The translations under genes were made by a program, and so were the position numbers. Shown in pieces: positions 1 through 64,000 of a stretch of 64,000 nucleotides of DNA. Each line of letters opens with the position of its first letter. The stretch's first letter is position 1. The DNA is taken from assembly GCA_036312945.1 (NCBI GenBank), contig JAXJNA010000044.1:4810-68809 (forward strand), read 5' to 3'. The DNA is from Anaerostipes hadrus (GTDB lineage Bacteria > Bacillota > Clostridia > Lachnospirales > Lachnospiraceae). The notes beneath the pieces were generated by a model, which ran no database searches, was not told the DNA's origin, and worked only from the letters and a program-made list of their open reading frames with translations.

Positions 1-204
1 TGGAGTAATCATAAGTATAAGAAGCGAACTAATAATTAGTAGTATATTTGTTATTATTATTATAAGTTCAGCTTCAAAATATAACGAATATCTCATTGTC
101 ATTATAGTATTTTCACCATCAGAATACATCTTAATTTTTATTTTTGGAACAAATCCCCTATTTTTATAATACGGAATAGTATATAACACTATAGAATCTT
201 CCAT
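1..204 (-). CDS. hypothetical small membrane protein, partial (3' end runs off the window)
   Basis: Minus-strand frame is open from the ATG at 202-204 (MEDSIVLYTIPYYKNRGFVPKIKIKMYSDGENTIMTMRYSLYFEAELIIIITNILLIISSLLILMITP...) to position 1. It ends in a hydrophobic stretch. The frame stays open further upstream, so the start is uncertain. It is absent from the ORF track because it is truncated. Confidence 0.3.
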   Translation of the reverse strand, partial: MEDSIVLYTIPYYKNRGFVPKIKIKMYSDGENTIMTMRYSLYFEAELIIIITNILLIISSLLILMITP

Positions 205-274
205 TTCTTTAATAAAAAACTTTTCTTGATTTGGTATGAAAAAGATAGAAGCACGTCTTTTTTTACTACTTATA

Positions 275-823
275 TTATACAATTTCTTTTTTATTTCTTT
301 TTAATAATTGTATATCTTCTTCATCTACTCCCAAAAATGAAATAGTGTCTATATTTTCTTTTTTTAATATTGCCTCTCCATCATCCTCTCCGTATTCTGT
401 TAATTTTGAAACGATTACTTTATTATCGTCAATTTTATTTATAACTCCTTTAATTGGGCATTCATCATCTTGTATCATTTCAATTGATACTATATACTTA
501 TTATTCATACAAATTTGAAATATGTTATTCTTTAAACTAACTTTATCTTGTAGTTTTAAATCAATATGTCTTTGATTCTTTTTAGAATATAATTTTTCTA
601 TTTTTTTTTCATACTGCCCACTTATCTCTAAATGCATAACGCTATCTATTTTTTTCAGAATATACCCATCTGCTAATCCATGAGGTGTTATATGTTTAAT
701 TAAAAAATCTTGTCTTCCAATTGCGTAAATATATCCTTCCAAAAACATCGAAGTATCATCTTCATCACAAAATATACTAACTATATTATTATTTTCTTTT
801 ATCTTTATCAATTCTTTAATCAT
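275..823 (-). CDS. hypothetical protein built from two related ~65-aa halves; no family recognised
   Basis: ORF 275..907 starts at a GTG. A TGnTATACT extended -10 lies inside that extension, and AAGGAG sits 6 nt upstream of the ATG at 821-823 (MIKELIKIKENNN...), so the 182-aa form is preferred. The halves align by eye: IVSIFCDEDD..GLADGYILKKIDSV versus IVSIEMIQDD..GEDDGEAILKKENIDTI. The context is AT-rich. Confidence 0.6.
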   Translation of the reverse strand: MIKELIKIKENNNIVSIFCDEDDTSMFLEGYIYAIGRQDFLIKHITPHGLADGYILKKIDSVMHLEISGQYEKKIEKLYSKKNQRHIDLKLQDKVSLKNNIFQICMNNKYIVSIEMIQDDECPIKGVINKIDDNKVIVSKLTEYGEDDGEAILKKENIDTISFLGVDEEDIQLLKRNKKEIV

Positions 824-895
824 ATTTACTCCTTCTTCCATCATATCTTGTCTTCGGACTATGATCTTTCCATGTAGAATAAGATACATTCCACT

Positions 896-904
896 AGTAT
901 AGCA
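896..904 (-). promoter_or_regulatory. candidate extended -10 promoter (TGCTATACT) for the 275..823 cassette
   Basis: Minus strand reads gtgTGcTATACTagtgg. No clear -35 was found. Confidence 0.35.
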
Positions 905-1175
905 CACTTCATTTTTCGCCTGATCATCTCCATGGATTGTTGTATCTCAAAAATCCGTGACTTCGTAAAGTCTCAGGGAACTTAAGTTCATACAGTATCC
1001 TGATATGTCGTTTTCATTCTCCACTTATGCTTGGATTGTAACATTTCACCATTTTACAGGCAATCAGATTTAGTTTTTTCGTCGTTTAATACAAAAAACT
1101 TTTTTATTTTTGTGAAATATTCTGGTTGACTTTTTAATAAGTATACCTACTTAATATATTGTTCCATTACTATAC

Positions 1176-1213
1176 AAAAAAGAACCCTGATAACTAAATT
1201 ACCAAGGTCCTTT
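1176..1213 (-). terminator. candidate intrinsic terminator after ptsI
   Basis: Minus strand shows an imperfect hairpin, GACCTTGGTAA..TTATCAGGGTTC, followed by TTTTTTGT. Confidence 0.45.
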
Positions 1214-1246
1214 CCATATTCCCGTAAGAAACTAAATCATATAATC

Positions 1247-2959
1247 TTAGCTTCTTGCTCTTTCTTCTAATAAAGCTTTTACTTCTGCTTCTGTTTCTAA
1301 CTGCATTACTTCATCAACTAATGCTTTACATTCATCCATTGTCCACAGAGACATTACTTTTCTTGTAGCAAGGATTGCTGTAGCACTTACTGAGAATTCG
1401 TTTAATCCGAATCCTAATAATACTGGTACTAATAATGGATCGCTTGCTGCTTCTCCACACATACCTGCCATGATGTCTTCTTTGTTTGCAGCTGAAATGA
1501 TATTTCTGATAGAACGAAGTACAGCTGGATTGTATGCAGAGTACAGATATGCAACATCTGGGTTACCTCTGTCGGCTGCCATTGTGTATCCAGTTAAATC
1601 GTTTGTACCGATACTGAAGAAGTCTGCTTCTTTTGCAAGAATGTCAGCAATTAAGCTTGCTGCTGCAGTTTCCATCATAACACCAACCTGGATGTCTTTG
1701 TCGTATGCGATACCTTCTGCATCTAATTCCTGTTTCAGTTCTTCGATGATCGCTTTGACTGCACGAAGCTCGTCTACACATGTTACTAATGGTACCATGA
1801 TACGAACTTTACCGAAGGCACTTGCACGTAATAATGCACGAAGCTGTGGTTTGTAAATATCTTCTTTTCTCTGTAAGCAGAAACGTACTGCTCTGAATCC
1901 TAAGAATGGATTCTCTTCTGTTGGAAGTCCAAGATATGGAAGTGCTTTATCTCCACCGATATCCAGTGTACGGATGATCACTGGTTTACCGTCAAGAGTT
2001 TCAGCTACTTTCTTGTATGCTTCAAACTGAGCTTCTTCTGATGGAATCGCATCGCTTTCCATGAATAAGAACTCAGATCTGAATAATCCAACACCTTCTC
2101 CATCACGCTCTAAGACACCTTCTGCTTCGTCTGGTCCACCGATGTTAGCAACCAGTTCCACAACGTGTCCGTCTGCTGTCTGGGATTTCTGTCCAACAAA
2201 CTTCTGAAGGGCAGCTTTCTCTTCTAAGAATTTTGCTTTCTTAGCTTTATATTCTTCTACAACAGATGCTTCAGGATTGATGAATGCTTCTCCTGTTGAT
2301 CCGTCAAGAACAACTTCATCTCCATCGTTCACGATAGAAACGATGTTTTCGATACTAAGAACTGCTGGAATCTCCATAGATCTGCAGATGATCGCAGAGT
2401 GAGATGTCTTACCACCGATCTCTGTTAATACACCCTGAACATTTGCAGGATTGATTCCTGCTGTCATAGATGGTGTTAAATCTTCTGCTACTAAGATTGT
2501 TCCTTCTGGAACTGCACTGATATCTACTTCTTCAATTCCAAGTAAGATCTTAATTAAACGAGTTTTGATGTCGCCTAAGTCAGATGCTCTCTGCTGTGTC
2601 AGTTCATCGTCTGCCATAGCGAAGATCTGTGCGAAGAAATCGCAAGCTTCTTCTACAGCAGCTTCTGCATTGATCTTCTCTCCATCGATCTTAGCTTCGA
2701 TCTGTTCTGAGATCGCTGGATCCTGGATCATCATGATATGACCTTCTAAGATCTCTGCTTCCTGCTCACCAGCAGTTACTTTCATGGATTCAACCATCTT
2801 CTGAGTCTTCTCAATGAAAACTTCAATTGCATCGCTTAAACGTTTTTTCTCTGCTTCTGTATCTTCGATAGACTGTTTTGTGTAATTAAGTTCTTCTTCC
2901 TTAATCTTAACGATCTTACCGATACCGATACCAGCAGATGCTCCTATACCTTTATACAT
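1247..2959 (-). CDS. ptsI: phosphoenolpyruvate-protein phosphotransferase (PTS Enzyme I)
   Basis: 570 aa. Phospho-His region GGKTSHSAIICRSMEIPAV. PEP-utilising C-terminal barrel with FFSIGTNDLTGYTMAADR and MCGEAA. Lies directly downstream of ptsH. Confidence 0.97.
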   Translation of the reverse strand: MYKGIGASAGIGIGKIVKIKEEELNYTKQSIEDTEAEKKRLSDAIEVFIEKTQKMVESMKVTAGEQEAEILEGHIMMIQDPAISEQIEAKIDGEKINAEAAVEEACDFFAQIFAMADDELTQQRASDLGDIKTRLIKILLGIEEVDISAVPEGTILVAEDLTPSMTAGINPANVQGVLTEIGGKTSHSAIICRSMEIPAVLSIENIVSIVNDGDEVVLDGSTGEAFINPEASVVEEYKAKKAKFLEEKAALQKFVGQKSQTADGHVVELVANIGGPDEAEGVLERDGEGVGLFRSEFLFMESDAIPSEEAQFEAYKKVAETLDGKPVIIRTLDIGGDKALPYLGLPTEENPFLGFRAVRFCLQRKEDIYKPQLRALLRASAFGKVRIMVPLVTCVDELRAVKAIIEELKQELDAEGIAYDKDIQVGVMMETAAASLIADILAKEADFFSIGTNDLTGYTMAADRGNPDVAYLYSAYNPAVLRSIRNIISAANKEDIMAGMCGEAASDPLLVPVLLGFGLNEFSVSATAILATRKVMSLWTMDECKALVDEVMQLETEAEVKALLEERARS

Positions 2960-3011
2960 GTTGCCACCCGTCCTTTATCAAATTATATGTTACACTCGTT
3001 ATGAGCAGTGA

Positions 3012-3275
3012 CTATTCACCTAATCCAGATTCGATCAGTTCTGTTGCATGTGCAAGAGCTGCTTCTTCGTCTGGACCTTCACATACTAATTCGATTTCAG
3101 AACCACATTTGATGCAAGCTCCGATGATGTTTAATAAGCTTTTAGCGTTGATCTTTTTATCTTCGAATACGATAGTTACGTCAGATTCGAATTTAGTTAC
3201 GGCTTTCGCTAAAACTCCAGCTGGTCTCATGTGTAATCCCTGTTCGTTTTCAATGACAAATTTCTTTGATACCAT
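3012..3275 (-). CDS. ptsH: phosphocarrier protein HPr
   Basis: 87 aa. His15 context QGLHMRPAG and Ser46 context INAKSLLNIIG. Confidence 0.95.
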   Translation of the reverse strand: MVSKKFVIENEQGLHMRPAGVLAKAVTKFESDVTIVFEDKKINAKSLLNIIGACIKCGSEIELVCEGPDEEAALAHATELIESGLGE

Positions 3276-3365
3276 AATTGTTTCTCCTTCTCACATATAA
3301 AATAATTTTAATTTATCTGGATCTTTAACTGGCTTATCTTTGTACTCATCCAAGTGCAATTCCTT

Positions 3366-3423
3366 AAAAAAGCATAAAAAAAGACCTACTTTAACAAATG
3401 TTCACACTTATTAAATAGGTCTT
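3366..3423 (-). terminator. intrinsic terminator in the ptsH leader (conditional; its 5' arm overlaps the RAT)
   Basis: Minus strand reads AAGACCTA-(27 nt loop)-TAGGTCTT followed by TTTTTTTATGCTTTTTT. Confidence 0.8.
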
Positions 3424-3446
3424 GCCTGCCTCACCAGTCACAATCC
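3417..3446 (-). promoter_or_regulatory. RAT (ribonucleic antiterminator) element of the SacY/LicT class
   Basis: Minus strand GGATTGTGACTGGTGAGGCAGGCAAGACCT matches the remembered RAT consensus GGATTGTTACTG....GCAGGCAAAACCT. Its 3' end (AAGACCT) is also the 5' arm of the terminator, as in sacB and bglP leaders. Confidence 0.8.
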
Positions 3447-3462
3447 AAAATTCGATAACATT

Positions 3463-3491
3463 ATAATATCAAATTTTGCCTTATAAGTCAA
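3463..3491 (-). promoter_or_regulatory. sigma-A-type promoter for the ptsH-ptsI leader
   Basis: Minus strand TTGACT (3486-3491), 17-nt spacer, TATTAT (3463-3468). The predicted start lies about 10 nt upstream of the RAT. Confidence 0.6.
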
Positions 3492-3498
3492 CCTGGTT

Positions 3499-3996
3499 TT
3501 ATGACTGATGCCCCATTTCTAAGATCAGTCTTTTGACATAAATGATCAGATACATCTTCTCATCTGCTGAGAGTTTGCAGTTGTAATGCTGCTCAATATG
3601 TTCCACGATCTTCTGACTGCACACGTAGGCTTCTGGATACTTCTTCTGATTACGTTCATAAAATTCAACATCATCTTCTTCGTCTTCTTCTATCGGGCGT
3701 TTCTTTGATAAGATTTCCGTCTCAAGATATTGTAAATGTGTTGCAAATCTCTGATATGCTGGATGTTCCGTATCTAGCACGATTTCATAAAACTCCTGAA
3801 TGATCGCCATGACTTCTTGTACAAAAGATGATTTGCCGCTAAGGTCCAAGGTAAAAATCTTCTCAATCTTCGTCTTATCTAATTCGTCCCCGGTTTTCTT
3901 GCGAAATCCAATTCCTTTTCCCATCAAAATAACTTCTTTTCCGTTTGAATCAAATGTACTGACCACGTTATTGTTGATTACTTTCTGTATGATCAC
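3499..3996 (-). CDS. BglG/LicT/SacY-family transcription antiterminator, short form (CAT domain plus a single PRD resembling PRD2)
   Basis: 165 aa. The N-terminus MIIQKVINNNVVSTFDSNGKEVILMGKGIGFRKKTGDELDKTKIEKIFTLD is a CAT RNA-binding domain. The remainder is colinear with LicT PRD2: RFATHLQYL resembles RFVTHLKFF, and KLSADEKMYLIIYVKRL resembles KLTSDELLYLTIHIERV. Typical family members are about 280 aa. Confidence 0.85.
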   Translation of the reverse strand: MIIQKVINNNVVSTFDSNGKEVILMGKGIGFRKKTGDELDKTKIEKIFTLDLSGKSSFVQEVMAIIQEFYEIVLDTEHPAYQRFATHLQYLETEILSKKRPIEEDEEDDVEFYERNQKKYPEAYVCSQKIVEHIEQHYNCKLSADEKMYLIIYVKRLILEMGHQS

Positions 3997-4007
3997 TTTC
4001 TCGCCTC

Positions 4008-5246
4008 CTAGATACTTCCAAGAATCTCTTTTGGAATGTATGCTTCTACGTAAATTCCATCATCTCTGTATTCTTCTTTCAAAAGTTGTCCATGACTTCG
4101 GATCAGCTGGATCTTTCCTGCTTCCTGATAGCCATACAGCTTTTCTAAATATAATTTCTGTTTTTGCAGTATTTTCTCGATCTGCTCTAACAACTGATCG
4201 GTTCCTTCGCCATTTTTCCCAGAAATCCTTACCACCGCTTCTGCATTTGGATCTTTTAAGATCTCATCACCATTTAACAGATCGATCTTATTGAATGCTG
4301 TAATGATCGGTGATTCGTTAGCTCCTAACTGCTTTAATGTATCATAGACTGCTTCCATCTGTTTCTCTTTCTGCGGATTGGATGCATCAACTACATGCAG
4401 GATCAGATCACTGTATTTGGCTTCTTCTAATGTACTTTTAAATGCTTCGACCAGATGATGTGGAAGTTTGCGGATAAAACCGACCGTATCCGTCATAAGA
4501 ATTGTCTGCCCGCCGCTTAGATCTAAACTCTTTGTCGTTGGATCAAGGGTTGCAAACAACTGATCTTCTTCATAAACTCCTGCATTGGTAAAATGGTTTA
4601 ATAGTGTTGACTTTCCTGCATTGGTATATCCAACAATACAAACCACTGGCAGGTGATTCTTCTGGCGTTGTTTTCTCTGGACTTCTCTGTGCTTTACAAC
4701 ATCTCTTAACTCTGCTTTTAATCTGGAGATCCTTGTACGGATCAGTCTTCGGTCCATCTCCAGTTTCTTCTCTCCCGGACCTCTGGTTCCGATTCCTCCA
4801 CCTAATCTTGATAAGGCTCTTCCTTGTCCGGTAAGCTTGGATGCTCTGTATTTTAACTGGGCAAGTTCGACTTGGATCTTACCTTCTCTTGTAAATGCTC
4901 TCTTCGCAAAAATATCAAGAATGATCAGTGTTCGATCCATCACTTTGGTATCTAATGCTTCTTCTAAATTGCTGATCTGTGCTGGTGATAATTCGTCATC
5001 ACAGACGATCCCTGTCGCATCAGTTCCGTATAACAAAGCATTGACTTCATCGATCTTACCTTTTCCGATATAAGTTCCTGGATGTGGTGTCTCTCTTACC
5101 TGGATCACCCTTGCTGCAACCTCGGCTCCTGCCGTTTTGACCAGTTCTTCTAACTCATCCAGAGATTCTTCTGCTTCTGTTGTGTCTTGATCAGCAACCG
5201 CGATCAAGATCACTTTCTCTATGATTTCTTTTTTGATTTCTTCCAT
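4008..5246 (-). CDS. hflX: GTPase HflX
   Basis: 412 aa. HflX N-domain, then G1 GYTNAGKSTL, G3 DTVGF and G4 NKID. Confidence 0.95.
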   Translation of the reverse strand: MEEIKKEIIEKVILIAVADQDTTEAEESLDELEELVKTAGAEVAARVIQVRETPHPGTYIGKGKIDEVNALLYGTDATGIVCDDELSPAQISNLEEALDTKVMDRTLIILDIFAKRAFTREGKIQVELAQLKYRASKLTGQGRALSRLGGGIGTRGPGEKKLEMDRRLIRTRISRLKAELRDVVKHREVQRKQRQKNHLPVVCIVGYTNAGKSTLLNHFTNAGVYEEDQLFATLDPTTKSLDLSGGQTILMTDTVGFIRKLPHHLVEAFKSTLEEAKYSDLILHVVDASNPQKEKQMEAVYDTLKQLGANESPIITAFNKIDLLNGDEILKDPNAEAVVRISGKNGEGTDQLLEQIEKILQKQKLYLEKLYGYQEAGKIQLIRSHGQLLKEEYRDDGIYVEAYIPKEILGSI

Positions 5247-5263
5247 AATATATGTTCCTGTAT

Positions 5264-5701
5264 CTATTTTCCTAATTTCCCTAATATCTGTTGGACTGCC
5301 ATGTCAAATGCTTGCTTCTTCGCTGAATCCCTGCCCATCGTCTGATTCATCATTTGACTTTTTTCAATTCTTTCCTGATTCTCTTTATAATATTTGATCA
5401 GGTCCATTCCTATATATTCTTCACATGACCGACAGCTATTCTCCATCTCTTCTTGCGTAACTTCCCATGCATCTACAACTCTGTGATCATCCTTGCTGAC
5501 TGCCAACATTAACGTTACGGGTTCTGTAAATGCATTCGTCTGTGCATAACCCATAGAGATCACTGATTCTCTCCCATATTGCCCTTTAAATACTTTGTAT
5601 ACTTCGGATGTGTATTTTGACCGTTGATTTTGTTTATAAGAATAACAAATAAATACTATTATACAAAATACAATTCCGATTCCTACGGCCAGAATTAACA
5701 T
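5264..5701 (-). CDS. hypothetical membrane-anchored protein
   Basis: 145 aa with an N-terminal TM segment (MLILAVGIGIVFCIIVFICY). It is the first gene of the hflX operon. No family recognised. Confidence 0.6.
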   Translation of the reverse strand: MLILAVGIGIVFCIIVFICYSYKQNQRSKYTSEVYKVFKGQYGRESVISMGYAQTNAFTEPVTLMLAVSKDDHRVVDAWEVTQEEMENSCRSCEEYIGMDLIKYYKENQERIEKSQMMNQTMGRDSAKKQAFDMAVQQILGKLGK

Positions 5702-5777
5702 TTTATTCTTGTATGATGTTTTTATAGAAACGAAAACATCATATTTCCTTTCTTTTTAATTTGTGATGCTAAGAATC

Positions 5778-5806
5778 ATTATACAACGATTCTTTTTTTG
5801 TAGCAA
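5778..5806 (-). promoter_or_regulatory. sigma-A-type promoter of the hflX operon
   Basis: Minus strand TTGCTA (5801-5806), 17-nt spacer, TATAAT (5778-5783). Confidence 0.5.
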
Positions 5807-5848
5807 TAAAAAAGATATCAGCTGATCCTAATACCAGCTGATATCTTT
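5806..5848 (-). terminator. intrinsic terminator after the RpiR/SDR-remnant unit
   Basis: Minus strand GATATCAGCTG-(10 nt)-CAGCTGATATC followed by TTTTTT. Confidence 0.7.
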
Positions 5849-5868
5849 ATCTTCTATCAGAAATTATT

Positions 5869-6081
5869 CTATCCTCTTGTCTTACCACCCGCAACGTTAA
5901 CCGTCACACCATGTACATAAGAAGATCTCTTGCTTGCAAGATATACACACAGATCTGCAACTTCAGAAAGCTTTCCAGAACGTCCTAGTGGAATTGTGGA
6001 TGTTTTGGAATATCCTGCTCTTAACTGTTCTACTGTGATCCCTCTTGTATAAGCCAGAGCTGTTTCATAACCGATCGTTAT
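5869..6081 (-). pseudogene. 5'-truncated short-chain dehydrogenase/reductase (SDR) remnant, C-terminal ~70 codons only
   Basis: Hand translation gives ITIGYETALAYTRGITVEQLRAGYSKTSTIPLGRSGKLSEVADLCVYLASKRSSYVHGVTVNVAGGKTRG*. This is a typical SDR C-terminus (IPLGR.G..EEVA....FLAS..ASY..G....V.GG). There is no start codon. The frame opens just after a TGA, 17 nt below the rpiR stop. Confidence 0.7.
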
Positions 6082-6100
6082 TCATCGTTATGATCTCCTT

Positions 6101-6949
6101 TTATAATTTTTCTTCTGCAACAGACTGCTCGTGCTGTGCCACATTCTCAAATGAATCCCATTTTGTGGAGAACAGTAATAAGAACAGTGTATCGATCACT
6201 GACATTGCTGCCATTCTTGTGAAACTAACCTGATCATGGAAAATGTGTTCTCTTGTTGCTGTCAGCAAAACATAATCACATAACTCTGCAAGTGGCGATT
6301 TAGATTGATTGGTGATCGCAATTGTTGTTACACCATTATCTTTCACGATCTCTACCATCTTCACAAGTCTTTTGGATGCCCCAGAGGCGGAAATCGCAAA
6401 AAATACATCACCTTTTCTTAGAGTTCTGGAAAATGCTTCCTGACTCTCCCAGATTGTTGAACTGACTGCTTTCAATCCTAACTGGTTGAACTTGTAAGAT
6501 CCATCCAATGCGATCGGGATCGTATCTCCCATCGCAGCGAATTCGATCAGATTGGCATGTATGATCAGATCCACGATCTCTCTTAATTCTTCTGGATTAA
6601 AATTGTGAAACGTCGCTTTGATCTCTTCCACTTTACTGATCATGATATTATTGAGTGATTTGTCCATCTGATCGATATCGATCTCGTTCGATATCACCTG
6701 TTCTTCCTGCTGTCGTTGTTCTCCGGCCAGCTTGATCTTCAACTGATGAAATCCCTTACACCCGATCTTCTTACAAAAACGGATGATCGTTGCCTGGCTT
6801 GCATCACAGTGGGATGCAAGTTCTGATACAGACATCTCAATCGCTTCGGATGGATGACTAATCAGATAATCGGCTACTTTCTTCTCTGCATCATATAAAC
6901 TATCATATGTTGAAAAAATCTGATCTCTAACTAAGATATCACTACTCAT
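6101..6949 (-). CDS. RpiR/MurR-family transcriptional regulator (HTH plus SIS domain)
   Basis: 282 aa. HTH segment SVSELASHCDASQATIIRFCKKIGCKGFHQLK. SIS domain with DVFFAISASGASKRLV. Confidence 0.9.
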   Translation of the reverse strand: MSSDILVRDQIFSTYDSLYDAEKKVADYLISHPSEAIEMSVSELASHCDASQATIIRFCKKIGCKGFHQLKIKLAGEQRQQEEQVISNEIDIDQMDKSLNNIMISKVEEIKATFHNFNPEELREIVDLIIHANLIEFAAMGDTIPIALDGSYKFNQLGLKAVSSTIWESQEAFSRTLRKGDVFFAISASGASKRLVKMVEIVKDNGVTTIAITNQSKSPLAELCDYVLLTATREHIFHDQVSFTRMAAMSVIDTLFLLLFSTKWDSFENVAQHEQSVAEEKL

Positions 6950-6960
6950 ATTACTCCCTT

Positions 6961-8217
6961 CTAAATCTCAGGAGCATTCTGTATGAAATACCTTTCTGCC
7001 TCTGCGCTCCATAAGTTACCATTACGTTCTACGATTGTTTTTAATTCTCTGATATACTTATCATCAGCCTTTTCATCGAATTTGTCAACCTCTGTTAATG
7101 GAAATTTTTTGTGCGTATAAACAATTTTTTTACTTCCTTCAAGTTCTGGTAACGCCTTTGTTGTTTCAACCGCTTGGTCAAGCCCTAATATATGTGTTGC
7201 AATCTTTGCAACATTGACTGTCTTGTTCTCGATCAGTTCAATGGATTGTTTCATATCTTCTGTATTTCCACCACTTGTTCCCACAAAATGTGTAGAATTA
7301 TAATGAATATTATAGAAGTTTACTCTAGATGAAAATTCTTGATCGGCAGGCCCTGAGAAGAAATTCAAACATCCATCGAATGCTAACATTTTAACTCCGT
7401 ATGTCACCATTTCTTCATTTGGTGCAAAGATAAAGACATCATCAAATCCTTTTTCTGAATATTTACGTAGCTCTTTATTGACATCTGCTATATCTCTTGT
7501 ATTGACATATACAAGATCTACACCATTCTTCTTTGCTTCTTCTACTGTGTATAATCTTGCTGCCATATCAATCTTCTTCTGTGTTCTTCCTGTGACAACC
7601 AATGTCTTTGGTTTCTTTGGTCCATGGATCGCAAAGTCAATCGCTAAAAATCCCATTGGCCCTGTTGCACCGAGAAGTGCGATCGCTCCACCTTCTTTAA
7701 TTCCCATCACATGTTCATATGAATACATTTTCTTCATATGATATTGTGCATTAAATGCACCTACGACACATGACAGTGGTTCAACAAGAGATCCTTCAAA
7801 GAAGGAATCTCCGTTGTATTTTAATAGTGAACCATTTTCCATAACCTGATCAGAAAAGATGATCGTTGTGGCATCTCCTCCCATATGATGGAAAGAATAT
7901 CCTGGGGCATAGCCTCTGATATCTCCAATGTTAGGCTGAATGACAAATTTGTCACCTTCCTGATACTGATCTTTCCATTTTTTACCGACCTTTTTGATCG
8001 TTCCGCAAAATTCGTGTCCTAAAATGATCGGATTTTCACTGATATCATCTGGTACTTTTTTGTGTTTTTGTGCCTGGGTGATTGCTTTGTAACTGGACAT
8101 ACACAAACTGTCTGTTACAACTTCTGCCATAATTTCATCATCTTGCATCTCTGGCAGTTCAAATTCATCCAGTCTTAAATCCATTTCTCCGTAAAGTCTT
8201 ACTGCCTTTGTTTTCAT
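6961..8217 (-). CDS. zinc-type medium-chain dehydrogenase, L-sorbose-1-phosphate reductase (SorE)-like
   Basis: 418 aa. GHEFCG motif and Rossmann LLGATGPMGFLAIDFA. Long C-terminal extension. NFYNIHYNSTHFVGTSGGNTEDMK and GSKKIVY are colinear with my recollection of enteric SorE. Confidence 0.7.
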   Translation of the reverse strand: MKTKAVRLYGEMDLRLDEFELPEMQDDEIMAEVVTDSLCMSSYKAITQAQKHKKVPDDISENPIILGHEFCGTIKKVGKKWKDQYQEGDKFVIQPNIGDIRGYAPGYSFHHMGGDATTIIFSDQVMENGSLLKYNGDSFFEGSLVEPLSCVVGAFNAQYHMKKMYSYEHVMGIKEGGAIALLGATGPMGFLAIDFAIHGPKKPKTLVVTGRTQKKIDMAARLYTVEEAKKNGVDLVYVNTRDIADVNKELRKYSEKGFDDVFIFAPNEEMVTYGVKMLAFDGCLNFFSGPADQEFSSRVNFYNIHYNSTHFVGTSGGNTEDMKQSIELIENKTVNVAKIATHILGLDQAVETTKALPELEGSKKIVYTHKKFPLTEVDKFDEKADDKYIRELKTIVERNGNLWSAEAERYFIQNAPEI

Positions 8218-8316
8218 AACTTTCCCCCTAACAGATTATGCTAAAATTCCTAATCCATATCCAACAATTCCTACTGCAAATAAAATAAATTACATGAAAT
8301 TTTATTTTGTAATTTG

Positions 8317-8345
8317 ATTATAGTTATAAACCTAAATTTCGTCAA
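8317..8345 (-). promoter_or_regulatory. near-consensus sigma-A promoter of the sorE-like/rpiR unit
   Basis: Minus strand TTGACG (8340-8345), 17-nt spacer, TATAAT (8317-8322). The leader contains the dyad AAATTACA..TGTAATTT and a TAGGAATT direct repeat, which are possible operators. Confidence 0.6.
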
Positions 8346-8448
8346 CTTATTTTTCGCAAAATTTTATTTTTTGTATAAAACCATGATTTTTACCTTCTAT
8401 TTTTGTGCAATTTGTACAATTTCTAATTGATCTTTTCTGTTTCTGCAC

Positions 8449-8473
8449 AAAAAAAGAAGGACTTTCGTCCTTC
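8449..8473 (-). terminator. intrinsic terminator after the TPR protein gene
   Basis: Minus strand GAAGGAC-GAAA-GTCCTTC followed by TTTTTTT. Confidence 0.8.
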
Positions 8474-8502
8474 TCAACTCTTATCATGAAATTGTCACGA
8501 AA

Positions 8503-9156
8503 TTATCGTGTCTCCAAAAATGTCAGCTCTTTCTTGCCATTTGCATCCTTTGGATAGGCTTTTACATAAGCTTTTGCATAACGATATGCTGTATCGAAAT
8601 CAAACATGGATTCATACGCACTGATCCTAGCGAATAAAACTTCCTTCTTATTCTCAAGATCCTTCTGTTTTAATGCTGTCTCGATCACTTTTAGCCCTTG
8701 TGCATACTTCTCCTGTTTTGCCAGCACCGCATATTTTGTACAATAGATCTCTCCATCGTCTGGATGTTCTTTTATTCCCTGATCACATACATCTATTGCT
8801 TTGTTTAGCTTCTTCTGCTGGGCAAGACAATATGCTTTCAAAGAATATGCCCTGCTTTCTCCATGATCGATCAGCTGATCATAGATCTCTATGGCTTTCC
8901 CATACTCTCCCATCTGGTAAAGAGCCTCTCCTTCGTAGAATAAAACATCTTTCTTTTGTTTTGTGAAAATGAGAGTGAATTTCCCTGCTGCATGGTCAAA
9001 TTGTTCGTATGCTTTCTGATATTCTTTCTTATCAAGATATGTAATTCCTTCGCTTGCTGTCATTCTTTGGCTGATATATCCAAATCCGCAAAAAGCAGCC
9101 AGCGCGATCAGGACAACTATAACTGCTGTAATGATTCCTTTTCCTTTACTGTTCAT
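8503..9156 (-). CDS. membrane-anchored tetratricopeptide (TPR) repeat protein
   Basis: AGGAGA lies 6 nt before the ATG at 9154-9156 (MNSKGKG...). TM segment IITAVIVVLIALAAFCGFGYI is followed by TPR-like repeats (YQKAYEQF, GEYGKAIEIYDQ, LNKAIDVCDQ). Confidence 0.8.
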   Translation of the reverse strand: MNSKGKGIITAVIVVLIALAAFCGFGYISQRMTASEGITYLDKKEYQKAYEQFDHAAGKFTLIFTKQKKDVLFYEGEALYQMGEYGKAIEIYDQLIDHGESRAYSLKAYCLAQQKKLNKAIDVCDQGIKEHPDDGEIYCTKYAVLAKQEKYAQGLKVIETALKQKDLENKKEVLFARISAYESMFDFDTAYRYAKAYVKAYPKDANGKKELTFLETR

Positions 9157-9253
9157 AATCTTTCTCCTGCTTTGCATTTTTAATTCTTCTGCCTCTTAGT
9201 ATAACAAATTCTCTTTTCGCATACAAGCTAAGCCTTCCTATATCTTTCTTCCC

Positions 9254-11017
9254 TTATTTTGTAATATAGAATCCAGAACTCTTTCGCTGTGTGATATTTC
9301 CACATTTATCGATAAATCTTGCATAGATACTCACTTTTTTGTTCTTCTTTTTATAGGTTATTTTATTCGCTGTTTTCCATCGATATTTGGATGCTTTTTT
9401 GCCTTTTGGCACGACCTTATATTGTGTCTTTGATTTCCCGCTGATTCCATAGGATGCTGAAAATACAAATTTGGCTGACTTTTTGATTTTCTTATTGTAA
9501 GACGTTTTTGTTGACGTTTTCAATGTCTTGATCCCTGATCTGTTAACCTTGATCTTCGTCTTTGTCGGTGCTTTTTTATCTACCGCGATTCCTGAAAGCT
9601 GCATCTCATCTATCCCTGCATCTGTGACAAACCTCACATAGACCCTGCCTATCATGCCGTCTTTGAGCGTTAATGTCGTACCGGTTTTGTATGGTACACT
9701 TCCTTTGGAAGTTCCTTTTTTCACAAATTTATACTGAATTTGTTTTAGATTTGTGAAGCTCTTTGCCTGTGCTGAAATCCTGATCTTGATGTTTTTTCTC
9801 TCATAATGCTGATATGCTGCAGAGGCATCGGAACGAAGTGGTGTCATTTTCTTCTTTGTATTTGCCTGCACTGTAACTTTCTGCATCAAAGGGGTACGCT
9901 TCTGTTTTACCACATATCCCGCATGACTTGGTACATTACCGCCTTTTTGTGCTGACACACTTAGATTCTTACCATCGGACGATACTACGATCGTTCCTTT
10001 ATCTGATGTCTGATAAACATCCATTCCTGACAGATCACGAAGTACATTGCTCTCTGGTGTCTGATTTACATTTTTATACCCATTACTGATGATCGCAATA
10101 CTTGCACCTGTTCGATCGATCAGATACTTATGATCCGAATCGTATACATAACGACCTTTCGGTTTATCCTGCAAGCGAACATCCTGATATCCATGATGCG
10201 GCTGCTTTAATACCTGTGCACTTAAATCGTAACCTCTGGCTGCAATCTTTTTGATCGTTTCCTGCTGTGCATCACCTGTCATTAAAAATGAATTACTGCC
10301 ATAAACGATCCTCGTCACTATTGAATATTTATTTACCTGTCTTGTATTTAAATCTGGTGCATCCTGTGCTCTTCCATATCTATAGGTATTATCTAACGGA
10401 CCATAAAAAGTCATTACCGCTTCGCCTAATTTTACGGATGTTCCGGCCTGTGGCACAACATACTGGATATGCAATGATGCATCTTTGTATGAGTTCCTCT
10501 TCTCTAGTTTCTTCTTGAATGTCTGATACGTCTGTGTATCAAATGCTGTCCATCGGGCTGTTTCTTCTGTTTGCTTTTCTTTATCTTCGCTGCTTTCCAG
10601 ATATTCAAATTCCAATGGATTTCCATAAATCGTATCGATCGTAATATTCTTATCTTCTAGTATCTTTTTCATTCCACCGATATGATCTCCATGTGGATGA
10701 GTAAGAACAACAAATTCCAGATGTTTTACTCCATGATCCAGCAAATACTGGTGCACACGGTCTGATACATCGATCGTATCATGATCTGTTGTCTCATAAG
10801 AATAAGCCCCAGAATCGATCAGGGCATACTTCGCGTTTTCTCCTTCTCCATATTGAAGCAAAGCTCCATCGGCGGCCCCTACGTCGATAAAATGAACCTT
10901 AAATGTCTGTGCTGCATTAACTTTGATCGTTTGATTTCCCGATACGTGCAAAACAGTGATGCCTGTAAGCATCACTGTCAGCAGTACCGCTATGATCTTC
11001 TTTGTAAAATATTTCAT
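9254..11017 (-). CDS. secreted MBL-fold metallo-hydrolase (ComEC/Rec2-type beta-lactamase-like domain) with two C-terminal lysine-rich beta-sandwich repeats
   Basis: 587 aa with a signal peptide (MKYFTKKIIAVLLTVMLTGITVLHVSG). Motifs HFIDVGAADGALL, ALIDSGA, LTHPHGDHIGG (HxHxDH) and MTGDAQ. The C-terminus holds two related modules (..YKFVKKG.., ..YKVVPKGKKASKYRWKT..). Confidence 0.85.
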   Translation of the reverse strand: MKYFTKKIIAVLLTVMLTGITVLHVSGNQTIKVNAAQTFKVHFIDVGAADGALLQYGEGENAKYALIDSGAYSYETTDHDTIDVSDRVHQYLLDHGVKHLEFVVLTHPHGDHIGGMKKILEDKNITIDTIYGNPLEFEYLESSEDKEKQTEETARWTAFDTQTYQTFKKKLEKRNSYKDASLHIQYVVPQAGTSVKLGEAVMTFYGPLDNTYRYGRAQDAPDLNTRQVNKYSIVTRIVYGSNSFLMTGDAQQETIKKIAARGYDLSAQVLKQPHHGYQDVRLQDKPKGRYVYDSDHKYLIDRTGASIAIISNGYKNVNQTPESNVLRDLSGMDVYQTSDKGTIVVSSDGKNLSVSAQKGGNVPSHAGYVVKQKRTPLMQKVTVQANTKKKMTPLRSDASAAYQHYERKNIKIRISAQAKSFTNLKQIQYKFVKKGTSKGSVPYKTGTTLTLKDGMIGRVYVRFVTDAGIDEMQLSGIAVDKKAPTKTKIKVNRSGIKTLKTSTKTSYNKKIKKSAKFVFSASYGISGKSKTQYKVVPKGKKASKYRWKTANKITYKKKNKKVSIYARFIDKCGNITQRKSSGFYITK

Positions 11018-11041
11018 ACTTCCATCCTAGCGTTTTCTTTG

Positions 11042-12817
11042 TTATTTCTTAGTTACGTAAAATCCATTTGTCTTCTTTGTTGTGATATTTCCAGATTTAT
11101 CAATATATCTTACATATAAACGAACTTTTTTATTTCTTGTCTTATAAGTTACACTATTTCCTGTTTTCCATTTGTACTTGGAAGCTTTTTTTCCTCTTGG
11201 TACAAACTTATACTGTGTCATGGATTTTCCACTGGTTCCATAATTGGCACTAAATGTAAATTTGACAGACTTCTTGATCCGTTTACTGTAAGTGTTCTTT
11301 GCAGATGTTGACAGTGTTTTGATCCCTGACTTATTCGCTTTGATCTTCACACTGGTTGGTGCTTTCGTATCAACTGTAAATCCAGGAAGTTTGATCTCTG
11401 TTGATCCTAATGGTGTATTATATCTTACATAAAACCTTCCACAATTTCCATTTTTGACGGTATAGGAACTTCCTGTCTTATATGCTATGGTTTTATTATT
11501 CACACCTTTTGGCACAAACTTATATTCAATGCTTGTCAACTTTGTAAATCCTTGAGCTGCTCCTGAAAATCTTACAGTGATATTCTTCTTTTCATAACGA
11601 TTATAAGTATTCGCAGCATCCACGCTTGTTGCTGTCAAAGGCTTTGTTGTGTTCGCTGTGATATTCATGGATTTCATCACTGGAGATGATGTTTCATCGT
11701 CACTTTCCTTTCCTTTGACACTTGGCTGGTTATCTCCTTTCTCTGTCTGGATCGATAACTGTGAGCCATCGGATGTTACAATGATCGTTCCACGATCTCC
11801 TGTCTCATAGACGTCTAATTTTGATAAGTCTTTTAAGACTTTTGTATATGGAACACCACCTGTATTCATGTATCCATTACTGATGATCGCAATACTAGCC
11901 TGTGATGCATCGATCACTGTTTTATGATCAGAATACTGGTATCCATTGGCTAATTCTTCTTCTGTGACATCCTGAAATCCATGATGTGGCTCCTTGAGCA
12001 CCTGTGCTGTCAGATCATATCCCTTCGCGATGATCTTCTCGATCGTTTCTTTCTGGGCATCTCCTGTCATTAAGAAAGAGTTGCTTCCGTAAACGATCTT
12101 TGTTACGATAGAATATTTATTTTCCTGTCTTGTATTCAAATCTACTTTACGTCCGTACTGATAGTCATTCTCCAATGGTCCGTAGAATGTCATCTTTGCT
12201 TCTCCGAAGTTGATCGTTTCGCCAGCTGTTGGTACTACATAATCTACTTTTAGATTTTCTTTCTCTGTTTTGTCTTCTGCCTCTTCGGCAAGTTTATTTC
12301 TTGCTTCTAAAGCTGTTTTGAAGTTCTTGTATATTTTGGTATCAAATTCTGTCCAATTTGTTTCATCTGCAGACTGCTTACTCTTATCCTCGCTGCTTTC
12401 TAAGTACTGAATATTCAGATCATTCCCATAAATCTTATCGATCTTGATCGTTGTATCAGAAAGAATCTTCTCCATACCTCCGATATGATCCTGATGAGGA
12501 TGTGTCAGAAGTATAAATTCCAGATGTTTTACTCCCATCTTATTTAAATATTCATAGACTGGTGTCTTTGTTGTGTCAATCGTCGTATCCTTTGTATTAT
12601 GATACTGGTTTGCTCCTGTATCGATCAATGCATACTTTGCTTCTGTTCCTTCTCCATACTGTAATAATGCAGCATCTGCACATCCGACATCAATAAAATG
12701 AATCTTAAATGTCTGTGCTGCTTTTGCCGTATGCATTCCATGCCCGGTTACAACTGTTGTGCAGACCAATATCCATGCCAGAAAGCACACTGCAAGTTTC
12801 CTTATAATGTTCCTCAT
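11042..12817 (-). CDS. secreted MBL-fold metallo-hydrolase, tandem paralogue of 9254..11017
   Basis: 591 aa with the same architecture: signal peptide, HFIDVGCADAALL, LTHPHQDHIGG, MTGDAQ and two C-terminal modules. It is colinear with its neighbour along the full length. Confidence 0.85.
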   Translation of the reverse strand: MRNIIRKLAVCFLAWILVCTTVVTGHGMHTAKAAQTFKIHFIDVGCADAALLQYGEGTEAKYALIDTGANQYHNTKDTTIDTTKTPVYEYLNKMGVKHLEFILLTHPHQDHIGGMEKILSDTTIKIDKIYGNDLNIQYLESSEDKSKQSADETNWTEFDTKIYKNFKTALEARNKLAEEAEDKTEKENLKVDYVVPTAGETINFGEAKMTFYGPLENDYQYGRKVDLNTRQENKYSIVTKIVYGSNSFLMTGDAQKETIEKIIAKGYDLTAQVLKEPHHGFQDVTEEELANGYQYSDHKTVIDASQASIAIISNGYMNTGGVPYTKVLKDLSKLDVYETGDRGTIIVTSDGSQLSIQTEKGDNQPSVKGKESDDETSSPVMKSMNITANTTKPLTATSVDAANTYNRYEKKNITVRFSGAAQGFTKLTSIEYKFVPKGVNNKTIAYKTGSSYTVKNGNCGRFYVRYNTPLGSTEIKLPGFTVDTKAPTSVKIKANKSGIKTLSTSAKNTYSKRIKKSVKFTFSANYGTSGKSMTQYKFVPRGKKASKYKWKTGNSVTYKTRNKKVRLYVRYIDKSGNITTKKTNGFYVTKK

Positions 12818-12940
12818 TTGTTACTCCCTTTCTTTGTTTTTCATCTTTATTCTTGATATTTCTTTTTTACAACCGAATTTTAACATATTCTTAATATTTT
12901 TGCAATTTTTTTGAAATATTTTATCATCTGTTTTTACATG

Positions 12941-12976
12941 AACAAAGGAAGAGTTCCTCCTTTGGGAACTCTTCCT
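12941..12976 (-). terminator. intrinsic terminator after glgP
   Basis: Minus strand GGAAGAGTTCC-(7 nt)-GGAACTCTTCC followed by TTTGTT. Confidence 0.7.
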
Positions 12977-13022
12977 CTTAACTTATCATATTCAATACTA
13001 TATTTCAAGACTCTGTATAAGA

Positions 13023-15479
13023 CTATCTGATCTTATCTAAGTGCCAGATATCATCAACATATTCCTGAATTGTACGGTCAGATGAGAACTTACCACATCC
13101 TGCTGTGTTGGTCATCGCCATCTTAGCCCATCCTTTTGTATCTCTATATGCTTCTTCTACTTTCTTCTGAGCTTCTGCATATGAACGGAAGTCTTTTAAG
13201 ATGAAGTACATATCTGCCTGACTTCCTGTATCACCAAATAACAGACTCTGGTACAGATCTTTGTAAAGTTCTGGATCACCATTTGCATATGTTCCATCTA
13301 CTAACTGATCTAAGACTTCATGGATGTCTTTATCATTCTGGTAAATCTCATATGGATGATATCCACCGTTGTTCTCATAATTGATAACTTCTTCTGAGCT
13401 CATACCGAAGATAAATGCATTCTCAGCTCCAACTTCATCAACGATCTCTACATTCGCTCCATCCATTGTTCCAAGTGTTGGTGCACCATTTAACATGAAC
13501 TTCATGTTACCTGTTCCTGATGCTTCTTTGGATGCTGTTGAAATCTGTTCGCTGACATCTGCTGCCGCAAAGATCCATTCTGCATTGGATACACGATAAT
13601 CTTCAATAAATACAACTTTTAACTTACCTTTGATGGATGCATCGTTATTTACTTTATCAGCTACAGAGTTGATCAGTTTGATCGTCTGTTTTGCACGAAG
13701 GTATCCAGCTGCTGCCTTAGCACCAAAAATAAATGTTCTTGGGTAGAACTTCATATTTGGATTCTTCTTTAACTGATTATACAGATACATCACATGTAAA
13801 ATATTCATCAGCTGACGTTTGTATTCATGAAGTCGTTTTACCTGTACATCAAAGATGGATGTTGGATCAACTTCTACGCCATTGTGTTCTAAGATATATT
13901 TTGCAAGACGTTTTTTATTCTGCAGTTTGATATCCATAAATTCTTTCTGAGCTTTTGGATCATCCACATATTTCTTCAATCCTGACATTAAAGAAAGGTC
14001 TGTTGCCCATGTGTCTGTTCCAAGTTTCTTTGTTACCCAATCTGCAAGTAATGGGTTTCCATGCATTAAGAAACGTCTCTGTGTGATTCCGTTTGTCTTG
14101 TTGTTGAATTTCTCTGGCATCATCTGATAGAAATCTTTTAATTCCTGATCCTTTAAGATTTCTGTATGAAGTTTTGCTACACCATTGACAGAATATCCTG
14201 CTGCGATCGCCATATGTGCCATACGTACCTGTCCATCCCAAAGGATCGCCATCTTCTTGACTTTCTCTTCGTTTCCTGGATACATCTCACGGATCTTGTT
14301 TACAAAACGACGGTCGATCTCTTCTACGATCTGGTATACTCTAGGAAGTAATTTAGAGAATAAGTCGATTGGCCATTTCTCTAATGCTTCTGCCATGATC
14401 GTATGGTTTGTGTATGCACAAGTCTTTGTTGTAACTTCCCATGCTTCATCCCATCCAAGACCTTCTTCATCCATTAAGATTCTCATCAGTTCTGCAACAG
14501 ATACTGTTGGATGAGTATCGTTCATCTGGATCGTCATCTTCTCGTAAAGTTTTGTGATGTCATCGTGGTTTTTCTTATATTTGGCTACTGCTGCCTGTAA
14601 ACTTGCAGATACGAAGAAATACTGCTGTTTTAAACGAAGCTCTTTTCCTTCATAGTGATTATCGTTTGGATATAATACTTCTACGATATTCTTTGCAAGG
14701 TTCTTCTGTTCTACTGCTTTGTCATATTCACCTTTATCAAAAGAATCCAGCTGGAAGTCAGTGATCGGCTCTGCATCCCAGATCCTTAACGTATTAACGA
14801 TATGATTTCCATATCCTACGATCGGATAGTCAAATGGGACTGCCATAACTGACTGATAGTTCTCCTGAATGAAGTTAGTTCTTCCAGTTGCTTCATCATA
14901 TTCTGTACGGATATTTCCACCAAAACGTACTTCTTTGGCATATTCTGGACGTTTTAATTCAAACGGATTTCCATTCTTTAACCATTCATCTGGTACTTCT
15001 ACCTGATATCCATCTTTGATCTTCTGTTTGAACATTCCATATTGGTAGCGGATTCCACATCCATAAGCTGCATATCCAAGTGTTGCCAATGAATCAAGGA
15101 AACATGCTGCTAATCTTCCAAGACCACCATTACCAAGTGCTGGGTCTGGTTCCTGGTCTTCAACGGCATTCAGATCTACGCCTAATTCATCGAGTGCTTC
15201 TTTCACTTCTCCATACATGCTCATATTAATGAGGTTATTTCCAAGTGCTCTTCCCATCAGGAATTCCATGGACATATAATATAAAATCTTTGGGTCTTTC
15301 TCTTCGTAGGTCTTCTGAGTATCCATCCAGTCCTCAATGATCCATTCTTTCAGAGCATAAGCTACAGCCTGATAAATCTGCTGCTGGGATGCATTATCAA
15401 TCTCAACTCTGAACTGAGTCTTTAAATTATTGAGTACTTCCTGTTTAAACAGTTTCTTATCAAATCTTTCTGTTTTCAT
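13023..15479 (-). CDS. glgP: glycogen/maltodextrin phosphorylase (GT35)
   Basis: 818 aa. Motifs HEYKRQLMN and the PLP-lysine motif EASGTGNMKFMLNGA. Confidence 0.97.
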   Translation of the reverse strand: MKTERFDKKLFKQEVLNNLKTQFRVEIDNASQQQIYQAVAYALKEWIIEDWMDTQKTYEEKDPKILYYMSMEFLMGRALGNNLINMSMYGEVKEALDELGVDLNAVEDQEPDPALGNGGLGRLAACFLDSLATLGYAAYGCGIRYQYGMFKQKIKDGYQVEVPDEWLKNGNPFELKRPEYAKEVRFGGNIRTEYDEATGRTNFIQENYQSVMAVPFDYPIVGYGNHIVNTLRIWDAEPITDFQLDSFDKGEYDKAVEQKNLAKNIVEVLYPNDNHYEGKELRLKQQYFFVSASLQAAVAKYKKNHDDITKLYEKMTIQMNDTHPTVSVAELMRILMDEEGLGWDEAWEVTTKTCAYTNHTIMAEALEKWPIDLFSKLLPRVYQIVEEIDRRFVNKIREMYPGNEEKVKKMAILWDGQVRMAHMAIAAGYSVNGVAKLHTEILKDQELKDFYQMMPEKFNNKTNGITQRRFLMHGNPLLADWVTKKLGTDTWATDLSLMSGLKKYVDDPKAQKEFMDIKLQNKKRLAKYILEHNGVEVDPTSIFDVQVKRLHEYKRQLMNILHVMYLYNQLKKNPNMKFYPRTFIFGAKAAAGYLRAKQTIKLINSVADKVNNDASIKGKLKVVFIEDYRVSNAEWIFAAADVSEQISTASKEASGTGNMKFMLNGAPTLGTMDGANVEIVDEVGAENAFIFGMSSEEVINYENNGGYHPYEIYQNDKDIHEVLDQLVDGTYANGDPELYKDLYQSLLFGDTGSQADMYFILKDFRSYAEAQKKVEEAYRDTKGWAKMAMTNTAGCGKFSSDRTIQEYVDDIWHLDKIR

Positions 15480-15590
15480 GATTGTCTCTTCCCCTTTCGT
15501 GTTCCCAGTGTGTTATTAATTTTATCATATAAATTGGAAATATGATACAAAAATTACAAATATCATTTGTATTTTTTTTCGTAAGTTCTT

Positions 15591-17291
15591 CTATTTATAC
15601 AAACTAGCTGCCACACATAATTTTCCGTATCCAATTTCATTGTTTGGATAGTCCAAAAATCCATTCATTTTCCTTGCGCCTTTATGAAAATACGCTTTGA
15701 TCCGCTCTCCATACAAATAGGGATCATTGTTTCTTATGATCCCCCATTCCATCAAAAGAGCTGCCGCTCCTGTGACAAATGGCGTTGCCATCGAAGTCCC
15801 GGACAAGCTGTTTTCACCGCCTCCTGGTGCTGCTGCCAAGATTCCAACTCCTGGTGCCACAAGATCTGGTTTCTTTACACCATATCTTTGATCACCCCGC
15901 CCCGAAAAATCTGCATAGGACTGATATCTGACATCATACGCACCTGCTGAGATCACATTTTCTGCAGTTGATGGAATTGTCAAAGTAAACTCTTTATCTG
16001 GCTCTAAAAATCTAGTTTCCTGATTACTTCCTGAGGATACCGGAAGCCACATCTGATATTCCCCGTTTCTGATATTCCTTGGAATCAATATAAGATTCCA
16101 TTGTCCACTCTCTATATGATCCCCATCCTGCACAATAAAACTAAGAAATATTTCCTGCCTTACATTGTACGGTGTTGGATAACCATTGTATACAAAGACG
16201 ATCGTATCTCCATATGAATATTTTGACTTTCCCTGTTGATCTGTGATCTCATAAGAGATTCCCGATGGAGATACCAGCTGTATTCTTAACTCATCCACGA
16301 AATCTTTCCATATCTGGAGATTTAGATTCTGTTCAAATGGTGCAACATCCAATAAGATTTTTTGTTCTTCCTTGATCAGCTTTCCTTGTTTATGCCTCCC
16401 ACTATTTCCCTCATTCCCTGTTCCAATGCAGATCGTACATTTCCATTGCTGTGCGATCTGTGATATAAATCTTTCTAACAAGGAATTTCCTCTGTGGTCT
16501 CCATAATTATGTCCATAACTGATATTGACCGCAACCGGCCGTCCTGCCTGTGATGCTTCATTGATCACATATTGTAATGCTGTCATCAATTGTGTCGTCC
16601 TTGGAAAACCTTTTTCTCTCGTATCTCCCAATTTCACAACGATCAGTTCTGCATATGGTGCAACCCCGTTTGTCCCGGCACAGATTGAGGCTACATGTGT
16701 TCCATGCCCGGATCGATCGCTGCTTCGAAAATCGTATCTTCCACTTTCTGAATGCAATACTTTATTGATTTCTTCTTTCGTATAGAGATTTCCATTAAGA
16801 AATGGTTGGGGTGGACTTCCTTTGATCGTTTGATCCCATAATGCATAAATCTTAGTATCTCCATTTTCATCCACAAAATCTGGGTGAAAAATATCAATCC
16901 CTGTATCGATCACAGCAACAAAAACACCTCTTCCAGTCAATGAAAGAGGTGGATTCTTGGCCGACAACATACAAGATGCGGCGATTGATGGCTGTCGGCT
17001 TAATAATAGATTTTTCGGTTTCTCTATATAAATAACTTGTTCATTTGCCCCAAATGCTTCCAACTCGTCTTCTTTTATATAGGCGATCGCATAACCCATA
17101 CTCAACGGTTCGATCATCGTTGTGTCTGACCGCCTGATCGTGTCAAGTGTGCCTGCGTAGCGAAATATGACCTCCCATTGATCCGTTTCTTTATCGTATC
17201 CTGCATCTAAATCTTTGGATCTCTCCCGTTCTTCTTCGCTAAGATCCAGAGCAAGATTTAATTGATTTTCAAACTTTTCATCCTGTTCCAT
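15591..17291 (-). CDS. S8 (subtilisin-family) serine peptidase, possibly Csp-like germination protease
   Basis: Catalytic triad contexts VAVIDTGIDIFHPDF, GHGTHVASI and GTSMATPFVTGAAALL. There is no signal peptide. The N-terminal prodomain-like segment (LNLALDLSEEERERSKDLDAGYDKETDQWEVIFRYAGTL) and the ~565-aa size recall clostridial Csp proteases. The ATG at 17289-17291 is preferred over the TTG at 17330, but the start is uncertain. Confidence 0.8.
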   Translation of the reverse strand: MEQDEKFENQLNLALDLSEEERERSKDLDAGYDKETDQWEVIFRYAGTLDTIRRSDTTMIEPLSMGYAIAYIKEDELEAFGANEQVIYIEKPKNLLLSRQPSIAASCMLSAKNPPLSLTGRGVFVAVIDTGIDIFHPDFVDENGDTKIYALWDQTIKGSPPQPFLNGNLYTKEEINKVLHSESGRYDFRSSDRSGHGTHVASICAGTNGVAPYAELIVVKLGDTREKGFPRTTQLMTALQYVINEASQAGRPVAVNISYGHNYGDHRGNSLLERFISQIAQQWKCTICIGTGNEGNSGRHKQGKLIKEEQKILLDVAPFEQNLNLQIWKDFVDELRIQLVSPSGISYEITDQQGKSKYSYGDTIVFVYNGYPTPYNVRQEIFLSFIVQDGDHIESGQWNLILIPRNIRNGEYQMWLPVSSGSNQETRFLEPDKEFTLTIPSTAENVISAGAYDVRYQSYADFSGRGDQRYGVKKPDLVAPGVGILAAAPGGGENSLSGTSMATPFVTGAAALLMEWGIIRNNDPYLYGERIKAYFHKGARKMNGFLDYPNNEIGYGKLCVAASLYK

Positions 17292-17357
17292 ACGATATCT
17301 GCACACTTTCGTTTTTCTTATCTTATGCAAAATCTTTGAGGTTTATTCTCTGATTGC

Positions 17358-17810
17358 TTATATCTCTTTTTTGCAATATTTCCATACGGATGCACAAATT
17401 CCATAAACAGAAGATGCTGTCATGATCCCTGCTGCAACCGCCACTGCGATCAGCAATGTTTTTTGCCCGTATAAATAAAATAAATGCCACTGTTTTGCCA
17501 AGACATAATTCATCGTATAATATAAATTTCCACCTGGCACTAATGGAATGATCCCCGTGATCAAAAATACTGTTACAGGAGTCTTTAAGATCCTTGCCAT
17601 TGTTTCTGCATAGACTGTCGCAACTGCAGCCGCCGCCAGGTTCGCCACAAATGTACTTGGCATCTCATTCCACACGATAAGATAGGCGATCCATGATACC
17701 ATCCCTGAAATCCCAGCCATACAAAGTTTTTTCCCTCGAAGGTTATAAAGTACTGCAAATCCAAAACTTCCAACAAAACTTGCCAGTACCTGTATGATCT
17801 CTGCTTTCAT
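17358..17810 (-). CDS. threonine/serine exporter family protein, small subunit (ThrE_2/YjjB-like)
   Basis: 150 aa with 4-5 TM segments. Abuts the ThrE/YjjP-like gene with no intergenic gap. Confidence 0.8.
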   Translation of the reverse strand: MKAEIIQVLASFVGSFGFAVLYNLRGKKLCMAGISGMVSWIAYLIVWNEMPSTFVANLAAAAVATVYAETMARILKTPVTVFLITGIIPLVPGGNLYYTMNYVLAKQWHLFYLYGQKTLLIAVAVAAGIMTASSVYGICASVWKYCKKEI

Positions 17811-18569
17811 TTACAACACACCTCCTAAGAACATCAATGCCATAAAAGAACCTGCTGCAAGGAATACCGCCAACAGTATCGATTCACAGACTCTTAAGAT
17901 CCCTGACATCATGTCTCCGCCGATCATATCCCGAAGTGCATTAACAAATGCAACTCCAGGAACCAACAGCATGATATTACCGATGATGATCTTTCCATAA
18001 TCCTCTGTCAGTCCGAATTTTGCACTGATATATGCAAATGCTGCAACAAAAAATGACAATAGAAAGTTTAATACCATTTCGTTGGGTGCTAAGATCTTGA
18101 TATATCTTGCAAGGATCGTAACAAATGCTCCTGCGATCATTGCTATGATCCCTTCTGTAACGCCACCTCCATAAAATGATGTCCATGCTGCTGCAATGAC
18201 CGCTGATGTAAGAACTTCCTCTGTAAAAACGACGAATTTTCCCTTTTTGATCTCTGCGATCTTTTGCTTTACTTCCTCTTCTTCCGGAAGTTCTTTACAC
18301 ATATATCTTGATAACTGATTTAACTCATCCAATTTGGTAAAGTCTGTCTTATATGACCTGATACGCTTTGTCTGCGTTAAGATTTCTCCTTTTTCGTCTT
18401 CGATCGTTGTTACAATACTTGATGTGATAGAAAATACATTGGCTTCTTTTGCTCCATACGCTTTACAGATTCTTGAAATCGTATCTTCTACCCTTGAAAC
18501 ACCTGCTCCTGACACTAACATGCATTCCCCGATCTCCATTGCGTATTTTAATACTTTTTTCATTTCCAT
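17811..18569 (-). CDS. threonine/serine exporter family protein (ThrE/YjjP-like, DUF1212-type)
   Basis: 252 aa. Soluble N-terminal part (GECMLVSGAGVSRVEDTISRI) followed by a TM bundle. Confidence 0.8.
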   Translation of the reverse strand: MEMKKVLKYAMEIGECMLVSGAGVSRVEDTISRICKAYGAKEANVFSITSSIVTTIEDEKGEILTQTKRIRSYKTDFTKLDELNQLSRYMCKELPEEEEVKQKIAEIKKGKFVVFTEEVLTSAVIAAAWTSFYGGGVTEGIIAMIAGAFVTILARYIKILAPNEMVLNFLLSFFVAAFAYISAKFGLTEDYGKIIIGNIMLLVPGVAFVNALRDMIGGDMMSGILRVCESILLAVFLAAGSFMALMFLGGVL

Positions 18570-18620
18570 AACATCTATCTCCTGTTATCTGGTTTCTCGA
18601 AATTGACTGTATTGTAACAC

Positions 18621-18652
18621 AAAAGAAACCCTTGTGCTATGATCACACAAGG
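18621..18652 (-). terminator. intrinsic terminator after degV-family gene
   Basis: Minus strand CCTTGTG-(9 nt)-CACAAGG followed by GTTTCTTTT. Confidence 0.65.
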
Positions 18653-18724
18653 ATTTCATGTAAAATTCAAATTTTCTTTACATTTCTTTTAAATGACAAG
18701 AAAATATACTATATCGTTTTATTA

Positions 18725-19594
18725 CTAATCATCAATCTTATGTGTCCATGCAACCGCCAATGCACCTGCACCGATATGGCATGCAACACTTAAAGATAAT
18801 GGATCTTGATGGAATTCCATTCCTGGGAATTCTGCCATCAGTTCTTCTTTCCATTTGAGTGCTGCTTCTTCGTCTTTTGTATATGCAGACTGAAGATATG
18901 CGTGTCTACCAAAATCTCCATCTGGGAAACGCTCTTCTAGCTCTTTTCTTACTGCTGCGATCATCTTTTTCTTTGCCTGTTTGACACCTCTTGTCTTCGC
19001 AAATGCATCCAGCTTCTCGCCATGGATCTGTAAAACTGGTTTGATTCCAAGCACTGTACCGATGGCTGCTCCTGCTGTTGTAACACGTCCGCCTTTCTTC
19101 AGATACTTTAACGTATCTACCATGATATAGATTCCGGAATCTAATTTGTCTGCTTCTAAGATGTCTTTGATCTCTTTGGCTGACTTTCCTTCTTCCGCTA
19201 ATTTGGCCGCATCTAAGACAGACTGTCTCTGTGTGACAGAAATCCTCTGGTTATCTACAACCTGAACTTTTCCATCGTAATCATCTGCTAACATTGCCGC
19301 TGTCGCACAGGAACTGCTTAATCCACTGGACATCGCGATGTGCACGATCTCATCATGGTCTTCTAATAACTTCTCCCACAGATCCAACACATCTCCAGGT
19401 GCAGGCTGAGATGTTTTAATATCTTCATCTTCGTTTAACTTCTGATAAAATTCATCCTGTGTTAATGTAATATCTTCAAAATATAATTCTTCATTAATAT
19501 AAAATGGCATTGGAATCACTGAGATTCCTAATTCTTTACCTTCTTTTTGAGTAATTCCGCTGTTACTATCTGTTACGATCGCAATCTTGCCCAT
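18725..19594 (-). CDS. DegV-family fatty-acid-binding protein
   Basis: 289 aa. IAIVTDSNSGI N-terminus and a colinear DegV fold signature (TSQPAPGD, LKKGGR). Confidence 0.9.
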   Translation of the reverse strand: MGKIAIVTDSNSGITQKEGKELGISVIPMPFYINEELYFEDITLTQDEFYQKLNEDEDIKTSQPAPGDVLDLWEKLLEDHDEIVHIAMSSGLSSSCATAAMLADDYDGKVQVVDNQRISVTQRQSVLDAAKLAEEGKSAKEIKDILEADKLDSGIYIMVDTLKYLKKGGRVTTAGAAIGTVLGIKPVLQIHGEKLDAFAKTRGVKQAKKKMIAAVRKELEERFPDGDFGRHAYLQSAYTKDEEAALKWKEELMAEFPGMEFHQDPLSLSVACHIGAGALAVAWTHKIDD

Positions 19595-19654
19595 TCTTCT
19601 AATCCCTTTCTTTAAATTTCCTATCGATATATCTGTTTTTTGCCTTTATCTCAC

Positions 19655-19684
19655 ATCATAACAGAGATTCATAGATATCGTCAA
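19655..19684 (-). promoter_or_regulatory. sigma-A-type promoter for the degV-family gene
   Basis: Minus strand TTGACG (19679-19684), 18-nt spacer, TATGAT (19655-19660). Confidence 0.5.
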
Positions 19685-19718
19685 AGGTTTTCCCATCATA
19701 TTTGGAAAAAATACATAA

Positions 19719-20270
19719 CTATTTTGTGATTTCCTGCAAAAATCTTGCTATCGGAAATCCTACAACATTGTAGTAATCTCCTTCGATCCCTTTGATAAAG
19801 ACAGCTGCTTTTCCTTGAATTCCATAAGATCCAGCCTTATCCATAGGTTCTCCAGTCTTGATATAATGATCGATCTGCTTATCACTGATCTCATAAAATG
19901 TAACTTTTGTTTCTTCATAAAATGTTTTTGTTTTTCCATCTTCGATGACGCAAACTCCTGTATACACTTCATGTGTCTGTCCACTTAACATCGTAAGCAT
20001 TCTTTTGGCGTCCGCTTCGTCTGCTGGTTTCCCAAGAATCTGCCCCTGATAGGCTACAACAGTATCTGCTCCCACGACCATACTTTGTTTCTCTGATTTC
20101 TCATATATGTCTTTCGCTTTAATCGACGCTAATTCCATAACTACTTCATTTGGTGCTGTTTTCGTTGTGATCTCTTGTGCATCGCTTGGCATAACATCAA
20201 ATTTCAGATCAGCAAGTTCTAAGATTTCTTTTCTTCTTGGGGAAGCAGATGCTAATATAATATGTTTCAT
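19719..20270 (-). CDS. maf: Maf-family nucleoside triphosphate pyrophosphatase
   Basis: MKHIILASASPRRKEIL..DKAGSYGIQG. The longer ORF-track start at 20363 would run through the pnp terminator, so the ATG at 20268-20270 is preferred. Confidence 0.9.
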   Translation of the reverse strand: MKHIILASASPRRKEILELADLKFDVMPSDAQEITTKTAPNEVVMELASIKAKDIYEKSEKQSMVVGADTVVAYQGQILGKPADEADAKRMLTMLSGQTHEVYTGVCVIEDGKTKTFYEETKVTFYEISDKQIDHYIKTGEPMDKAGSYGIQGKAAVFIKGIEGDYYNVVGFPIARFLQEITK

Positions 20271-20328
20271 TTGTTTTATCCTCTTATTTGGGTTTATTTT
20301 ACTTAAGTTATCAAATTCTCCTACAGAA

Positions 20329-20371
20329 CAAAAAAGCAGCTTTTCATACACTTTCGCATACAAAAAGCTGT
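20329..20371 (-). terminator. intrinsic terminator after pnp
   Basis: Minus strand CAGCTTTT-(loop)-AAAAGCTG followed by CTTTTTTG. Confidence 0.7.
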
Positions 20372-20385
20372 TTTTTCATTCTTAA

Positions 20386-22476
20386 TTAATCTTCAATCTT
20401 TTCTTCTAATTTCAGATTGATTCTTCCCATCTTGTCGATCTCTAATACTTTGACAGCTACTTTGTCTCCGATATTCACGACGTCTTCTACTTTCTCAACT
20501 CTTTCATTAGAAAGTTTTGAAATGTGGATCATTCCGTCTTTGTTTGGAGAAAGCTGTACGAATGCACCGAAGTTCATGATCCTTACAACTTCACCTTCGT
20601 AAATATCTCCAACATTCAATGGTTCTACGATGGATTTGATGATGCTGATCGCTTTATCGATCATTGCCTGATCTTCGCTTAAGATATCAATACGTCCGCT
20701 TTCGTCAATATCAATCTTAACACCTGTTTCATCAATGATTCCATTGATCGTTTTACCCTGTTTACCGATAACTTCTGAAATCTTCTCAGGATCGATCGTA
20801 TACTGAGAGATCTTTGGAGCGAATTCTCCAACGTGGTCTCTTGCAGCTGGGATCACTGGGTTCATAACATCATGAAGGATATGTGTTCTTGCTTCTTTTG
20901 TTCTCGCAATTGCTTCGCGGATGATCTGTTCTGTTAATCCATGAATCTTGATATCCATCTGGATCGCTGTGATACCTTTATCTGTACCTGCTACTTTAAA
21001 GTCCATATCTCCAAAGAAGTCTTCTAGTCCCTGGATATCTGTTAAGATGATGTAATCGTCATCTCCTTCTCCTGTTACAAGTCCAACAGAGATACCTGCA
21101 ACTGGAGCTTTCACCGGAACGCCTGCTGCCATTAATGACAGAGATGAAGCACAGATACTTCCCTGAGATGTAGATCCGTTAGATTCCATGATCTCTGATA
21201 CTGTACGGATCGCATATGGGAATTCTTCTTCACTTGGTAATACTGGAACTAATGCACGCTCTGCTAATGCACCATGTCCGATCTCACGACGTCCTGGTCC
21301 TCTGCTTGGTCTTGTTTCTCCTACAGAGTAAGAAGGGAAGTTATAGTGATGCATATAACGTTTTGTTGTTTCTGTTACATCGATTCCATCAAGACGCTGT
21401 GCTTCAGATAATGATCCGAGTGTTGTCACTGTCATAACCTGAGTCTGTCCTCTCTGGAATAATGCAGATCCGTGAACTCTTGGCAGGCAGTCAACTTCTG
21501 CGTGAAGTGGGCGGATCTGTTTGATATCACGACCATCTGGACGTTTGTGATCTTTTAAAATCATCTTACGGACAGTCTTCTTCTGGAATGCATAAACAGC
21601 TTCACCGATCTGTGCTAACCATTCTTCATTCTCAGCATATCTTTCTTCTAATTTCTCTTCGATCGCACGAATATTTGCTTCTCTTGTCTGTTTATCATCT
21701 GTAAATACAGCTTCTTCCATTGCTTCTGGAGTAATGAAAGCTACCATATCATCATACATCTCTGGATCTACGATATGATGCTCGTAGTCGTGTTTTTCTT
21801 TTCCACATTCAGCAACAATTGTATCGATGAATTTGATAATCTCCTGGTTCACTTCATGAGCCTTGAAGATTGCTTCTAACATCACATCTTCTGGTACTTC
21901 ATTCGCACCAGCTTCGATCATGATAACTTTTTCTCTTGTAGATGCAACAGTTAATGCAAGATCAGAAACTTCTTTCTGTGCAGAAGTTGGGTTGATCACG
22001 AATTCTCCGTCGATCAGTCCTACCATTGTAGATGCTGTAGGTCCGTCAAATGGGATATCTGAAATTGCTGTTGCGATCGCAGAACCAAGCATTGCTGTAA
22101 GTTCTGGGCTGCAATCTGGGTCTACAGACATAACTAAGTTGTTTAATGCAACGTCATTTCTGTAGTCTTTTGGAAACAGTGGTCTCATTGGACGGTCGAT
22201 TACACGGTCTGTAAGAATTGCATTCTCAGAAGGTTTTCCTTCTCTCTTTAAATATCCACCTGGGATCTTACCTACTGCATATAATTTCTCTTCGTATTCT
22301 ACACTTAATGGGAAGAAATCAATTCCATCTCTTGGCTTTTCAGATGCTGTTGCTGTAGATAATACAACAGTATCACCGTAGTGCATAAATGCTGCACCGT
22401 TTGCCTGTGCTGCAACACGTCCAACTTCTACCATCAGTGTACGTCCTGCAAGTTCCATACTAAACTGTTTTGTCAT
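20386..22476 (-). CDS. pnp: polyribonucleotide nucleotidyltransferase (PNPase)
   Basis: 696 aa. Two RNase PH domains, a KH domain, and an S1 domain (GEVVRIMNFGAFVQL). Confidence 0.97.
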   Translation of the reverse strand: MTKQFSMELAGRTLMVEVGRVAAQANGAAFMHYGDTVVLSTATASEKPRDGIDFFPLSVEYEEKLYAVGKIPGGYLKREGKPSENAILTDRVIDRPMRPLFPKDYRNDVALNNLVMSVDPDCSPELTAMLGSAIATAISDIPFDGPTASTMVGLIDGEFVINPTSAQKEVSDLALTVASTREKVIMIEAGANEVPEDVMLEAIFKAHEVNQEIIKFIDTIVAECGKEKHDYEHHIVDPEMYDDMVAFITPEAMEEAVFTDDKQTREANIRAIEEKLEERYAENEEWLAQIGEAVYAFQKKTVRKMILKDHKRPDGRDIKQIRPLHAEVDCLPRVHGSALFQRGQTQVMTVTTLGSLSEAQRLDGIDVTETTKRYMHHYNFPSYSVGETRPSRGPGRREIGHGALAERALVPVLPSEEEFPYAIRTVSEIMESNGSTSQGSICASSLSLMAAGVPVKAPVAGISVGLVTGEGDDDYIILTDIQGLEDFFGDMDFKVAGTDKGITAIQMDIKIHGLTEQIIREAIARTKEARTHILHDVMNPVIPAARDHVGEFAPKISQYTIDPEKISEVIGKQGKTINGIIDETGVKIDIDESGRIDILSEDQAMIDKAISIIKSIVEPLNVGDIYEGEVVRIMNFGAFVQLSPNKDGMIHISKLSNERVEKVEDVVNIGDKVAVKVLEIDKMGRINLKLEEKIED

Positions 22477-22608
22477 AGTTCGTCTCCTTTATATTTTTTG
22501 TCTTAAGGCGCCGAAACAACTGAAAAACCGACTACTTGTCTTCCTTCATGTTGTAATAAGCTTTTCAGCAGTCTCGGAAAACGCCTCAGTAACCTAGTTA
22601 GTATAGCA
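22477..22608 (-). promoter_or_regulatory. pnp promoter (extended -10 TGCTATACT at 22600-22608) plus a ~120-nt structured 5' leader
   Basis: Minus strand reads ccaTGcTATACTaac. The leader has complementary segments CTGAAAA / TTTTCAG and a GGCGCC-centred helix. Confidence 0.45.
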
Positions 22609-22682
22609 TGGTTTGTTTAAAAAGACCAGATGATTTTTATTTTATTGGGGATTTCTTTCTCATGATATATGAAATTTATACA

Positions 22683-22737
22683 AAAGATAAGAACAGACAG
22701 CATGTTTCTTGTTTTAAGAAGCACACTGTCTGTTTTC
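22683..22737 (-). terminator. intrinsic terminator after the large surface-protein gene
   Basis: Minus strand AGAACAGACAG-(loop)-CTGTCTGTTCT followed by TATCTTTTGT. The 5' arm abuts the stop codon. Confidence 0.65.
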
Positions 22738-25700
22738 TTATTTGATCTTAAGTTTTATTCTTGCTTTCTTTCCGCTTCCATCGGTTGCCATTGCGGTTAT
22801 GATAACTGTCTTTTTCTTTCCAGCTCTTTGCGCTTTGACTTTTCCTGTCGATGAAACTGTTGCATATCTTGTATTACTTGATGTCCACAACAGCTTCTTA
22901 TTTGCTCCTTTGGATGCCTTGATCTTTGCTTTTAATTTTAATGTTTTTCCTACCTTGACTGTTTTCTTTCCTTTGATGGAAATCTTCTTCACGATTCCTT
23001 TCATAACTTTGATCCCAAAAGTTGCTTTTTTACCGCTTCCATCATTGGCAGCTGCAGTAATCGTTACTGTCTTTTTGCCCGTCTTCTTCTTGATCGTTAC
23101 CTTTCCTTTGGCATCTACCGTTGCGATCTTTGGATTGCTTGACTTCCATGTAATCTTTTGATTCGATGCCTGTTTAGGCAAAATATCGGCTGTCAGCAAG
23201 ATTTTTGTTCCGGCTGCGATCTTATGAGAAATACCCTTGATCGAAATCTTTGTGATTTTCTTTGTATTTCCTGATCCTGAAGGCTTTTGTCCTGAATCAT
23301 TTGCTGCATCCGATGGTTTTGTCGTTCCTGGATTCGTTGTTCCCGATCCTGTAGTATTTGTACTTCCAATTTGGAAGTTTTTCTTCATGCTGCCTGTATA
23401 ACGATTCTTTCCTGTGATAATGACAACCGCAGTTCCAGCATTGATATTATTCTGATATTTTACATCATAATCAACACCTTTGATCAACTGCAATTCTCCT
23501 CTTTTCACCGTAACTTCTGGTGTTTTTGCTGTTCCATCTGGTGTATATCTTTCATTTTCAAGGATCACCGTACAGTCTGAAATATTATTTTCTCCTGGAA
23601 GTTCCCATCGATATACAACACCATAATAGCAATCATTCTGTGAATTGCTGTCTTTGTCATCGGCTGTAACCTGCATACTGCAATAGGCATTCTGTGATGC
23701 GTCAAATTTCATATCCTTCGTCTTATATTCTACTGAAATTTCACTGCTTTCCCCTGCTTTTACGGTCTTGATCTCCTTTGTTTCCTGCTTGTTTGATAAC
23801 TGGTTATCTGCATAGATATTCAGATTTCCAGAAGTATCGATCTGGCCTTCATTTTTAATCGTTACGGTATATTTTACCCCATCTTTTACAATCTCTTTTT
23901 TCACATCTGATATCGCAAGATCACAGTAAGATACTTCCTTCTTTAACTGCGTATTGGTGGTATCAGTCTGTCCATCGGCAACTGTCTGAACGGTAAAGTT
24001 CTCAATCTTAGACAGATTATCAAACGTAAATGTGTCTTCAAAAAATGCGGACTCTCCAGGAAGAAGATTACAAGATACTTCTTTCTGTAAGATCGTTCCA
24101 TCATCGTTACTAACCTTTAACTCAAAACTTTTCAATGTTTCTTCGCTGTTATTTGTGACAGTATAGGAAATCGGCTGTTTCCCTTTCTCTGTCATTGCTT
24201 CACTGTCAAGGATCATATCATTGATCTCAAGTTTGGGTTCTAATTTTTTATGTAAATGATACATGCTCGTTTTTTCGCTGTCTTGCAAGTCCGTTGCACT
24301 AAATACGATATCCCATGTTCCATCGTCATCCATGACAGCTGTGAAGTTATTTCCTGATACTCCTGATTTCGTATATAGGTTGACTGGTTTGCTATATCCA
24401 TTTTCTGTTTTTACGGAAGAATAGAAATTACATCCTGTTGTATCATTTTCCATCCAGATCACCACATCTTTATTTCCGTTGCTTACCTGAACTGCATTCG
24501 CTCCAGTAAATGGCTGATCGGAATTTGTTATTTCCTGTGACTCTTCTTTATTGATATCATAGGATTTTAAAACCCCGTCCTCAAGGTATGTCACTTCATC
24601 AGGATTTGCACTAAGATTGGAAATATTATGATCCCCATCTGTCAATTGCTTCATTCCATCATTATTAGAACGGTTCATGTAATATAATTTTGTCTTTTGT
24701 TCCTCATCTATTCCCACATAAAACGCTTGATACGTACCATTATTTTTTGAATAGGTACCTTTTAATTCTGAAATATATGCATTCGTCTTTTGAAGTGGTG
24801 CAATTCCAATATTCCATGCTCCATGGACACATTCCGTAGTCATGATCGTTTTTTCACATTGAGATGTTAATGGATTCTTTAATTCCATTCCAATCCACAT
24901 AAACGCAGCCGTTCCATCTTTATCAATCACCTGAGGCATGATATTGGCTCTGTTTTTGCTTACAATTTTACGCTTAACTTCAAAAGATCTCGTTGACGGA
25001 TCATATTGGCTGATGTAAATACCACTTGCAGATATCATAGATTTTATCTGTTCTTCTGCACTGCCACTTTCAATCGTTGTATTACATTTCTGCCATGCTA
25101 CAAAAACATCATCGCCAACCTGCTTAATATCTGCAAATGTATCTAAAGTTCCATCATCCAAAAAGGCTTCTGGCTGTGACCAGCTTCCATTATGATAGAC
25201 AGAATACATTAATTTTACACTGTTTTGCGTTTTCCTCGCTGCATCGTTTGACTGGAAGATCATAATGAGATCGTCTTTATATTTTACCATCTTTGGCATC
25301 GTATTTGGCAAGATATAGCTTTGCAGTTCTTTTACGGAAACCACTGTATTCGCTACTGCTCTTGCCTTCATTTTTGCAGTATTTCCGTTCCATGCACTTG
25401 TTTTACTCTGATACGATCTGTCTGTCAGCGTAAGCTGACTGCTTCTTTTCATTGCCTTTGTCTTTGCTCCATACGTACTTGTCTCTGAAGCACTTTTCTC
25501 TTTTTTGGAAGTTGTATCCCACAATGGAATCGTTACTTTTGCCAATGTATACGAGCCGTCAAATACAAACATAATCTTTGCTTTCACTGATGCACTTCCA
25601 CTCAACGTTCCAACGGTCCATGGAAGCAGCTGCCAATCTAAAGAGGCATCTCCTGATACTCCTAAAGTTGCCACGCCACTGACTCCAACACCTGCCCCAA

Positions 25701-27501
25701 TACCAAATGCCGGTATCAGATTGACACTTCCTGAAAGAGTTGCCTTCGAGTCTTTCAATTTCTCAAGATTGGCCGTACCTTTGGCTTTGACGGATCCACT
25801 GCTTTCAATATAATATGGAATTGGAATTGGTGCAGTCAGGCACTGCTGGGTTTTGGAACCTTTCCATTCCAGAGTTAAAACTAATTTTCCTGTATCAGAT
25901 ATGACCGCACCATTTTCATCGCATTTCATTTCATAATACCCGAGAACCTGCATTTGTGGCTTGGCTTCGAATTTGCTTGTGAGTGTAAAACTTGACTGCC
26001 TCGCATTAAAAGCACTCATCAGAGATTTCATGGTATCTTGCTTCTTAATGCTATCAAATGCATCTTCGATGTCTTTCTTATACTTATCCCACGTCTTATC
26101 AGTACCTATAAACAGATTATCCTTGGTTCCCATGGACATCTTGAGTGTGTAGCCGCCATCTTCATTGCTTTCTACCTCTGATTTTGTATTGATCATCGGA
26201 AACCCGATGCTAAAATCTCCTGGGAAGAACTGTGCGATCGGATCATTTGTATTTCCAGATACTTTGTCTAAAATTTTTATGGAACTTGATGGCGTTGGCA
26301 GGTTGGCTGATTCTTTATCCTTATATTCTGGTTGTTTGATCTCAACTTTATCGTCATCCTTATCTCCGGTGTCTGTATCTCCTCCAGTTGGAATATCTGC
26401 ACTGTTAAATGTTCCATCACTGCTTACTGTACCAGCATGACTCCATAAATTATCTGAAGAAATATCTAGTTTCAAGGCTGGACGTACACCTCCACCTGTT
26501 ATTGTATCCACATACGCTGACCAATTCGCATTTCCATCATAAAAAATTCTCGCTGCTATATTCCTATCTCCGCCTGGCGATCTCAACCACCAGGAGCAAT
26601 TCCCTACAAGGTCTTTATCCGTATCTGTATATATTCCCTCCGCCTTGGCATAAGTACTGCTTTTACTTCTTTTTGCATTATCTTTGATCTTTCTTCCACT
26701 TGCAAAACCATAATTTTTTGCTGCATCTGTATGAATTTCTGACTCAGATAGCAAAAAAATCTTATCTTGTGTATCATTTCCCCCTTCAGTATTTGTATAT
26801 AAATTATTATTATTTTTAACATCTGATTTTTTGATCGCATTCTCTTCCTCTGTTGTAAATGCACAATCAAGAAATTTTCCATTCATGAAACTTCTAAGTG
26901 TACTTTTTTCCCATGTCACAGCTGTATTTTTTGTATGATAGCTTTGATGTTCTAACACTCTGTCTGCAAGAAGAAATGCTTCCCCTGCCTGCACATCTAA
27001 AACCCTCCATTTGATTTTGTCATATCGAAAATAATGATAGGGTGTGTCATTTTTATCGCTCCAGTCAAAATAAACAGAACCAGTATAGACTTTGGCTATA
27101 TCACCCGCACTGATCCTTCGATATTTCGTTCCATCGATCACCGCATCTCCGTTACTGTCCCAATTTGTCTGACTAGTTAGTTTGGCATAGGTTTTTGCAT
27201 CAACCTCATAATCTCCTGTCTCTGCCCAGCTTTTTTGATACGTACCACTTGTTTCCTTTTTGTCTACAATCTCTGTCTGCGGATAGCTTCCAAAATAAAT
27301 GCAATCCCATGTCACCTTCTGTCCAGCATCCAAGGAACTATCTTTTTCTATCCTTGGATTTCTTAATGTCGCTGCGGACACATTTTTCTCGCTCGCAGCC
27401 ATTTTCCTCATATCCTGCGGAAAAACGGACAGAATCATTCCTGTTGCAAGAATGACAGATACACATTTTCTGGCCATTGATCCAAACTTTAATAATTTCA
27501 T
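22738..27501 (-). CDS. very large secreted/cell-surface protein (DUF6273-like N-domain, beta-rich central region, C-terminal Big_2 Ig-like repeats)
   Basis: AGGAGGG lies 6 nt before the ATG at 27499-27501 (MKLLKFGSMARKCVSVILATGMIL, signal peptide). The N-domain has the WWLRSPG...GVRPAL signature. The C-terminus has three Big_2-like repeats (ITWKSSNPKIATVDAKGKVT, LLWTSSNTRYATVSSTGKV). No LPXTG motif was seen. Confidence 0.85.
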   Translation of the reverse strand: MKLLKFGSMARKCVSVILATGMILSVFPQDMRKMAASEKNVSAATLRNPRIEKDSSLDAGQKVTWDCIYFGSYPQTEIVDKKETSGTYQKSWAETGDYEVDAKTYAKLTSQTNWDSNGDAVIDGTKYRRISAGDIAKVYTGSVYFDWSDKNDTPYHYFRYDKIKWRVLDVQAGEAFLLADRVLEHQSYHTKNTAVTWEKSTLRSFMNGKFLDCAFTTEEENAIKKSDVKNNNNLYTNTEGGNDTQDKIFLLSESEIHTDAAKNYGFASGRKIKDNAKRSKSSTYAKAEGIYTDTDKDLVGNCSWWLRSPGGDRNIAARIFYDGNANWSAYVDTITGGGVRPALKLDISSDNLWSHAGTVSSDGTFNSADIPTGGDTDTGDKDDDKVEIKQPEYKDKESANLPTPSSSIKILDKVSGNTNDPIAQFFPGDFSIGFPMINTKSEVESNEDGGYTLKMSMGTKDNLFIGTDKTWDKYKKDIEDAFDSIKKQDTMKSLMSAFNARQSSFTLTSKFEAKPQMQVLGYYEMKCDENGAVISDTGKLVLTLEWKGSKTQQCLTAPIPIPYYIESSGSVKAKGTANLEKLKDSKATLSGSVNLIPAFGIGAGVGVSGVATLGVSGDASLDWQLLPWTVGTLSGSASVKAKIMFVFDGSYTLAKVTIPLWDTTSKKEKSASETSTYGAKTKAMKRSSQLTLTDRSYQSKTSAWNGNTAKMKARAVANTVVSVKELQSYILPNTMPKMVKYKDDLIMIFQSNDAARKTQNSVKLMYSVYHNGSWSQPEAFLDDGTLDTFADIKQVGDDVFVAWQKCNTTIESGSAEEQIKSMISASGIYISQYDPSTRSFEVKRKIVSKNRANIMPQVIDKDGTAAFMWIGMELKNPLTSQCEKTIMTTECVHGAWNIGIAPLQKTNAYISELKGTYSKNNGTYQAFYVGIDEEQKTKLYYMNRSNNDGMKQLTDGDHNISNLSANPDEVTYLEDGVLKSYDINKEESQEITNSDQPFTGANAVQVSNGNKDVVIWMENDTTGCNFYSSVKTENGYSKPVNLYTKSGVSGNNFTAVMDDDGTWDIVFSATDLQDSEKTSMYHLHKKLEPKLEINDMILDSEAMTEKGKQPISYTVTNNSEETLKSFELKVSNDDGTILQKEVSCNLLPGESAFFEDTFTFDNLSKIENFTVQTVADGQTDTTNTQLKKEVSYCDLAISDVKKEIVKDGVKYTVTIKNEGQIDTSGNLNIYADNQLSNKQETKEIKTVKAGESSEISVEYKTKDMKFDASQNAYCSMQVTADDKDSNSQNDCYYGVVYRWELPGENNISDCTVILENERYTPDGTAKTPEVTVKRGELQLIKGVDYDVKYQNNINAGTAVVIITGKNRYTGSMKKNFQIGSTNTTGSGTTNPGTTKPSDAANDSGQKPSGSGNTKKITKISIKGISHKIAAGTKILLTADILPKQASNQKITWKSSNPKIATVDAKGKVTIKKKTGKKTVTITAAANDGSGKKATFGIKVMKGIVKKISIKGKKTVKVGKTLKLKAKIKASKGANKKLLWTSSNTRYATVSSTGKVKAQRAGKKKTVIITAMATDGSGKKARIKLKIK

Positions 27502-27549
27502 CTGTTCCCTCCTTTTTTTCATACTATTTTTTCATAAAAATATGATTTT

Positions 27550-27558
27550 ATTATACCA
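27550..27558 (-). promoter_or_regulatory. extended -10 promoter (TGGTATAAT) of the surface-protein gene
   Basis: Minus strand reads gaTGgTATAATaaaatc, about 45 nt upstream of the start codon. Confidence 0.5.
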
Positions 27559-27567
27559 TCTCTATAT

Positions 27568-27596
27568 ATAAAAAAGAATCCTGCATTGCAGGATTC
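27568..27596 (-). terminator. second tandem intrinsic terminator downstream of rpsO
   Basis: Minus strand GAATCCTGC-aat-GCAGGATTC followed by TTTTTTAT. Confidence 0.7.
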
Positions 27597-27605
27597 TCCT
27601 ATAAG

Positions 27606-27640
27606 CAAAAAACTGCCGCATGACATTCCATGCGGCAGTT
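27606..27640 (-). terminator. rpsO intrinsic terminator
   Basis: Minus strand CTGCCGCATG-(6 nt)-CATGCGGCAG followed by TTTTTTG. Confidence 0.8.
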
Positions 27641-27661
27641 TCAATATCTTCATTGATAAGA

Positions 27662-27928
27662 TTATTTTCTTAATCCTAATTTTTCGATTAATGAACGATA
27701 TCTTTCAACATCTTTGCTCTTTAAGTAAGCTAATAAGTTACGTCTCTTACCAACCATCTTAAGAAGTCCTCTTCTTGAATGATGATCTTTTGGATGCTGA
27801 TTGAAGTGATCCTGAAGTTCGTTGATTCTAGCTGTTAAGATTGCTACCTGAACCTCTGGTGAACCTGTATCTTTTGCGTCTTTACCGTATTTAGCTACGA
27901 TTTCTGCTTTCTTTTCTGATGAAATCAT
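27662..27928 (-). CDS. rpsO: 30S ribosomal protein S15
   Basis: 88 aa with [23 protein letters not shown]. Confidence 0.97.
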
Positions 27929-28045
27929 TGTGTTTTCCTCCTTAAAATTCTTATATCGCCTGATACCAGGAAAGGGTTGGAGTGCCCAAATCTGAGTATC
28001 GGTTTCACTAACTTTTATAGAATATCATAGGTTTCTATGATTTGT
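27929..28045 (-). promoter_or_regulatory. rpsO promoter (TTTACA-18-TATTCT) and 5' leader with a helix (CGATAC..GTATCAG), possible S15 autoregulatory leader
   Basis: Read on the minus strand. The helix partners lie about 30 nt apart, just upstream of the AGGAGG RBS. Confidence 0.35.
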
Positions 28046-28056
28046 AAAGAACTTTT

Positions 28057-28869
28057 TTATTTTTCTTTCTTTTTTCCTAATTGATGGTTTTTCTTTGCTG
28101 CTGCAGTCACAGCTTCGATCACTGCACTTCTCATTCCTTTTTTCTCAAGAACGTTAACCGCTTCGATCGTTGTTCCTGCTGGAGAACATACCGCATCTTT
28201 TAATTCTCCTGGATGCTGTCCTGTCTCAAGAACCATCTTTGCACTTCCTAGTAATGTCTGTGCAGCGAATGTATATGCCTGCTTTCTTGGCAGTCCCTGT
28301 GCAACTGCTGCATCCGCCATTGCCTCAATAAACATATAAACATAGGCTGGACCACTTCCACTGACTCCAACAACGGCATCCATTAGATTCTCTGTGATCT
28401 TTTCCGCTTTTCCAAAACTTTCAAAAATCTTATGTACCTGGTTAAATTCTTCTTCCGTTACATATTCATTACAGCATAGTCCTGACATTCCTTCTCCTAC
28501 CAGAGCTGGTGTATTTGGCATCACACGTACGATCTTGACTTCTTTTCCAAATTGACGCTCTGCTGCTTCCATAGAAACACCTGCTGCGATCGTTACGATG
28601 ATCTGTTCTGAGCTTACTTCATCTCTGATCTCTTTGATCACAGCTGGGTATACCTGTGGTTTTACAGATAATACCAAAATATCTGATTGTTTTGCCACTT
28701 CTTTGTTGTCTGTTGTTGTAATGATTCCAAATTCATCTTTTAGTTTCGCTGTTTTTTCTTCTCGTGGATTGGATACGATCAATTCCTGTGGACTTACGAC
28801 TTTCTGTGTCAAAATTCCAGTGATCATTGCTTGTGCCATGTTTCCACATCCGATAAATCCAAGTTTCAT
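28057..28869 (-). CDS. proC: pyrroline-5-carboxylate reductase
   Basis: 270 aa. NAD(P) site GFIGCGNMAQAMI and a ProC dimerisation domain. Confidence 0.93.
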   Translation of the reverse strand: MKLGFIGCGNMAQAMITGILTQKVVSPQELIVSNPREEKTAKLKDEFGIITTTDNKEVAKQSDILVLSVKPQVYPAVIKEIRDEVSSEQIIVTIAAGVSMEAAERQFGKEVKIVRVMPNTPALVGEGMSGLCCNEYVTEEEFNQVHKIFESFGKAEKITENLMDAVVGVSGSGPAYVYMFIEAMADAAVAQGLPRKQAYTFAAQTLLGSAKMVLETGQHPGELKDAVCSPAGTTIEAVNVLEKKGMRSAVIEAVTAAAKKNHQLGKKKEK

Positions 28870-28893
28870 TCCGTTTTTCCTCCTATGATTGTT

Positions 28894-29811
28894 CTAATTA
28901 TCCAGCTTGTTCAGTAATTTTTCAAAATACTCTGGCAAAGGCACTTCAAACTCCATATATTCTCCAGTTCTTGGATGTACGAATCCAAGGACCTTCGCAT
29001 GAAGGCACTGCCCTTCCAGTGTATACTTTGACTTCTTTGGTCCATAGACATCATCTCCTAGCAATGGATGCTTGATCGATGCCATATGCACACGGATCTG
29101 ATGAGTCCTTCCTGTCTCTAATTGACATTCGATATAAGTAAAACCTTTCTTTAAACGTTTTAATACCTTATAATGCGTCACTGCATGTTTTCCATCCATG
29201 ACGATCCCCATCTTCTTGCGGTCTTTTAAGCTTCTTCCGATCGGTGCATTGACTGTCCCTTCTTCTTCCTTGATATTTCCGTAAACGATCGCATGATATT
29301 TTCTTGTGATCGAATGATCGTATAACTGTTTGGCAATACTTTGGTGTGCCATATCGTTCTTACAGACGATCAGGATCCCTGTTGTGTCTTTGTCAATACG
29401 ATGCACGATTCCAGGCCTTAACACTCCGTTAATTCCTGACAGATCATCCTTACAGTGTGCCATCAATCCATTGACCAGCGTACCACTGTAATGTCCTGCT
29501 GCCGGATGCACTACCATACCTTTGGGCTTATTGATCAAAATGACATCTTGATCTTCATAGACAATATCAAGATCCATCTCCTCCGGTAAAATCTCAAGTT
29601 CGGTTGGTTCTGGAACCTGTAAAGTGATCACATCTCCTTCTTTACACTTTTTATTACCTTTGGAAGTCTTGCCATTTAATGCTGCACGTTCTTCCTTACA
29701 CAATTTATTGATATAACTTCTCGTAAAATCGCTGCACTGCTCTGAAAGCACCACATCCAGACGCTTGCCTGCCATTTCACTTGTCACTTTAATTTCTATT
29801 GTCTCGTCCAT
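28894..29811 (-). CDS. rluD: RluA-family 23S rRNA pseudouridine synthase (RluD-like)
   Basis: S4 domain followed by the catalytic HRIDKDTTGILIV motif. The ATG at 29809-29811 (MDETIEIK) is preferred and overlaps the lspA 3' end. Confidence 0.9.
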   Translation of the reverse strand: MDETIEIKVTSEMAGKRLDVVLSEQCSDFTRSYINKLCKEERAALNGKTSKGNKKCKEGDVITLQVPEPTELEILPEEMDLDIVYEDQDVILINKPKGMVVHPAAGHYSGTLVNGLMAHCKDDLSGINGVLRPGIVHRIDKDTTGILIVCKNDMAHQSIAKQLYDHSITRKYHAIVYGNIKEEEGTVNAPIGRSLKDRKKMGIVMDGKHAVTHYKVLKRLKKGFTYIECQLETGRTHQIRVHMASIKHPLLGDDVYGPKKSKYTLEGQCLHAKVLGFVHPRTGEYMEFEVPLPEYFEKLLNKLDN

Positions 29812-30304
29812 GTTTCCCTTTCCTGCTAAGAAAATCAAGATCTTCTTCCTTATAGAAAAATAAGATCAAGATCAAAAGTAATATCATCGTTACGGTCACA
29901 TAAATATCTGCAACATTAAAGACTGGAAAATCGATCCATTTAAAATAAAAGAAATCAACCACATATCCCCTGAATACTCTGTCGATCAGATTTCCAAACG
30001 CTCCTGCCATGATCAATGCATAACTGATACGAAGCGGTATATATTTCTTCGTCTGTGGTATTCTCCGATAGATCCATGTTAAGATCACCGCAGCAGCTAC
30101 TGTGATCAATACAAAGAAAATCTGATGATCCTGAAGGATTCCAAAAGCCGCCCCTCGATTCTCCAGATAAGAAAGTTCAAATACATTTGGGATCACAGCG
30201 ATCCCTTCTGTACTTCGAAGTGCAGATAATGCCCAGACTTTACTTAACTGATCGATCAAGATCAGCCCTATGATATATATATAAATACGAATCTGTTTCT
30301 TCAT
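29789..30304 (-). CDS. lspA: lipoprotein signal peptidase II
   Basis: 171 aa with 4 TM segments. Motifs NRGAAFG and FNVADIY. Confidence 0.92.
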   Translation of the reverse strand: MKKQIRIYIYIIGLILIDQLSKVWALSALRSTEGIAVIPNVFELSYLENRGAAFGILQDHQIFFVLITVAAAVILTWIYRRIPQTKKYIPLRISYALIMAGAFGNLIDRVFRGYVVDFFYFKWIDFPVFNVADIYVTVTMILLLILILFFYKEEDLDFLSRKGKHGRDNRN

Positions 30305-30321
30305 GTCTCGTCCTTAAAAGT

Positions 30322-31425
30322 TTATCCCTGTAATACTTGTTTCATTTCATCATCCGTCACGCTCATATCAATATATGCATCTCCGACAGATCTTAACAAT
30401 ACAAATTTAATCTTATCTCCGACCATCTTCTTATCGGATTTTGTTGTTTTTACAATATCATCCGCTGAAAGTTCACTGATATCTCCATTCATATCAAATG
30501 CCTCAAAAACACCTTTGATATCATCGACTTCTTCTTTACTGATATTCCCTTTTATATAAGAAATCTCTGCTGCCAGACAGCACCCAACTGCCACACACTC
30601 TCCATGAAGCCATGTGAAATCCTTTAATTTCTCGATCGCATGCCCTAAAGTATGTCCAAAGTTTAATAGTGCTCTCTCACCCTTTTCCTTTGGATCACGT
30701 TCTACCACACCGCCTTTGATCAGACAGCTCTGATAGATCATTTCTTTCACGGCTTCATGCTCTCTTGCCTTGATCGCATCAATATTTTCTTTGATCCATT
30801 CATAATAATCGGCATCTTTGATCAATCCGTGTTTGATCACTTCTCCCATTCCAGAAAAATATTCTCTCTCTGGCAGAGATTTTAAGGTTGTTGTATTGAT
30901 GTATACAAGTTTTGGCTGATGGAAAGCCCCAACCATGTTCTTATACTGTAAGAAATCAACACCAGTCTTTCCACCGATACTGCTGTCAACCTGAGATAGA
31001 AGTGTTGTTGGAACCTGTACAAAATCAATACCTCGAAGATATGTTGCTGCAGCATATCCTGTCATATCCCCGACAACGCCTCCACCTAGAGCGATCAACA
31101 GATCCTGTCGGTCAAAATGATTGATGATCAGTTCTTCATATAATGCCTCGATCGTCTTTAACTGCTTATGTTTTTCCCCTGCTTCAAAACTGAATGTGAT
31201 CGTTTTGGAAGCCTTGGATGAGATCAGTTCACAAACTTCGTTTAAATAGATTGGTGCAACATTGCTTTCTGTCACAATACAGACTTTTTTCTTCTCAATT
31301 TCAAGGAATTCCATCCGGTCCAGGAGGTCTGCAAAGGAATCTCTTAATACGATATCGTATGCTTTCTTTCCTTCATTGCAGATCTCAATCTTATTGTTCA
31401 TTTCCAAATTGTTTTTGCTGTTCAT
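30322..31425 (-). CDS. aroB: 3-dehydroquinate synthase
   Basis: GGGVVGDMTGYAAATYLRGIDFVQVPTTLLSQVDSSIGGKTGV and HTLGHAIE. The start is ambiguous: 31479, 31425 and 31401 are all in frame. 31425 has GGAG 9 nt upstream. Confidence 0.9.
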   Translation of the reverse strand: MNSKNNLEMNNKIEICNEGKKAYDIVLRDSFADLLDRMEFLEIEKKKVCIVTESNVAPIYLNEVCELISSKASKTITFSFEAGEKHKQLKTIEALYEELIINHFDRQDLLIALGGGVVGDMTGYAAATYLRGIDFVQVPTTLLSQVDSSIGGKTGVDFLQYKNMVGAFHQPKLVYINTTTLKSLPEREYFSGMGEVIKHGLIKDADYYEWIKENIDAIKAREHEAVKEMIYQSCLIKGGVVERDPKEKGERALLNFGHTLGHAIEKLKDFTWLHGECVAVGCCLAAEISYIKGNISKEEVDDIKGVFEAFDMNGDISELSADDIVKTTKSDKKMVGDKIKFVLLRSVGDAYIDMSVTDDEMKQVLQG

Positions 31426-31981
31426 CTTCTTCATCTCCATCTGTCTGTTCGCATCCTGCAATTTCGAATTCCATCTCATAAACGGGATTATCTAAAATAT
31501 CCATCTGTCCATTGATAAACTGTTTCATTCTGGCTTTGTAGCTCTGATAATCACTTTCCAGTTTACGGATCAGCTTCTGATAATTCTCAATCGTCTTTTC
31601 ATGCTGTTCTTTCTCTTCTTTAAAGTCTTCTTTCGCACTTGTTAAGATCTTCTCTGCCTGATCCTCTGCCTCTGATACCAACTGTTTTGCATTACGGGAT
31701 GCTTCAGCTTCTAATGCCTGTGCTTTATTGTTTGCATTCTCGATCGTCTCTTTGGATGTCTCTTCCGCAAGAACCAATGCTCTCTTTAAGGATTCTTCGA
31801 TCGTGCGGTAATGGCTTAAGTTCTCTGTCAATGCAGATACTTTCTCTCGCAGTTCGTTGTTTTCTTTATAGACTTTCTCATAGTCTTTCGCTAGTTCTTC
31901 TAAGAATTCATCAACTTCGACTGCTTTGTATCCAAATCCTCTTCTTAGTTCTTTTCCTAATACTTCAACTGGTGTAATCAT
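31391..31981 (-). CDS. divIVA: DivIVA-domain cell-division/polarity protein
   Basis: N-terminus MITPVEVLGKELRRGFGYKAVEVDEFLEEL followed by a coiled coil. Confidence 0.9.
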   Translation of the reverse strand: MITPVEVLGKELRRGFGYKAVEVDEFLEELAKDYEKVYKENNELREKVSALTENLSHYRTIEESLKRALVLAEETSKETIENANNKAQALEAEASRNAKQLVSEAEDQAEKILTSAKEDFKEEKEQHEKTIENYQKLIRKLESDYQSYKARMKQFINGQMDILDNPVYEMEFEIAGCEQTDGDEEDEQQKQFGNEQ

Positions 31982-31990
31982 ATATGCCTC

Positions 31991-32746
31991 CTATTGAAAG
32001 ATCGCCAACGTAATAAACTGACGGCCTTTTTTTGATGTTTTCCCTAAATCTTCCACCAGAAACTTCCCATATCCGCGCACGGATATGATATCGCCCTGTT
32101 TGATCTTTTGTCCACCTGATAAACACATCTTTCCATTATGAAATACTTTCTGGCTCTTTAGCAGCTTCTCACTGATATTCCTGGATAAAGAAAAAGCCTG
32201 TGAAACCAGAACATCCAGCCTCATGGACGCAACAAATCCTTCTTTTCTCTTGTATTTCTGGACATATCCAGTCTCTTCCCATGAAACTTCTTCCACAAAA
32301 ACTCGCGTATGTCTTACCTGATCAAGCTGTTCTTTGATCACACCTATGATATGTTCCATACAGAAAATATAGGCATATCTCCCATCGATCAGAATATCAC
32401 CGATCAAATGTCTCTCGATCCCAAGGTTCATCAATGCTCCAAGATAATCTCTGTGGCTTAGTTCTTCTGCGAATTTATCAAAAACAGGTGAGATCCTGGC
32501 ACAAACCACTGGAACCTCACCCTGATAACCAAATAATTCTTCTGAGCCAAACATCACCACTGCTCTTGTAAAATGCTCATGTCCTCCAACAAGTGTTGGA
32601 TGTGCATAAGCAAGTTCTTGCTTCATATCCTGATAGATACTCTGTTCATATTCATTCAGAAAGTGTGTATATGTATAAATATTCTGACTATATGCCTTCT
32701 CACATAATTCCATCAGACGTTTCTTTAATAACTCTTCTTCCTTCAT
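31991..32746 (-). CDS. ylmH: YlmH-family RNA-binding (S4 domain) protein
   Basis: 251 aa. Conserved position between sepF and divIVA. C-terminal S4-like segment RLDVLVSQAFSLSRNISEKLLKSQKVFHNG. Confidence 0.85.
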   Translation of the reverse strand: MKEEELLKKRLMELCEKAYSQNIYTYTHFLNEYEQSIYQDMKQELAYAHPTLVGGHEHFTRAVVMFGSEELFGYQGEVPVVCARISPVFDKFAEELSHRDYLGALMNLGIERHLIGDILIDGRYAYIFCMEHIIGVIKEQLDQVRHTRVFVEEVSWEETGYVQKYKRKEGFVASMRLDVLVSQAFSLSRNISEKLLKSQKVFHNGKMCLSGGQKIKQGDIISVRGYGKFLVEDLGKTSKKGRQFITLAIFQ

Positions 32747-32752
32747 GATCTT

Positions 32753-33313
32753 TTATTTTAACTGTGGTGAGATCGTATTCTCATTCATGATCTCGCTTTT
32801 TAAATCTCCGCTGACTTCAATGCTGTCTGGTGCTGCAATAAAAATATTGTTTGATACTGCCTGTAAGGATCCATTGATCGCATAAGTTGCTCCGCCCACA
32901 AAATCAATACTTCTCTGTGCAACTGTAAGTTCTACACCTTCCAGATTGATCACAACTGTTCTTCCTTCTTTTAAAAGATCAGCTGCTGTCTGTGCTTCTG
33001 CAAAATCCTGTGGCTTTATTACATAAACTTCCACGCCTCTTCCATTCATAGATACGACCTTGCTTCCTGTACTTGTAAATCTTCGTTTCTTTGCTTCTCT
33101 GCTTGCTGTAATTGTATTATCAAACGGCTGACTTATCTTGCTGTTACTGCTTTCTTCTTCTACTTCAGGCTCTTTCTTCTTAAAGAAGGAGAAAGTACTT
33201 CTTGGTTCTTCCTCTTCTTCCTCATCGTCTTCGTACTCTTCATATTCTTCATCGTACTCTTCATCGTCTGATAGTTTCATAAAGTTCAGCAGTTTGTCAA
33301 CTGTACCTTTCAT
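32753..33313 (-). CDS. sepF: cell division protein SepF
   Basis: GGAGG lies before the ATG at 33311-33313 (MKGTVDKLLNFM). Acidic linker, then a SepF core (VINLEGVELTVAQRSIDFVGGATYA). Confidence 0.9.
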   Translation of the reverse strand: MKGTVDKLLNFMKLSDDEEYDEEYEEYEDDEEEEEEPRSTFSFFKKKEPEVEEESSNSKISQPFDNTITASREAKKRRFTSTGSKVVSMNGRGVEVYVIKPQDFAEAQTAADLLKEGRTVVINLEGVELTVAQRSIDFVGGATYAINGSLQAVSNNIFIAAPDSIEVSGDLKSEIMNENTISPQLK

Positions 33314-33326
33314 AGATCTTCCTCCA

Positions 33327-34022
33327 CTAAATATTATAGTTTCTCTCTCCAAAGATTGCCGTTCCAACTCTTACCATTGTCGCACCTTCTTCTACTGCGA
33401 TCTCATAATCGTTGGTCATTCCCATGGAAAGTATACTCATATCTACATTATCGAAGTTTTTGTTGTTGATGTCAACAGATAATTGCTTCATCGCACGGAA
33501 ATACTTACGATTGTCTTCTGGATCGTCAACAAATGGTGCGATCTGCATTAATCCTTTGATCTTTACATGTTCTAAGGTGGAAATCTCTTTGATCACATCA
33601 AAAACCTCCTCTGGACTTAATCCAAATTTGGTATCTTCGTGTGCAAAATTCACCTGGATCAGGATCGGAACTTCTTTGACATCATGCTTTGCAGCTTCTT
33701 TGTCGATTGCCTGAGCAAGTTTTATAGAATCTACAGAATGGATCAATGCTACTTTATCCACGATATATTTAATCTTATTGGTCTGAAGATGTCCGATCAG
33801 ATGCCATCTTACCGGCCAGCTGATATTTGCATACTTATCTCTGATCTCCTGTACCTTATTCTCTCCAAAATCAAGTACTTTTTCTTTTCTTAATTCTTCT
33901 ACCATTTCTAATGGTTTGGTCTTGCTGACTGCGATCACTGTCACTTCTCGTGGATCACGTCCTACACGTTTACAAGCTTCTTCTACATGTTTCTTTACTT
34001 CATTATAACGTTCGATCAACAT
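33327..34022 (-). CDS. yggS: YggS/YlmE-family pyridoxal-phosphate homeostasis protein
   Basis: 231 aa with VIAVSKTKP (PLP lysine) and LSMGMTNDYEIAVEEG. Confidence 0.92.
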   Translation of the reverse strand: MLIERYNEVKKHVEEACKRVGRDPREVTVIAVSKTKPLEMVEELRKEKVLDFGENKVQEIRDKYANISWPVRWHLIGHLQTNKIKYIVDKVALIHSVDSIKLAQAIDKEAAKHDVKEVPILIQVNFAHEDTKFGLSPEEVFDVIKEISTLEHVKIKGLMQIAPFVDDPEDNRKYFRAMKQLSVDINNKNFDNVDMSILSMGMTNDYEIAVEEGATMVRVGTAIFGERNYNI

Positions 34023-34064
34023 ATCCCATTCCTTCTTTCTGTAATTCTTATAAATTTATATACC

Positions 34065-35444
34065 TTAATATATGATCTGGTTTTCCTTGATCGTTGTTCC
34101 ATCAAGAACAATGAAATCATACCGGCTAACTCCCTGATTGGTATCATTTGCAATGATCGAATAATCATCTTTCTCGATCAGAACATCGATCGGACGGAAA
34201 TCCGCATATCCCTGATTTGTACAATAAACTCCTTTTAATGTCTTCATTTTCTCGATCAAAAATGTATCTTTGGAATCCATTGCCTGAAGCACTACGTTCT
34301 CTCCAACTTCTTCTGGATCAAGATAACAATAATCCTTCGTTCTTCCATAGATCGTAAAGCTCTTTTGTTCTACCGTTACATCGCCTTTGTTGCTTGTATC
34401 ACGTACGGTAAACTGTTCTTTCGCACCGTTATCTCCCTTTGTAAGGTATTTTACTGGTACCTGGTAGAATTTCTTCTTTACAATGGATGTGTTTGGAATC
34501 TTTAATCCCTTGTAGGAATCAAGTGTCACATCGATTTCTAAGTAGCGCTCATTGATATAACGTACCGCGTAATCATTAAACTTAAGATATCCAAAATACG
34601 AACTTCCCTTTTTGGCGACTTCCACCGTTGCTGTAGCTGTAGTCTGATCTTGCAGGAACCGAACCGATACTTCACTTTTATCTTTCAACATCCGATACTG
34701 ATCTGCTTCTAGTGGAATTACGATCTGCCATTTTTCACTTTTGTTGATCCTTGCTACAACTTTGCCTTTCTTTACTTTATCGGACGTATTATACTTCTGG
34801 ATACGGTAATTGCTTTGATCAAAGTCTTTGCTTGTGATATCTTTGGCACTCTTACCATCAAAGTCGTCAGAATAAAATTGTGTCACTCCACTGCTTGTAC
34901 TTTTCTGTGTCTCAAAACTTGTATCCCCAAGCTTTTGTTTGACTGCTTCTATAACTGTTTTCATGGAATCTTCACTTAAGTTAAGGATCGCATTCTTGAG
35001 ATCATATTTCAGATCATAAACCGTGCTGAACTTATGATCACTATATACAGACTGATAATCTGTGATCTTATGCTGAATCTCATCATCATCGATCACTTTT
35101 TTATTTTTCTCAAGCTGCTGCACCTGACTTACAAATGCATCCTGAACTTTCTGATCTTTGTCGACTGTAAAGACCGTTCCTGATTTCTTGATCCGTTTTC
35201 CTTCTTCTACATAATAGGTAATATAGCCGCTTTGTGAAGCCTTTAGAAGTTCCTCATCACGGATCGCAATTCCTGTAAATGATAAGGTGTTGGTGATCTT
35301 ATCTTCCGTCACCTTGTAGACAGTCAGCTTTTTCTTGCCTAGAAACAGGATGACATTGATCAGGATGTAGACCAATATGACTACAAAAATGATCATTCCA
35401 ATATTCCAATGTATTTTTGTTGTTCGTCTTCGTTTTGCTGCCAT
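34065..35444 (-). CDS. membrane-anchored HlyD-family/adaptor-like protein
   Basis: 459 aa. One N-terminal TM segment, then a beta-rich periplasmic-adaptor-like sequence. Family assignment is from memory of similar Lachnospiraceae annotations only. Confidence 0.5.
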   Translation of the reverse strand: MAAKRRRTTKIHWNIGMIIFVVILVYILINVILFLGKKKLTVYKVTEDKITNTLSFTGIAIRDEELLKASQSGYITYYVEEGKRIKKSGTVFTVDKDQKVQDAFVSQVQQLEKNKKVIDDDEIQHKITDYQSVYSDHKFSTVYDLKYDLKNAILNLSEDSMKTVIEAVKQKLGDTSFETQKSTSSGVTQFYSDDFDGKSAKDITSKDFDQSNYRIQKYNTSDKVKKGKVVARINKSEKWQIVIPLEADQYRMLKDKSEVSVRFLQDQTTATATVEVAKKGSSYFGYLKFNDYAVRYINERYLEIDVTLDSYKGLKIPNTSIVKKKFYQVPVKYLTKGDNGAKEQFTVRDTSNKGDVTVEQKSFTIYGRTKDYCYLDPEEVGENVVLQAMDSKDTFLIEKMKTLKGVYCTNQGYADFRPIDVLIEKDDYSIIANDTNQGVSRYDFIVLDGTTIKENQIIY

Positions 35445-35447
35445 CTC

Positions 35448-36389
35448 TTAAATCTCCCATCGCCTGAGCGCTGCTCCATTTAAATAGTCAAATTTACATC
35501 CTTGCGTATAATCATTTGCTTCCATGATCTCGTCAAATCGATCTTTTAATTTCCACCAGCTGATGCCCCAGTTAGAAAATGATGCATCTTCCTTGGGCAC
35601 TCTGCTGAATAAACGCTCGATCACCATATCTTTTCGTACATAACAGATAAAGTTTACCAATCTGTCCAGATATTCTTCTGAATCACAAAGAGTTATTTTT
35701 CCTTCTTTATACTCCTCATACATTTTTGATCCTTTTGGAATATAAAGAGAATGTAATTTTACGATCTGCACTGGAAGTGCGGAAAGAATCTTTGCTGTCT
35801 CGATCACATCCGTCATGTCATCTCCTGGCAGGTTCAAAATAATATGTGTGCAGATCTCAAATCCATACGGTGCTGTCATTAACACAGCATTTAGATATTC
35901 TGCCAGTGTATGCCCTCGATCAATCTTATTTAAAGTCTTATAATTGACTGTCTGAAGTCCATATTCCATAGAGATCTTCACCTGATATTCTTCAGAAATC
36001 TTCTTTAAACAGTCTAAATATTCCTTCGTAATGCAGTCAGGTCTTGTAGATACCGAAATCCCTACGATATCTTCCGTCTGTGCTGCTTCTACCAGATACT
36101 TCTCAAACTTGTCAACCGGCAGGAATGTGTTCGTATAATTCTGAAAATATGCGATAAATTTCTTCGCTTTATAGCGTTTTGTGATCTTTCCTTTTGTCGC
36201 ATTTAACTGTTCACTTACAGATACCTCACTGTTCATCGCTTCAAAGCCGGTTCCCACACCTCCACAGAAAGTGCACCCATCTCCATCCATACGATTTGGA
36301 CAAGTCACCGGAAGATTAACTGGTAATTTATATACTTTTTCTCCATATAATTCCTTTAAATGTGTGCTGTAAGCTTTGTATCGTTCCAT
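35448..36389 (-). CDS. TIGR01212-family radical SAM protein
   Basis: 313 aa with the cysteine cluster CPNRMDGDGCTFCG near the N-terminus and a TIM-barrel-like remainder. Confidence 0.85.
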   Translation of the reverse strand: MERYKAYSTHLKELYGEKVYKLPVNLPVTCPNRMDGDGCTFCGGVGTGFEAMNSEVSVSEQLNATKGKITKRYKAKKFIAYFQNYTNTFLPVDKFEKYLVEAAQTEDIVGISVSTRPDCITKEYLDCLKKISEEYQVKISMEYGLQTVNYKTLNKIDRGHTLAEYLNAVLMTAPYGFEICTHIILNLPGDDMTDVIETAKILSALPVQIVKLHSLYIPKGSKMYEEYKEGKITLCDSEEYLDRLVNFICYVRKDMVIERLFSRVPKEDASFSNWGISWWKLKDRFDEIMEANDYTQGCKFDYLNGAALRRWEI

Positions 36390-36390
36390 C

Positions 36391-37359
36391 TTAGTTTTCC
36401 TTTGATAATATATCTGTCATTGTATGGTAAAGCGCTGATTTTGTAACGCCTTTTAACACCACGGAAATGAATTCCTCACCGTCTTTATTCTTTGTAAGAA
36501 GAATCAGACAAGAACCTGCCTGTGTTGTTGTACCAGTCTTTCCTCCGATCATATATACCTGACTTGGAAGTGTATATGTTCCGGCAATATACTGGTTTGT
36601 GGAAGCCATATCATAAATCTTTTGTTCTCCCTTGGAACCAAGATATTCAATCCTGCTGCTTGATCTTCCTGCAATATTAAAGAATTCATTATGTTTGGCT
36701 ACTTCTTTAAAGATCAGATAAAGATCATATGCTGTGGAATAATGATCACTTAAATGAAGTCCATTTGGATTTGCAAAATGTGTATTGGTTGCTCCAAGTT
36801 CTTTGGCTCTCTTATTCATCATTTTTACAAAATTTGCTTCACTTCCAGCCACTGCCTCTCCAAGTGCAACGGCTGCATCATTGGCTGACATAATGATCAA
36901 TGCATTTAATAATGCTTCCACTGTGATCTTATCCCCTTTCTTCAGATGGATTGCCACAGCTGCTCCATCAGGGAATGTGATGTCATGTTTGATCGTTACA
37001 ACCTGACTTAAATTTAAATTCTCCAAAGTCAGCAATGCTGTCATAATCTTTGTTGTACTTGCTGGGTAAGCCTGGTCAAAAACCTTCTGACTAACGATCA
37101 CTTTATTCTTTGTATTATTGACCAACAAAACTTCCTTGGCTTCCGGATAGTCATTATTATCTGCCTTTTCTTTGGATACAACCGCTACCTTAGAACCTCT
37201 GGATTCCCAACGGTCACTTAATGCATCTTCTTTTAATGCCGTTTCATTCTTCTGATAATGTTCATCATATGATGTAAATCCACCTGTCTTTGCCGATGTC
37301 TGGCAGCCAGATAAGGTGATCATCATGACGGACATACAAATACAAATTAATTTTTTCAT
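36391..37359 (-). CDS. D-alanyl-D-alanine carboxypeptidase (S11, low-MW PBP), lipoprotein
   Basis: Lipobox LSGC. Motifs SxxK (ASTTK), SxN (SAND) and KTG (GKTGTT). Confidence 0.9.
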   Translation of the reverse strand: MKKLICICMSVMMITLSGCQTSAKTGGFTSYDEHYQKNETALKEDALSDRWESRGSKVAVVSKEKADNNDYPEAKEVLLVNNTKNKVIVSQKVFDQAYPASTTKIMTALLTLENLNLSQVVTIKHDITFPDGAAVAIHLKKGDKITVEALLNALIIMSANDAAVALGEAVAGSEANFVKMMNKRAKELGATNTHFANPNGLHLSDHYSTAYDLYLIFKEVAKHNEFFNIAGRSSSRIEYLGSKGEQKIYDMASTNQYIAGTYTLPSQVYMIGGKTGTTTQAGSCLILLTKNKDGEEFISVVLKGVTKSALYHTMTDILSKEN

Positions 37360-37372
37360 TTTATGCTTTCTG

Positions 37373-37399
37373 TAAAAAAAGACCGTCGTGTGACAGTCT
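37373..37399 (-). terminator. intrinsic terminator after the mgsA-like gene
   Basis: Minus strand AGACTGTC-ACAC-GACGGTCT (one G-U pair) followed by TTTTTTT. Confidence 0.75.
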
Positions 37400-37790
37400 A
37401 TTTATACATATTCCTCCAATCTAAATCTCCTCGGTCCAGTGCCAGGATCAATACTTCTGCCGTTGGCAGATTCGTAGCACACGGAATATTATACTGATCA
37501 CAGAGATTTAAAACATTATAAAAATCTGGTGTTCTCTTCTTATTTGCCGGGTCCTGTAAAAAGATCAAGAGGTCTATTTCATTATTGGATATCTTAGATC
37601 CCATTTGCTGCATACCGCCAAAATGTCCGGCAAGAAGTTTGTGGATCTTTAAGTTTGCAACATCTTCAATCATCTGTCCAGTCGTACTTGTAGCATATAA
37701 TTTATGTTTTTTTAAAATATCCTGATACGCGATACATAAATTCTGCATCAGGTTCTTTTTGCCATCATGGGCAACTAATCCTACATTCAT
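37398..37790 (-). CDS. methylglyoxal synthase-like protein lacking key catalytic residues
   Basis: 130 aa. Colinear with MgsA (LVAHDGKK, YATSTTG, IDLLIFLQDP, IPCATN). However, the GGDQQ motif reads GGMQQ and the ..PHDPD.. segment reads KRTPDF. Confidence 0.8.
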   Translation of the reverse strand: MNVGLVAHDGKKNLMQNLCIAYQDILKKHKLYATSTTGQMIEDVANLKIHKLLAGHFGGMQQMGSKISNNEIDLLIFLQDPANKKRTPDFYNVLNLCDQYNIPCATNLPTAEVLILALDRGDLDWRNMYK

Positions 37791-37802
37791 AGATAGAACC
37801 TC

Positions 37803-38918
37803 CTAGTGTCTTTTTCTTTGTAAATATATATTAAGTACCATTCCTATCGCGATCGACGCCGACATTAAGGAACTTAATCCATAACTGATAAATGGCAGGG
37901 GCTGTCCGGTGTTCGGCATGGTTCCTGTAGCAACTGCAATGTTGATAAAAGATTGAAATCCCATATAACACGCAACTCCTACAGCCACATAAGTTCCGAT
38001 CAGATTTCCCGATTTCTTCGCCACATTCATGCACTGATATACAAGGCATGCAAAAACAATGATCAATATCACACATCCAACAAACCCAAATTCTTCTCCG
38101 ATCACAGAGAAGATAAAGTCTGTCTGATTCTCTGATACCAGATTTACATCACTTGCAGATACATTTGAGATCGTATTGCTTCCAAATCCCTTACCGAACA
38201 ATCCGCCAGAACCGATCGCCATGATCGAATTGCTCGTCTGTAAGGCAGTGGAATCTGCATAATTCTCTGGATGTAAAAAGGACATGATCCTTGCTACCTG
38301 ATGTGGCTCTAACAACACCTGTCCTGGTGTCTGGACATACCACAAAAAGATTGCTAAAAGTGGTACGCCTACAATCAATACCTGAACGATCAATCTGGAG
38401 GATAATCCTGCCATAAAGATCATTCCAAGAATAATAAAACAAATATCGAGTGTAGAAGAAAGACTTGGCTGTTTCAAGATCAAAAGCAGCGGGATCCCAC
38501 AGATCACAGCAAGTTTTCCTAATACCTTCGGTTCATTCAGATCATCCTGATGCTTCGCAAGAAATGCTGCAACAACAATGATCATGATCACTTTACTAAG
38601 TTCTGATGGCTGGAAAGTTCCCAGTGGGCCTAATGAAAACCATCGTTTGGCACCATTGACATCTTTTCCAAATAATTTAACGCCGATCAACATGACCACA
38701 TTCAAAATATACAATATTTCTGCATTTCTTGTAAAGACCTGATAATCGATCAGTGATACGACCACAATGATTCCAAGTCCCATAATGATCCCCAATGCCT
38801 GCTTGGGCACATAGGATGCTTTTGCACTGTGAATAAACAAAAGGCTCATCGCCATCAGTACAAGTACGTTAAAAACAAGTTTGAAATTGTAATTCTGCAG
38901 TCGATAATTTCGCAACAT
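37803..38918 (-). CDS. rodA: SEDS-family peptidoglycan polymerase RodA/FtsW
   Basis: 371 aa, polytopic. Motifs QPSELSK and TDFIFSVIGEEFGF. Lies next to minCDE and the mre genes. Confidence 0.9.
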   Translation of the reverse strand: MLRNYRLQNYNFKLVFNVLVLMAMSLLFIHSAKASYVPKQALGIIMGLGIIVVVSLIDYQVFTRNAEILYILNVVMLIGVKLFGKDVNGAKRWFSLGPLGTFQPSELSKVIMIIVVAAFLAKHQDDLNEPKVLGKLAVICGIPLLLILKQPSLSSTLDICFIILGMIFMAGLSSRLIVQVLIVGVPLLAIFLWYVQTPGQVLLEPHQVARIMSFLHPENYADSTALQTSNSIMAIGSGGLFGKGFGSNTISNVSASDVNLVSENQTDFIFSVIGEEFGFVGCVILIIVFACLVYQCMNVAKKSGNLIGTYVAVGVACYMGFQSFINIAVATGTMPNTGQPLPFISYGLSSLMSASIAIGMVLNIYLQRKRH

Positions 38919-38933
38919 AGTATCTCTCCAATG

Positions 38934-39194
38934 TTATTTTCTAAGCTCACGGATCGGAATATTTGCATATAATGCAGGTCCTTCGGATTCTTCGCTGTTT
39001 TGTGTGATCTGAATGTCAAGTCCCTCTGGATCGATCTCCATATATTTGGAGATCACTTGAATGATGTCGTTTTTGATCAGTTCCATTGTCTCAGGAGAAC
39101 AATTTGAGCGGTCAGATACCAATAATAGTTTTAATCGGTCTTTTGCCACTTCTCCTGAACTTTTTTTCTTAAAAAAATTATCAAAAAAACCCAT
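38934..39194 (-). CDS. minE: cell division topological specificity factor MinE
   Basis: 86 aa, immediately downstream of minD. Contains SGEVAKDRLKLLLVSDR. Confidence 0.9.
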   Translation of the reverse strand: MGFFDNFFKKKSSGEVAKDRLKLLLVSDRSNCSPETMELIKNDIIQVISKYMEIDPEGLDIQITQNSEESEGPALYANIPIRELRK

Positions 39195-39208
39195 CGTTTC
39201 TCTCCCCT

Positions 39209-39994
39209 CTACTTCTTAAATACATTTGCAAGTCTCTGGAAGAAAGTTGGTCCTGTGATCTCCATGAATGGAACTTCTTTGCCCATCACTCGATTACAGA
39301 TATTCTGGTATGCTTTTCCTGCTGGTGTATTGCTTCCAACCAATGGTTCTCCCTGATTTGTGGAAATGACGATATTCTCATCATCTGGTACGATTCCGAT
39401 CAGGTCAACTGCAAGAATATCAAGAACATCATCTTTGGATAACATATCTCCACGTTCTACCATATCCATACGGATCCTGTTGATCACCAGATCGATCTTA
39501 TGTATATCATTTGCCTCTAATAGTCCGATGATACGGTCTGCATCACGGATTGCTGATACCTCTGGTGTTGTAACGATCAGTGCACGGTCTGCTGCTGCGA
39601 TCGCATTCTTAAATCCTTGTTCGATTCCTGCTGGGCAGTCAAGAATGATATAGTCAAATTCACTTTTTAGTTCTTCTACCAGTTTTGACATCTGTTCTGG
39701 TGTTACGGATGTCTTGTCTCTTGTCTGTGCAGATGGCAGTAAGAAAAGATTTGGATATTTCTTGTCTTTGATCATTGCCTGTTTGATTCTGCAGTTTCCT
39801 TCCACAACGTCAACCAGATTATAAACGATTCTATTCTCAAGCCCCATGACAACGTCCAGATTACGAAGTCCGATATCTGTATCGATCAATACGACTTTCT
39901 TTCCTTCCTTCGCTAATCCTGTTCCCACATTGGCAGTGGTTGTTGTCTTTCCAACGCCACCCTTTCCAGATGTGATTACGATAACTTCACTCAT
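39209..39994 (-). CDS. minD: septum site-determining ATPase MinD
   Basis: GGAGG lies before the ATG at 39992-39994. Deviant Walker A SGKGGVGKTT. Confidence 0.95.
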   Translation of the reverse strand: MSEVIVITSGKGGVGKTTTTANVGTGLAKEGKKVVLIDTDIGLRNLDVVMGLENRIVYNLVDVVEGNCRIKQAMIKDKKYPNLFLLPSAQTRDKTSVTPEQMSKLVEELKSEFDYIILDCPAGIEQGFKNAIAAADRALIVTTPEVSAIRDADRIIGLLEANDIHKIDLVINRIRMDMVERGDMLSKDDVLDILAVDLIGIVPDDENIVISTNQGEPLVGSNTPAGKAYQNICNRVMGKEVPFMEITGPTFFQRLANVFKK

Positions 39995-40012
39995 TTTTAT
40001 TTCCTCCATTCA

Positions 40013-40753
40013 CTATACTATGATTTCATTTAAGAGCGCTTTAGATATGGGCTCGATATAAATATTTTCATCTTCTACAAATGCAATCTGTGCTTCCATC
40101 GGCTGATTGTCATTATTCTTTGATCTTCCGAAAAGCTTTTTCTTCTTCTCTGGTTCTCCATCGGCACTTCTTGCGATGTGTTTTCCGATACGGATCTGCA
40201 TCGGCTGCATATCAAGTGCTGCGACAAAAGCGTGATCATCTCCATCACATCCTGCACTCAAATATCCCTTGGCACATCCAAGAACAACTACATTACCTTT
40301 GGCACATACGGAAGCTCCAGGATTCACGTCCCCAACCACTACAACACTTGCATCGGATTCCAGACTCTGTCCGGAACGAAGTGTTCCACGGTAGAACTGT
40401 CCATCTCCCTTTCTTCTCTCATCAACCATGGACTGGCTTCTTTTTTGTTCTCTTTCCTGAATCTTTTTCAATACATCTTTAAAAGAAGTTTCCATGATCT
40501 TATCATCTTCTATTACATATGCGATCGTCAAAGTTGTTTTTTCTGCAATGATCTGCAATACATTCTGAAGTTCTTTGGCATCTAGTTTTCTGCCTTCGAT
40601 CTTTAGTGCGATCTGTGTCTGTCCATTAAAGAAATCTTTTGCCTGCACAAATTTATCTTCGATCGCTTTGATCAGTTGATCAAACTTCATTCCGGGATCT
40701 AATACCATGGTAAGTCCCAGACTGTTTCCCTTGAGCAATACCGGCTGATTCAT
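40013..40753 (-). CDS. minC: septum site-determining protein MinC
   Basis: 246 aa. C-terminal beta-helix segment (VVVGDVNPGASVCAKGNVVVLG). Positioned upstream of minD. Confidence 0.88.
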   Translation of the reverse strand: MNQPVLLKGNSLGLTMVLDPGMKFDQLIKAIEDKFVQAKDFFNGQTQIALKIEGRKLDAKELQNVLQIIAEKTTLTIAYVIEDDKIMETSFKDVLKKIQEREQKRSQSMVDERRKGDGQFYRGTLRSGQSLESDASVVVVGDVNPGASVCAKGNVVVLGCAKGYLSAGCDGDDHAFVAALDMQPMQIRIGKHIARSADGEPEKKKKLFGRSKNNDNQPMEAQIAFVEDENIYIEPISKALLNEIIV

Positions 40754-40773
40754 ACAATTCCTCTCTTCTTTCT

Positions 40774-43686
40774 CTAATCTCCTGCAGTACCTACACTGGT
40801 TTCTGTGACTGATTTATTATTCTTCTCTAAGGTCTTCTTTGTCTTATCATTCGCAAAATAATACTCATACACATCCTTTGCAGTCGCTGCTGCATTGGAT
40901 GAGGTATATCCAAACGGAATAACAACCGTTGTTGTGATCTCTGGCTTCTCATATGGTCCATAAGAGATAAACAACGCATGATTCGGACGTTTCTTATTCT
41001 CCTGTGCCGTACCTGTCTTACCTGCTAATTTGACTTTCATGCCTTTAAAGATACTGCTTACAGAACTGTCCTTTCCGCTGACTACACCTCTCATACCAGT
41101 ATGCACTGCATTCCAGTATGTTGTGTCATAATGAAGCTGTCTTACTTTCTTAACTCCATATTTCTTGACTGTCTTTCCATTATCATCGGTGATCTTGTCC
41201 ATGATACTTAGATCATATACAGTTCCACTATTGGATAATGTTGTCACATAATTCGCAATCTGGCTTGGCGTGAAACTGTTACGTCCCTGTCCAATGGCAG
41301 AACGTACGGATGTTTCATCAGAAACCTGTGGAGATGACTCATCCAGTTCGATTCCTGACTGCTTATTAAGCCCTAGCTGTGTTGCGTATTTCTCCAGGTA
41401 CTTAAGACCTTCTTTACTACTGTAGGAACCTGATTTGTCTCCTAATCTATATCCTACTTCATAAAAGAAATAATTACAAGATGCTTCGATCGCTGTTGAC
41501 ACAGTTCTTGGTCCATGACGGTCTGGATATTTCCAGCACTTCGCCGGTGGTGTAATCTTATCGTATAATCCGGTACAGTTGATGACTGTACTTGTTGTGA
41601 TCACTTTCTCATTAAGACCTGCCAAAGCAGATAATGGCTTAAATGTAGATCCCGGTGCTGTCTTATGTTTCAGTGCCTGATTATATAATGGTGTAGATGC
41701 TGAGTTTGCCAGCTGCCTGTAGTATCCGGAATCTGTTCCATTTGATAAACGGTTGCTGTCATATCCAGGATAACTTACCAATGCTTTCACCTTTCCTGTC
41801 TTGGAATCTGTGATCACAACAGATCCGGAACATGGATCCATACCGATCTGTCCTGGTGTGATCTGTAAACTCTTTAACTTTCTTCGAATGAAATCATAGC
41901 TGTTTAGGGAACCAGATTTCAATGCCGTATAATCACTGTCACCTTTCTTCTTTAAAACTCCCTGTTCATAAAGAAGGAGACATACTTCTCTTCCGCTTAA
42001 TTTTCCTTTCATGATGCTTTGTTCGCAGACTGTCATATCAAAATCATCTGCATCAACCAAAGCATCTTCTACATAAGCAGCCAGTGCTTTCATGATCTCT
42101 TCGGTGTCATTGTATTTGCTGCTGATATTCAATGAAGAAATATCAATCCATTCCTTATTCACTGCATATCTTAAGAATTCACTTAAACTGATCTTCTCAT
42201 TCTTCCACTTCTGATATGTCTTATCTGTCGTATCGATAGAACTTGAGATCAATACTTTCTTGCTGGACAGCAGACTGTATACATAAGATGCATAGGCTTG
42301 TTTTTCATCACTCTGATCTTTGTACGCTTTGGTATCTTTCAATACAAGATCCTTTGATATCTTGATTGCCTGATCTTCTAAATCCTGAATCTTTCGATAC
42401 ATCTTCTTCTCATAGGATGTCGCCTTATCTCCATTGAGATTCTCAAGGTCGATCACACTATTGCCAATAAACGAATAATATACTTTCTTGATTGGGATCA
42501 TAATATTCTCACGGTCATTTCCTGCGCTGTCAGAACTCGTAAGCTTGGACAGAACAATCCCCGCGATCTTCTTCTCGAGCAGATTATATACATATTCCTG
42601 TAATTCGCTGTCAATCGATAATGTAATATTATTTCCTGTTCCCGATTTGACTGTCTTGGTTGTGTCGATGATCTTTCCAACATTGTTGACAACCAGCGTC
42701 TTGCTTCCGCTGTCTCCGTGAAGATAACTCTCAAACTGCTTCTCAACACCGGCCTTTCCAACCGTCTCATCACTGGAATAGTAATCTTTATCTTCTTCTT
42801 TCTTTCCTTTGTTATATGTTTCAAGTTCATCCGTATTGACCGTTCCTGTATATCCGATCACATGAGACATCGCCTCACTTTTATTATATACACGAATAGA
42901 CTTTGTATCAATATCTATTCCCGGAAGTTCTGAACTTCTTTCTTTGATCTCGGCAATACTTCTGTTATTGATCTCATTTGCGATCGTCACTTTCATATAC
43001 TGAGAATAACGGCTTAAAAATGCACTGTATCTGACAGACATGATCTTTAATGCATCTTCTTTGGAATAAGATTTATCAATATCAAACATCTTTCCTGTTC
43101 CTGCAGAACCAAGCGTTCCATTTCTCAAATACTCAAAAACCTGTTCTGCAGTAGCATTGAGCTGTTTATCTCTTAATTCTTTCTCAGACTTTGAAAGATC
43201 TGTGCTGTTTCCAATTCCAAAAACATCTCTCTTAAACTTCTTTAATTTTGACCCAGTCTCTGTAAAACGGAACTTTCCGCTTCCTGTATATTCAATCGGA
43301 ATCTCATTGATAAAAGAGTCTCCATTCCTCTCCAGGATCTTGATCACTTTATAAATGACTTTATTCTTCTCATAACTTTCTGATGTACCATTCTTTGCTG
43401 CCAACGTCTGAAATGCATTGTCATTCTGGAAATTCACTGTATATACAAGTTTGTTGTATGCAAGCAGTTTTCCATTCACATCATAAATATTTCCTCTGGT
43501 ACCAGACGTCTTGACCGTCTTTTGTACTTTATATGTAAAATCATTTTTATGTGACTGACCTTCTACGATCTGAAGGACAAACACTCGCCCGATCAGCACA
43601 CAATAAAGCACAGCGATCAGTATGATCAAGGCAAGCAGTCTGTTTGCCAGTAATTTTTCCGCTTTCTCGTAAATTTTTCGTAACAC
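40774..43686 (-). CDS. mrdA: penicillin-binding protein 2 (class B transpeptidase), unusually long
   Basis: 970 aa. N-terminal TM segment. Motifs SxxK (GSTFKP, Ser at about residue 678), SxN (SCN) and KTG (GKTGTA). Follows mreD. Confidence 0.9.
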   Translation of the reverse strand: MLRKIYEKAEKLLANRLLALIILIAVLYCVLIGRVFVLQIVEGQSHKNDFTYKVQKTVKTSGTRGNIYDVNGKLLAYNKLVYTVNFQNDNAFQTLAAKNGTSESYEKNKVIYKVIKILERNGDSFINEIPIEYTGSGKFRFTETGSKLKKFKRDVFGIGNSTDLSKSEKELRDKQLNATAEQVFEYLRNGTLGSAGTGKMFDIDKSYSKEDALKIMSVRYSAFLSRYSQYMKVTIANEINNRSIAEIKERSSELPGIDIDTKSIRVYNKSEAMSHVIGYTGTVNTDELETYNKGKKEEDKDYYSSDETVGKAGVEKQFESYLHGDSGSKTLVVNNVGKIIDTTKTVKSGTGNNITLSIDSELQEYVYNLLEKKIAGIVLSKLTSSDSAGNDRENIMIPIKKVYYSFIGNSVIDLENLNGDKATSYEKKMYRKIQDLEDQAIKISKDLVLKDTKAYKDQSDEKQAYASYVYSLLSSKKVLISSSIDTTDKTYQKWKNEKISLSEFLRYAVNKEWIDISSLNISSKYNDTEEIMKALAAYVEDALVDADDFDMTVCEQSIMKGKLSGREVCLLLYEQGVLKKKGDSDYTALKSGSLNSYDFIRRKLKSLQITPGQIGMDPCSGSVVITDSKTGKVKALVSYPGYDSNRLSNGTDSGYYRQLANSASTPLYNQALKHKTAPGSTFKPLSALAGLNEKVITTSTVINCTGLYDKITPPAKCWKYPDRHGPRTVSTAIEASCNYFFYEVGYRLGDKSGSYSSKEGLKYLEKYATQLGLNKQSGIELDESSPQVSDETSVRSAIGQGRNSFTPSQIANYVTTLSNSGTVYDLSIMDKITDDNGKTVKKYGVKKVRQLHYDTTYWNAVHTGMRGVVSGKDSSVSSIFKGMKVKLAGKTGTAQENKKRPNHALFISYGPYEKPEITTTVVIPFGYTSSNAAATAKDVYEYYFANDKTKKTLEKNNKSVTETSVGTAGD

Positions 43687-44201
43687 TAGAACATACTCCT
43701 TTTTTCACCATCTCTGATCCTGATATCAACTTCTAACAATATCTTATATATAAGCAATGCTACGATTCCTGTATATACTGCTTCCGGGATCATAACTTTG
43801 AACAGATAAGAAAAGAACTGCAATCTTCCTCTCATTGCAAAAAAGAAAAAGAAGATCACAAAACTATACGCAAGAGAATTCGCTGTTAAAAGTCCGATCG
43901 GCAACAAGATATCATCCTCATAAAAATATGTGTGAAACCATCCATTGACATATCCAAACATTAAATACACAAATGCGTTCTGACCTAAAACATTCCCTGA
44001 GAATATATCGATCAGCAGTCCACAGACAAATCCGATCACGATCCCCGCTTTCCTGCCTCGGATAAATGCGATCGTGACCGTTAAGATCAGCAGAATATTC
44101 GGCATAACCCCTGCAAGTTTTAAAAAATTAAAGACGGATGTCTGTAAAAGGAAACAGACCAGTACCGATATCACATAAAATAAAATTCGTTTGATCTTCA
44201 T
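43686..44201 (-). CDS. mreD: rod shape-determining protein MreD
   Basis: 171 aa, polytopic, between mreC and PBP2. Confidence 0.85.
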   Translation of the reverse strand: MKIKRILFYVISVLVCFLLQTSVFNFLKLAGVMPNILLILTVTIAFIRGRKAGIVIGFVCGLLIDIFSGNVLGQNAFVYLMFGYVNGWFHTYFYEDDILLPIGLLTANSLAYSFVIFFFFFAMRGRLQFFSYLFKVMIPEAVYTGIVALLIYKILLEVDIRIRDGEKRSMF

Positions 44202-44212
44202 ATCCTCACCTG

Positions 44213-45100
44213 CTATTCCTTTGTTTCTTCATCAAGATTCTTTGTTTTCTTAAGATCTGTGATAACCAAAACTTCTTTTAAATGCTTGAAATCAACGATT
44301 GGTGTTACTCTTGCTGTCTTGGTAAGCTTTGTAGAATCAAGCTTCAGATCAGATACTTTCCCGATCGTGATCCCTTCATTGAATTTAGAGCTTACATAAG
44401 ATGTTACAAGCTCATCTCCATTCTTGACTTTTGCGTCTTTGCTGATATATACAACTTCCAGATATCCATCTTCCATCGTATCCAGACTTCCATTTACGAT
44501 ACATGCATCATTTGTCTTTAGGAACATCGCACTGACCATACTTGTATCATTGATGATCGTTCGTACTTTGGCTGTATGTGATGATACATCATAGACAATT
44601 CCCACAAGTCCATTCCCTGCAATGACATTCATGTCTTTCTTAATACCGTCTTTGCTTCCTTTATCGATCAGGAAGATATCAAACCAGTTTCCTGATCCTT
44701 TACTGATGACTCTGGCTCCAACTGTATGATATTTTTTGTACTTTTGTTTTAATTTCAAAAGATCCTGCAGACGTTCTAATTCTACCTGATTCTGTTCTAA
44801 CACACGATTCTGCATCTTTAAGGCATCGACTTTCTCCTGCAGACGCTCATTCTCTGCTCTCAGTGTCTTCTTGCTTTTCGCATTCTCATTCCATGAAAAC
44901 ACGGCATTTCCTACCGAATTAATGCCTTCCTGCATCGGAGATAAAACAGTGAAAAAGATATTCTTGACTGGAGTTAAGACTCCTCCGGCAAAAACACTGA
45001 TTCCCGCCAGTAACCCACACACCACGATAAAAATCGCTAACAGGTGGTTTGAATTAAATTTTTTCTTTTGCAATTTCATACGTCTATCCTCTTTCATCAT
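44213..45100 (-). CDS. mreC: rod shape-determining protein MreC
   Basis: 295 aa. TM segment, coiled coil (LRAENERLQEKVDALK), then a beta-barrel domain. The start overlaps the mreB stop (ATGATGA). Confidence 0.9.
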   Translation of the reverse strand: MMKEDRRMKLQKKKFNSNHLLAIFIVVCGLLAGISVFAGGVLTPVKNIFFTVLSPMQEGINSVGNAVFSWNENAKSKKTLRAENERLQEKVDALKMQNRVLEQNQVELERLQDLLKLKQKYKKYHTVGARVISKGSGNWFDIFLIDKGSKDGIKKDMNVIAGNGLVGIVYDVSSHTAKVRTIINDTSMVSAMFLKTNDACIVNGSLDTMEDGYLEVVYISKDAKVKNGDELVTSYVSSKFNEGITIGKVSDLKLDSTKLTKTARVTPIVDFKHLKEVLVITDLKKTKNLDEETKE

Positions 45101-46056
45101 CTATTTAAATATGACTGCATTCCTAAGATCACATGATCTTCTGGCCGGTCAGCAATATGAACCGGTATCTTAAATTCTTCTTTGATCCACTCTGCCGTCT
45201 TCGGAAATGCTGCCCCGCCTCCAGATACATAGATTCCCTGATTCATAATATCTGATGCAAGTTCTGGTGTAATGCTTTCTAACACTGCTTTTACCTGCAC
45301 ACAAATGTCTCTGACCTGACTGTGGGCCTTTTCTTCAACGATCTGAATTGGTATCTTTTCTTGTTTTGGAAGTCCGCTCACAAGATCTCTTCCCTTGATC
45401 ATAGCTGCTTCTTTATCTTCTATCTTCGCATATGCGAGCTTTAAGTGTCTTGCACTTCGTGTTCCGATCGCTAATTTATAATTCTTCTTTACATAATCTC
45501 TGATCCACTCATCGATCTGGTCTCCTCCATATGGAAGAAGTCTGCTTGTTACGATCCCGCCTAAAGATATCACAGAAATCTCTGTTGTTGAAGCTCCTAT
45601 ATCAATGATCATATTTCCACATGGCGCATCGACATCAATTCCACTTCCGATTGCTGCAAGGATTGGCTTTGGAACTAAAGTTACATCCTTAACCCTTGAA
45701 GCTGATTCCCATGCAAGATCTTCAAATGCTCGTTTCTCAACATTCGTAATATCCACTGGAACAGCGACCATAAGACCTGTTTTCCTGATCCGTTTGAAAT
45801 AATGGTCCAGTATCGTTCCTAACAGATATCTCATATTCGTATAATCTGAGATCACGCCGTGTTCCATTGGTTTCACTACATGAATGCTGTATGGCTGTTT
45901 CTCATACATCGCAAATGCTTCGTTACCGAATGCTTTTAGTTTCGCATCTTCGTCAAATGCGATCATGTTCTTTACCTTTAAAAATTCTTCTTTATCTCTT
46001 GTACAGATTCTTAAATGCCTGGTTCCAAGTTCAATTCCTAGTTGTGCCGTTTTCAT
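45097..46056 (-). CDS. mreB: MreB/Mbl-family actin-like protein (divergent, short)
   Basis: 319 aa. GIELGT, MIIDIGASTTEISVISLGGIVTS and GIYVSGGGAAF are colinear with MreB phosphate and adenosine motifs. Confidence 0.88.
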   Translation of the reverse strand: MKTAQLGIELGTRHLRICTRDKEEFLKVKNMIAFDEDAKLKAFGNEAFAMYEKQPYSIHVVKPMEHGVISDYTNMRYLLGTILDHYFKRIRKTGLMVAVPVDITNVEKRAFEDLAWESASRVKDVTLVPKPILAAIGSGIDVDAPCGNMIIDIGASTTEISVISLGGIVTSRLLPYGGDQIDEWIRDYVKKNYKLAIGTRSARHLKLAYAKIEDKEAAMIKGRDLVSGLPKQEKIPIQIVEEKAHSQVRDICVQVKAVLESITPELASDIMNQGIYVSGGGAAFPKTAEWIKEEFKIPVHIADRPEDHVILGMQSYLNR

Positions 46057-46066
46057 GTTCTGCTCC

Positions 46067-46765
46067 TTACATCATGTGTTCTTCTCGAAAACTTAAATAT
46101 GTCTGGTCTCCGATGATAATGTGATCACATAGCGGAATTCCAAGAAATTCTCCTGCTTCTTTCATCCGCTTGGTCGTCAGGATATCCTGGCGGCTTGGCG
46201 TTGGATCTCCAGATGGATGATTATGGATCATAAGGACGGAAACCGCTTCGCATCGAAGTGCTTCCAGAAATAATTCTCTTGGTGATGCCACTGTCTGATT
46301 CACTGTACCAACAGAAACCGTAAGTTCCTTTATAACTTTATTCTTTCCATTAAAAAAAATTAAAATCATCTCTTCCCGGCTTAAATGCCGCATCCGTTCC
46401 ATATAATAATCTGCAATGGATGCCGGTGAATGAAAGCTTATCTTATCTTCGACTTTCGCACTTGCTAATCGTTTGGATAATTCTGCAATACATAAGATCT
46501 GCATCGCCTTCACTTTCCCAATCCCGGGAATCTTTTGTAATTCTTCTCTTGAAGTATGGCAAATTCCCAGTATTCCCTCATAAAACGGATCGATCGACAA
46601 CACTTTCGTTGCAAGATCGATCGCCGTCTGATCCTTTGTCCCACTTCTTAAGATCACTGCCAGAAGTTCTGCATCTGACAGCATTGCTGTTCCATTCTTT
46701 TCACACTTTTCATAAGGTCTTTCTGACACTGGTAATTCCTTTAATGTCTGATGTTTTTCTTCCAT
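46067..46765 (-). CDS. radC: RadC-family JAB/MPN domain protein
   Basis: The ATG at 46763-46765 (MEEKHQTLKELP) is preferred. HhH segment GIGKVKA and JAMM motif HNHPSGDPTPS. Confidence 0.9.
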   Translation of the reverse strand: MEEKHQTLKELPVSERPYEKCEKNGTAMLSDAELLAVILRSGTKDQTAIDLATKVLSIDPFYEGILGICHTSREELQKIPGIGKVKAMQILCIAELSKRLASAKVEDKISFHSPASIADYYMERMRHLSREEMILIFFNGKNKVIKELTVSVGTVNQTVASPRELFLEALRCEAVSVLMIHNHPSGDPTPSRQDILTTKRMKEAGEFLGIPLCDHIIIGDQTYLSFREEHMM

Positions 46766-46889
46766 ATCTGATCCTTTCTGTCGAAAAATCTCCATGGTCA
46801 AAACATTTCTCACATTAAATCTTACCATAACTTTTCACTGATGTATAGAAATCAAACCGTTGTTTTCCTTAAATTTTTCTTATTTTATT

Positions 46890-48188
46890 TTATGAAATCT
46901 CTGGAATTTCTACCAGACCTTTTTCTGCCATTCGCTGCAGGGACATGATGATTCCATATTTGGCATGTGGATATGTAAGACCTCCCTGGAAATATACTGC
47001 ATAAGGCTCTTTCATTGGTCCATCAGCACTTAATTCAATGGATGCTCCCGATACAAAGGTTCCTGCTGCCATGATCACCTGGCTATCATATCCTGGCATA
47101 TCCCATGGAATTGGTGTTACATGACTATCGATCGGTGATGCTTTCTGAATTCCCTCACAAAATGCGATCAATTTTTCAGGATCATGGAATTCCACTGCCT
47201 GAATGATATCATGTCGGTCTTCTTTTCCATCTGGAATCACTTTAAATCCTAATTTTTCATATAAATTTGCTGCAAAGATCGCTCCTTTGACTGCTGCATT
47301 GACAACCGTTGGTGCCATAAAGAATCCTTGGATAAACTGACGGTTAACTCCAAGACTTGCTCCTACTTCTTTTCCAAGCCCTGGTGTTGTAAGTCTGTAT
47401 GCACACTGCTCGATCAGATCACTTCTTCCGCAGATGTATCCACCGATCGGTGCAAGTCCTCCACCCGGATTCTTGATCAGGGAACCTACGATCATATCAG
47501 CTCCAACTTCCGATGGTTCTTTCTCTTCGACAAATTCCCCATAACAATTATCAACCATTACGATCAGGTCTTTATTGATCTCTTTTACAAATGCGATTGC
47601 TTCCCCGATCACATCAACAGATAAGGTTGGTCTTGTCGCATAGCCTTTTGATCTCTGGATATGGATCAGTTTGGTTTTGTCATTGATCGCATTTTTGATT
47701 CCTTCTAAGTCAAAGCTTCCATCTTCTAACAGATCGACCTGTGCATATGTGATCCCATATTCTTTCAGTGATCCTTTGGACTCACGGATTCCAATGACTT
47801 CTTCTAAGGTATCATATGGTTTTCCTGAAATCGCAAGAATCTCATCTCCCGGACGAAGATTTGCAGATAATGCAAGCCCTAATGCATGTGTTCCACATGT
47901 GATCTGCGGCCTTACAAGTGCATCTTCTGTTCCAAAAACATCGGCATATAATGCTTCCACAGCCTCTCTTCCAGAATCATTGTATCCATATCCTGTTGTG
48001 CCACCCAGATGCATTTCCGCGATCTGGTGTTTCTGCATTGCATTTAATACCTTGATCTGGTTTAACTGTGCGATCGCATCTAACGTTTCAAAACGATCTT
48101 TTAATCCTTTTTCTACTTCCTGTGCATAGTCGAAGACTTTCTCATCGACTCCCATTTCTTTATAATAGTTCTTTAACTGATCCATCAT
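46890..48188 (-). CDS. YnbB/aluminium-resistance-family PLP enzyme (methionine gamma-lyase-like)
   Basis: 432 aa with GGTTGYGYNDSGREAVE and VRPQITCGTHAL. Conserved position after miaA. Confidence 0.85.
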   Translation of the reverse strand: MMDQLKNYYKEMGVDEKVFDYAQEVEKGLKDRFETLDAIAQLNQIKVLNAMQKHQIAEMHLGGTTGYGYNDSGREAVEALYADVFGTEDALVRPQITCGTHALGLALSANLRPGDEILAISGKPYDTLEEVIGIRESKGSLKEYGITYAQVDLLEDGSFDLEGIKNAINDKTKLIHIQRSKGYATRPTLSVDVIGEAIAFVKEINKDLIVMVDNCYGEFVEEKEPSEVGADMIVGSLIKNPGGGLAPIGGYICGRSDLIEQCAYRLTTPGLGKEVGASLGVNRQFIQGFFMAPTVVNAAVKGAIFAANLYEKLGFKVIPDGKEDRHDIIQAVEFHDPEKLIAFCEGIQKASPIDSHVTPIPWDMPGYDSQVIMAAGTFVSGASIELSADGPMKEPYAVYFQGGLTYPHAKYGIIMSLQRMAEKGLVEIPEIS

Positions 48189-49122
48189 AGATCCCCTTTT
48201 CTTTTAATATTGTAAGCATATATGTTAAAATCTCATCTTCTGACCCAAATTGTGATTTATCTACCATGCAGACTTCCTTTTCTCTTCCAAACCAGGTCAG
48301 CTGACGCTTTGCAAAATGTCTGGTATCTTTCTTGATCTGTTCGATCGTATCCTCCAAGGAGAGATTTCCTTCTAAATACTCAAACACCTGACGATACCCG
48401 ATTCCCTGCATGGAAACCATTGTTTTTTCATATCCTTCTTCTTTTAATCGTTTTACCTCATCGATCAACCCTTGTTCCGCCATGATATCAACACGGCGAT
48501 TGATCCTGTCATATAAAACATCTCTTTTGTGATTTAATACAAAATAAGCAAAATTATATGGTGAGGTCTTTGCTGCTTCCTTCTCATTATGCTCTGAGAT
48601 CGGATATCCATTTAATTTATAAAATTCTAATGCACGGATCACCCGCTTTACATTATTTTTATGAATCTTTTCTGTAGATTTTGGATCGACTTGTTTTAAC
48701 ATCTCGTATAAACTGTCGTTTCCTTCTGTTTTAGCTTTTTCTTCCAGTTGTTTTCTGTATTCCTGATCTCCATCTTCCTTTGTGAAATCAATATCATATA
48801 AAAGACTTTGGATATAGAATCCTGTTCCACCGACGATCAGTGGAATCTTGCCTTTTGCATAGATTTCCTTTAGGGCATCTTTTGCCATCTGCTGAAATCT
48901 CGCTACATGAAATTCTTCTTTAGGGTCAAGTTCATCTACCAGATAATGCTTGATCCCTTCCATCTCTTCCGGCATGATCTTGGCAGTTCCGATATCCATC
49001 TTCTTATAAACCTGCATAGAATCTGCGGAAATGATCTCTGCATCTAAGATCTTTGCTAAGCGGATCGACAGTTCTGTTTTTCCAACCGCTGTCGGTCCTG
49101 TTAAAATTACCATTGGTTTCAT
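48160..49122 (-). CDS. miaA: tRNA dimethylallyltransferase
   Basis: 320 aa. P-loop GPTAVGKT and SADSMQVYK. Confidence 0.95.
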   Translation of the reverse strand: MKPMVILTGPTAVGKTELSIRLAKILDAEIISADSMQVYKKMDIGTAKIMPEEMEGIKHYLVDELDPKEEFHVARFQQMAKDALKEIYAKGKIPLIVGGTGFYIQSLLYDIDFTKEDGDQEYRKQLEEKAKTEGNDSLYEMLKQVDPKSTEKIHKNNVKRVIRALEFYKLNGYPISEHNEKEAAKTSPYNFAYFVLNHKRDVLYDRINRRVDIMAEQGLIDEVKRLKEEGYEKTMVSMQGIGYRQVFEYLEGNLSLEDTIEQIKKDTRHFAKRQLTWFGREKEVCMVDKSQFGSEDEILTYMLTILKEKGIYDGSVKELL

Positions 49123-49126
49123 CTAT

Positions 49127-49504
49127 TTAAAATCCTTTCGGCATAAGTTCTAATAATCGATATGTTTCAAATCCATCCGGGCTTTGACAGATCACTTTCA
49201 GATCTGGATTGAATTCATGTAGAAACTGGCGGCAGATCCCACATGGATAGACTGTTTCTCTGTCGCTGCCATTGGATGCGATCGCGATCATTTCAAAGTC
49301 ATGATATCCTTCACTGACAGCTTTGACTGCCGCTGTTCTCTCTGCACAAATGGCTGCTCCGTAAGAAGAATTTTCCACATTACACCCGGTGAATACTTTT
49401 CCTTCTTTGGTAAGAATTGCTGCTCCTACCTGAAATCTGGAATATGGCGCGTATGCTTTCTCTTTTGCTTTATCTGCAAGATCTAATAATTCCTGATCTG
49501 TCAT
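49127..49504 (-). CDS. cdd: cytidine deaminase
   Basis: 125 aa. Zinc ligand motifs CAERTA and PCGICRQ. Confidence 0.93.
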   Translation of the reverse strand: MTDQELLDLADKAKEKAYAPYSRFQVGAAILTKEGKVFTGCNVENSSYGAAICAERTAAVKAVSEGYHDFEMIAIASNGSDRETVYPCGICRQFLHEFNPDLKVICQSPDGFETYRLLELMPKGF

Positions 49505-49529
49505 AGTCTTCCCTCCTTGTCTGGTTTCA

Positions 49530-51464
49530 CTATACGATCCTCTTAAACTTCTTGTCTATCTCATACTTACTCATCTTGATGATCGTTGGTCTTCCATGTG
49601 GACACTGGTATGGATTTTCCAGTTTCATCAGTTCATCTAAAAGATGTTCTACTTCCATTAACGATACTCTCTGATTTCCCTTGATCGACATCTTACATGC
49701 CATTGTCGCAATCTTTGATGCGATCACTTCTGTATCCAATGTACCATTTTCCTGACTTACCGCATCTAAAAGTTCCATAAATAAGTCTCTTTCCCCGATC
49801 CCATAGAGATTGGCTGGAACTTCCCGGATACAATATTCATTCCCACCAAAAGATTCGATCGTAAATCCTAGACCTGCGAATGCATCTTTGTACCTTGTTA
49901 ACGCTTCTGCTTCCGTCATAGAAACCGTCACAACCATCGGCGGTTCTAATCTCTGGCTATATATTTCTTTTTCTTTGAAATTCTTCATCAGCCTCTCATA
50001 ATTGACTTTTTCATGTGCTGCATGCTGGTCCATGATGAATAACTGGTCTTCATACTCAATAAGCCAATATGTCTTAAAGAGCTGGCCTAAGATCTTGCGG
50101 TCAGGTCTTGCCTGAACTGAAAATACTGGATCTTCTCTTAGTGTCATCTGATTGTTACTTAGTTCATCTGTCTTATATTGTGGAAATTCTTTTTTCTGAG
50201 TATTGTAGTTTAAACCTGCATAGGTCGCTTTCTTTGTATTTTTTGATGATTCGCTGGCTGTTGGTGTTTTCTTTACAGGGTGTGTCAGCTTTTCAACCTG
50301 TTGTTGTACACCTTGCCCTTGCTGATCCACCTTCTGAACCTCTTCTTTCCTTCGGTTCACCTTCTGAACTTCTTCTTTCCTTCGATTCACCTCAAATGGC
50401 TCAGGCTTTTTTACTTCTTTTGCCTTCGGCAATTCTTTCTTCTTCGGTGTCTCTCTTAATACATCCTGCACCAGATCTTTCTGAAGTAATGCCGCTCTGA
50501 CTGCATCTACTACAAGCTCATAGATTTCCCTTCCATTTCGGAAACGAATCTCCATCTTTGTCGGATGAACATTCACATCTAGCAGTTCCTGATCGATCTT
50601 GAAATCAAGGCAGACAAATGGATATCTGTGTTTCATCGTAAAGGTGCGGTATCCTTCTTCGATCGCTTTGTAAATGATCGAGCTTTTGATATATCTTCCA
50701 TTGATAAAGTAGCTCTCATAGTTTCTGTTTCCTCTGGAAACATACGGTTTTGCAACAAATCCCGTGACTTTCACATCTTCATTTTGTGCTTCTATCGGGA
50801 TCAATGCTCCTGCCACATCTCGCCCATAAATATGATAGATGATGTCCTTTACCTTACCATTTCCAGAAGTGTAAATCTTATTTTTATTGTTATGGATAAA
50901 TTTAAATGAGATTTCCGGATGACTTAGGGCAATGTGTACCATCATCTGTTCCACATACCCTGCTTCGGTTGTCGCACTCTTTAAGAATTTTCTTCTTGCT
51001 GGCGTATTATAAAACAGATTCTTTACCAGAAATGTTGTTCCATCGGGTGCTCCGATATCTTCAAAAGCTTCTTCCTCGCCTCCATAGATCTTATAGGATA
51101 CTCCGCTGAAACTTTCTGCAGTCTTCGTTACCAGCTCAACCTGTGCAACTGCGCTGATACTTGATAATGCCTCTCCTCGAAATCCAAGGGAAGATACACT
51201 TAACAGATCTTCAACCGAACGGATCTTGCTTGTCGCATGACGTAAAAATGCAGTCTTTACCTGATCTTTTGGAATTCCGATCCCATTGTCAGTTACCCTG
51301 ATCAATGTCATTCCGCCGTCTTTGATCTCCACAGTCACTGCATTTGCCTTTGCATCCACTGCATTTTCCACAAGCTCTTTGACAACAGAAGCTGGCCGTT
51401 CAATAACTTCTCCTGCCGCAATATTATCGATCGTCTTTTGATCTAGTAATTGTATCTTCGCCAT
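49530..51464 (-). CDS. mutL: DNA mismatch repair protein MutL
   Basis: 644 aa. GHKL ATPase N-domain (AAGEVIERPASVVKELVENAVDA, DNGIGI), a disordered linker, and a C-terminal dimerisation/endonuclease domain (DQHAAHEK). Confidence 0.96.
   Translation of the reverse strand: MAKIQLLDQKTIDNIAAGEVIERPASVVKELVENAVDAKANAVTVEIKDGGMTLIRVTDNGIGIPKDQVKTAFLRHATSKIRSVEDLLSVSSLGFRGEALSSISAVAQVELVTKTAESFSGVSYKIYGGEEEAFEDIGAPDGTTFLVKNLFYNTPARRKFLKSATTEAGYVEQMMVHIALSHPEISFKFIHNNKNKIYTSGNGKVKDIIYHIYGRDVAGALIPIEAQNEDVKVTGFVAKPYVSRGNRNYESYFINGRYIKSSIIYKAIEEGYRTFTMKHRYPFVCLDFKIDQELLDVNVHPTKMEIRFRNGREIYELVVDAVRAALLQKDLVQDVLRETPKKKELPKAKEVKKPEPFEVNRRKEEVQKVNRRKEEVQKVDQQGQGVQQQVEKLTHPVKKTPTASESSKNTKKATYAGLNYNTQKKEFPQYKTDELSNNQMTLREDPVFSVQARPDRKILGQLFKTYWLIEYEDQLFIMDQHAAHEKVNYERLMKNFKEKEIYSQRLEPPMVVTVSMTEAEALTRYKDAFAGLGFTIESFGGNEYCIREVPANLYGIGERDLFMELLDAVSQENGTLDTEVIASKIATMACKMSIKGNQRVSLMEVEHLLDELMKLENPYQCPHGRPTIIKMSKYEIDKKFKRIV
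50328..50392. repeat. 30-bp tandem direct repeat (2.2 copies) inside the mutL linker
   Basis: CACCTTCTGAAC(C/T)TCTTCTTTCCTTCG(G/A)TT occurs twice, followed by CACCT. It encodes VNRRKEEVQK twice. Confidence 0.85.
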
Positions 51465-51468
51465 AAAA

Positions 51469-54096
51469 TTACTCCTCGTTCTTTAACTTCTCCTGTAACA
51501 CATATAAATAATTCAATGCTTCAAGCGGTGTCATGTCAGAAAGGTCTTTTTCTCTTAGTTCTGCCATAAATGGATGTTCCATCGTTGGTTCATCGCTTTC
51601 TCTGAAGAAACTTAACTGTTGTGCCTCTCCATATGGCATGATATCCTTCGCTCCTGACGTCAGATCATGTTCTTCTAATTCTCTTGCGATCTCTTTTGCT
51701 CGATTGATCACGGCATCTGGGACTCCGGCAAGTTTTGCAACCTGTACTCCATAACTCTTATCTGCACCACCTTTTACGATCTTACGCAGGAACACAATGT
51801 CATCTCCCTGTTCTTTGACAGCAATGCAGTAGTTATGTACACTGTCAATCTTACCTTCTAACTCTGTCAGTTCATGATAATGTGTTGCAAACAGAGTTTT
51901 TGCACCTAGGAGCTTTGAATTGCTGATATATTCCACAACTGCCCATGCAATAGACAACCCATCAAATGTACTCGTTCCACGTCCGATCTCGTCTAAGATC
52001 AACAAACTGTTTTTCGTTGCATTTCTTAAAATATTGGCAACTTCACTCATCTCAACCATAAATGTACTCTGTCCAGAAGCAAGATCATCTGATGCTCCAA
52101 CCCTTGTAAAGATACGATCTACGATACCGATATTTGCTTTCGCCGCTGGTACAAAGGAACCAATCTGTGCCATTAATACGATCAGGGCAACCTGTCTCAT
52201 ATAAGTTGATTTACCTGCCATGTTTGGTCCCGTGATGATCGCTACACGATTCTTCTTGTTATCAAGATATGTATCATTAGAAATAAACATATCATTTGGG
52301 ATCACCTGCTCCACAACCGGATGTCTTCCATCCTTGATATCAATCGTCCCTCTGACATTTAACTTCGGACGTACAAAGTGATTGCGTTCTGCGACATATG
52401 CAAGGGAAGCAAGTGCATCGATCTGTGCGATCACATTCGCTGTTCTTGAGATTCGTTCCATCTCTCCTGCTAATGTTTCACGGATCATAACATAAGTTTC
52501 ATATTCTAACGCATACAGACGGTCTTCGGAACCTAGGATCGTATCCGCCAGCTGGTTTAATTCTTCGGTTGTGTAACGCTCGGAATTGGCCAGTGTCTGC
52601 TTACGGATATAATGATCAGGTACAAGATCTTTGTAGGAATTTGTTACATCTAAATAGTACCCAAATACTTTATTGAACTTGATCTTTAAGTTCTTGATCC
52701 CCGTTTTTTCACGTTCCCGTTCCTCAAGTTCCATCAACCATTGCTTTCCTTCTGTTTTGGCACGTTTTAATTTGTCTATATCTTCCTTGAATCCTTCTTT
52801 GATGATCCCACCTTCTTTGATCGCAAGCGGTGGTTCTTCAATGATAGAATCTTCCAAAAGATTGTGGATATCTTCTAATGGATCTAAATCTTCTCTTAAT
52901 CCAGACAATAATGGATCTTTGCATTCTTCAAGAACTGTTTTGATCGCAGGCAGCAATTCCAGCGATGTTTTAAATGCGATCATATCTCTTGGATTCGCTG
53001 TCTTATAACTTACTTTTGTCATTAAACGTTCCAGATCATAGATCGGATTTAAGTATTCTCTTAATTCTTCTCTTACGATCGTCTGATCGGTAAGTGTTGT
53101 GATCGCATCGTATCTCTCTTCGATCTTTTTCTTGTCCACCAATGGCTGCTCTACCATGTTTCTTAGCATTCTGGCACCCATAGCTGTTTTTGTCTTATCT
53201 AAGACCCATAAGAGTGAACCTTTTTTTTGTTTATCACGTAATGTCTCACAAAGTTCCAAATTTCTACGGCTGGAGCTGTCGATGATCATAAATTCACTTG
53301 TCTCATAAGATTCAATATGCATCAGATGATCCAGAGAGCTCTTCTGTGTCTCATGAAGATATCCAAGCAATGCACCCGTTGCGATCACTCCCATTGGATG
53401 ATCCAAAAGTCCAAGACCTTCTAAATTCCCTACTTTGAACTGACGCTTGATCCTTTCCTCTGCCTGTTCTTCATCAAAATGGTATGGCTCAATGCTTGAG
53501 ATCACGATCGACATCTTGTCTTTTAAGTAATCAAAATCCATGCCGCTGATCAAAAATGCATCATTACAGATGATCTCTGCCGGCTCGAACTTGAAGATCT
53601 CATCTCTGACTTTCGCTAAACTGTCCATGGATGTTGTTCTAAAATCACCCGTTGTAACATCAACAAACGAAATTCCGTAACTTCCATCATTTGCAAAAAT
53701 ACACATCAGATAGTTATTCTTCTCATCATCAAGGCTCTGCTGGGAAATATTCGTTCCTGGCGTTACAATACGCACGATCTCTCGTTTTACGATTCCCTTT
53801 GCCTGGCTTGGATCTTCGACCTGCTCACAGATCCCGACTTTATATCCTTTTTCTACTAATTTATTTAAATAGGAATCCACAGCATGATAAGGAACGCCAC
53901 ACATTGGTGCGCGCTCCTCAAGTCCACAGTTCTTCCCGGTTAATGTGATCTCTAATTCTTTGGATGCTGTCAGTGCATCATCAAAGAACATCTCATAGAA
54001 ATCTCCGAGACGATAAAATAAGATACAATCCTTATTCTCTTCTTTGATCTGCATATACTGTTGCATCATTGGTGTCAGTTTTCCTTTTTTAGCCAT
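51469..54096 (-). CDS. mutS: DNA mismatch repair protein MutS
   Basis: The ATG at 54094-54096 (MAKKGKLTPMMQQYMQIK) overlaps the miaB stop. Walker A GPNMAGKST and DEIGRGTST. Confidence 0.96.
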   Translation of the reverse strand: MAKKGKLTPMMQQYMQIKEENKDCILFYRLGDFYEMFFDDALTASKELEITLTGKNCGLEERAPMCGVPYHAVDSYLNKLVEKGYKVGICEQVEDPSQAKGIVKREIVRIVTPGTNISQQSLDDEKNNYLMCIFANDGSYGISFVDVTTGDFRTTSMDSLAKVRDEIFKFEPAEIICNDAFLISGMDFDYLKDKMSIVISSIEPYHFDEEQAEERIKRQFKVGNLEGLGLLDHPMGVIATGALLGYLHETQKSSLDHLMHIESYETSEFMIIDSSSRRNLELCETLRDKQKKGSLLWVLDKTKTAMGARMLRNMVEQPLVDKKKIEERYDAITTLTDQTIVREELREYLNPIYDLERLMTKVSYKTANPRDMIAFKTSLELLPAIKTVLEECKDPLLSGLREDLDPLEDIHNLLEDSIIEEPPLAIKEGGIIKEGFKEDIDKLKRAKTEGKQWLMELEEREREKTGIKNLKIKFNKVFGYYLDVTNSYKDLVPDHYIRKQTLANSERYTTEELNQLADTILGSEDRLYALEYETYVMIRETLAGEMERISRTANVIAQIDALASLAYVAERNHFVRPKLNVRGTIDIKDGRHPVVEQVIPNDMFISNDTYLDNKKNRVAIITGPNMAGKSTYMRQVALIVLMAQIGSFVPAAKANIGIVDRIFTRVGASDDLASGQSTFMVEMSEVANILRNATKNSLLILDEIGRGTSTFDGLSIAWAVVEYISNSKLLGAKTLFATHYHELTELEGKIDSVHNYCIAVKEQGDDIVFLRKIVKGGADKSYGVQVAKLAGVPDAVINRAKEIARELEEHDLTSGAKDIMPYGEAQQLSFFRESDEPTMEHPFMAELREKDLSDMTPLEALNYLYVLQEKLKNEE

Positions 54097-55501
54097 GGAT
54101 CTGCTCTCCCATATAATAGAAACCTTTTTCCTCAACTAATTTAACATCTGCCATTGTACCAATCTGCTCTTTGCATCCTTTAAAATGAACTAACAGGTTA
54201 TTTTCCAATCTTCCTGTTAACATTCCTTCTTCATGCGTATTCTCTTCTTCGATCAGAACTCTCTCGATATCTCCGACTTTCTTCTTGCAATTCTTTGCAG
54301 ATGTCTCTTTTAATAAGGCAAGAAGTCTGTCAAAACGATCTTTGATCACATCTTTGTCTACCTGATCTTCCATGCTCGCTGCTGGTGTTCCGGAACGTTT
54401 CGAATATACATATGTGTATGCACTGTCAAATCCAACTTCTCTTACAACATCTAATGTCTCCTTGAAATCTTCTTCTGTCTCTCCAGGGAATCCTACGATA
54501 ATATCTGTTGTAAAAGACACCCCAGGGATTCTCTCCTGAATCTTCTTAGCAAGTGCCACATACTGTTCTTTTGTATAATGACGATTCATCAATTTTAACA
54601 GTCGGCTGCTTCCTGACTGCATTGGAAGATGCATATGTTTACATACTTTCTTGCTTGTTGCCATCACTTCGATCAGATCATCCGATAAATCCTTTGGATG
54701 TGGTGTCATAAAACGGATTCTTTCTAATCCTTCGACTTTCTCTACTTCTCTTAATAATTCAGCAAATGACATTGGGTCTTCTAATGTCTTTCCATAAGAA
54801 TTTACATTCTGTCCAAGAAGCATCACTTCTTTGACACCTTCTGATACGACCTGCTTTACTTCTTTGATGATATCTTCCGGCTTACGGCTTCTTTCTCTTC
54901 CTCTTACATATGGCACGATACAGTAACTGCAGAAGTTATTGCATCCATACATAATATTAACTCCACATTTGAATGAGAATTTACGGTCACTTGGAAGATC
55001 TTCCACGATCTGGTCTGTATCTTTCCAGATATCAACGATCATTCCCTTGGAGTCTACTCTTGCTTTTAATAATTCTGCTAATTTAAAGATATTGTGTGTT
55101 CCAAAGATGATATCTACAAATTTGTAGCTTGAACGAATCTTCTCGATCACATGCTCTTCCTGCATCATACATCCACATAACCCGATCATCATCTGTGGAT
55201 TTCTCTCTTTCATCTTCTTAACCTGCCCCAAATGTCCATATAATTTTGTATTGGCATTCTCACGAACTGTACATGTATTAAAGATCAGGAAGTCTGCTTC
55301 TTCTGTTTCAACTTCTTCATATCCAATCGTTTCTAAGATCCCTAATAACTTTTCAGAGTCTTTTTCGTTCATCTGACACCCAAATGTAGTTACATGGCAT
55401 GTGAGCTTTCTTCCTAATTCTTCGGACTTTTTCTGAACCCATTTTTTCATTTCTTCCATATATTCATACTGTCTTGACGACTCGTTCTTTAACTGTTCCA
55501 T
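54089..55501 (-). CDS. miaB: tRNA-i6A37 methylthiotransferase MiaB
   Basis: AGGAG lies before the ATG at 55499-55501. The longer track ORF would contain the gene's own promoter. Radical SAM cluster CNNFCSYCIVP, MTTase N-domain and TRAM domain. Confidence 0.93.
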   Translation of the reverse strand: MEQLKNESSRQYEYMEEMKKWVQKKSEELGRKLTCHVTTFGCQMNEKDSEKLLGILETIGYEEVETEEADFLIFNTCTVRENANTKLYGHLGQVKKMKERNPQMMIGLCGCMMQEEHVIEKIRSSYKFVDIIFGTHNIFKLAELLKARVDSKGMIVDIWKDTDQIVEDLPSDRKFSFKCGVNIMYGCNNFCSYCIVPYVRGRERSRKPEDIIKEVKQVVSEGVKEVMLLGQNVNSYGKTLEDPMSFAELLREVEKVEGLERIRFMTPHPKDLSDDLIEVMATSKKVCKHMHLPMQSGSSRLLKLMNRHYTKEQYVALAKKIQERIPGVSFTTDIIVGFPGETEEDFKETLDVVREVGFDSAYTYVYSKRSGTPAASMEDQVDKDVIKDRFDRLLALLKETSAKNCKKKVGDIERVLIEEENTHEEGMLTGRLENNLLVHFKGCKEQIGTMADVKLVEEKGFYYMGEQIHG

Positions 55502-55553
55502 TCTATTATTTCTCCTACTTTTATAATTCATCTCTATTTTTACAGTATCTTTG

Positions 55554-55582
55554 ATTATAACAAATTTGAATGGGTCATGCAA
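55554..55582 (-). promoter_or_regulatory. near-consensus sigma-A promoter of miaB-mutS-mutL
   Basis: Minus strand TTGCAT (55577-55582), 17-nt spacer, TATAAT (55554-55559). Confidence 0.6.
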
Positions 55583-55731
55583 TGTATATGAGAAAAACGA
55601 AACAACAGAATAAGGGAGCCAGACCAGATTGTTTAGACCTTTTAAAATCTATCGGTTGTTTAAATCTTTAATAAAAATCCAATACCATACAACATACACA
55701 TTTGTGGTGGTTTGAATAGCGTAGATTATTT

Positions 55732-55887
55732 GAATATTATAAAAAGACGGATAGGTATCTGAAACCGTAGGAGCACGCATGCACTTAGTGAGTGGTAGGT
55801 CGTAAGACCTGCCAGGAGCTTAGTACATCTGCGTGCGAGTCGAGCGAGAGTGCGTTTCAGATACCTATCCGTCTTTTTATAATATTC
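55732..55887. repeat. 156-nt palindromic hairpin element: perfect 34-bp terminal inverted repeats around a GC-rich, asymmetric, foldable 88-nt core. Candidate structured sRNA or MITE-like element.
   Basis: 55732-55765 (GAATATTATAAAAAGACGGATAGGTATCTGAAAC) is the exact reverse complement of 55854-55887. Inner helices are 55773-79/55830-36 and 55794-801/55806-813, the latter closed by a GTAA loop. See findings. Confidence 0.8.
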
Positions 55888-55922
55888 CACCAATAATTTA
55901 CACTATCAAACTAAAATTTTTC

Positions 55923-55951
55923 TTGTCACATTGCGTTGTTTAAAGTAAAAT
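55923..55951 (+). promoter_or_regulatory. sigma-A-type promoter of the Na/Pi cotransporter gene
   Basis: TTGTCA (55923-55928), 17-nt spacer, TAAAAT (55946-55951). The RBS AAGGAG lies upstream of the ATG at 55999. Confidence 0.55.
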
Positions 55952-55998
55952 ATAAGTAATATTTATGTTAAGTTATTGTTAAGAAGGAGAACTGTCGT

Positions 55999-57681
55999 AT
56001 GAACTATACTATCATACTTGCTCTGATGGGAGGCCTTGGCCTCTTTCTTTATGGGATGAAACTGATGAGCGATGGACTTGAGAAAGCTGCCGGTGCGAAG
56101 CTTCGCCGGATTCTTGAAATATTTACTACAAACCGTTTAACGGGTATGTTAGTCGGAATCTTTTTTACCGCTGTTATTCAGTCCTCTAGTGCTGCTACTG
56201 TTATGGTAGTCAGCTTTGTAAATGCAGGGCTTATGAACCTGTCTCAGGCTGCTGGAGTTATCCTTGGTGCTAACATTGGTACTACTGTTACTTCCCAGCT
56301 TGTTTCTTTTAACCTTTCTGAAATTGCCCCTGTCTTTTTAATGGCGGGTGTTATTATGGTATTATTTATGAATAATCCTACCGTTCAGAAAGTAGGAGAA
56401 GTTATTCTTGGATTTGGTGTTTTATTTATGGGATTAACTTCCATGTCAAGTGCTATGTCTGTGTTAAGGGATTCACCTTTGATCACATCTTACCTTCAGA
56501 CACTGGATAACCATTTCCTTGGTGTTTTATTTGGATTTATCATGACTGCGATCTTACAGAGTTCTTCTGTTACTGTAAGTATCGTTCTTTTGATGGCATC
56601 TCAGGGATTATTACATCTTCCAATCTGTTTCTTTATTATTCTTGGATGTAATATGGGATCTTGTGTGTCCGCATTGCTTGCCAGCTTAAGTGGTAACAAA
56701 GGTGCAAAACGTGCTGCGATGATCCATTTCTTATTTAATGTATTTGGAAGTATCATCATCTTTACAGGACTTAGCTTTGCACTTACTCCTATCACAAACT
56801 TTTTCTTAAGTATTTCCGGTGGAAATCTTGGACGAAGTGTTGCAAATGCTCATACAACATTTAAGATCATTGAAGTGTTGTTTATGTTCCCATGTACACC
56901 TTTAGTTGTTGCATTAACAGAGAAGATCATCCGTGGAAAAGATGAAAAAGTCCACCATAATGAACTGCAGTATATTACAGAGATTTCCTTAAAATCTCCT
57001 GCAACAATGATCCCTCAGGCGAAGAATGAGTTAAAACGTATGGCTAATATGGCACAGGAGAATTTAGACCATGCCATCCACGGATTTCTAAATCAATCCG
57101 ATGAATTTGTTGATAAAGTCTATCATCGCGAAGAAGATATCAATAATGTCAGTCATGCGATCACTGATTATCTGGTGAAATCCAACCAGCTATCACTACC
57201 TTTAGCCGATCAGAAGATCTTGGGTTCCATGTTTTATGTCGTTAATGATATCGAACGTATCGGTGATCATGCAGAGAATTTTGCTGATTATACAAAAACA
57301 GAGATCAAACATAACACTGGGCTTACTGGAGATGCAAAAGAAGAGATCAACAAGATGTACACTGCTGTCTCCAAACTGTTAAAACTTTCCCTGGAATGTT
57401 TCATGGAACAAGATGGTGTCAACAAACCTGAAGAAAAGCTTGCTGAGATTGCAATTCTGGAAGCTTCGATTGACAAAATGGAACGCAGATATCAAAAACA
57501 CCATATCAAACGTCTTGCCAAAGGTGAATGTGAACCAAGAGCTGGTTTATTGTTCTCCGATATGCTTTCTGAATTAGAGCGTATTGCTGATCATAGTGTG
57601 AATATTGCTTATTCCATGAGTGATGAAGATGAAGATGAAATGCTTGCTGCTGAGAATGAAGCCCTCACTGTTAAGAATTAA
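55999..57681 (+). CDS. Na+/phosphate cotransporter family protein with C-terminal PhoU-like domains
   Basis: 560 aa. Duplicated Na_Pi_cotrans repeats (QSSSAATVMVVSFVNAG and LQSSSVTVSIVLLMA). C-terminal PhoU repeats (NDIERIGDHAEN and SELERIADHSVN). Confidence 0.92.
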   Translation: MNYTIILALMGGLGLFLYGMKLMSDGLEKAAGAKLRRILEIFTTNRLTGMLVGIFFTAVIQSSSAATVMVVSFVNAGLMNLSQAAGVILGANIGTTVTSQLVSFNLSEIAPVFLMAGVIMVLFMNNPTVQKVGEVILGFGVLFMGLTSMSSAMSVLRDSPLITSYLQTLDNHFLGVLFGFIMTAILQSSSVTVSIVLLMASQGLLHLPICFFIILGCNMGSCVSALLASLSGNKGAKRAAMIHFLFNVFGSIIIFTGLSFALTPITNFFLSISGGNLGRSVANAHTTFKIIEVLFMFPCTPLVVALTEKIIRGKDEKVHHNELQYITEISLKSPATMIPQAKNELKRMANMAQENLDHAIHGFLNQSDEFVDKVYHREEDINNVSHAITDYLVKSNQLSLPLADQKILGSMFYVVNDIERIGDHAENFADYTKTEIKHNTGLTGDAKEEINKMYTAVSKLLKLSLECFMEQDGVNKPEEKLAEIAILEASIDKMERRYQKHHIKRLAKGECEPRAGLLFSDMLSELERIADHSVNIAYSMSDEDEDEMLAAENEALTVKN

Positions 57682-57707
57682 ATTTGAGTTGAACCTAGAA
57701 TATAAGA

Positions 57708-57770
57708 AAAGGATCTGCAAACCCTTTTGATACTTTATGTATCTTTGATCTGCAGATCCTTTTTCTTTTC
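57708..57770. terminator. bidirectional intrinsic terminator between the convergent transporter gene and small-membrane-protein operon
   Basis: AAAAGGATCTGCA-(loop)-TGCAGATCCTTTTTCTTTT. There is an A-run on one side and a T-run on the other. Confidence 0.8.
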
Positions 57771-57784
57771 TCTACTTTTTTATG

Positions 57785-58075
57785 TTAAAATAATGGATCT
57801 CTCATAATCGGAACATTCCAATGATAAAAAGACCAGATTGCTAATATTATGAAAGTTATAAGAAATACTACATTCCAAAACTTATCGTATTTCTTTTCTG
57901 TTTTTTTATCATGATAGATTAATTGCATGATTGTATCTACTGCAAACAATGTCGCTCCAATCGCAATCTGTGGATATGTCCACCAAAACTCACATCCTGT
58001 TGTAAATATAGCTCCTAGCAGGTAATATAATGTTTCATGATATTTGTTATTTACGAATTTCCTTATCACCGTCAT
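57785..58075 (-). CDS. small 3-TM membrane protein, type A (copy A1)
   Basis: About 96 aa: MTVIRKFVNNKYHETLYYLLGAIFTTGCEFWWTYPQIAIGATLFAVDTIMQLIYHDKKTEKKYDKFWNV.. It is near-identical to 58865..59155. The ORF-track extension to 58108 reads through a blaR1-like remnant. The exact start (ATG 58075 or the GTG two codons later) is uncertain. Confidence 0.7.
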   Translation of the reverse strand: MTVIRKFVNNKYHETLYYLLGAIFTTGCEFWWTYPQIAIGATLFAVDTIMQLIYHDKKTEKKYDKFWNVVFLITFIILAIWSFYHWNVPIMRDPLF

Positions 58076-58081
58076 CCCTCC
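57785..58081. repeat. 297-bp direct repeat, copy 1 (partner at 58865..59161, offset exactly 1080 bp)
   Basis: Line-by-line comparison gives about 16 mismatches in 297 bp (~95% identity). It runs from the stop codon through the GGAGGGATGAC RBS region. Confidence 0.9.
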
Positions 58082-58098
58082 GTCCTTTTTATAATTTT

Positions 58099-58146
58099 CT
58101 TTTCTCAAGTGACTTCTCTAAATGTTAAAACAAATAAATACGCATC
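58099..58146 (-). pseudogene. remnant of the 5' end of a blaR1-like gene
   Basis: About 48 nt are colinear with 60569..60617 inside the intact blaR1-like gene. Blocks of 11, 8 and 19 identical nt are present (TAAAACAAATAAATACGCA is perfect), with one indel. It encodes CVFICF..LEK but is interrupted by a stop. Confidence 0.55.
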
Positions 58147-58160
58147 TTTCTCCTCTATTT

Positions 58161-58457
58161 TTAATAGCTGTATGCCAAATCTAAATACATATCAGACAAT
58201 ACAATCAATATTGGTACCGCAAGCCACTTAAGTCCCTCTATGTACTCTTTTTTTCTTTTCTCTACATTTTCTTCACATACTTTGATCATCGCAAGCTGCC
58301 AAACAAACAGGATTCCTGCCAATATAAAATACACAACACGAGGAAAAAAAATATTTCCTTTAAATTTTCCTCCAATGATAATCAGTATAAATAAAATACT
58401 CCCTACAATTCTCCAATGATGTTTTGTATAAAGTTCTGATTGATATAATTTTTTCAT
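58161..58457 (-). CDS. small 3-TM membrane protein, type B (copy B1)
   Basis: 98 aa: MKKLYQSELYTKHHWRIVGSILF... It is distantly related to 58528..58821, sharing LYQ..LY.K.HW and the C-E-(K/E)-x-x-KRK loop. Confidence 0.65.
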   Translation of the reverse strand: MKKLYQSELYTKHHWRIVGSILFILIIIGGKFKGNIFFPRVVYFILAGILFVWQLAMIKVCEENVEKRKKEYIEGLKWLAVPILIVLSDMYLDLAYSY

Positions 58458-58489
58458 AAGGCACTCTCCTTCCTGTTCGTCCTTATGGT

Positions 58490-58510
58490 TTAAAATAATG
58501 GATTTCTAAC
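58490..58510 (-). pseudogene. possible remnant of the 3' end of a type-A gene
   Basis: TTAAAATAATGGAT (14/14) plus flanking partial matches to the last codons and stop of the A genes (..RNPLF* versus ..RDPLF*). It lies between B2 and B1. Confidence 0.35.
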
Positions 58511-58527
58511 TCCTAATAATTTTGTCA

Positions 58528-58821
58528 TTAATATTTCATTCCCATAGCTAGAAACAATATTACTACTGGTATTACAAAAACTTCGATCCCAATTAAATAT
58601 TGATCTTTCCTTTTTTTACTGTCTTTTTCACAGATCATAATCAATGCCATCTGTATCATCCACATAAAAAGTGCCGCTCCAATATAAAGAATATTATATG
58701 GTGAAAGCATTTTTATGCCTCCAACTGCAACACTTATGCAAACAATTGCCAACATTAAAATATCTGCAATATACCAATGAAATTTCTTGTATAGTGGTAA
58801 TTGATATAATCTATTCATCAT
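58528..58821 (-). CDS. small 3-TM membrane protein, type B (copy B2)
   Basis: 97 aa: MMNRLYQLPLYKKFHWYIADILMLAIV... with three hydrophobic segments. Confidence 0.65.
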   Translation of the reverse strand: MMNRLYQLPLYKKFHWYIADILMLAIVCISVAVGGIKMLSPYNILYIGAALFMWMIQMALIMICEKDSKKRKDQYLIGIEVFVIPVVILFLAMGMKY

Positions 58822-58864
58822 GACCCTCCTCCAATCAAAGTACTACCCCTCGCACTTATTGCTT

Positions 58865-59155
58865 TTAAAATAATGGATCTCTCATAATCGGAACATTCCA
58901 ATGATAAAAAGACCAAATTGCTAATATTATGAAAGTTACAATAATTGCTACATTCCAAAACTTATCATATTTCTTTTCTGTTTTTTTATCACGATAAATT
59001 AATTGCATCATTGTATCTATTGCAAACAATGTCGCTCCAATCGCAATCTGTGGATATGTCCACCAAAACTTACATCCTGTTGTAAATATAGCTCCTAGCA
59101 GGTAATATAATGTTTCATGATATTTGTTATTTATGAATCTCCTCATCATAGTCAT
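58865..59155 (-). CDS. small 3-TM membrane protein, type A (copy A2)
   Basis: 96 aa. AGGAGGG lies upstream. Sequence MTMMRRFINNKYHETLYYLLGAIFTTGCKFWWTYPQIAIGATLFAIDTMMQLIYRDKKTEKKYDKFWNV.. Confidence 0.7.
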   Translation of the reverse strand: MTMMRRFINNKYHETLYYLLGAIFTTGCKFWWTYPQIAIGATLFAIDTMMQLIYRDKKTEKKYDKFWNVAIIVTFIILAIWSFYHWNVPIMRDPLF

Positions 59156-59161
59156 CCCTCC
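58865..59161. repeat. 297-bp direct repeat, copy 2 (partner at 57785..58081)
   Basis: See copy 1. Confidence 0.9.
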
Positions 59162-59277
59162 TGTTTTATTCTTGTTCCAAATCCTATCCCTCTTATCTTA
59201 TTATTCTATTTTCCTTTTATTGCTACATCTGAACATACACATGCACACAATCAAATTTATAAATTTCTTTCTCATCG

Positions 59278-60702
59278 TCACTTCTCCCATGTAAAATCGA
59301 CAAAAATCTTTATTTTACTCTTATATCTATTCTCTATAAAAAATTTATAACGCCCTTCCTTTTGAATTTCAAAATCATGAAGTATTTGACTTGATGCCAT
59401 TACATATCGTTCCCGTCCATTCACATCCATAATTCCAGATATAAAATCTGTATCTCTCTTATTTAAAGTTTCATCTTGCATATCTTGTAAATTAAAACTT
59501 ACAATTTCTCCCTTTTTTAAATAGATCCAGTTCGACTCCATTCTATTTTGTGATTTTAATTTCTGAAAGAAAGCATTATAATTTCCTTTCTTAATATTTT
59601 CTTTCATTTTTACCACTGGCAATTTTTTGTTCCAACGGATATGATCATATTCTTTTAAGTTCATAATTATATCTCTTGTTTCCGCTCCACCTTCTTTTAA
59701 ATATATCTCTTGTTGTATATCCCCCAACATCATGATCGTCGACATATAAATCCTATGATATCCTTGTGTGATAAGAACAACCGAACCAAAAGATACCAAA
59801 AGCAATATCATTACCGCAGAAATTTGAGCTGCAGCTTTTTTGTTTGTATCCTGCATTGCCTTAATCCTGTATATTCTTGTCTTCAACTGATTTTTATCTT
59901 CGTATAAAGCTGCACATAAATAAGCGCCTTTTTGAAATGGCTGGATTCCTAGTCTGCATACTGTTGTAAAATATTTCTTCTTATCCTTTAAAACCTGTGT
60001 AACTGCATAATCACAATAACTTTCGTTCCAGCTGTCAACAACATAGACAAATCTTTGGATCAATGGATTCCACCAAAATACAATACGAGCAAATGCACAT
60101 AACTGCTTCCACAGAATATCTTTATGCTTACAATGCATTAGTTCATGTACAAAGATTACATCAAGTTCCTCTCTCGAATAATCTCTTGCTGGTAATAAAA
60201 TAACAGGTTTCAGCACTCTGCAAATAATCGGTGTCGCAATTGTATAGCTGTATTTTACTTCTATCTTTTGTCGAATTTTAAGTTTTTTTCTCCATATTTC
60301 TTTGGTATCTACGACTTCTCTTTCACACATACATGCTGTATTAATTAGATATTTTAGTCTCTTATGAATCTGGATACTATGAATAAGTGCTTTTCCCCAT
60401 CCTACTGCCCATATAAGCAGCAAAACGCCAAAAACGTATGGCAATGGATCATCTTGTGCAAATGTCACATTATCATCATAAGCATAAATCAATGATACAA
60501 ATACAATCGGTATCAAGAATGATAAGATTACAAATCTTAACAATCTGACACTCGTCTTTATCAGGCCTCTTTTCTCAAGAGGCTTCTCTAATAATCTAAA
60601 ACAAATAAATACGCAGCTTCCTGTTAGTGCATTCAGCATGATCAGATTCATTATATAAATAATGGACTGTCTGATCGCATACATTATATCAATCCAAATC
60701 AT
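59278..60702 (-). CDS. BlaR1/MecR1-type M56 peptidase signal transducer with a non-PBP C-terminal extracytoplasmic domain
   Basis: 474 aa. N-terminal TM segments and the zinc motif VHELMHCKHKD (HExxH). After a late TM segment (AAAQISAVMILLLVSFGSVVLI) comes a ~175-aa domain with no SxxK/KTG penicillin-binding motifs. The start overlaps blaI by 14 nt; an alternative ATG lies at 60684. Confidence 0.85.
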   Translation of the reverse strand: MIWIDIMYAIRQSIIYIMNLIMLNALTGSCVFICFRLLEKPLEKRGLIKTSVRLLRFVILSFLIPIVFVSLIYAYDDNVTFAQDDPLPYVFGVLLLIWAVGWGKALIHSIQIHKRLKYLINTACMCEREVVDTKEIWRKKLKIRQKIEVKYSYTIATPIICRVLKPVILLPARDYSREELDVIFVHELMHCKHKDILWKQLCAFARIVFWWNPLIQRFVYVVDSWNESYCDYAVTQVLKDKKKYFTTVCRLGIQPFQKGAYLCAALYEDKNQLKTRIYRIKAMQDTNKKAAAQISAVMILLLVSFGSVVLITQGYHRIYMSTIMMLGDIQQEIYLKEGGAETRDIIMNLKEYDHIRWNKKLPVVKMKENIKKGNYNAFFQKLKSQNRMESNWIYLKKGEIVSFNLQDMQDETLNKRDTDFISGIMDVNGRERYVMASSQILHDFEIQKEGRYKFFIENRYKSKIKIFVDFTWEK

Positions 60703-61069
60703 CTATCAAATCCTGTAATTCCTCTTTCTCCTCTGGTGTGATCGTCTTGGTCAATGTCTGAAACATCTCCTTTACGGAACCATCGTGCCAGAAGTCTTTC
60801 ATCTTTCTCATCTGTTCCTCTCGATATTCTTCCTCAGAAATGATCGCTGTAATATAGCTATAATTTCCTCTTACCTCTGTGTTTAAAAAACCTTTTCCTT
60901 TTAGTTTCGTTACATATGTTTTTACGGTGCTTCTTGCATAATTCCTGTCATAATGTTCTTTTAAATATTCGATGATATCATACGTTGTGATGTCATCTCC
61001 TAACTTCCAGATACTCTTCATTATTAAAATTTCTACTTCTGATAATTCTTTTAATTTCATCCTTATCAC
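60689..61069 (-). CDS. BlaI/MecI/CopY-family winged-helix transcriptional repressor
   Basis: 126 aa. LSEVEILIMKSIW.., ..ARSTVKTYVTKLKGKGFL.., and a C-terminal dimerisation helix. Translationally coupled to the M56 gene. Confidence 0.88.
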   Translation of the reverse strand: MIRMKLKELSEVEILIMKSIWKLGDDITTYDIIEYLKEHYDRNYARSTVKTYVTKLKGKGFLNTEVRGNYSYITAIISEEEYREEQMRKMKDFWHDGSVKEMFQTLTKTITPEEKEELQDLIDDLD

Positions 61070-61089
61070 ACTCCTTTAATATCTATCCT

Positions 61090-61126
61090 TATAATCGATT
61101 ATAGTCATAGTTAATTTGATTGTAAA
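61090..61126 (-). promoter_or_regulatory. blaI-operon promoter (TTTACA-17-TATAAT) with a 14-bp perfect palindrome TATAATCGATTATA overlapping the -10; candidate BlaI-type operator
   Basis: -35 at 61121-61126, -10 at 61098-61103, palindrome at 61090-61103. RBS AAGGAG lies upstream of the ATG at 61069. Confidence 0.6.
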
Positions 61127-61195
61127 GCGATTTCGAAAAACATTTCTTTTTCTCTTTTATGCCTAATTTTACTTCGTTTTTTTAGTGAAAATGCA

Positions 61196-61240
61196 CAAAA
61201 AAAGAATGGCTAGACCTGCCTTGTCAGCCATTCTTTTTTG
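61196..61240. terminator. intrinsic (potentially bidirectional) terminator after the GH13 gene
   Basis: AAAAAAAGAATGGCT-(14 nt)-AGCCATTCTTTTTT. Confidence 0.8.
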
Positions 61241-61243
61241 CTT

Positions 61244-63166
61244 TTATAACTCTATCACTTTATAATCTATAGGTGCTACATTTGTCTTGATCACAGTGTT
61301 GCTCAAGTTCTTTAACAGCGCCTGTAGTGCATTCTCATTGACCCCTTCTTTGACCTTGTTGAGATCTAGATTGATCTCTTCTTTTTTCATCGTCGGATTG
61401 ACGAGAAGTAATATTGCTTTGTTCTCACTTGCTTCTCCAAAGACATCTTTTTTCTCACTGATAAATCTTAAGATCGCAAGGACATTTTCAGTCGGTGCCA
61501 TGTATAATGCATATCCTGTCTGTAAGACTTTTTCCCGATTTCTAAGGCTAGTCAGTCTCAAAACTTCCTGATAGGCTTCTTTGTCATTTTCAAAAAATGC
61601 TCCTCGGTTAAATGGGTCCATCAGTCCATGCATTCCATATTCATCTCCATAATAAATGCATGGCATTCCTGGGACAAAGAACTGAACTGCCATTGCAAGT
61701 CTTGTGAGTGCTTTTCCTTTCTGATCCATCTTTGATGTTATGACATATTCTGCCTGTTGCTCTCTCGATGGCAGATTCTCATTCATTCCAGTTGCAAGTG
61801 TTGTCCGAATTCTTGGAATATCATGTGAAGATAACAGATTCATCAGTGCATAATACAATGGTTTTGGATAATTACACTGCTGAGATAGCAAGAATGTCTT
61901 CATATCTTTGGCACTTTGATTGCCGAGTAAATAATCTGTGACGTTGACTTTCAGCGGATAGTTCATTGCGCTGTCTAAGCCTTTTCCCAACGCATATTTA
62001 CGTTTCATTCCGTAGCTTTCTTTCGTTGTGACATCTTCCCATACCTCACCGATCAGTGCATAATTCTTGAATTTCTTCTTTAATTCGCTTCGCAATTTAA
62101 AGATAAATTCATCCGGAAGTTCGTCTGCAACATCCAGACGGAATCCTGATGCTCCAAGTTTTAACCAATGCTTGATCACCGAATCTTCTCCTGCGATAAT
62201 GTAATCAACAAACTTTTCATTTAATTCATTGACTTCTGGCAGTGTTTCAAACCCCCACCAGCTCTTATAAGTTCCATCTTCGTTAAAGTCATACCAATCA
62301 TAGTACTTTGACTCTTCCCCTTGATATGCCCCTGGTTCTTCGTAATTTCCCTTTTTGTTAAAATAAACACTATCATCCCCAGTGTGGGAATATACTCCAT
62401 CCAAGATCACATGAATCCTGCGTTCTTTGGCAAGCTGGCATAGCCGCTTAAAATCTTCGTTATTCCCAAGGAATGGATCGACTTTCTTATAATCTGATGT
62501 GTTATAGCGGTGATTTGATGCTGCTTCTCCGATCGGATTCAAATAAATACAACTGATCCCCAATCGTTTCAGATCATCAAGTTTGGATATGATCCCCTCA
62601 ATATCTCCACCAAAATAATCACATGGATCATAAAATTCTTTTCCAGGAAGTGGTCCAAATACCGGCTGTTCTTCCCAGTCATCATGCAGATAGACCGTTC
62701 TTCCCATACTTTCATGGTATGCTTTCCCACGTTTCATATTTTCTTTGTTTCCCTGGCAGAAACGATCTGGGAAAATCTGATACATGATTCCTTTTGACAT
62801 CCACCTTGGGGTGTCAAAATCTTCTTCATATACGGTGATCTGAAAACTATCCGGGTTATCATCAACGATCATTCCTTCTCCTTGTGTCTTCCCATGTCTG
62901 GCTCCATAAAAATAACATTTCCCATGTTCCCAGATTCTGAAATAATACCAGACAACACCTGCTTCACTGGTCATCTTTATGTGTTCTTCCATGCAGTCTT
63001 TTTTTCGTTTCATCTCATACTCCCGGTGAAAACTTTCAGAATACATGATGATCTCTGCCTTATTGACTTCCTGCCCTACATCATACAGGCGGATCATCAT
63101 CTCGCTTCCACATGTGACTGCACCTACGGGAGTTCTGTATTTTTCTACTGACGCGTTATGAATCAT
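61244..63166 (-). CDS. glycoside hydrolase family 13 alpha-glucan hydrolase (neopullulanase/alpha-glycosidase-like)
   Basis: 640 aa. GH13 regions I-IV: DGVYSHTG, GFRLDVADE, GEVWED and LLSSHDIPR. N-terminal beta-domain. Confidence 0.9.
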   Translation of the reverse strand: MIHNASVEKYRTPVGAVTCGSEMMIRLYDVGQEVNKAEIIMYSESFHREYEMKRKKDCMEEHIKMTSEAGVVWYYFRIWEHGKCYFYGARHGKTQGEGMIVDDNPDSFQITVYEEDFDTPRWMSKGIMYQIFPDRFCQGNKENMKRGKAYHESMGRTVYLHDDWEEQPVFGPLPGKEFYDPCDYFGGDIEGIISKLDDLKRLGISCIYLNPIGEAASNHRYNTSDYKKVDPFLGNNEDFKRLCQLAKERRIHVILDGVYSHTGDDSVYFNKKGNYEEPGAYQGEESKYYDWYDFNEDGTYKSWWGFETLPEVNELNEKFVDYIIAGEDSVIKHWLKLGASGFRLDVADELPDEFIFKLRSELKKKFKNYALIGEVWEDVTTKESYGMKRKYALGKGLDSAMNYPLKVNVTDYLLGNQSAKDMKTFLLSQQCNYPKPLYYALMNLLSSHDIPRIRTTLATGMNENLPSREQQAEYVITSKMDQKGKALTRLAMAVQFFVPGMPCIYYGDEYGMHGLMDPFNRGAFFENDKEAYQEVLRLTSLRNREKVLQTGYALYMAPTENVLAILRFISEKKDVFGEASENKAILLLVNPTMKKEEINLDLNKVKEGVNENALQALLKNLSNTVIKTNVAPIDYKVIEL

Positions 63167-63193
63167 AATTTAATCTCATCTTTTTTGTAACTC

Positions 63194-64000
63194 TTATTTT
63201 ACTGGTTTCAGATTCCAGATTTTTTCATTATATTGTTCAATCGTTCGGTCTGATGAAAAATATCCGGATTTTGCTGTATTAACAACTGCTTTTTTGATCC
63301 ATTCATCCTTATGATCGACATACAAACGATATACTTTTTCATATGTTTCGATATAAGACGGAAAATCTGCAAGTATGTAATATGGATCTGCCTCTCCATA
63401 TTCCCCAAATAAAAGATTCTGATAAATCTCTGAATATTTTCTGTTTCCATATCGTAACAGATTTCCTTCGATCAGACAATTACATACATCACGGATTCCT
63501 GGATGATTCTCGAAAATAATCCCTGGATTGTATGTATGGTACATTTTTTTATTGTAATTACCCTCAGCGCTGTCACCGAAAATAAAGATATTCTCCTGAC
63601 CTACACGCTCTGCGATCTCTATATTGGCTCCATCCATAGTGCCGATCGTCAATGCACCATTCATCATAAATTTCATATTTCCTGTTCCAGATGCTTCCAT
63701 TCCTGCGGTAGAAATCTGCTCACTGATATCTGCTGCCGGAATCAGCATCTCCGCAACTGATACACAATAATTTTCTACGAAAACTACCTGAATCTTTCCG
63801 TCCATATCCGGGTCTTTATTCACCATTTCCTGAATGGAATGAATCAGCCTTATGATCTCTTTTGCCCTGGCATATCCCGGTGCTGCTTTCGCTGCAAAAA
63901 TAAATGTGATCGGTGTTGTAATACATGTTGGATCTTTTTTGATCTTCCGATATATATAAATAATATGCAGACATTTTAACAGCTGTCGTTTATACTCATG
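63194..64000 (-). CDS. glgP: second glycogen/maltodextrin phosphorylase (GT35), 5' end outside the window
   Basis: The frame is open from 63194 to the window edge. It begins ..HEYKRQLLKCLHIIYIY.. and contains EASGTGNMKFMMNGA. The track ORF 63194..63826 is only the part after an internal Met. Confidence 0.93.
   Translation of the reverse strand, partial: HEYKRQLLKCLHIIYIYRKIKKDPTCITTPITFIFAAKAAPGYARAKEIIRLIHSIQEMVNKDPDMDGKIQVVFVENYCVSVAEMLIPAADISEQISTAGMEASGTGNMKFMMNGALTIGTMDGANIEIAERVGQENIFIFGDSAEGNYNKKMYHTYNPGIIFENHPGIRDVCNCLIEGNLLRYGNRKYSEIYQNLLFGEYGEADPYYILADFPSYIETYEKVYRLYVDHKDEWIKKAVVNTAKSGYFSSDRTIEQYNEKIWNLKPVK

What the first reader, a model, noticed from the sequence alone, without database searches (positions are those of the whole stretch)
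3366..3996. PRD1-less CAT-PRD2 mini-antiterminator with a canonical RAT/terminator guarding ptsH-ptsI
The 165-aa protein has a textbook CAT RNA-binding domain. It then continues directly into a segment colinear with PRD2 of LicT: RFATHLQYL resembles RFVTHLKFF, and KLSADEKMYLIIYVKRL resembles KLTSDELLYLTIHIERV. The whole PRD1, the domain that EIIB sugar permeases phosphorylate to switch these regulators off, is absent. The first PRD2 histidine is kept, but the second (TIHIE in LicT) is a tyrosine here. Immediately downstream lie a promoter (TTGACT-17-TATTAT), a RAT (GGATTGTGACTGGTGAGGCAGGCAAGACCT) and a terminator, and the RAT 3' end is the terminator's 5' arm. ptsH and ptsI follow. The general PTS proteins therefore appear to be under antitermination by a regulator whose only remaining regulatory module is the one normally phosphorylated by HPr itself. 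That would be a sugar-independent HPr-to-ptsHI feedback loop. The arrangement I know from B. subtilis is a full two-PRD GlcT acting on a ptsG RAT, with ptsHI read through. A dedicated ptsHI RAT with a single-PRD regulator is not something I recognise as described.
Basis: partly seen in the sequence, partly recalled or inferred. Interest (0 to 1): 0.68.

Follow-up and report, generated by a model that had tools for sequence, protein, structure and literature searches.

The report
PRD1-less antiterminator guarding ptsH-ptsI
The gut bacterium Anaerostipes hadrus controls the two general sugar-uptake (PTS) genes with an RNA-binding anti-termination switch whose regulator has lost the sugar-sensing half of its control module, a natural stripped-down variant I could not find described.

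Summary
On the minus strand the order is hflX, a 165-aa CAT+PRD gene (3996..3499), an extended -10 promoter, a RAT (3446..3418), an overlapping terminator, then ptsH and ptsI. The single PRD is PRD2. It scores 84.7 bits on a PRD2 profile and gives no hit on a PRD1 profile, and it aligns to LicT residues 176-274. H87 corresponds to LicT His207 and Y153 to His269.

It is not a broken gene. All 16 Anaerostipes species sampled have the same short gene, RAT, terminator and ptsHI, and dN/dS for the PRD is about 0.03.

The closest full-length relatives (Candidatus Scybalomonas, CAT-PRD1-PRD2) also sit directly upstream of a RAT, a terminator and ptsHI, and they already carry the Tyr. So dedicated ptsHI antitermination and the His-to-Tyr change are both older than the loss of PRD1. 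Also, a second short form (P0122) nests inside that full-length clade, which points to an independent PRD1 loss.

The mechanism is inferred, not shown: HPr~P phosphorylates H87, the protein dimerises, binds the RAT and allows read-through. The sign of control and the phosphate donor are untested. I rate it a new variant of a known kind, with moderate to high interest.

The parts
4008..5246 (-). hflX (GTPase). Its stop codon lies 11 nt upstream of the antiterminator start, so the two are probably co-transcribed.
   Evidence: Pfam GTP-bdg_N, GTP-bdg_M and MMR_HSR1. The same tight hflX-antiterminator spacing is seen in all 16 Anaerostipes loci. An upstream promoter (5806..5778) and terminator (5848..5811) were found.
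3499..3996 (-). 165-aa PRD1-less antiterminator: CAT RNA-binding domain (residues 1-51), a short linker, then a PRD2-type domain (residues 57-160). H87 corresponds to LicT His207 and Y153 to LicT His269.
   Evidence: The AF2 model has pLDDT 87.6, with 4 strands and 5 helices. Foldseek gives rmsd 1.8 A to LicT CAT (1l1c) and 1.7 A over 101 columns to LicT PRD (1h99). dN/dS is 0.017 for CAT and 0.034 for the PRD.
3463..3491 (-). ptsHI promoter: TTGACT, 17-nt spacer, TG-extended TATTAT.
   Evidence: A TTGAC(T/A)-17-TANNAT element with an upstream TG lies at the same place in all 16 Anaerostipes loci.
3418..3446 (-). RAT (ribonucleic antiterminator) hairpin, beginning about 10 nt after the predicted transcription start.
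   Evidence: Unique in the window, with 0 matches expected by chance. All stem positions are identical in 19 Anaerostipes and Scybalomonas leaders. Variation is confined to the apical loop and one internal-loop base. The RAT alone folds with only -5.1 kcal/mol.
3374..3423 (-). Intrinsic terminator: hairpin 3423..3381 plus a T-run. Its 5' arm (AAGACC, 3423..3418) is the 3' end of the RAT, so the two structures exclude each other.
   Evidence: dG -21 kcal/mol; z-score of the leader -3.4. Every orthologous leader folds into a terminator of -20 to -34 kcal/mol that starts at the same AAGACC, although the stem sequences differ.
3012..3275 (-). ptsH (HPr, 87 aa, with His15 and Ser46 present).
   Evidence: Pfam PTS-HPr, E 3.2e-29. 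The sequence was read.
1247..2959 (-). ptsI (Enzyme I, 570 aa).
   Evidence: Pfam PEP-utilisers_N, PEP-utilizers and PEP-utilizers_C.

Best explanation
This is a natural, genus-wide PRD1-less member of the BglG/LicT antiterminator family in Anaerostipes hadrus. It controls transcription of the general PTS genes ptsH-ptsI.

What the sequence shows: transcription starts at a strong extended -10 promoter. About 10 nt into the leader the RAT is transcribed. Unless the RAT is held as a hairpin, the overlapping and far more stable terminator forms and transcription stops before ptsH.

What is inferred by homology: a dimer of the CAT domain binds and stabilises the RAT and allows read-through into ptsHI.

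What is inferred about regulation: PRD1, which sugar-specific EIIB permeases phosphorylate to switch these regulators off, is gone. PRD2 now sits directly behind CAT, so activity should depend only on the PRD2 module. The most likely control is phosphorylation of the one remaining site, His87 (LicT His207, BglG His208), by HPr~P. This would favour PRD2 dimerisation and therefore the RNA-binding CAT dimer. ptsHI expression would then follow the phosphorylation state of HPr itself. It would be high when HPr~P accumulates and low when PTS flux or HPr-Ser46 phosphorylation drains HPr~P, whichever sugar is present.

Evolution: the regulator descends from a full-length ptsHI-dedicated antiterminator of the kind still found in Candidatus Scybalomonas, by a clean in-frame loss of about 124 residues.
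For: Domain identity and the absence of PRD1.

RAT, terminator and promoter anatomy and their mutual exclusion.

Conservation of hflX-mini-promoter-RAT-terminator-ptsH-ptsI in 16 of 16 Anaerostipes species, with protein identity down to 69%.

Purifying selection on the PRD (dN/dS about 0.03, similar to CAT), so the PRD is not a decaying remnant.

H87 and Y153 are invariant in all orthologues.

Full-length relatives with the same Tyr lie upstream of a RAT, a terminator and ptsHI in L033, L035, L037, L039 and L109. The Tyr clade has 93% bootstrap support.

Established knowledge: LicT is activated by HPr phosphorylation of PRD2 His207 and His269, and PRD1 is the site of negative control by EII (as summarised in PMC5393181). 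From memory: BglG is activated through His208 (Rothe et al. 2012). Also from memory: in GlcT domain-rearrangement experiments HPr could target a PRD placed at the C terminus and the output followed that domain's own dimerisation behaviour, the case tested being PRD1 under negative control (Himmel et al. 2012). That paper could not be retrieved.
Against: Nothing here shows phosphorylation, RNA binding or termination; all of these are inferred from homology.

LicT needs both PRD2 histidines for full activation, and one of them is Tyr here. The module may therefore have become independent of HPr, as GlcT and SacY largely are.

A regulator of ptsH that itself needs HPr~P has a bootstrapping problem, and its logic (less PTS when flux is high) is the opposite of glucose induction of ptsGHI in B. 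subtilis.

The RAT belongs to the generic LicT/SacT class. An identical 30-mer lies upstream of a ROK-family kinase gene in a beta-glucoside-type PTS cluster in another organism. Full-length antiterminators elsewhere in the genome could therefore also act on this leader.
Confidence: 0.5

Rival explanations
1. Constitutive mini-antiterminator. PRD2 with Tyr153 serves only as a dimerisation scaffold for CAT and is not controlled by phosphorylation. Read-through into ptsHI is then set by how much regulator is made from the hflX operon, which would link PTS capacity to growth or ribosome status rather than to HPr~P.
For: The second phosphorylatable His is replaced by Tyr throughout the ptsHI-linked clade. 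LicT needs both His for full activation (PMC5393181). Regulators of general PTS genes such as GlcT do not require PRD2 phosphorylation (from memory, Schmalisch et al. 2003). The gene sits 11 nt behind hflX in every Anaerostipes locus. PRD1 was lost twice in this clade, which suggests the clade depends little on PTS input.
Against: H87 and its RFxTHL motif are invariant, and the PRD is under selection as strong as on CAT. A pure scaffold would tolerate more change at the phosphorylation site. Retaining a costly RAT/terminator switch across 16 species argues for conditional control.
Confidence: 0.27
2. Negative, demand-driven control. HPr~P (or EI~P, or any EIIB~P) phosphorylates H87 and inactivates the protein, because the PRD now occupies the position next to CAT that PRD1 normally holds. 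PTS flux with any sugar drains the phosphate, the unphosphorylated protein binds the RAT, and more HPr and EI are made. This would be a sugar-generic version of the GlcT logic.
For: It gives the physiologically familiar outcome, in which PTS sugars induce ptsHI, as in B. subtilis ptsGHI and E. coli ptsHI (established knowledge). The whole-protein structural matches are to CAT-PRD1 constructs 6twr and 3rio, so the PRD occupies the PRD1 position. HPr can exert negative control on a PRD in rearranged GlcT variants (Himmel et al. 2012, from memory).
Against: By sequence the domain is clearly PRD2. In the characterised family members PRD2 phosphorylation promotes dimerisation and activity. In the Himmel experiments the negative output followed PRD1 identity, not position (from memory).
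Confidence: 0.13
3. The RAT is served mainly by a full-length, sugar-responsive antiterminator encoded elsewhere in the genome. The short protein would be a competitor, a heterodimer partner or a relic with little role of its own.
For: The RAT is of the generic LicT/SacT class, and identical or near-identical RATs precede EIIBC genes in other organisms. The related short protein P0122 has no RAT or ptsHI within 10 kb.
Against: The gene and the RAT are adjacent in 16 of 16 species, and the full-length relatives occupy the same position next to ptsHI. dN/dS of 0.02-0.03 excludes a relic. No second RAT or antiterminator lies in the 64-kb window.
Confidence: 0.07

Closest known systems
LicT (B. 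subtilis) and BglG (E. coli): the BglG/SacY family of PRD-containing antiterminators
   Same: The CAT domain is 54-55% identical to LicT CAT and superposes at 1.8 A rmsd. PRD2 is about 30% identical, superposes at 1.7 A and is collinear with LicT 176-274. The RAT is of the LicT/SacT class and overlaps an intrinsic terminator. The first PRD2 His (His207/His208) is conserved.
   Different: There is no PRD1, so no site for EIIB-mediated, sugar-specific negative control. The second PRD2 His is Tyr. The target is ptsH-ptsI, not a sugar-specific EII or hydrolase operon.
GlcT with the ptsGHI operon (B. subtilis, Staphylococcus)
   Same: A CAT-type antiterminator and RAT influence expression of the general PTS genes (established knowledge).
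   Different: GlcT has two PRDs. Its RAT precedes ptsG, with ptsHI only read through and also served by their own promoter. Control is glucose-specific through EII-Glc acting on PRD1. Here the RAT directly precedes ptsH and no EII gene is in the operon. The NCBIfam GlcT model matches only the CAT part well.
Full-length ptsHI-linked antiterminators of Candidatus Scybalomonas (P0121, P0068, P0058, P0262, P0263 and others); I found no paper that mentions them
   Same: They are the nearest relatives, at 45-49% identity and 93% bootstrap support for the joint clade. They share the Tyr at the second PRD2 site and the acidic DDDEFY loop. They have the same layout of antiterminator, RAT, terminator, ptsH and ptsI, with hflX nearby in L035.
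   Different: They keep a complete PRD1 with both histidines and are 283-298 aa long.
Engineered truncations: SacY(1-55), LicT CAT, LicT CAT-PRD1 (PDB 6twr) and GlcT CAT-PRD1 (PDB 3rio)
   Same: All consist of a CAT domain followed by at most one PRD. The CAT-PRD1 constructs are the best whole-chain structural matches.
   Different: Those are laboratory constructs and they keep PRD1. This is a natural protein that keeps PRD2.

Membership tests
BglG/SacY (LicT) family of RNA-binding antiterminators | N-terminal CAT (co-antiterminator) RNA-binding domain | tested here: met
   Pfam CAT_RBD residues 1-51, E 2.7e-24, above the curated cut-off. 54% identity and 1.8 A rmsd to LicT CAT 1l1c.
BglG/SacY (LicT) family of RNA-binding antiterminators | [quoted passage not shown] | tested here: not met
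   Only one PRD is present. It is of the PRD2 type: 84.7 bits against PRD2 and no hit against PRD1. LicT residues 52-175 have no counterpart. None of the NCBIfam equivalog models (LicT, GlcT, BglG, LacT) reaches its cut-off.
BglG/SacY (LicT) family of RNA-binding antiterminators | Two conserved phosphorylatable histidines in PRD2 (LicT His207 and His269) | tested here: not met
   H87 corresponds to His207 and is present. Position 269 is Tyr153, invariant in all orthologues and in the full-length Scybalomonas relatives.
BglG/SacY (LicT) family of RNA-binding antiterminators | A cognate RAT in the leader of the target operon that overlaps an intrinsic terminator | tested here: met
   The RAT at 3446..3418 overlaps the terminator at 3423..3381 by 6 nt. 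This is conserved in 19 leaders. Rfam has no match here, so there was no curated model to score against.
BglG/SacY (LicT) family of RNA-binding antiterminators | RAT binding and PTS-dependent phosphorylation demonstrated | not testable with these tools
   This requires EMSA or ITC with the RAT RNA and in-vitro phosphorylation with EI, HPr and PEP.
GlcT-type control of the general PTS genes | The RAT precedes ptsG (EII-Glc), with ptsHI downstream in the same operon and a two-PRD GlcT regulator | tested here: not met
   No EII gene lies between the RAT and ptsH. The regulator has one PRD. The GlcT equivalog scores 89 bits against a cut-off of 320.

The most novel reading that the evidence does not exclude
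The Anaerostipes protein is a minimal, EII-independent sensor of the HPr~P/HPr ratio. A single PRD2 with one phosphorylatable histidine, fused directly to CAT, would be enough to switch RNA binding. That would give the general PTS an autoregulatory loop in which HPr controls synthesis of HPr and EI, with no sugar-specific input. PRD1 was lost twice independently in the ptsHI-linked Tyr clade, which would mean this simplification is selected for rather than accidental.
Probability: 0.4. Interest if true: 0.72.

Novelty: new variant of a known kind. Interest (0 to 1): 0.6.

Why it matters
PRD antiterminators are the textbook case of two-input control, with a sugar-specific EII acting on PRD1 and general HPr acting on PRD2. 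A natural protein that keeps only the HPr-facing module, with only one of its two histidines, is a ready-made minimal system. It could show how PRD2 phosphorylation is transmitted to the CAT dimer, which has so far been studied only with engineered truncations.

It also shows that in one group of Lachnospiraceae the general PTS proteins have their own RAT/terminator switch, separate from any EII gene. This arrangement is not in the reviews I could search.

Anaerostipes hadrus is an abundant butyrate producer of the human gut. How it sets its overall PTS capacity bears on how it competes for sugars.

Tried and rejected
- **Rfam.** Neither a permissive scan of 2900-4100 nor a gathering-threshold scan of the whole window gave a relevant hit.
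- **Covariation in the RAT and terminator.** RNAalifold on 19 leaders recovered only the RAT. All its pairs are invariant, so covariation is uninformative, and the terminator was misaligned because of indels. I relied on per-sequence folds instead.
- **Frameshift or fragment hypothesis.** Rejected. The longer 99%-identical database entries P0001 and P0003 are hflX read-through fusions, and P0041 and P0062 are chimeric assemblies. None contains PRD1.
- **The PRD is really PRD1.** Rejected.
- **A single shared PRD1 deletion for Anaerostipes and P0122.** Rejected by bootstrap, with 0% support for that grouping and 99% for P0122 grouping with the full-length Scybalomonas proteins. The linker junctions also differ.
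- **CcpA cre site in the leader.** None was found in the window with the strict consensus.
- **Other RATs in the window.** None.
- **RAT-to-ptsH arrangements in other taxa.** Only Anaerostipes and one Scybalomonas locus (L109) had ptsH downstream. Most of the others preceded genes with EIIB/EIIC-type N-termini (judged from the first residues only) or antiterminator genes; a few first ORFs were not classified.
- **Himmel et al. 2012 (GlcT domain rearrangements).** The paper could not be retrieved, so it is cited from memory only.
- **Biopython bootstrap.** The first attempt timed out and was redone with my own neighbour-joining code.
Full report
**1. What is in the sequence**

All elements lie on the minus strand of the window. 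hflX spans 5246..4008. Eleven nucleotides after its stop, behind an AGGAGG ribosome-binding site, a 165-codon ORF (3996..3499, GTG start) begins. Pfam finds a CAT RNA-binding domain at residues 1-51 (E 2.7e-24) and exactly one PRD at residues 60-156 (E 7.9e-12). The next two genes are ptsH (3275..3012; HPr with His15 and Ser46) and ptsI (2959..1247; Enzyme I).

Three control elements lie between the regulator gene and ptsH.
- A promoter, TTGACT-17-TATTAT with a TG extended -10, at 3491..3463.
- The RAT GGATTGTGACTGGTGAGGCAGGCAAGACC at 3446..3418. It occurs once in the window, and none is expected by chance.
- A hairpin at 3423..3381 followed by a T-run, with dG about -21 kcal/mol. The leader z-score is -3.4.

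The first six bases of the terminator stem (AAGACC) are the last six bases of the RAT, so the two structures exclude each other. The RAT on its own is weak (-5.1 kcal/mol). This is the classical situation in which a bound protein must stabilise the RAT.

**2. Which PRD is it?**

Four independent comparisons all identify PRD2.
- phmmer against the PDB aligns residues 57-158 with the PRD2 half of LicT (1tlv, 1h99).
- The NCBIfam models for LicT, BglG and LacT align the domain to their positions 177-273, 172-274 and 192-282. None reaches its equivalog cut-off.
- BLASTP against a 277-aa LicT orthologue (P0294) aligns query 1-51 with LicT 1-51 and query 56-158 with LicT 176-274. LicT residues 52-175 have no counterpart. 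H87 corresponds to His207 and Y153 to His269.
- I built PRD1 and PRD2 profiles from 106 full-length relatives. The protein scores 84.7 bits on PRD2 over nearly the whole profile and gives no reportable hit on PRD1. Full-length controls score about 110 bits on each profile in the right place.

An AlphaFold2 model (pLDDT 87.6) shows four strands followed by five helices. Foldseek superposes the N-terminal part on LicT CAT (1l1c) at 1.8 A and the helical part on LicT PRD (1h99) at 1.7 A over 101 columns. The best whole-chain matches are the engineered CAT-PRD1 constructs 6twr and 3rio, because they too are a CAT plus one PRD.

**3. It is a real, conserved gene, not a fragment**

A cluster member identical in all but length is named Anaerostipes hadrus and is found on at least 1000 contigs, the tool's counting limit. 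A scan of one genome per species found the short gene (160-175 aa, 69-92% identity) in 16 Anaerostipes-type genomes. In all 16 the order is hflX, short regulator, promoter, RAT, terminator, ptsH, ptsI. One locus, L015, has about 300 nt of extra DNA before the promoter.

Nei-Gojobori dN/dS among these orthologues is 0.017 for CAT and 0.034 for the PRD, against 0.30 for the acidic loop at residues 95-111. dS is close to saturation, so these values are rough. H87 and Y153 are invariant.

Database entries of 194 and 286 aa at 99% identity are fusions with the hflX C-terminus, and two others are chimeric assemblies. None carries PRD1.

**4. Conservation of the leader**

Across 19 distinct leaders (15 Anaerostipes, 4 Scybalomonas) every paired RAT position is identical. 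Variation is confined to the apical loop (GTGAGG, GTAAGG, GTAATG, GTAGTG, GTTCGG and others) and one internal-loop base (G/T). From memory of the LicT-RAT structure, the protein contacts the internal loops and not the apical loop.

Terminator stems differ widely in sequence and length, yet each folds to between -20 and -34 kcal/mol. Each starts at the same AAGACC of the RAT. RNAalifold could not align the terminators because of indels, so I give no formal covariation statistic.

**5. Where it came from**

An exhaustive search of cluster representatives found 2310 relatives, nearly all about 280 aa long. The closest full-length ones form a small group (P0121, P0260, P0068, P0072, P0074, P0261, P0058, P0262-P0264; 283-298 aa). 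Database sources name them Candidatus Scybalomonas or Lachnospiraceae.

They have a complete PRD1 with both histidines. Their PRD2 has RF(I/V)THLKYL and MYLTVY(I/V)KR, that is, the same Tyr at the second site and the same acidic DDDEFY loop.

In every locus examined (L033, L035, L037, L039, plus L109 from the RAT scan) the gene lies directly upstream of a RAT (GGATTGTTACTGG....GCAGGCAAGACCT), an overlapping terminator, ptsH and ptsI. In L035 hflX lies about 4 kb upstream.

So a dedicated ptsHI antitermination switch and the His-to-Tyr change both predate the loss of PRD1. In a neighbour-joining bootstrap on CAT plus PRD2 (300 replicates), the Anaerostipes short proteins form a clade in 100% of replicates. 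The joint Tyr clade is recovered in 93%.

**6. A second, independent loss of PRD1**

P0122 (168 aa, 7 cluster members) is also CAT plus PRD2 with the Tyr. It groups with the Scybalomonas full-length proteins in 99% of replicates and with the Anaerostipes proteins in 0%. It is 55-59% identical to the former and 41% to the latter. Its linker keeps more of the PRD1-PRD2 connector.

It also follows hflX, but no RAT or ptsHI lies within 10 kb downstream, so its target is unknown. Two further short CAT-PRD2 proteins (P0191, P0259; both His kept) and a PRD1/PRD2 chimera (P0203) are singletons on contigs under 1 kb for P0191 and P0259 (the contig of P0203 was not looked up). I give them little weight.

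**7. How specific is the RAT?**

About half are Anaerostipes ptsH leaders and one is Scybalomonas. Most of the rest precede genes with EIIB/EIIC-type N-termini (judged from the first residues only) or antiterminator genes, and a few first ORFs were not classified. They include an AT-rich glcT-ptsG-like locus and a beta-glucoside cluster whose RAT is identical to the window's over 30 nt.

The RAT is therefore of the generic LicT/SacT class. Cross-talk with full-length antiterminators encoded elsewhere in the A. hadrus genome cannot be excluded with the data available. The window itself holds no other RAT or CAT gene.

**8. Mechanism**

What is shown: the anatomy (promoter, RAT overlapping a terminator, ptsHI downstream, a CAT protein adjacent), its conservation, and purifying selection on both domains.

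What is inferred from the family: a CAT dimer binds the RAT and prevents the terminator from forming.

What is inferred, with less certainty: how activity is set. In LicT, PRD1 is the EII-dependent off-switch, and HPr phosphorylation of PRD2 His207 and His269 is the on-switch that drives dimer closure (summarised in PMC5393181). Here PRD1 is absent, PRD2 is fused to CAT through a linker of about 5 residues, and only the His207 equivalent remains.

My preferred reading (confidence about 0.5) is that HPr~P phosphorylates H87, PRD2 dimerises and CAT becomes competent. ptsHI expression would then track HPr~P whichever sugar is present.

The main rival (about 0.27) is that the Tyr clade has become phosphorylation-independent. 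In that case the amount of regulator, made from the hflX operon, would set read-through.

A negative, demand-driven version (about 0.13) would give the familiar induction by PTS sugars. It conflicts with the PRD2 identity of the domain.

A trans-acting full-length antiterminator with the short protein as a bystander (about 0.07) is disfavoured by the strict gene-RAT adjacency and the selection data.

**9. Comparison with what is known, and novelty**

The protein works like a BglG/LicT antiterminator, but it fails two defining features of the family: two tandem PRDs, and two histidines in PRD2. I file it as a variant of that family.

It differs from GlcT/ptsGHI in that no EII gene is involved and the RAT directly precedes ptsH.

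Eight full-text literature searches found no description of a ptsHI-dedicated RAT or of a natural single-PRD antiterminator. These included a check of a 2025 review of RNA-binding antiterminators (PMC12591593) and a review of clostridial sugar uptake (PMC4706839). The library lacks most subscription journals, so this is absence of evidence only.

Verdict: a new variant of a known kind, with interest about 0.6.

Noticed in passing
L027-L030 and L160 (gene at 4001-4507 in L027, 4324-4830 in L160): P0122/P0389 is a 168-aa CAT-PRD2 protein with the same Tyr, nested within the full-length Scybalomonas clade (99% bootstrap). It follows TPR-hflX as in the window, but no RAT or ptsHI lies within 10 kb downstream. 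It looks like an orphan short antiterminator from an apparently independent PRD1 loss.
   Followed up: partly
L015, 4481-4850: In one Anaerostipes MAG (STE_13), about 300 nt of extra DNA separates the regulator's stop codon from the ptsH promoter and RAT. All other loci have the promoter immediately after the stop.
   Followed up: no
L055, 309-338, 422-451 and 1472-1501: A 2-kb gut contig (GC 33.6%) carries two RATs 113 nt apart ahead of a ROK-family kinase gene, and a third ahead of an EIIBC gene. One of them is identical over 30 nt to the window's RAT. Tandem RATs in one leader are unusual.
   Followed up: no
protein P0203 (152 aa): This is a CAT domain followed by a chimeric PRD. Its N-terminal half scores as PRD1 (64.5 bits) and its C-terminal half as PRD2 (38.6 bits), as if a deletion had fused the two PRDs mid-domain.
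   Followed up: partly
window 5264-5701 (-) and 5778-5848 (-): A 145-aa ORF with no Pfam match lies just upstream of hflX. It is preceded by a terminator-like hairpin (5848..5811) and a promoter-like site (5806..5778). This is probably the start of the operon that also contains hflX and the mini-antiterminator.
   Followed up: partly
window 9254-11017 (-) and 11042-12817 (-): Two adjacent ORFs of about 590 aa both match the metallo-beta-lactamase fold. They look like a tandem duplication.
   Followed up: no
window 22738-27522 (-): A 1594-aa protein has DUF6273 and Big_2 domains. A DUF6273 protein also lies just downstream of the orphan short antiterminator in L027 and L160, which hints at deeper shared synteny.
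   Followed up: no
window 6101-8217 (-): An RpiR/SIS regulator and a Zn-dependent dehydrogenase sit between the TPR gene and the hflX operon. In the P0122 loci, TPR and hflX are directly adjacent.
   Followed up: no
proteins P0001, P0003, P0041, P0062: These metagenome-derived 'longer variants' at 98-100% identity to the window protein are hflX read-through fusions or chimeric assemblies (one fuses HPr to the PRD C-terminus). They could mislead a length-based survey.
   Followed up: yes
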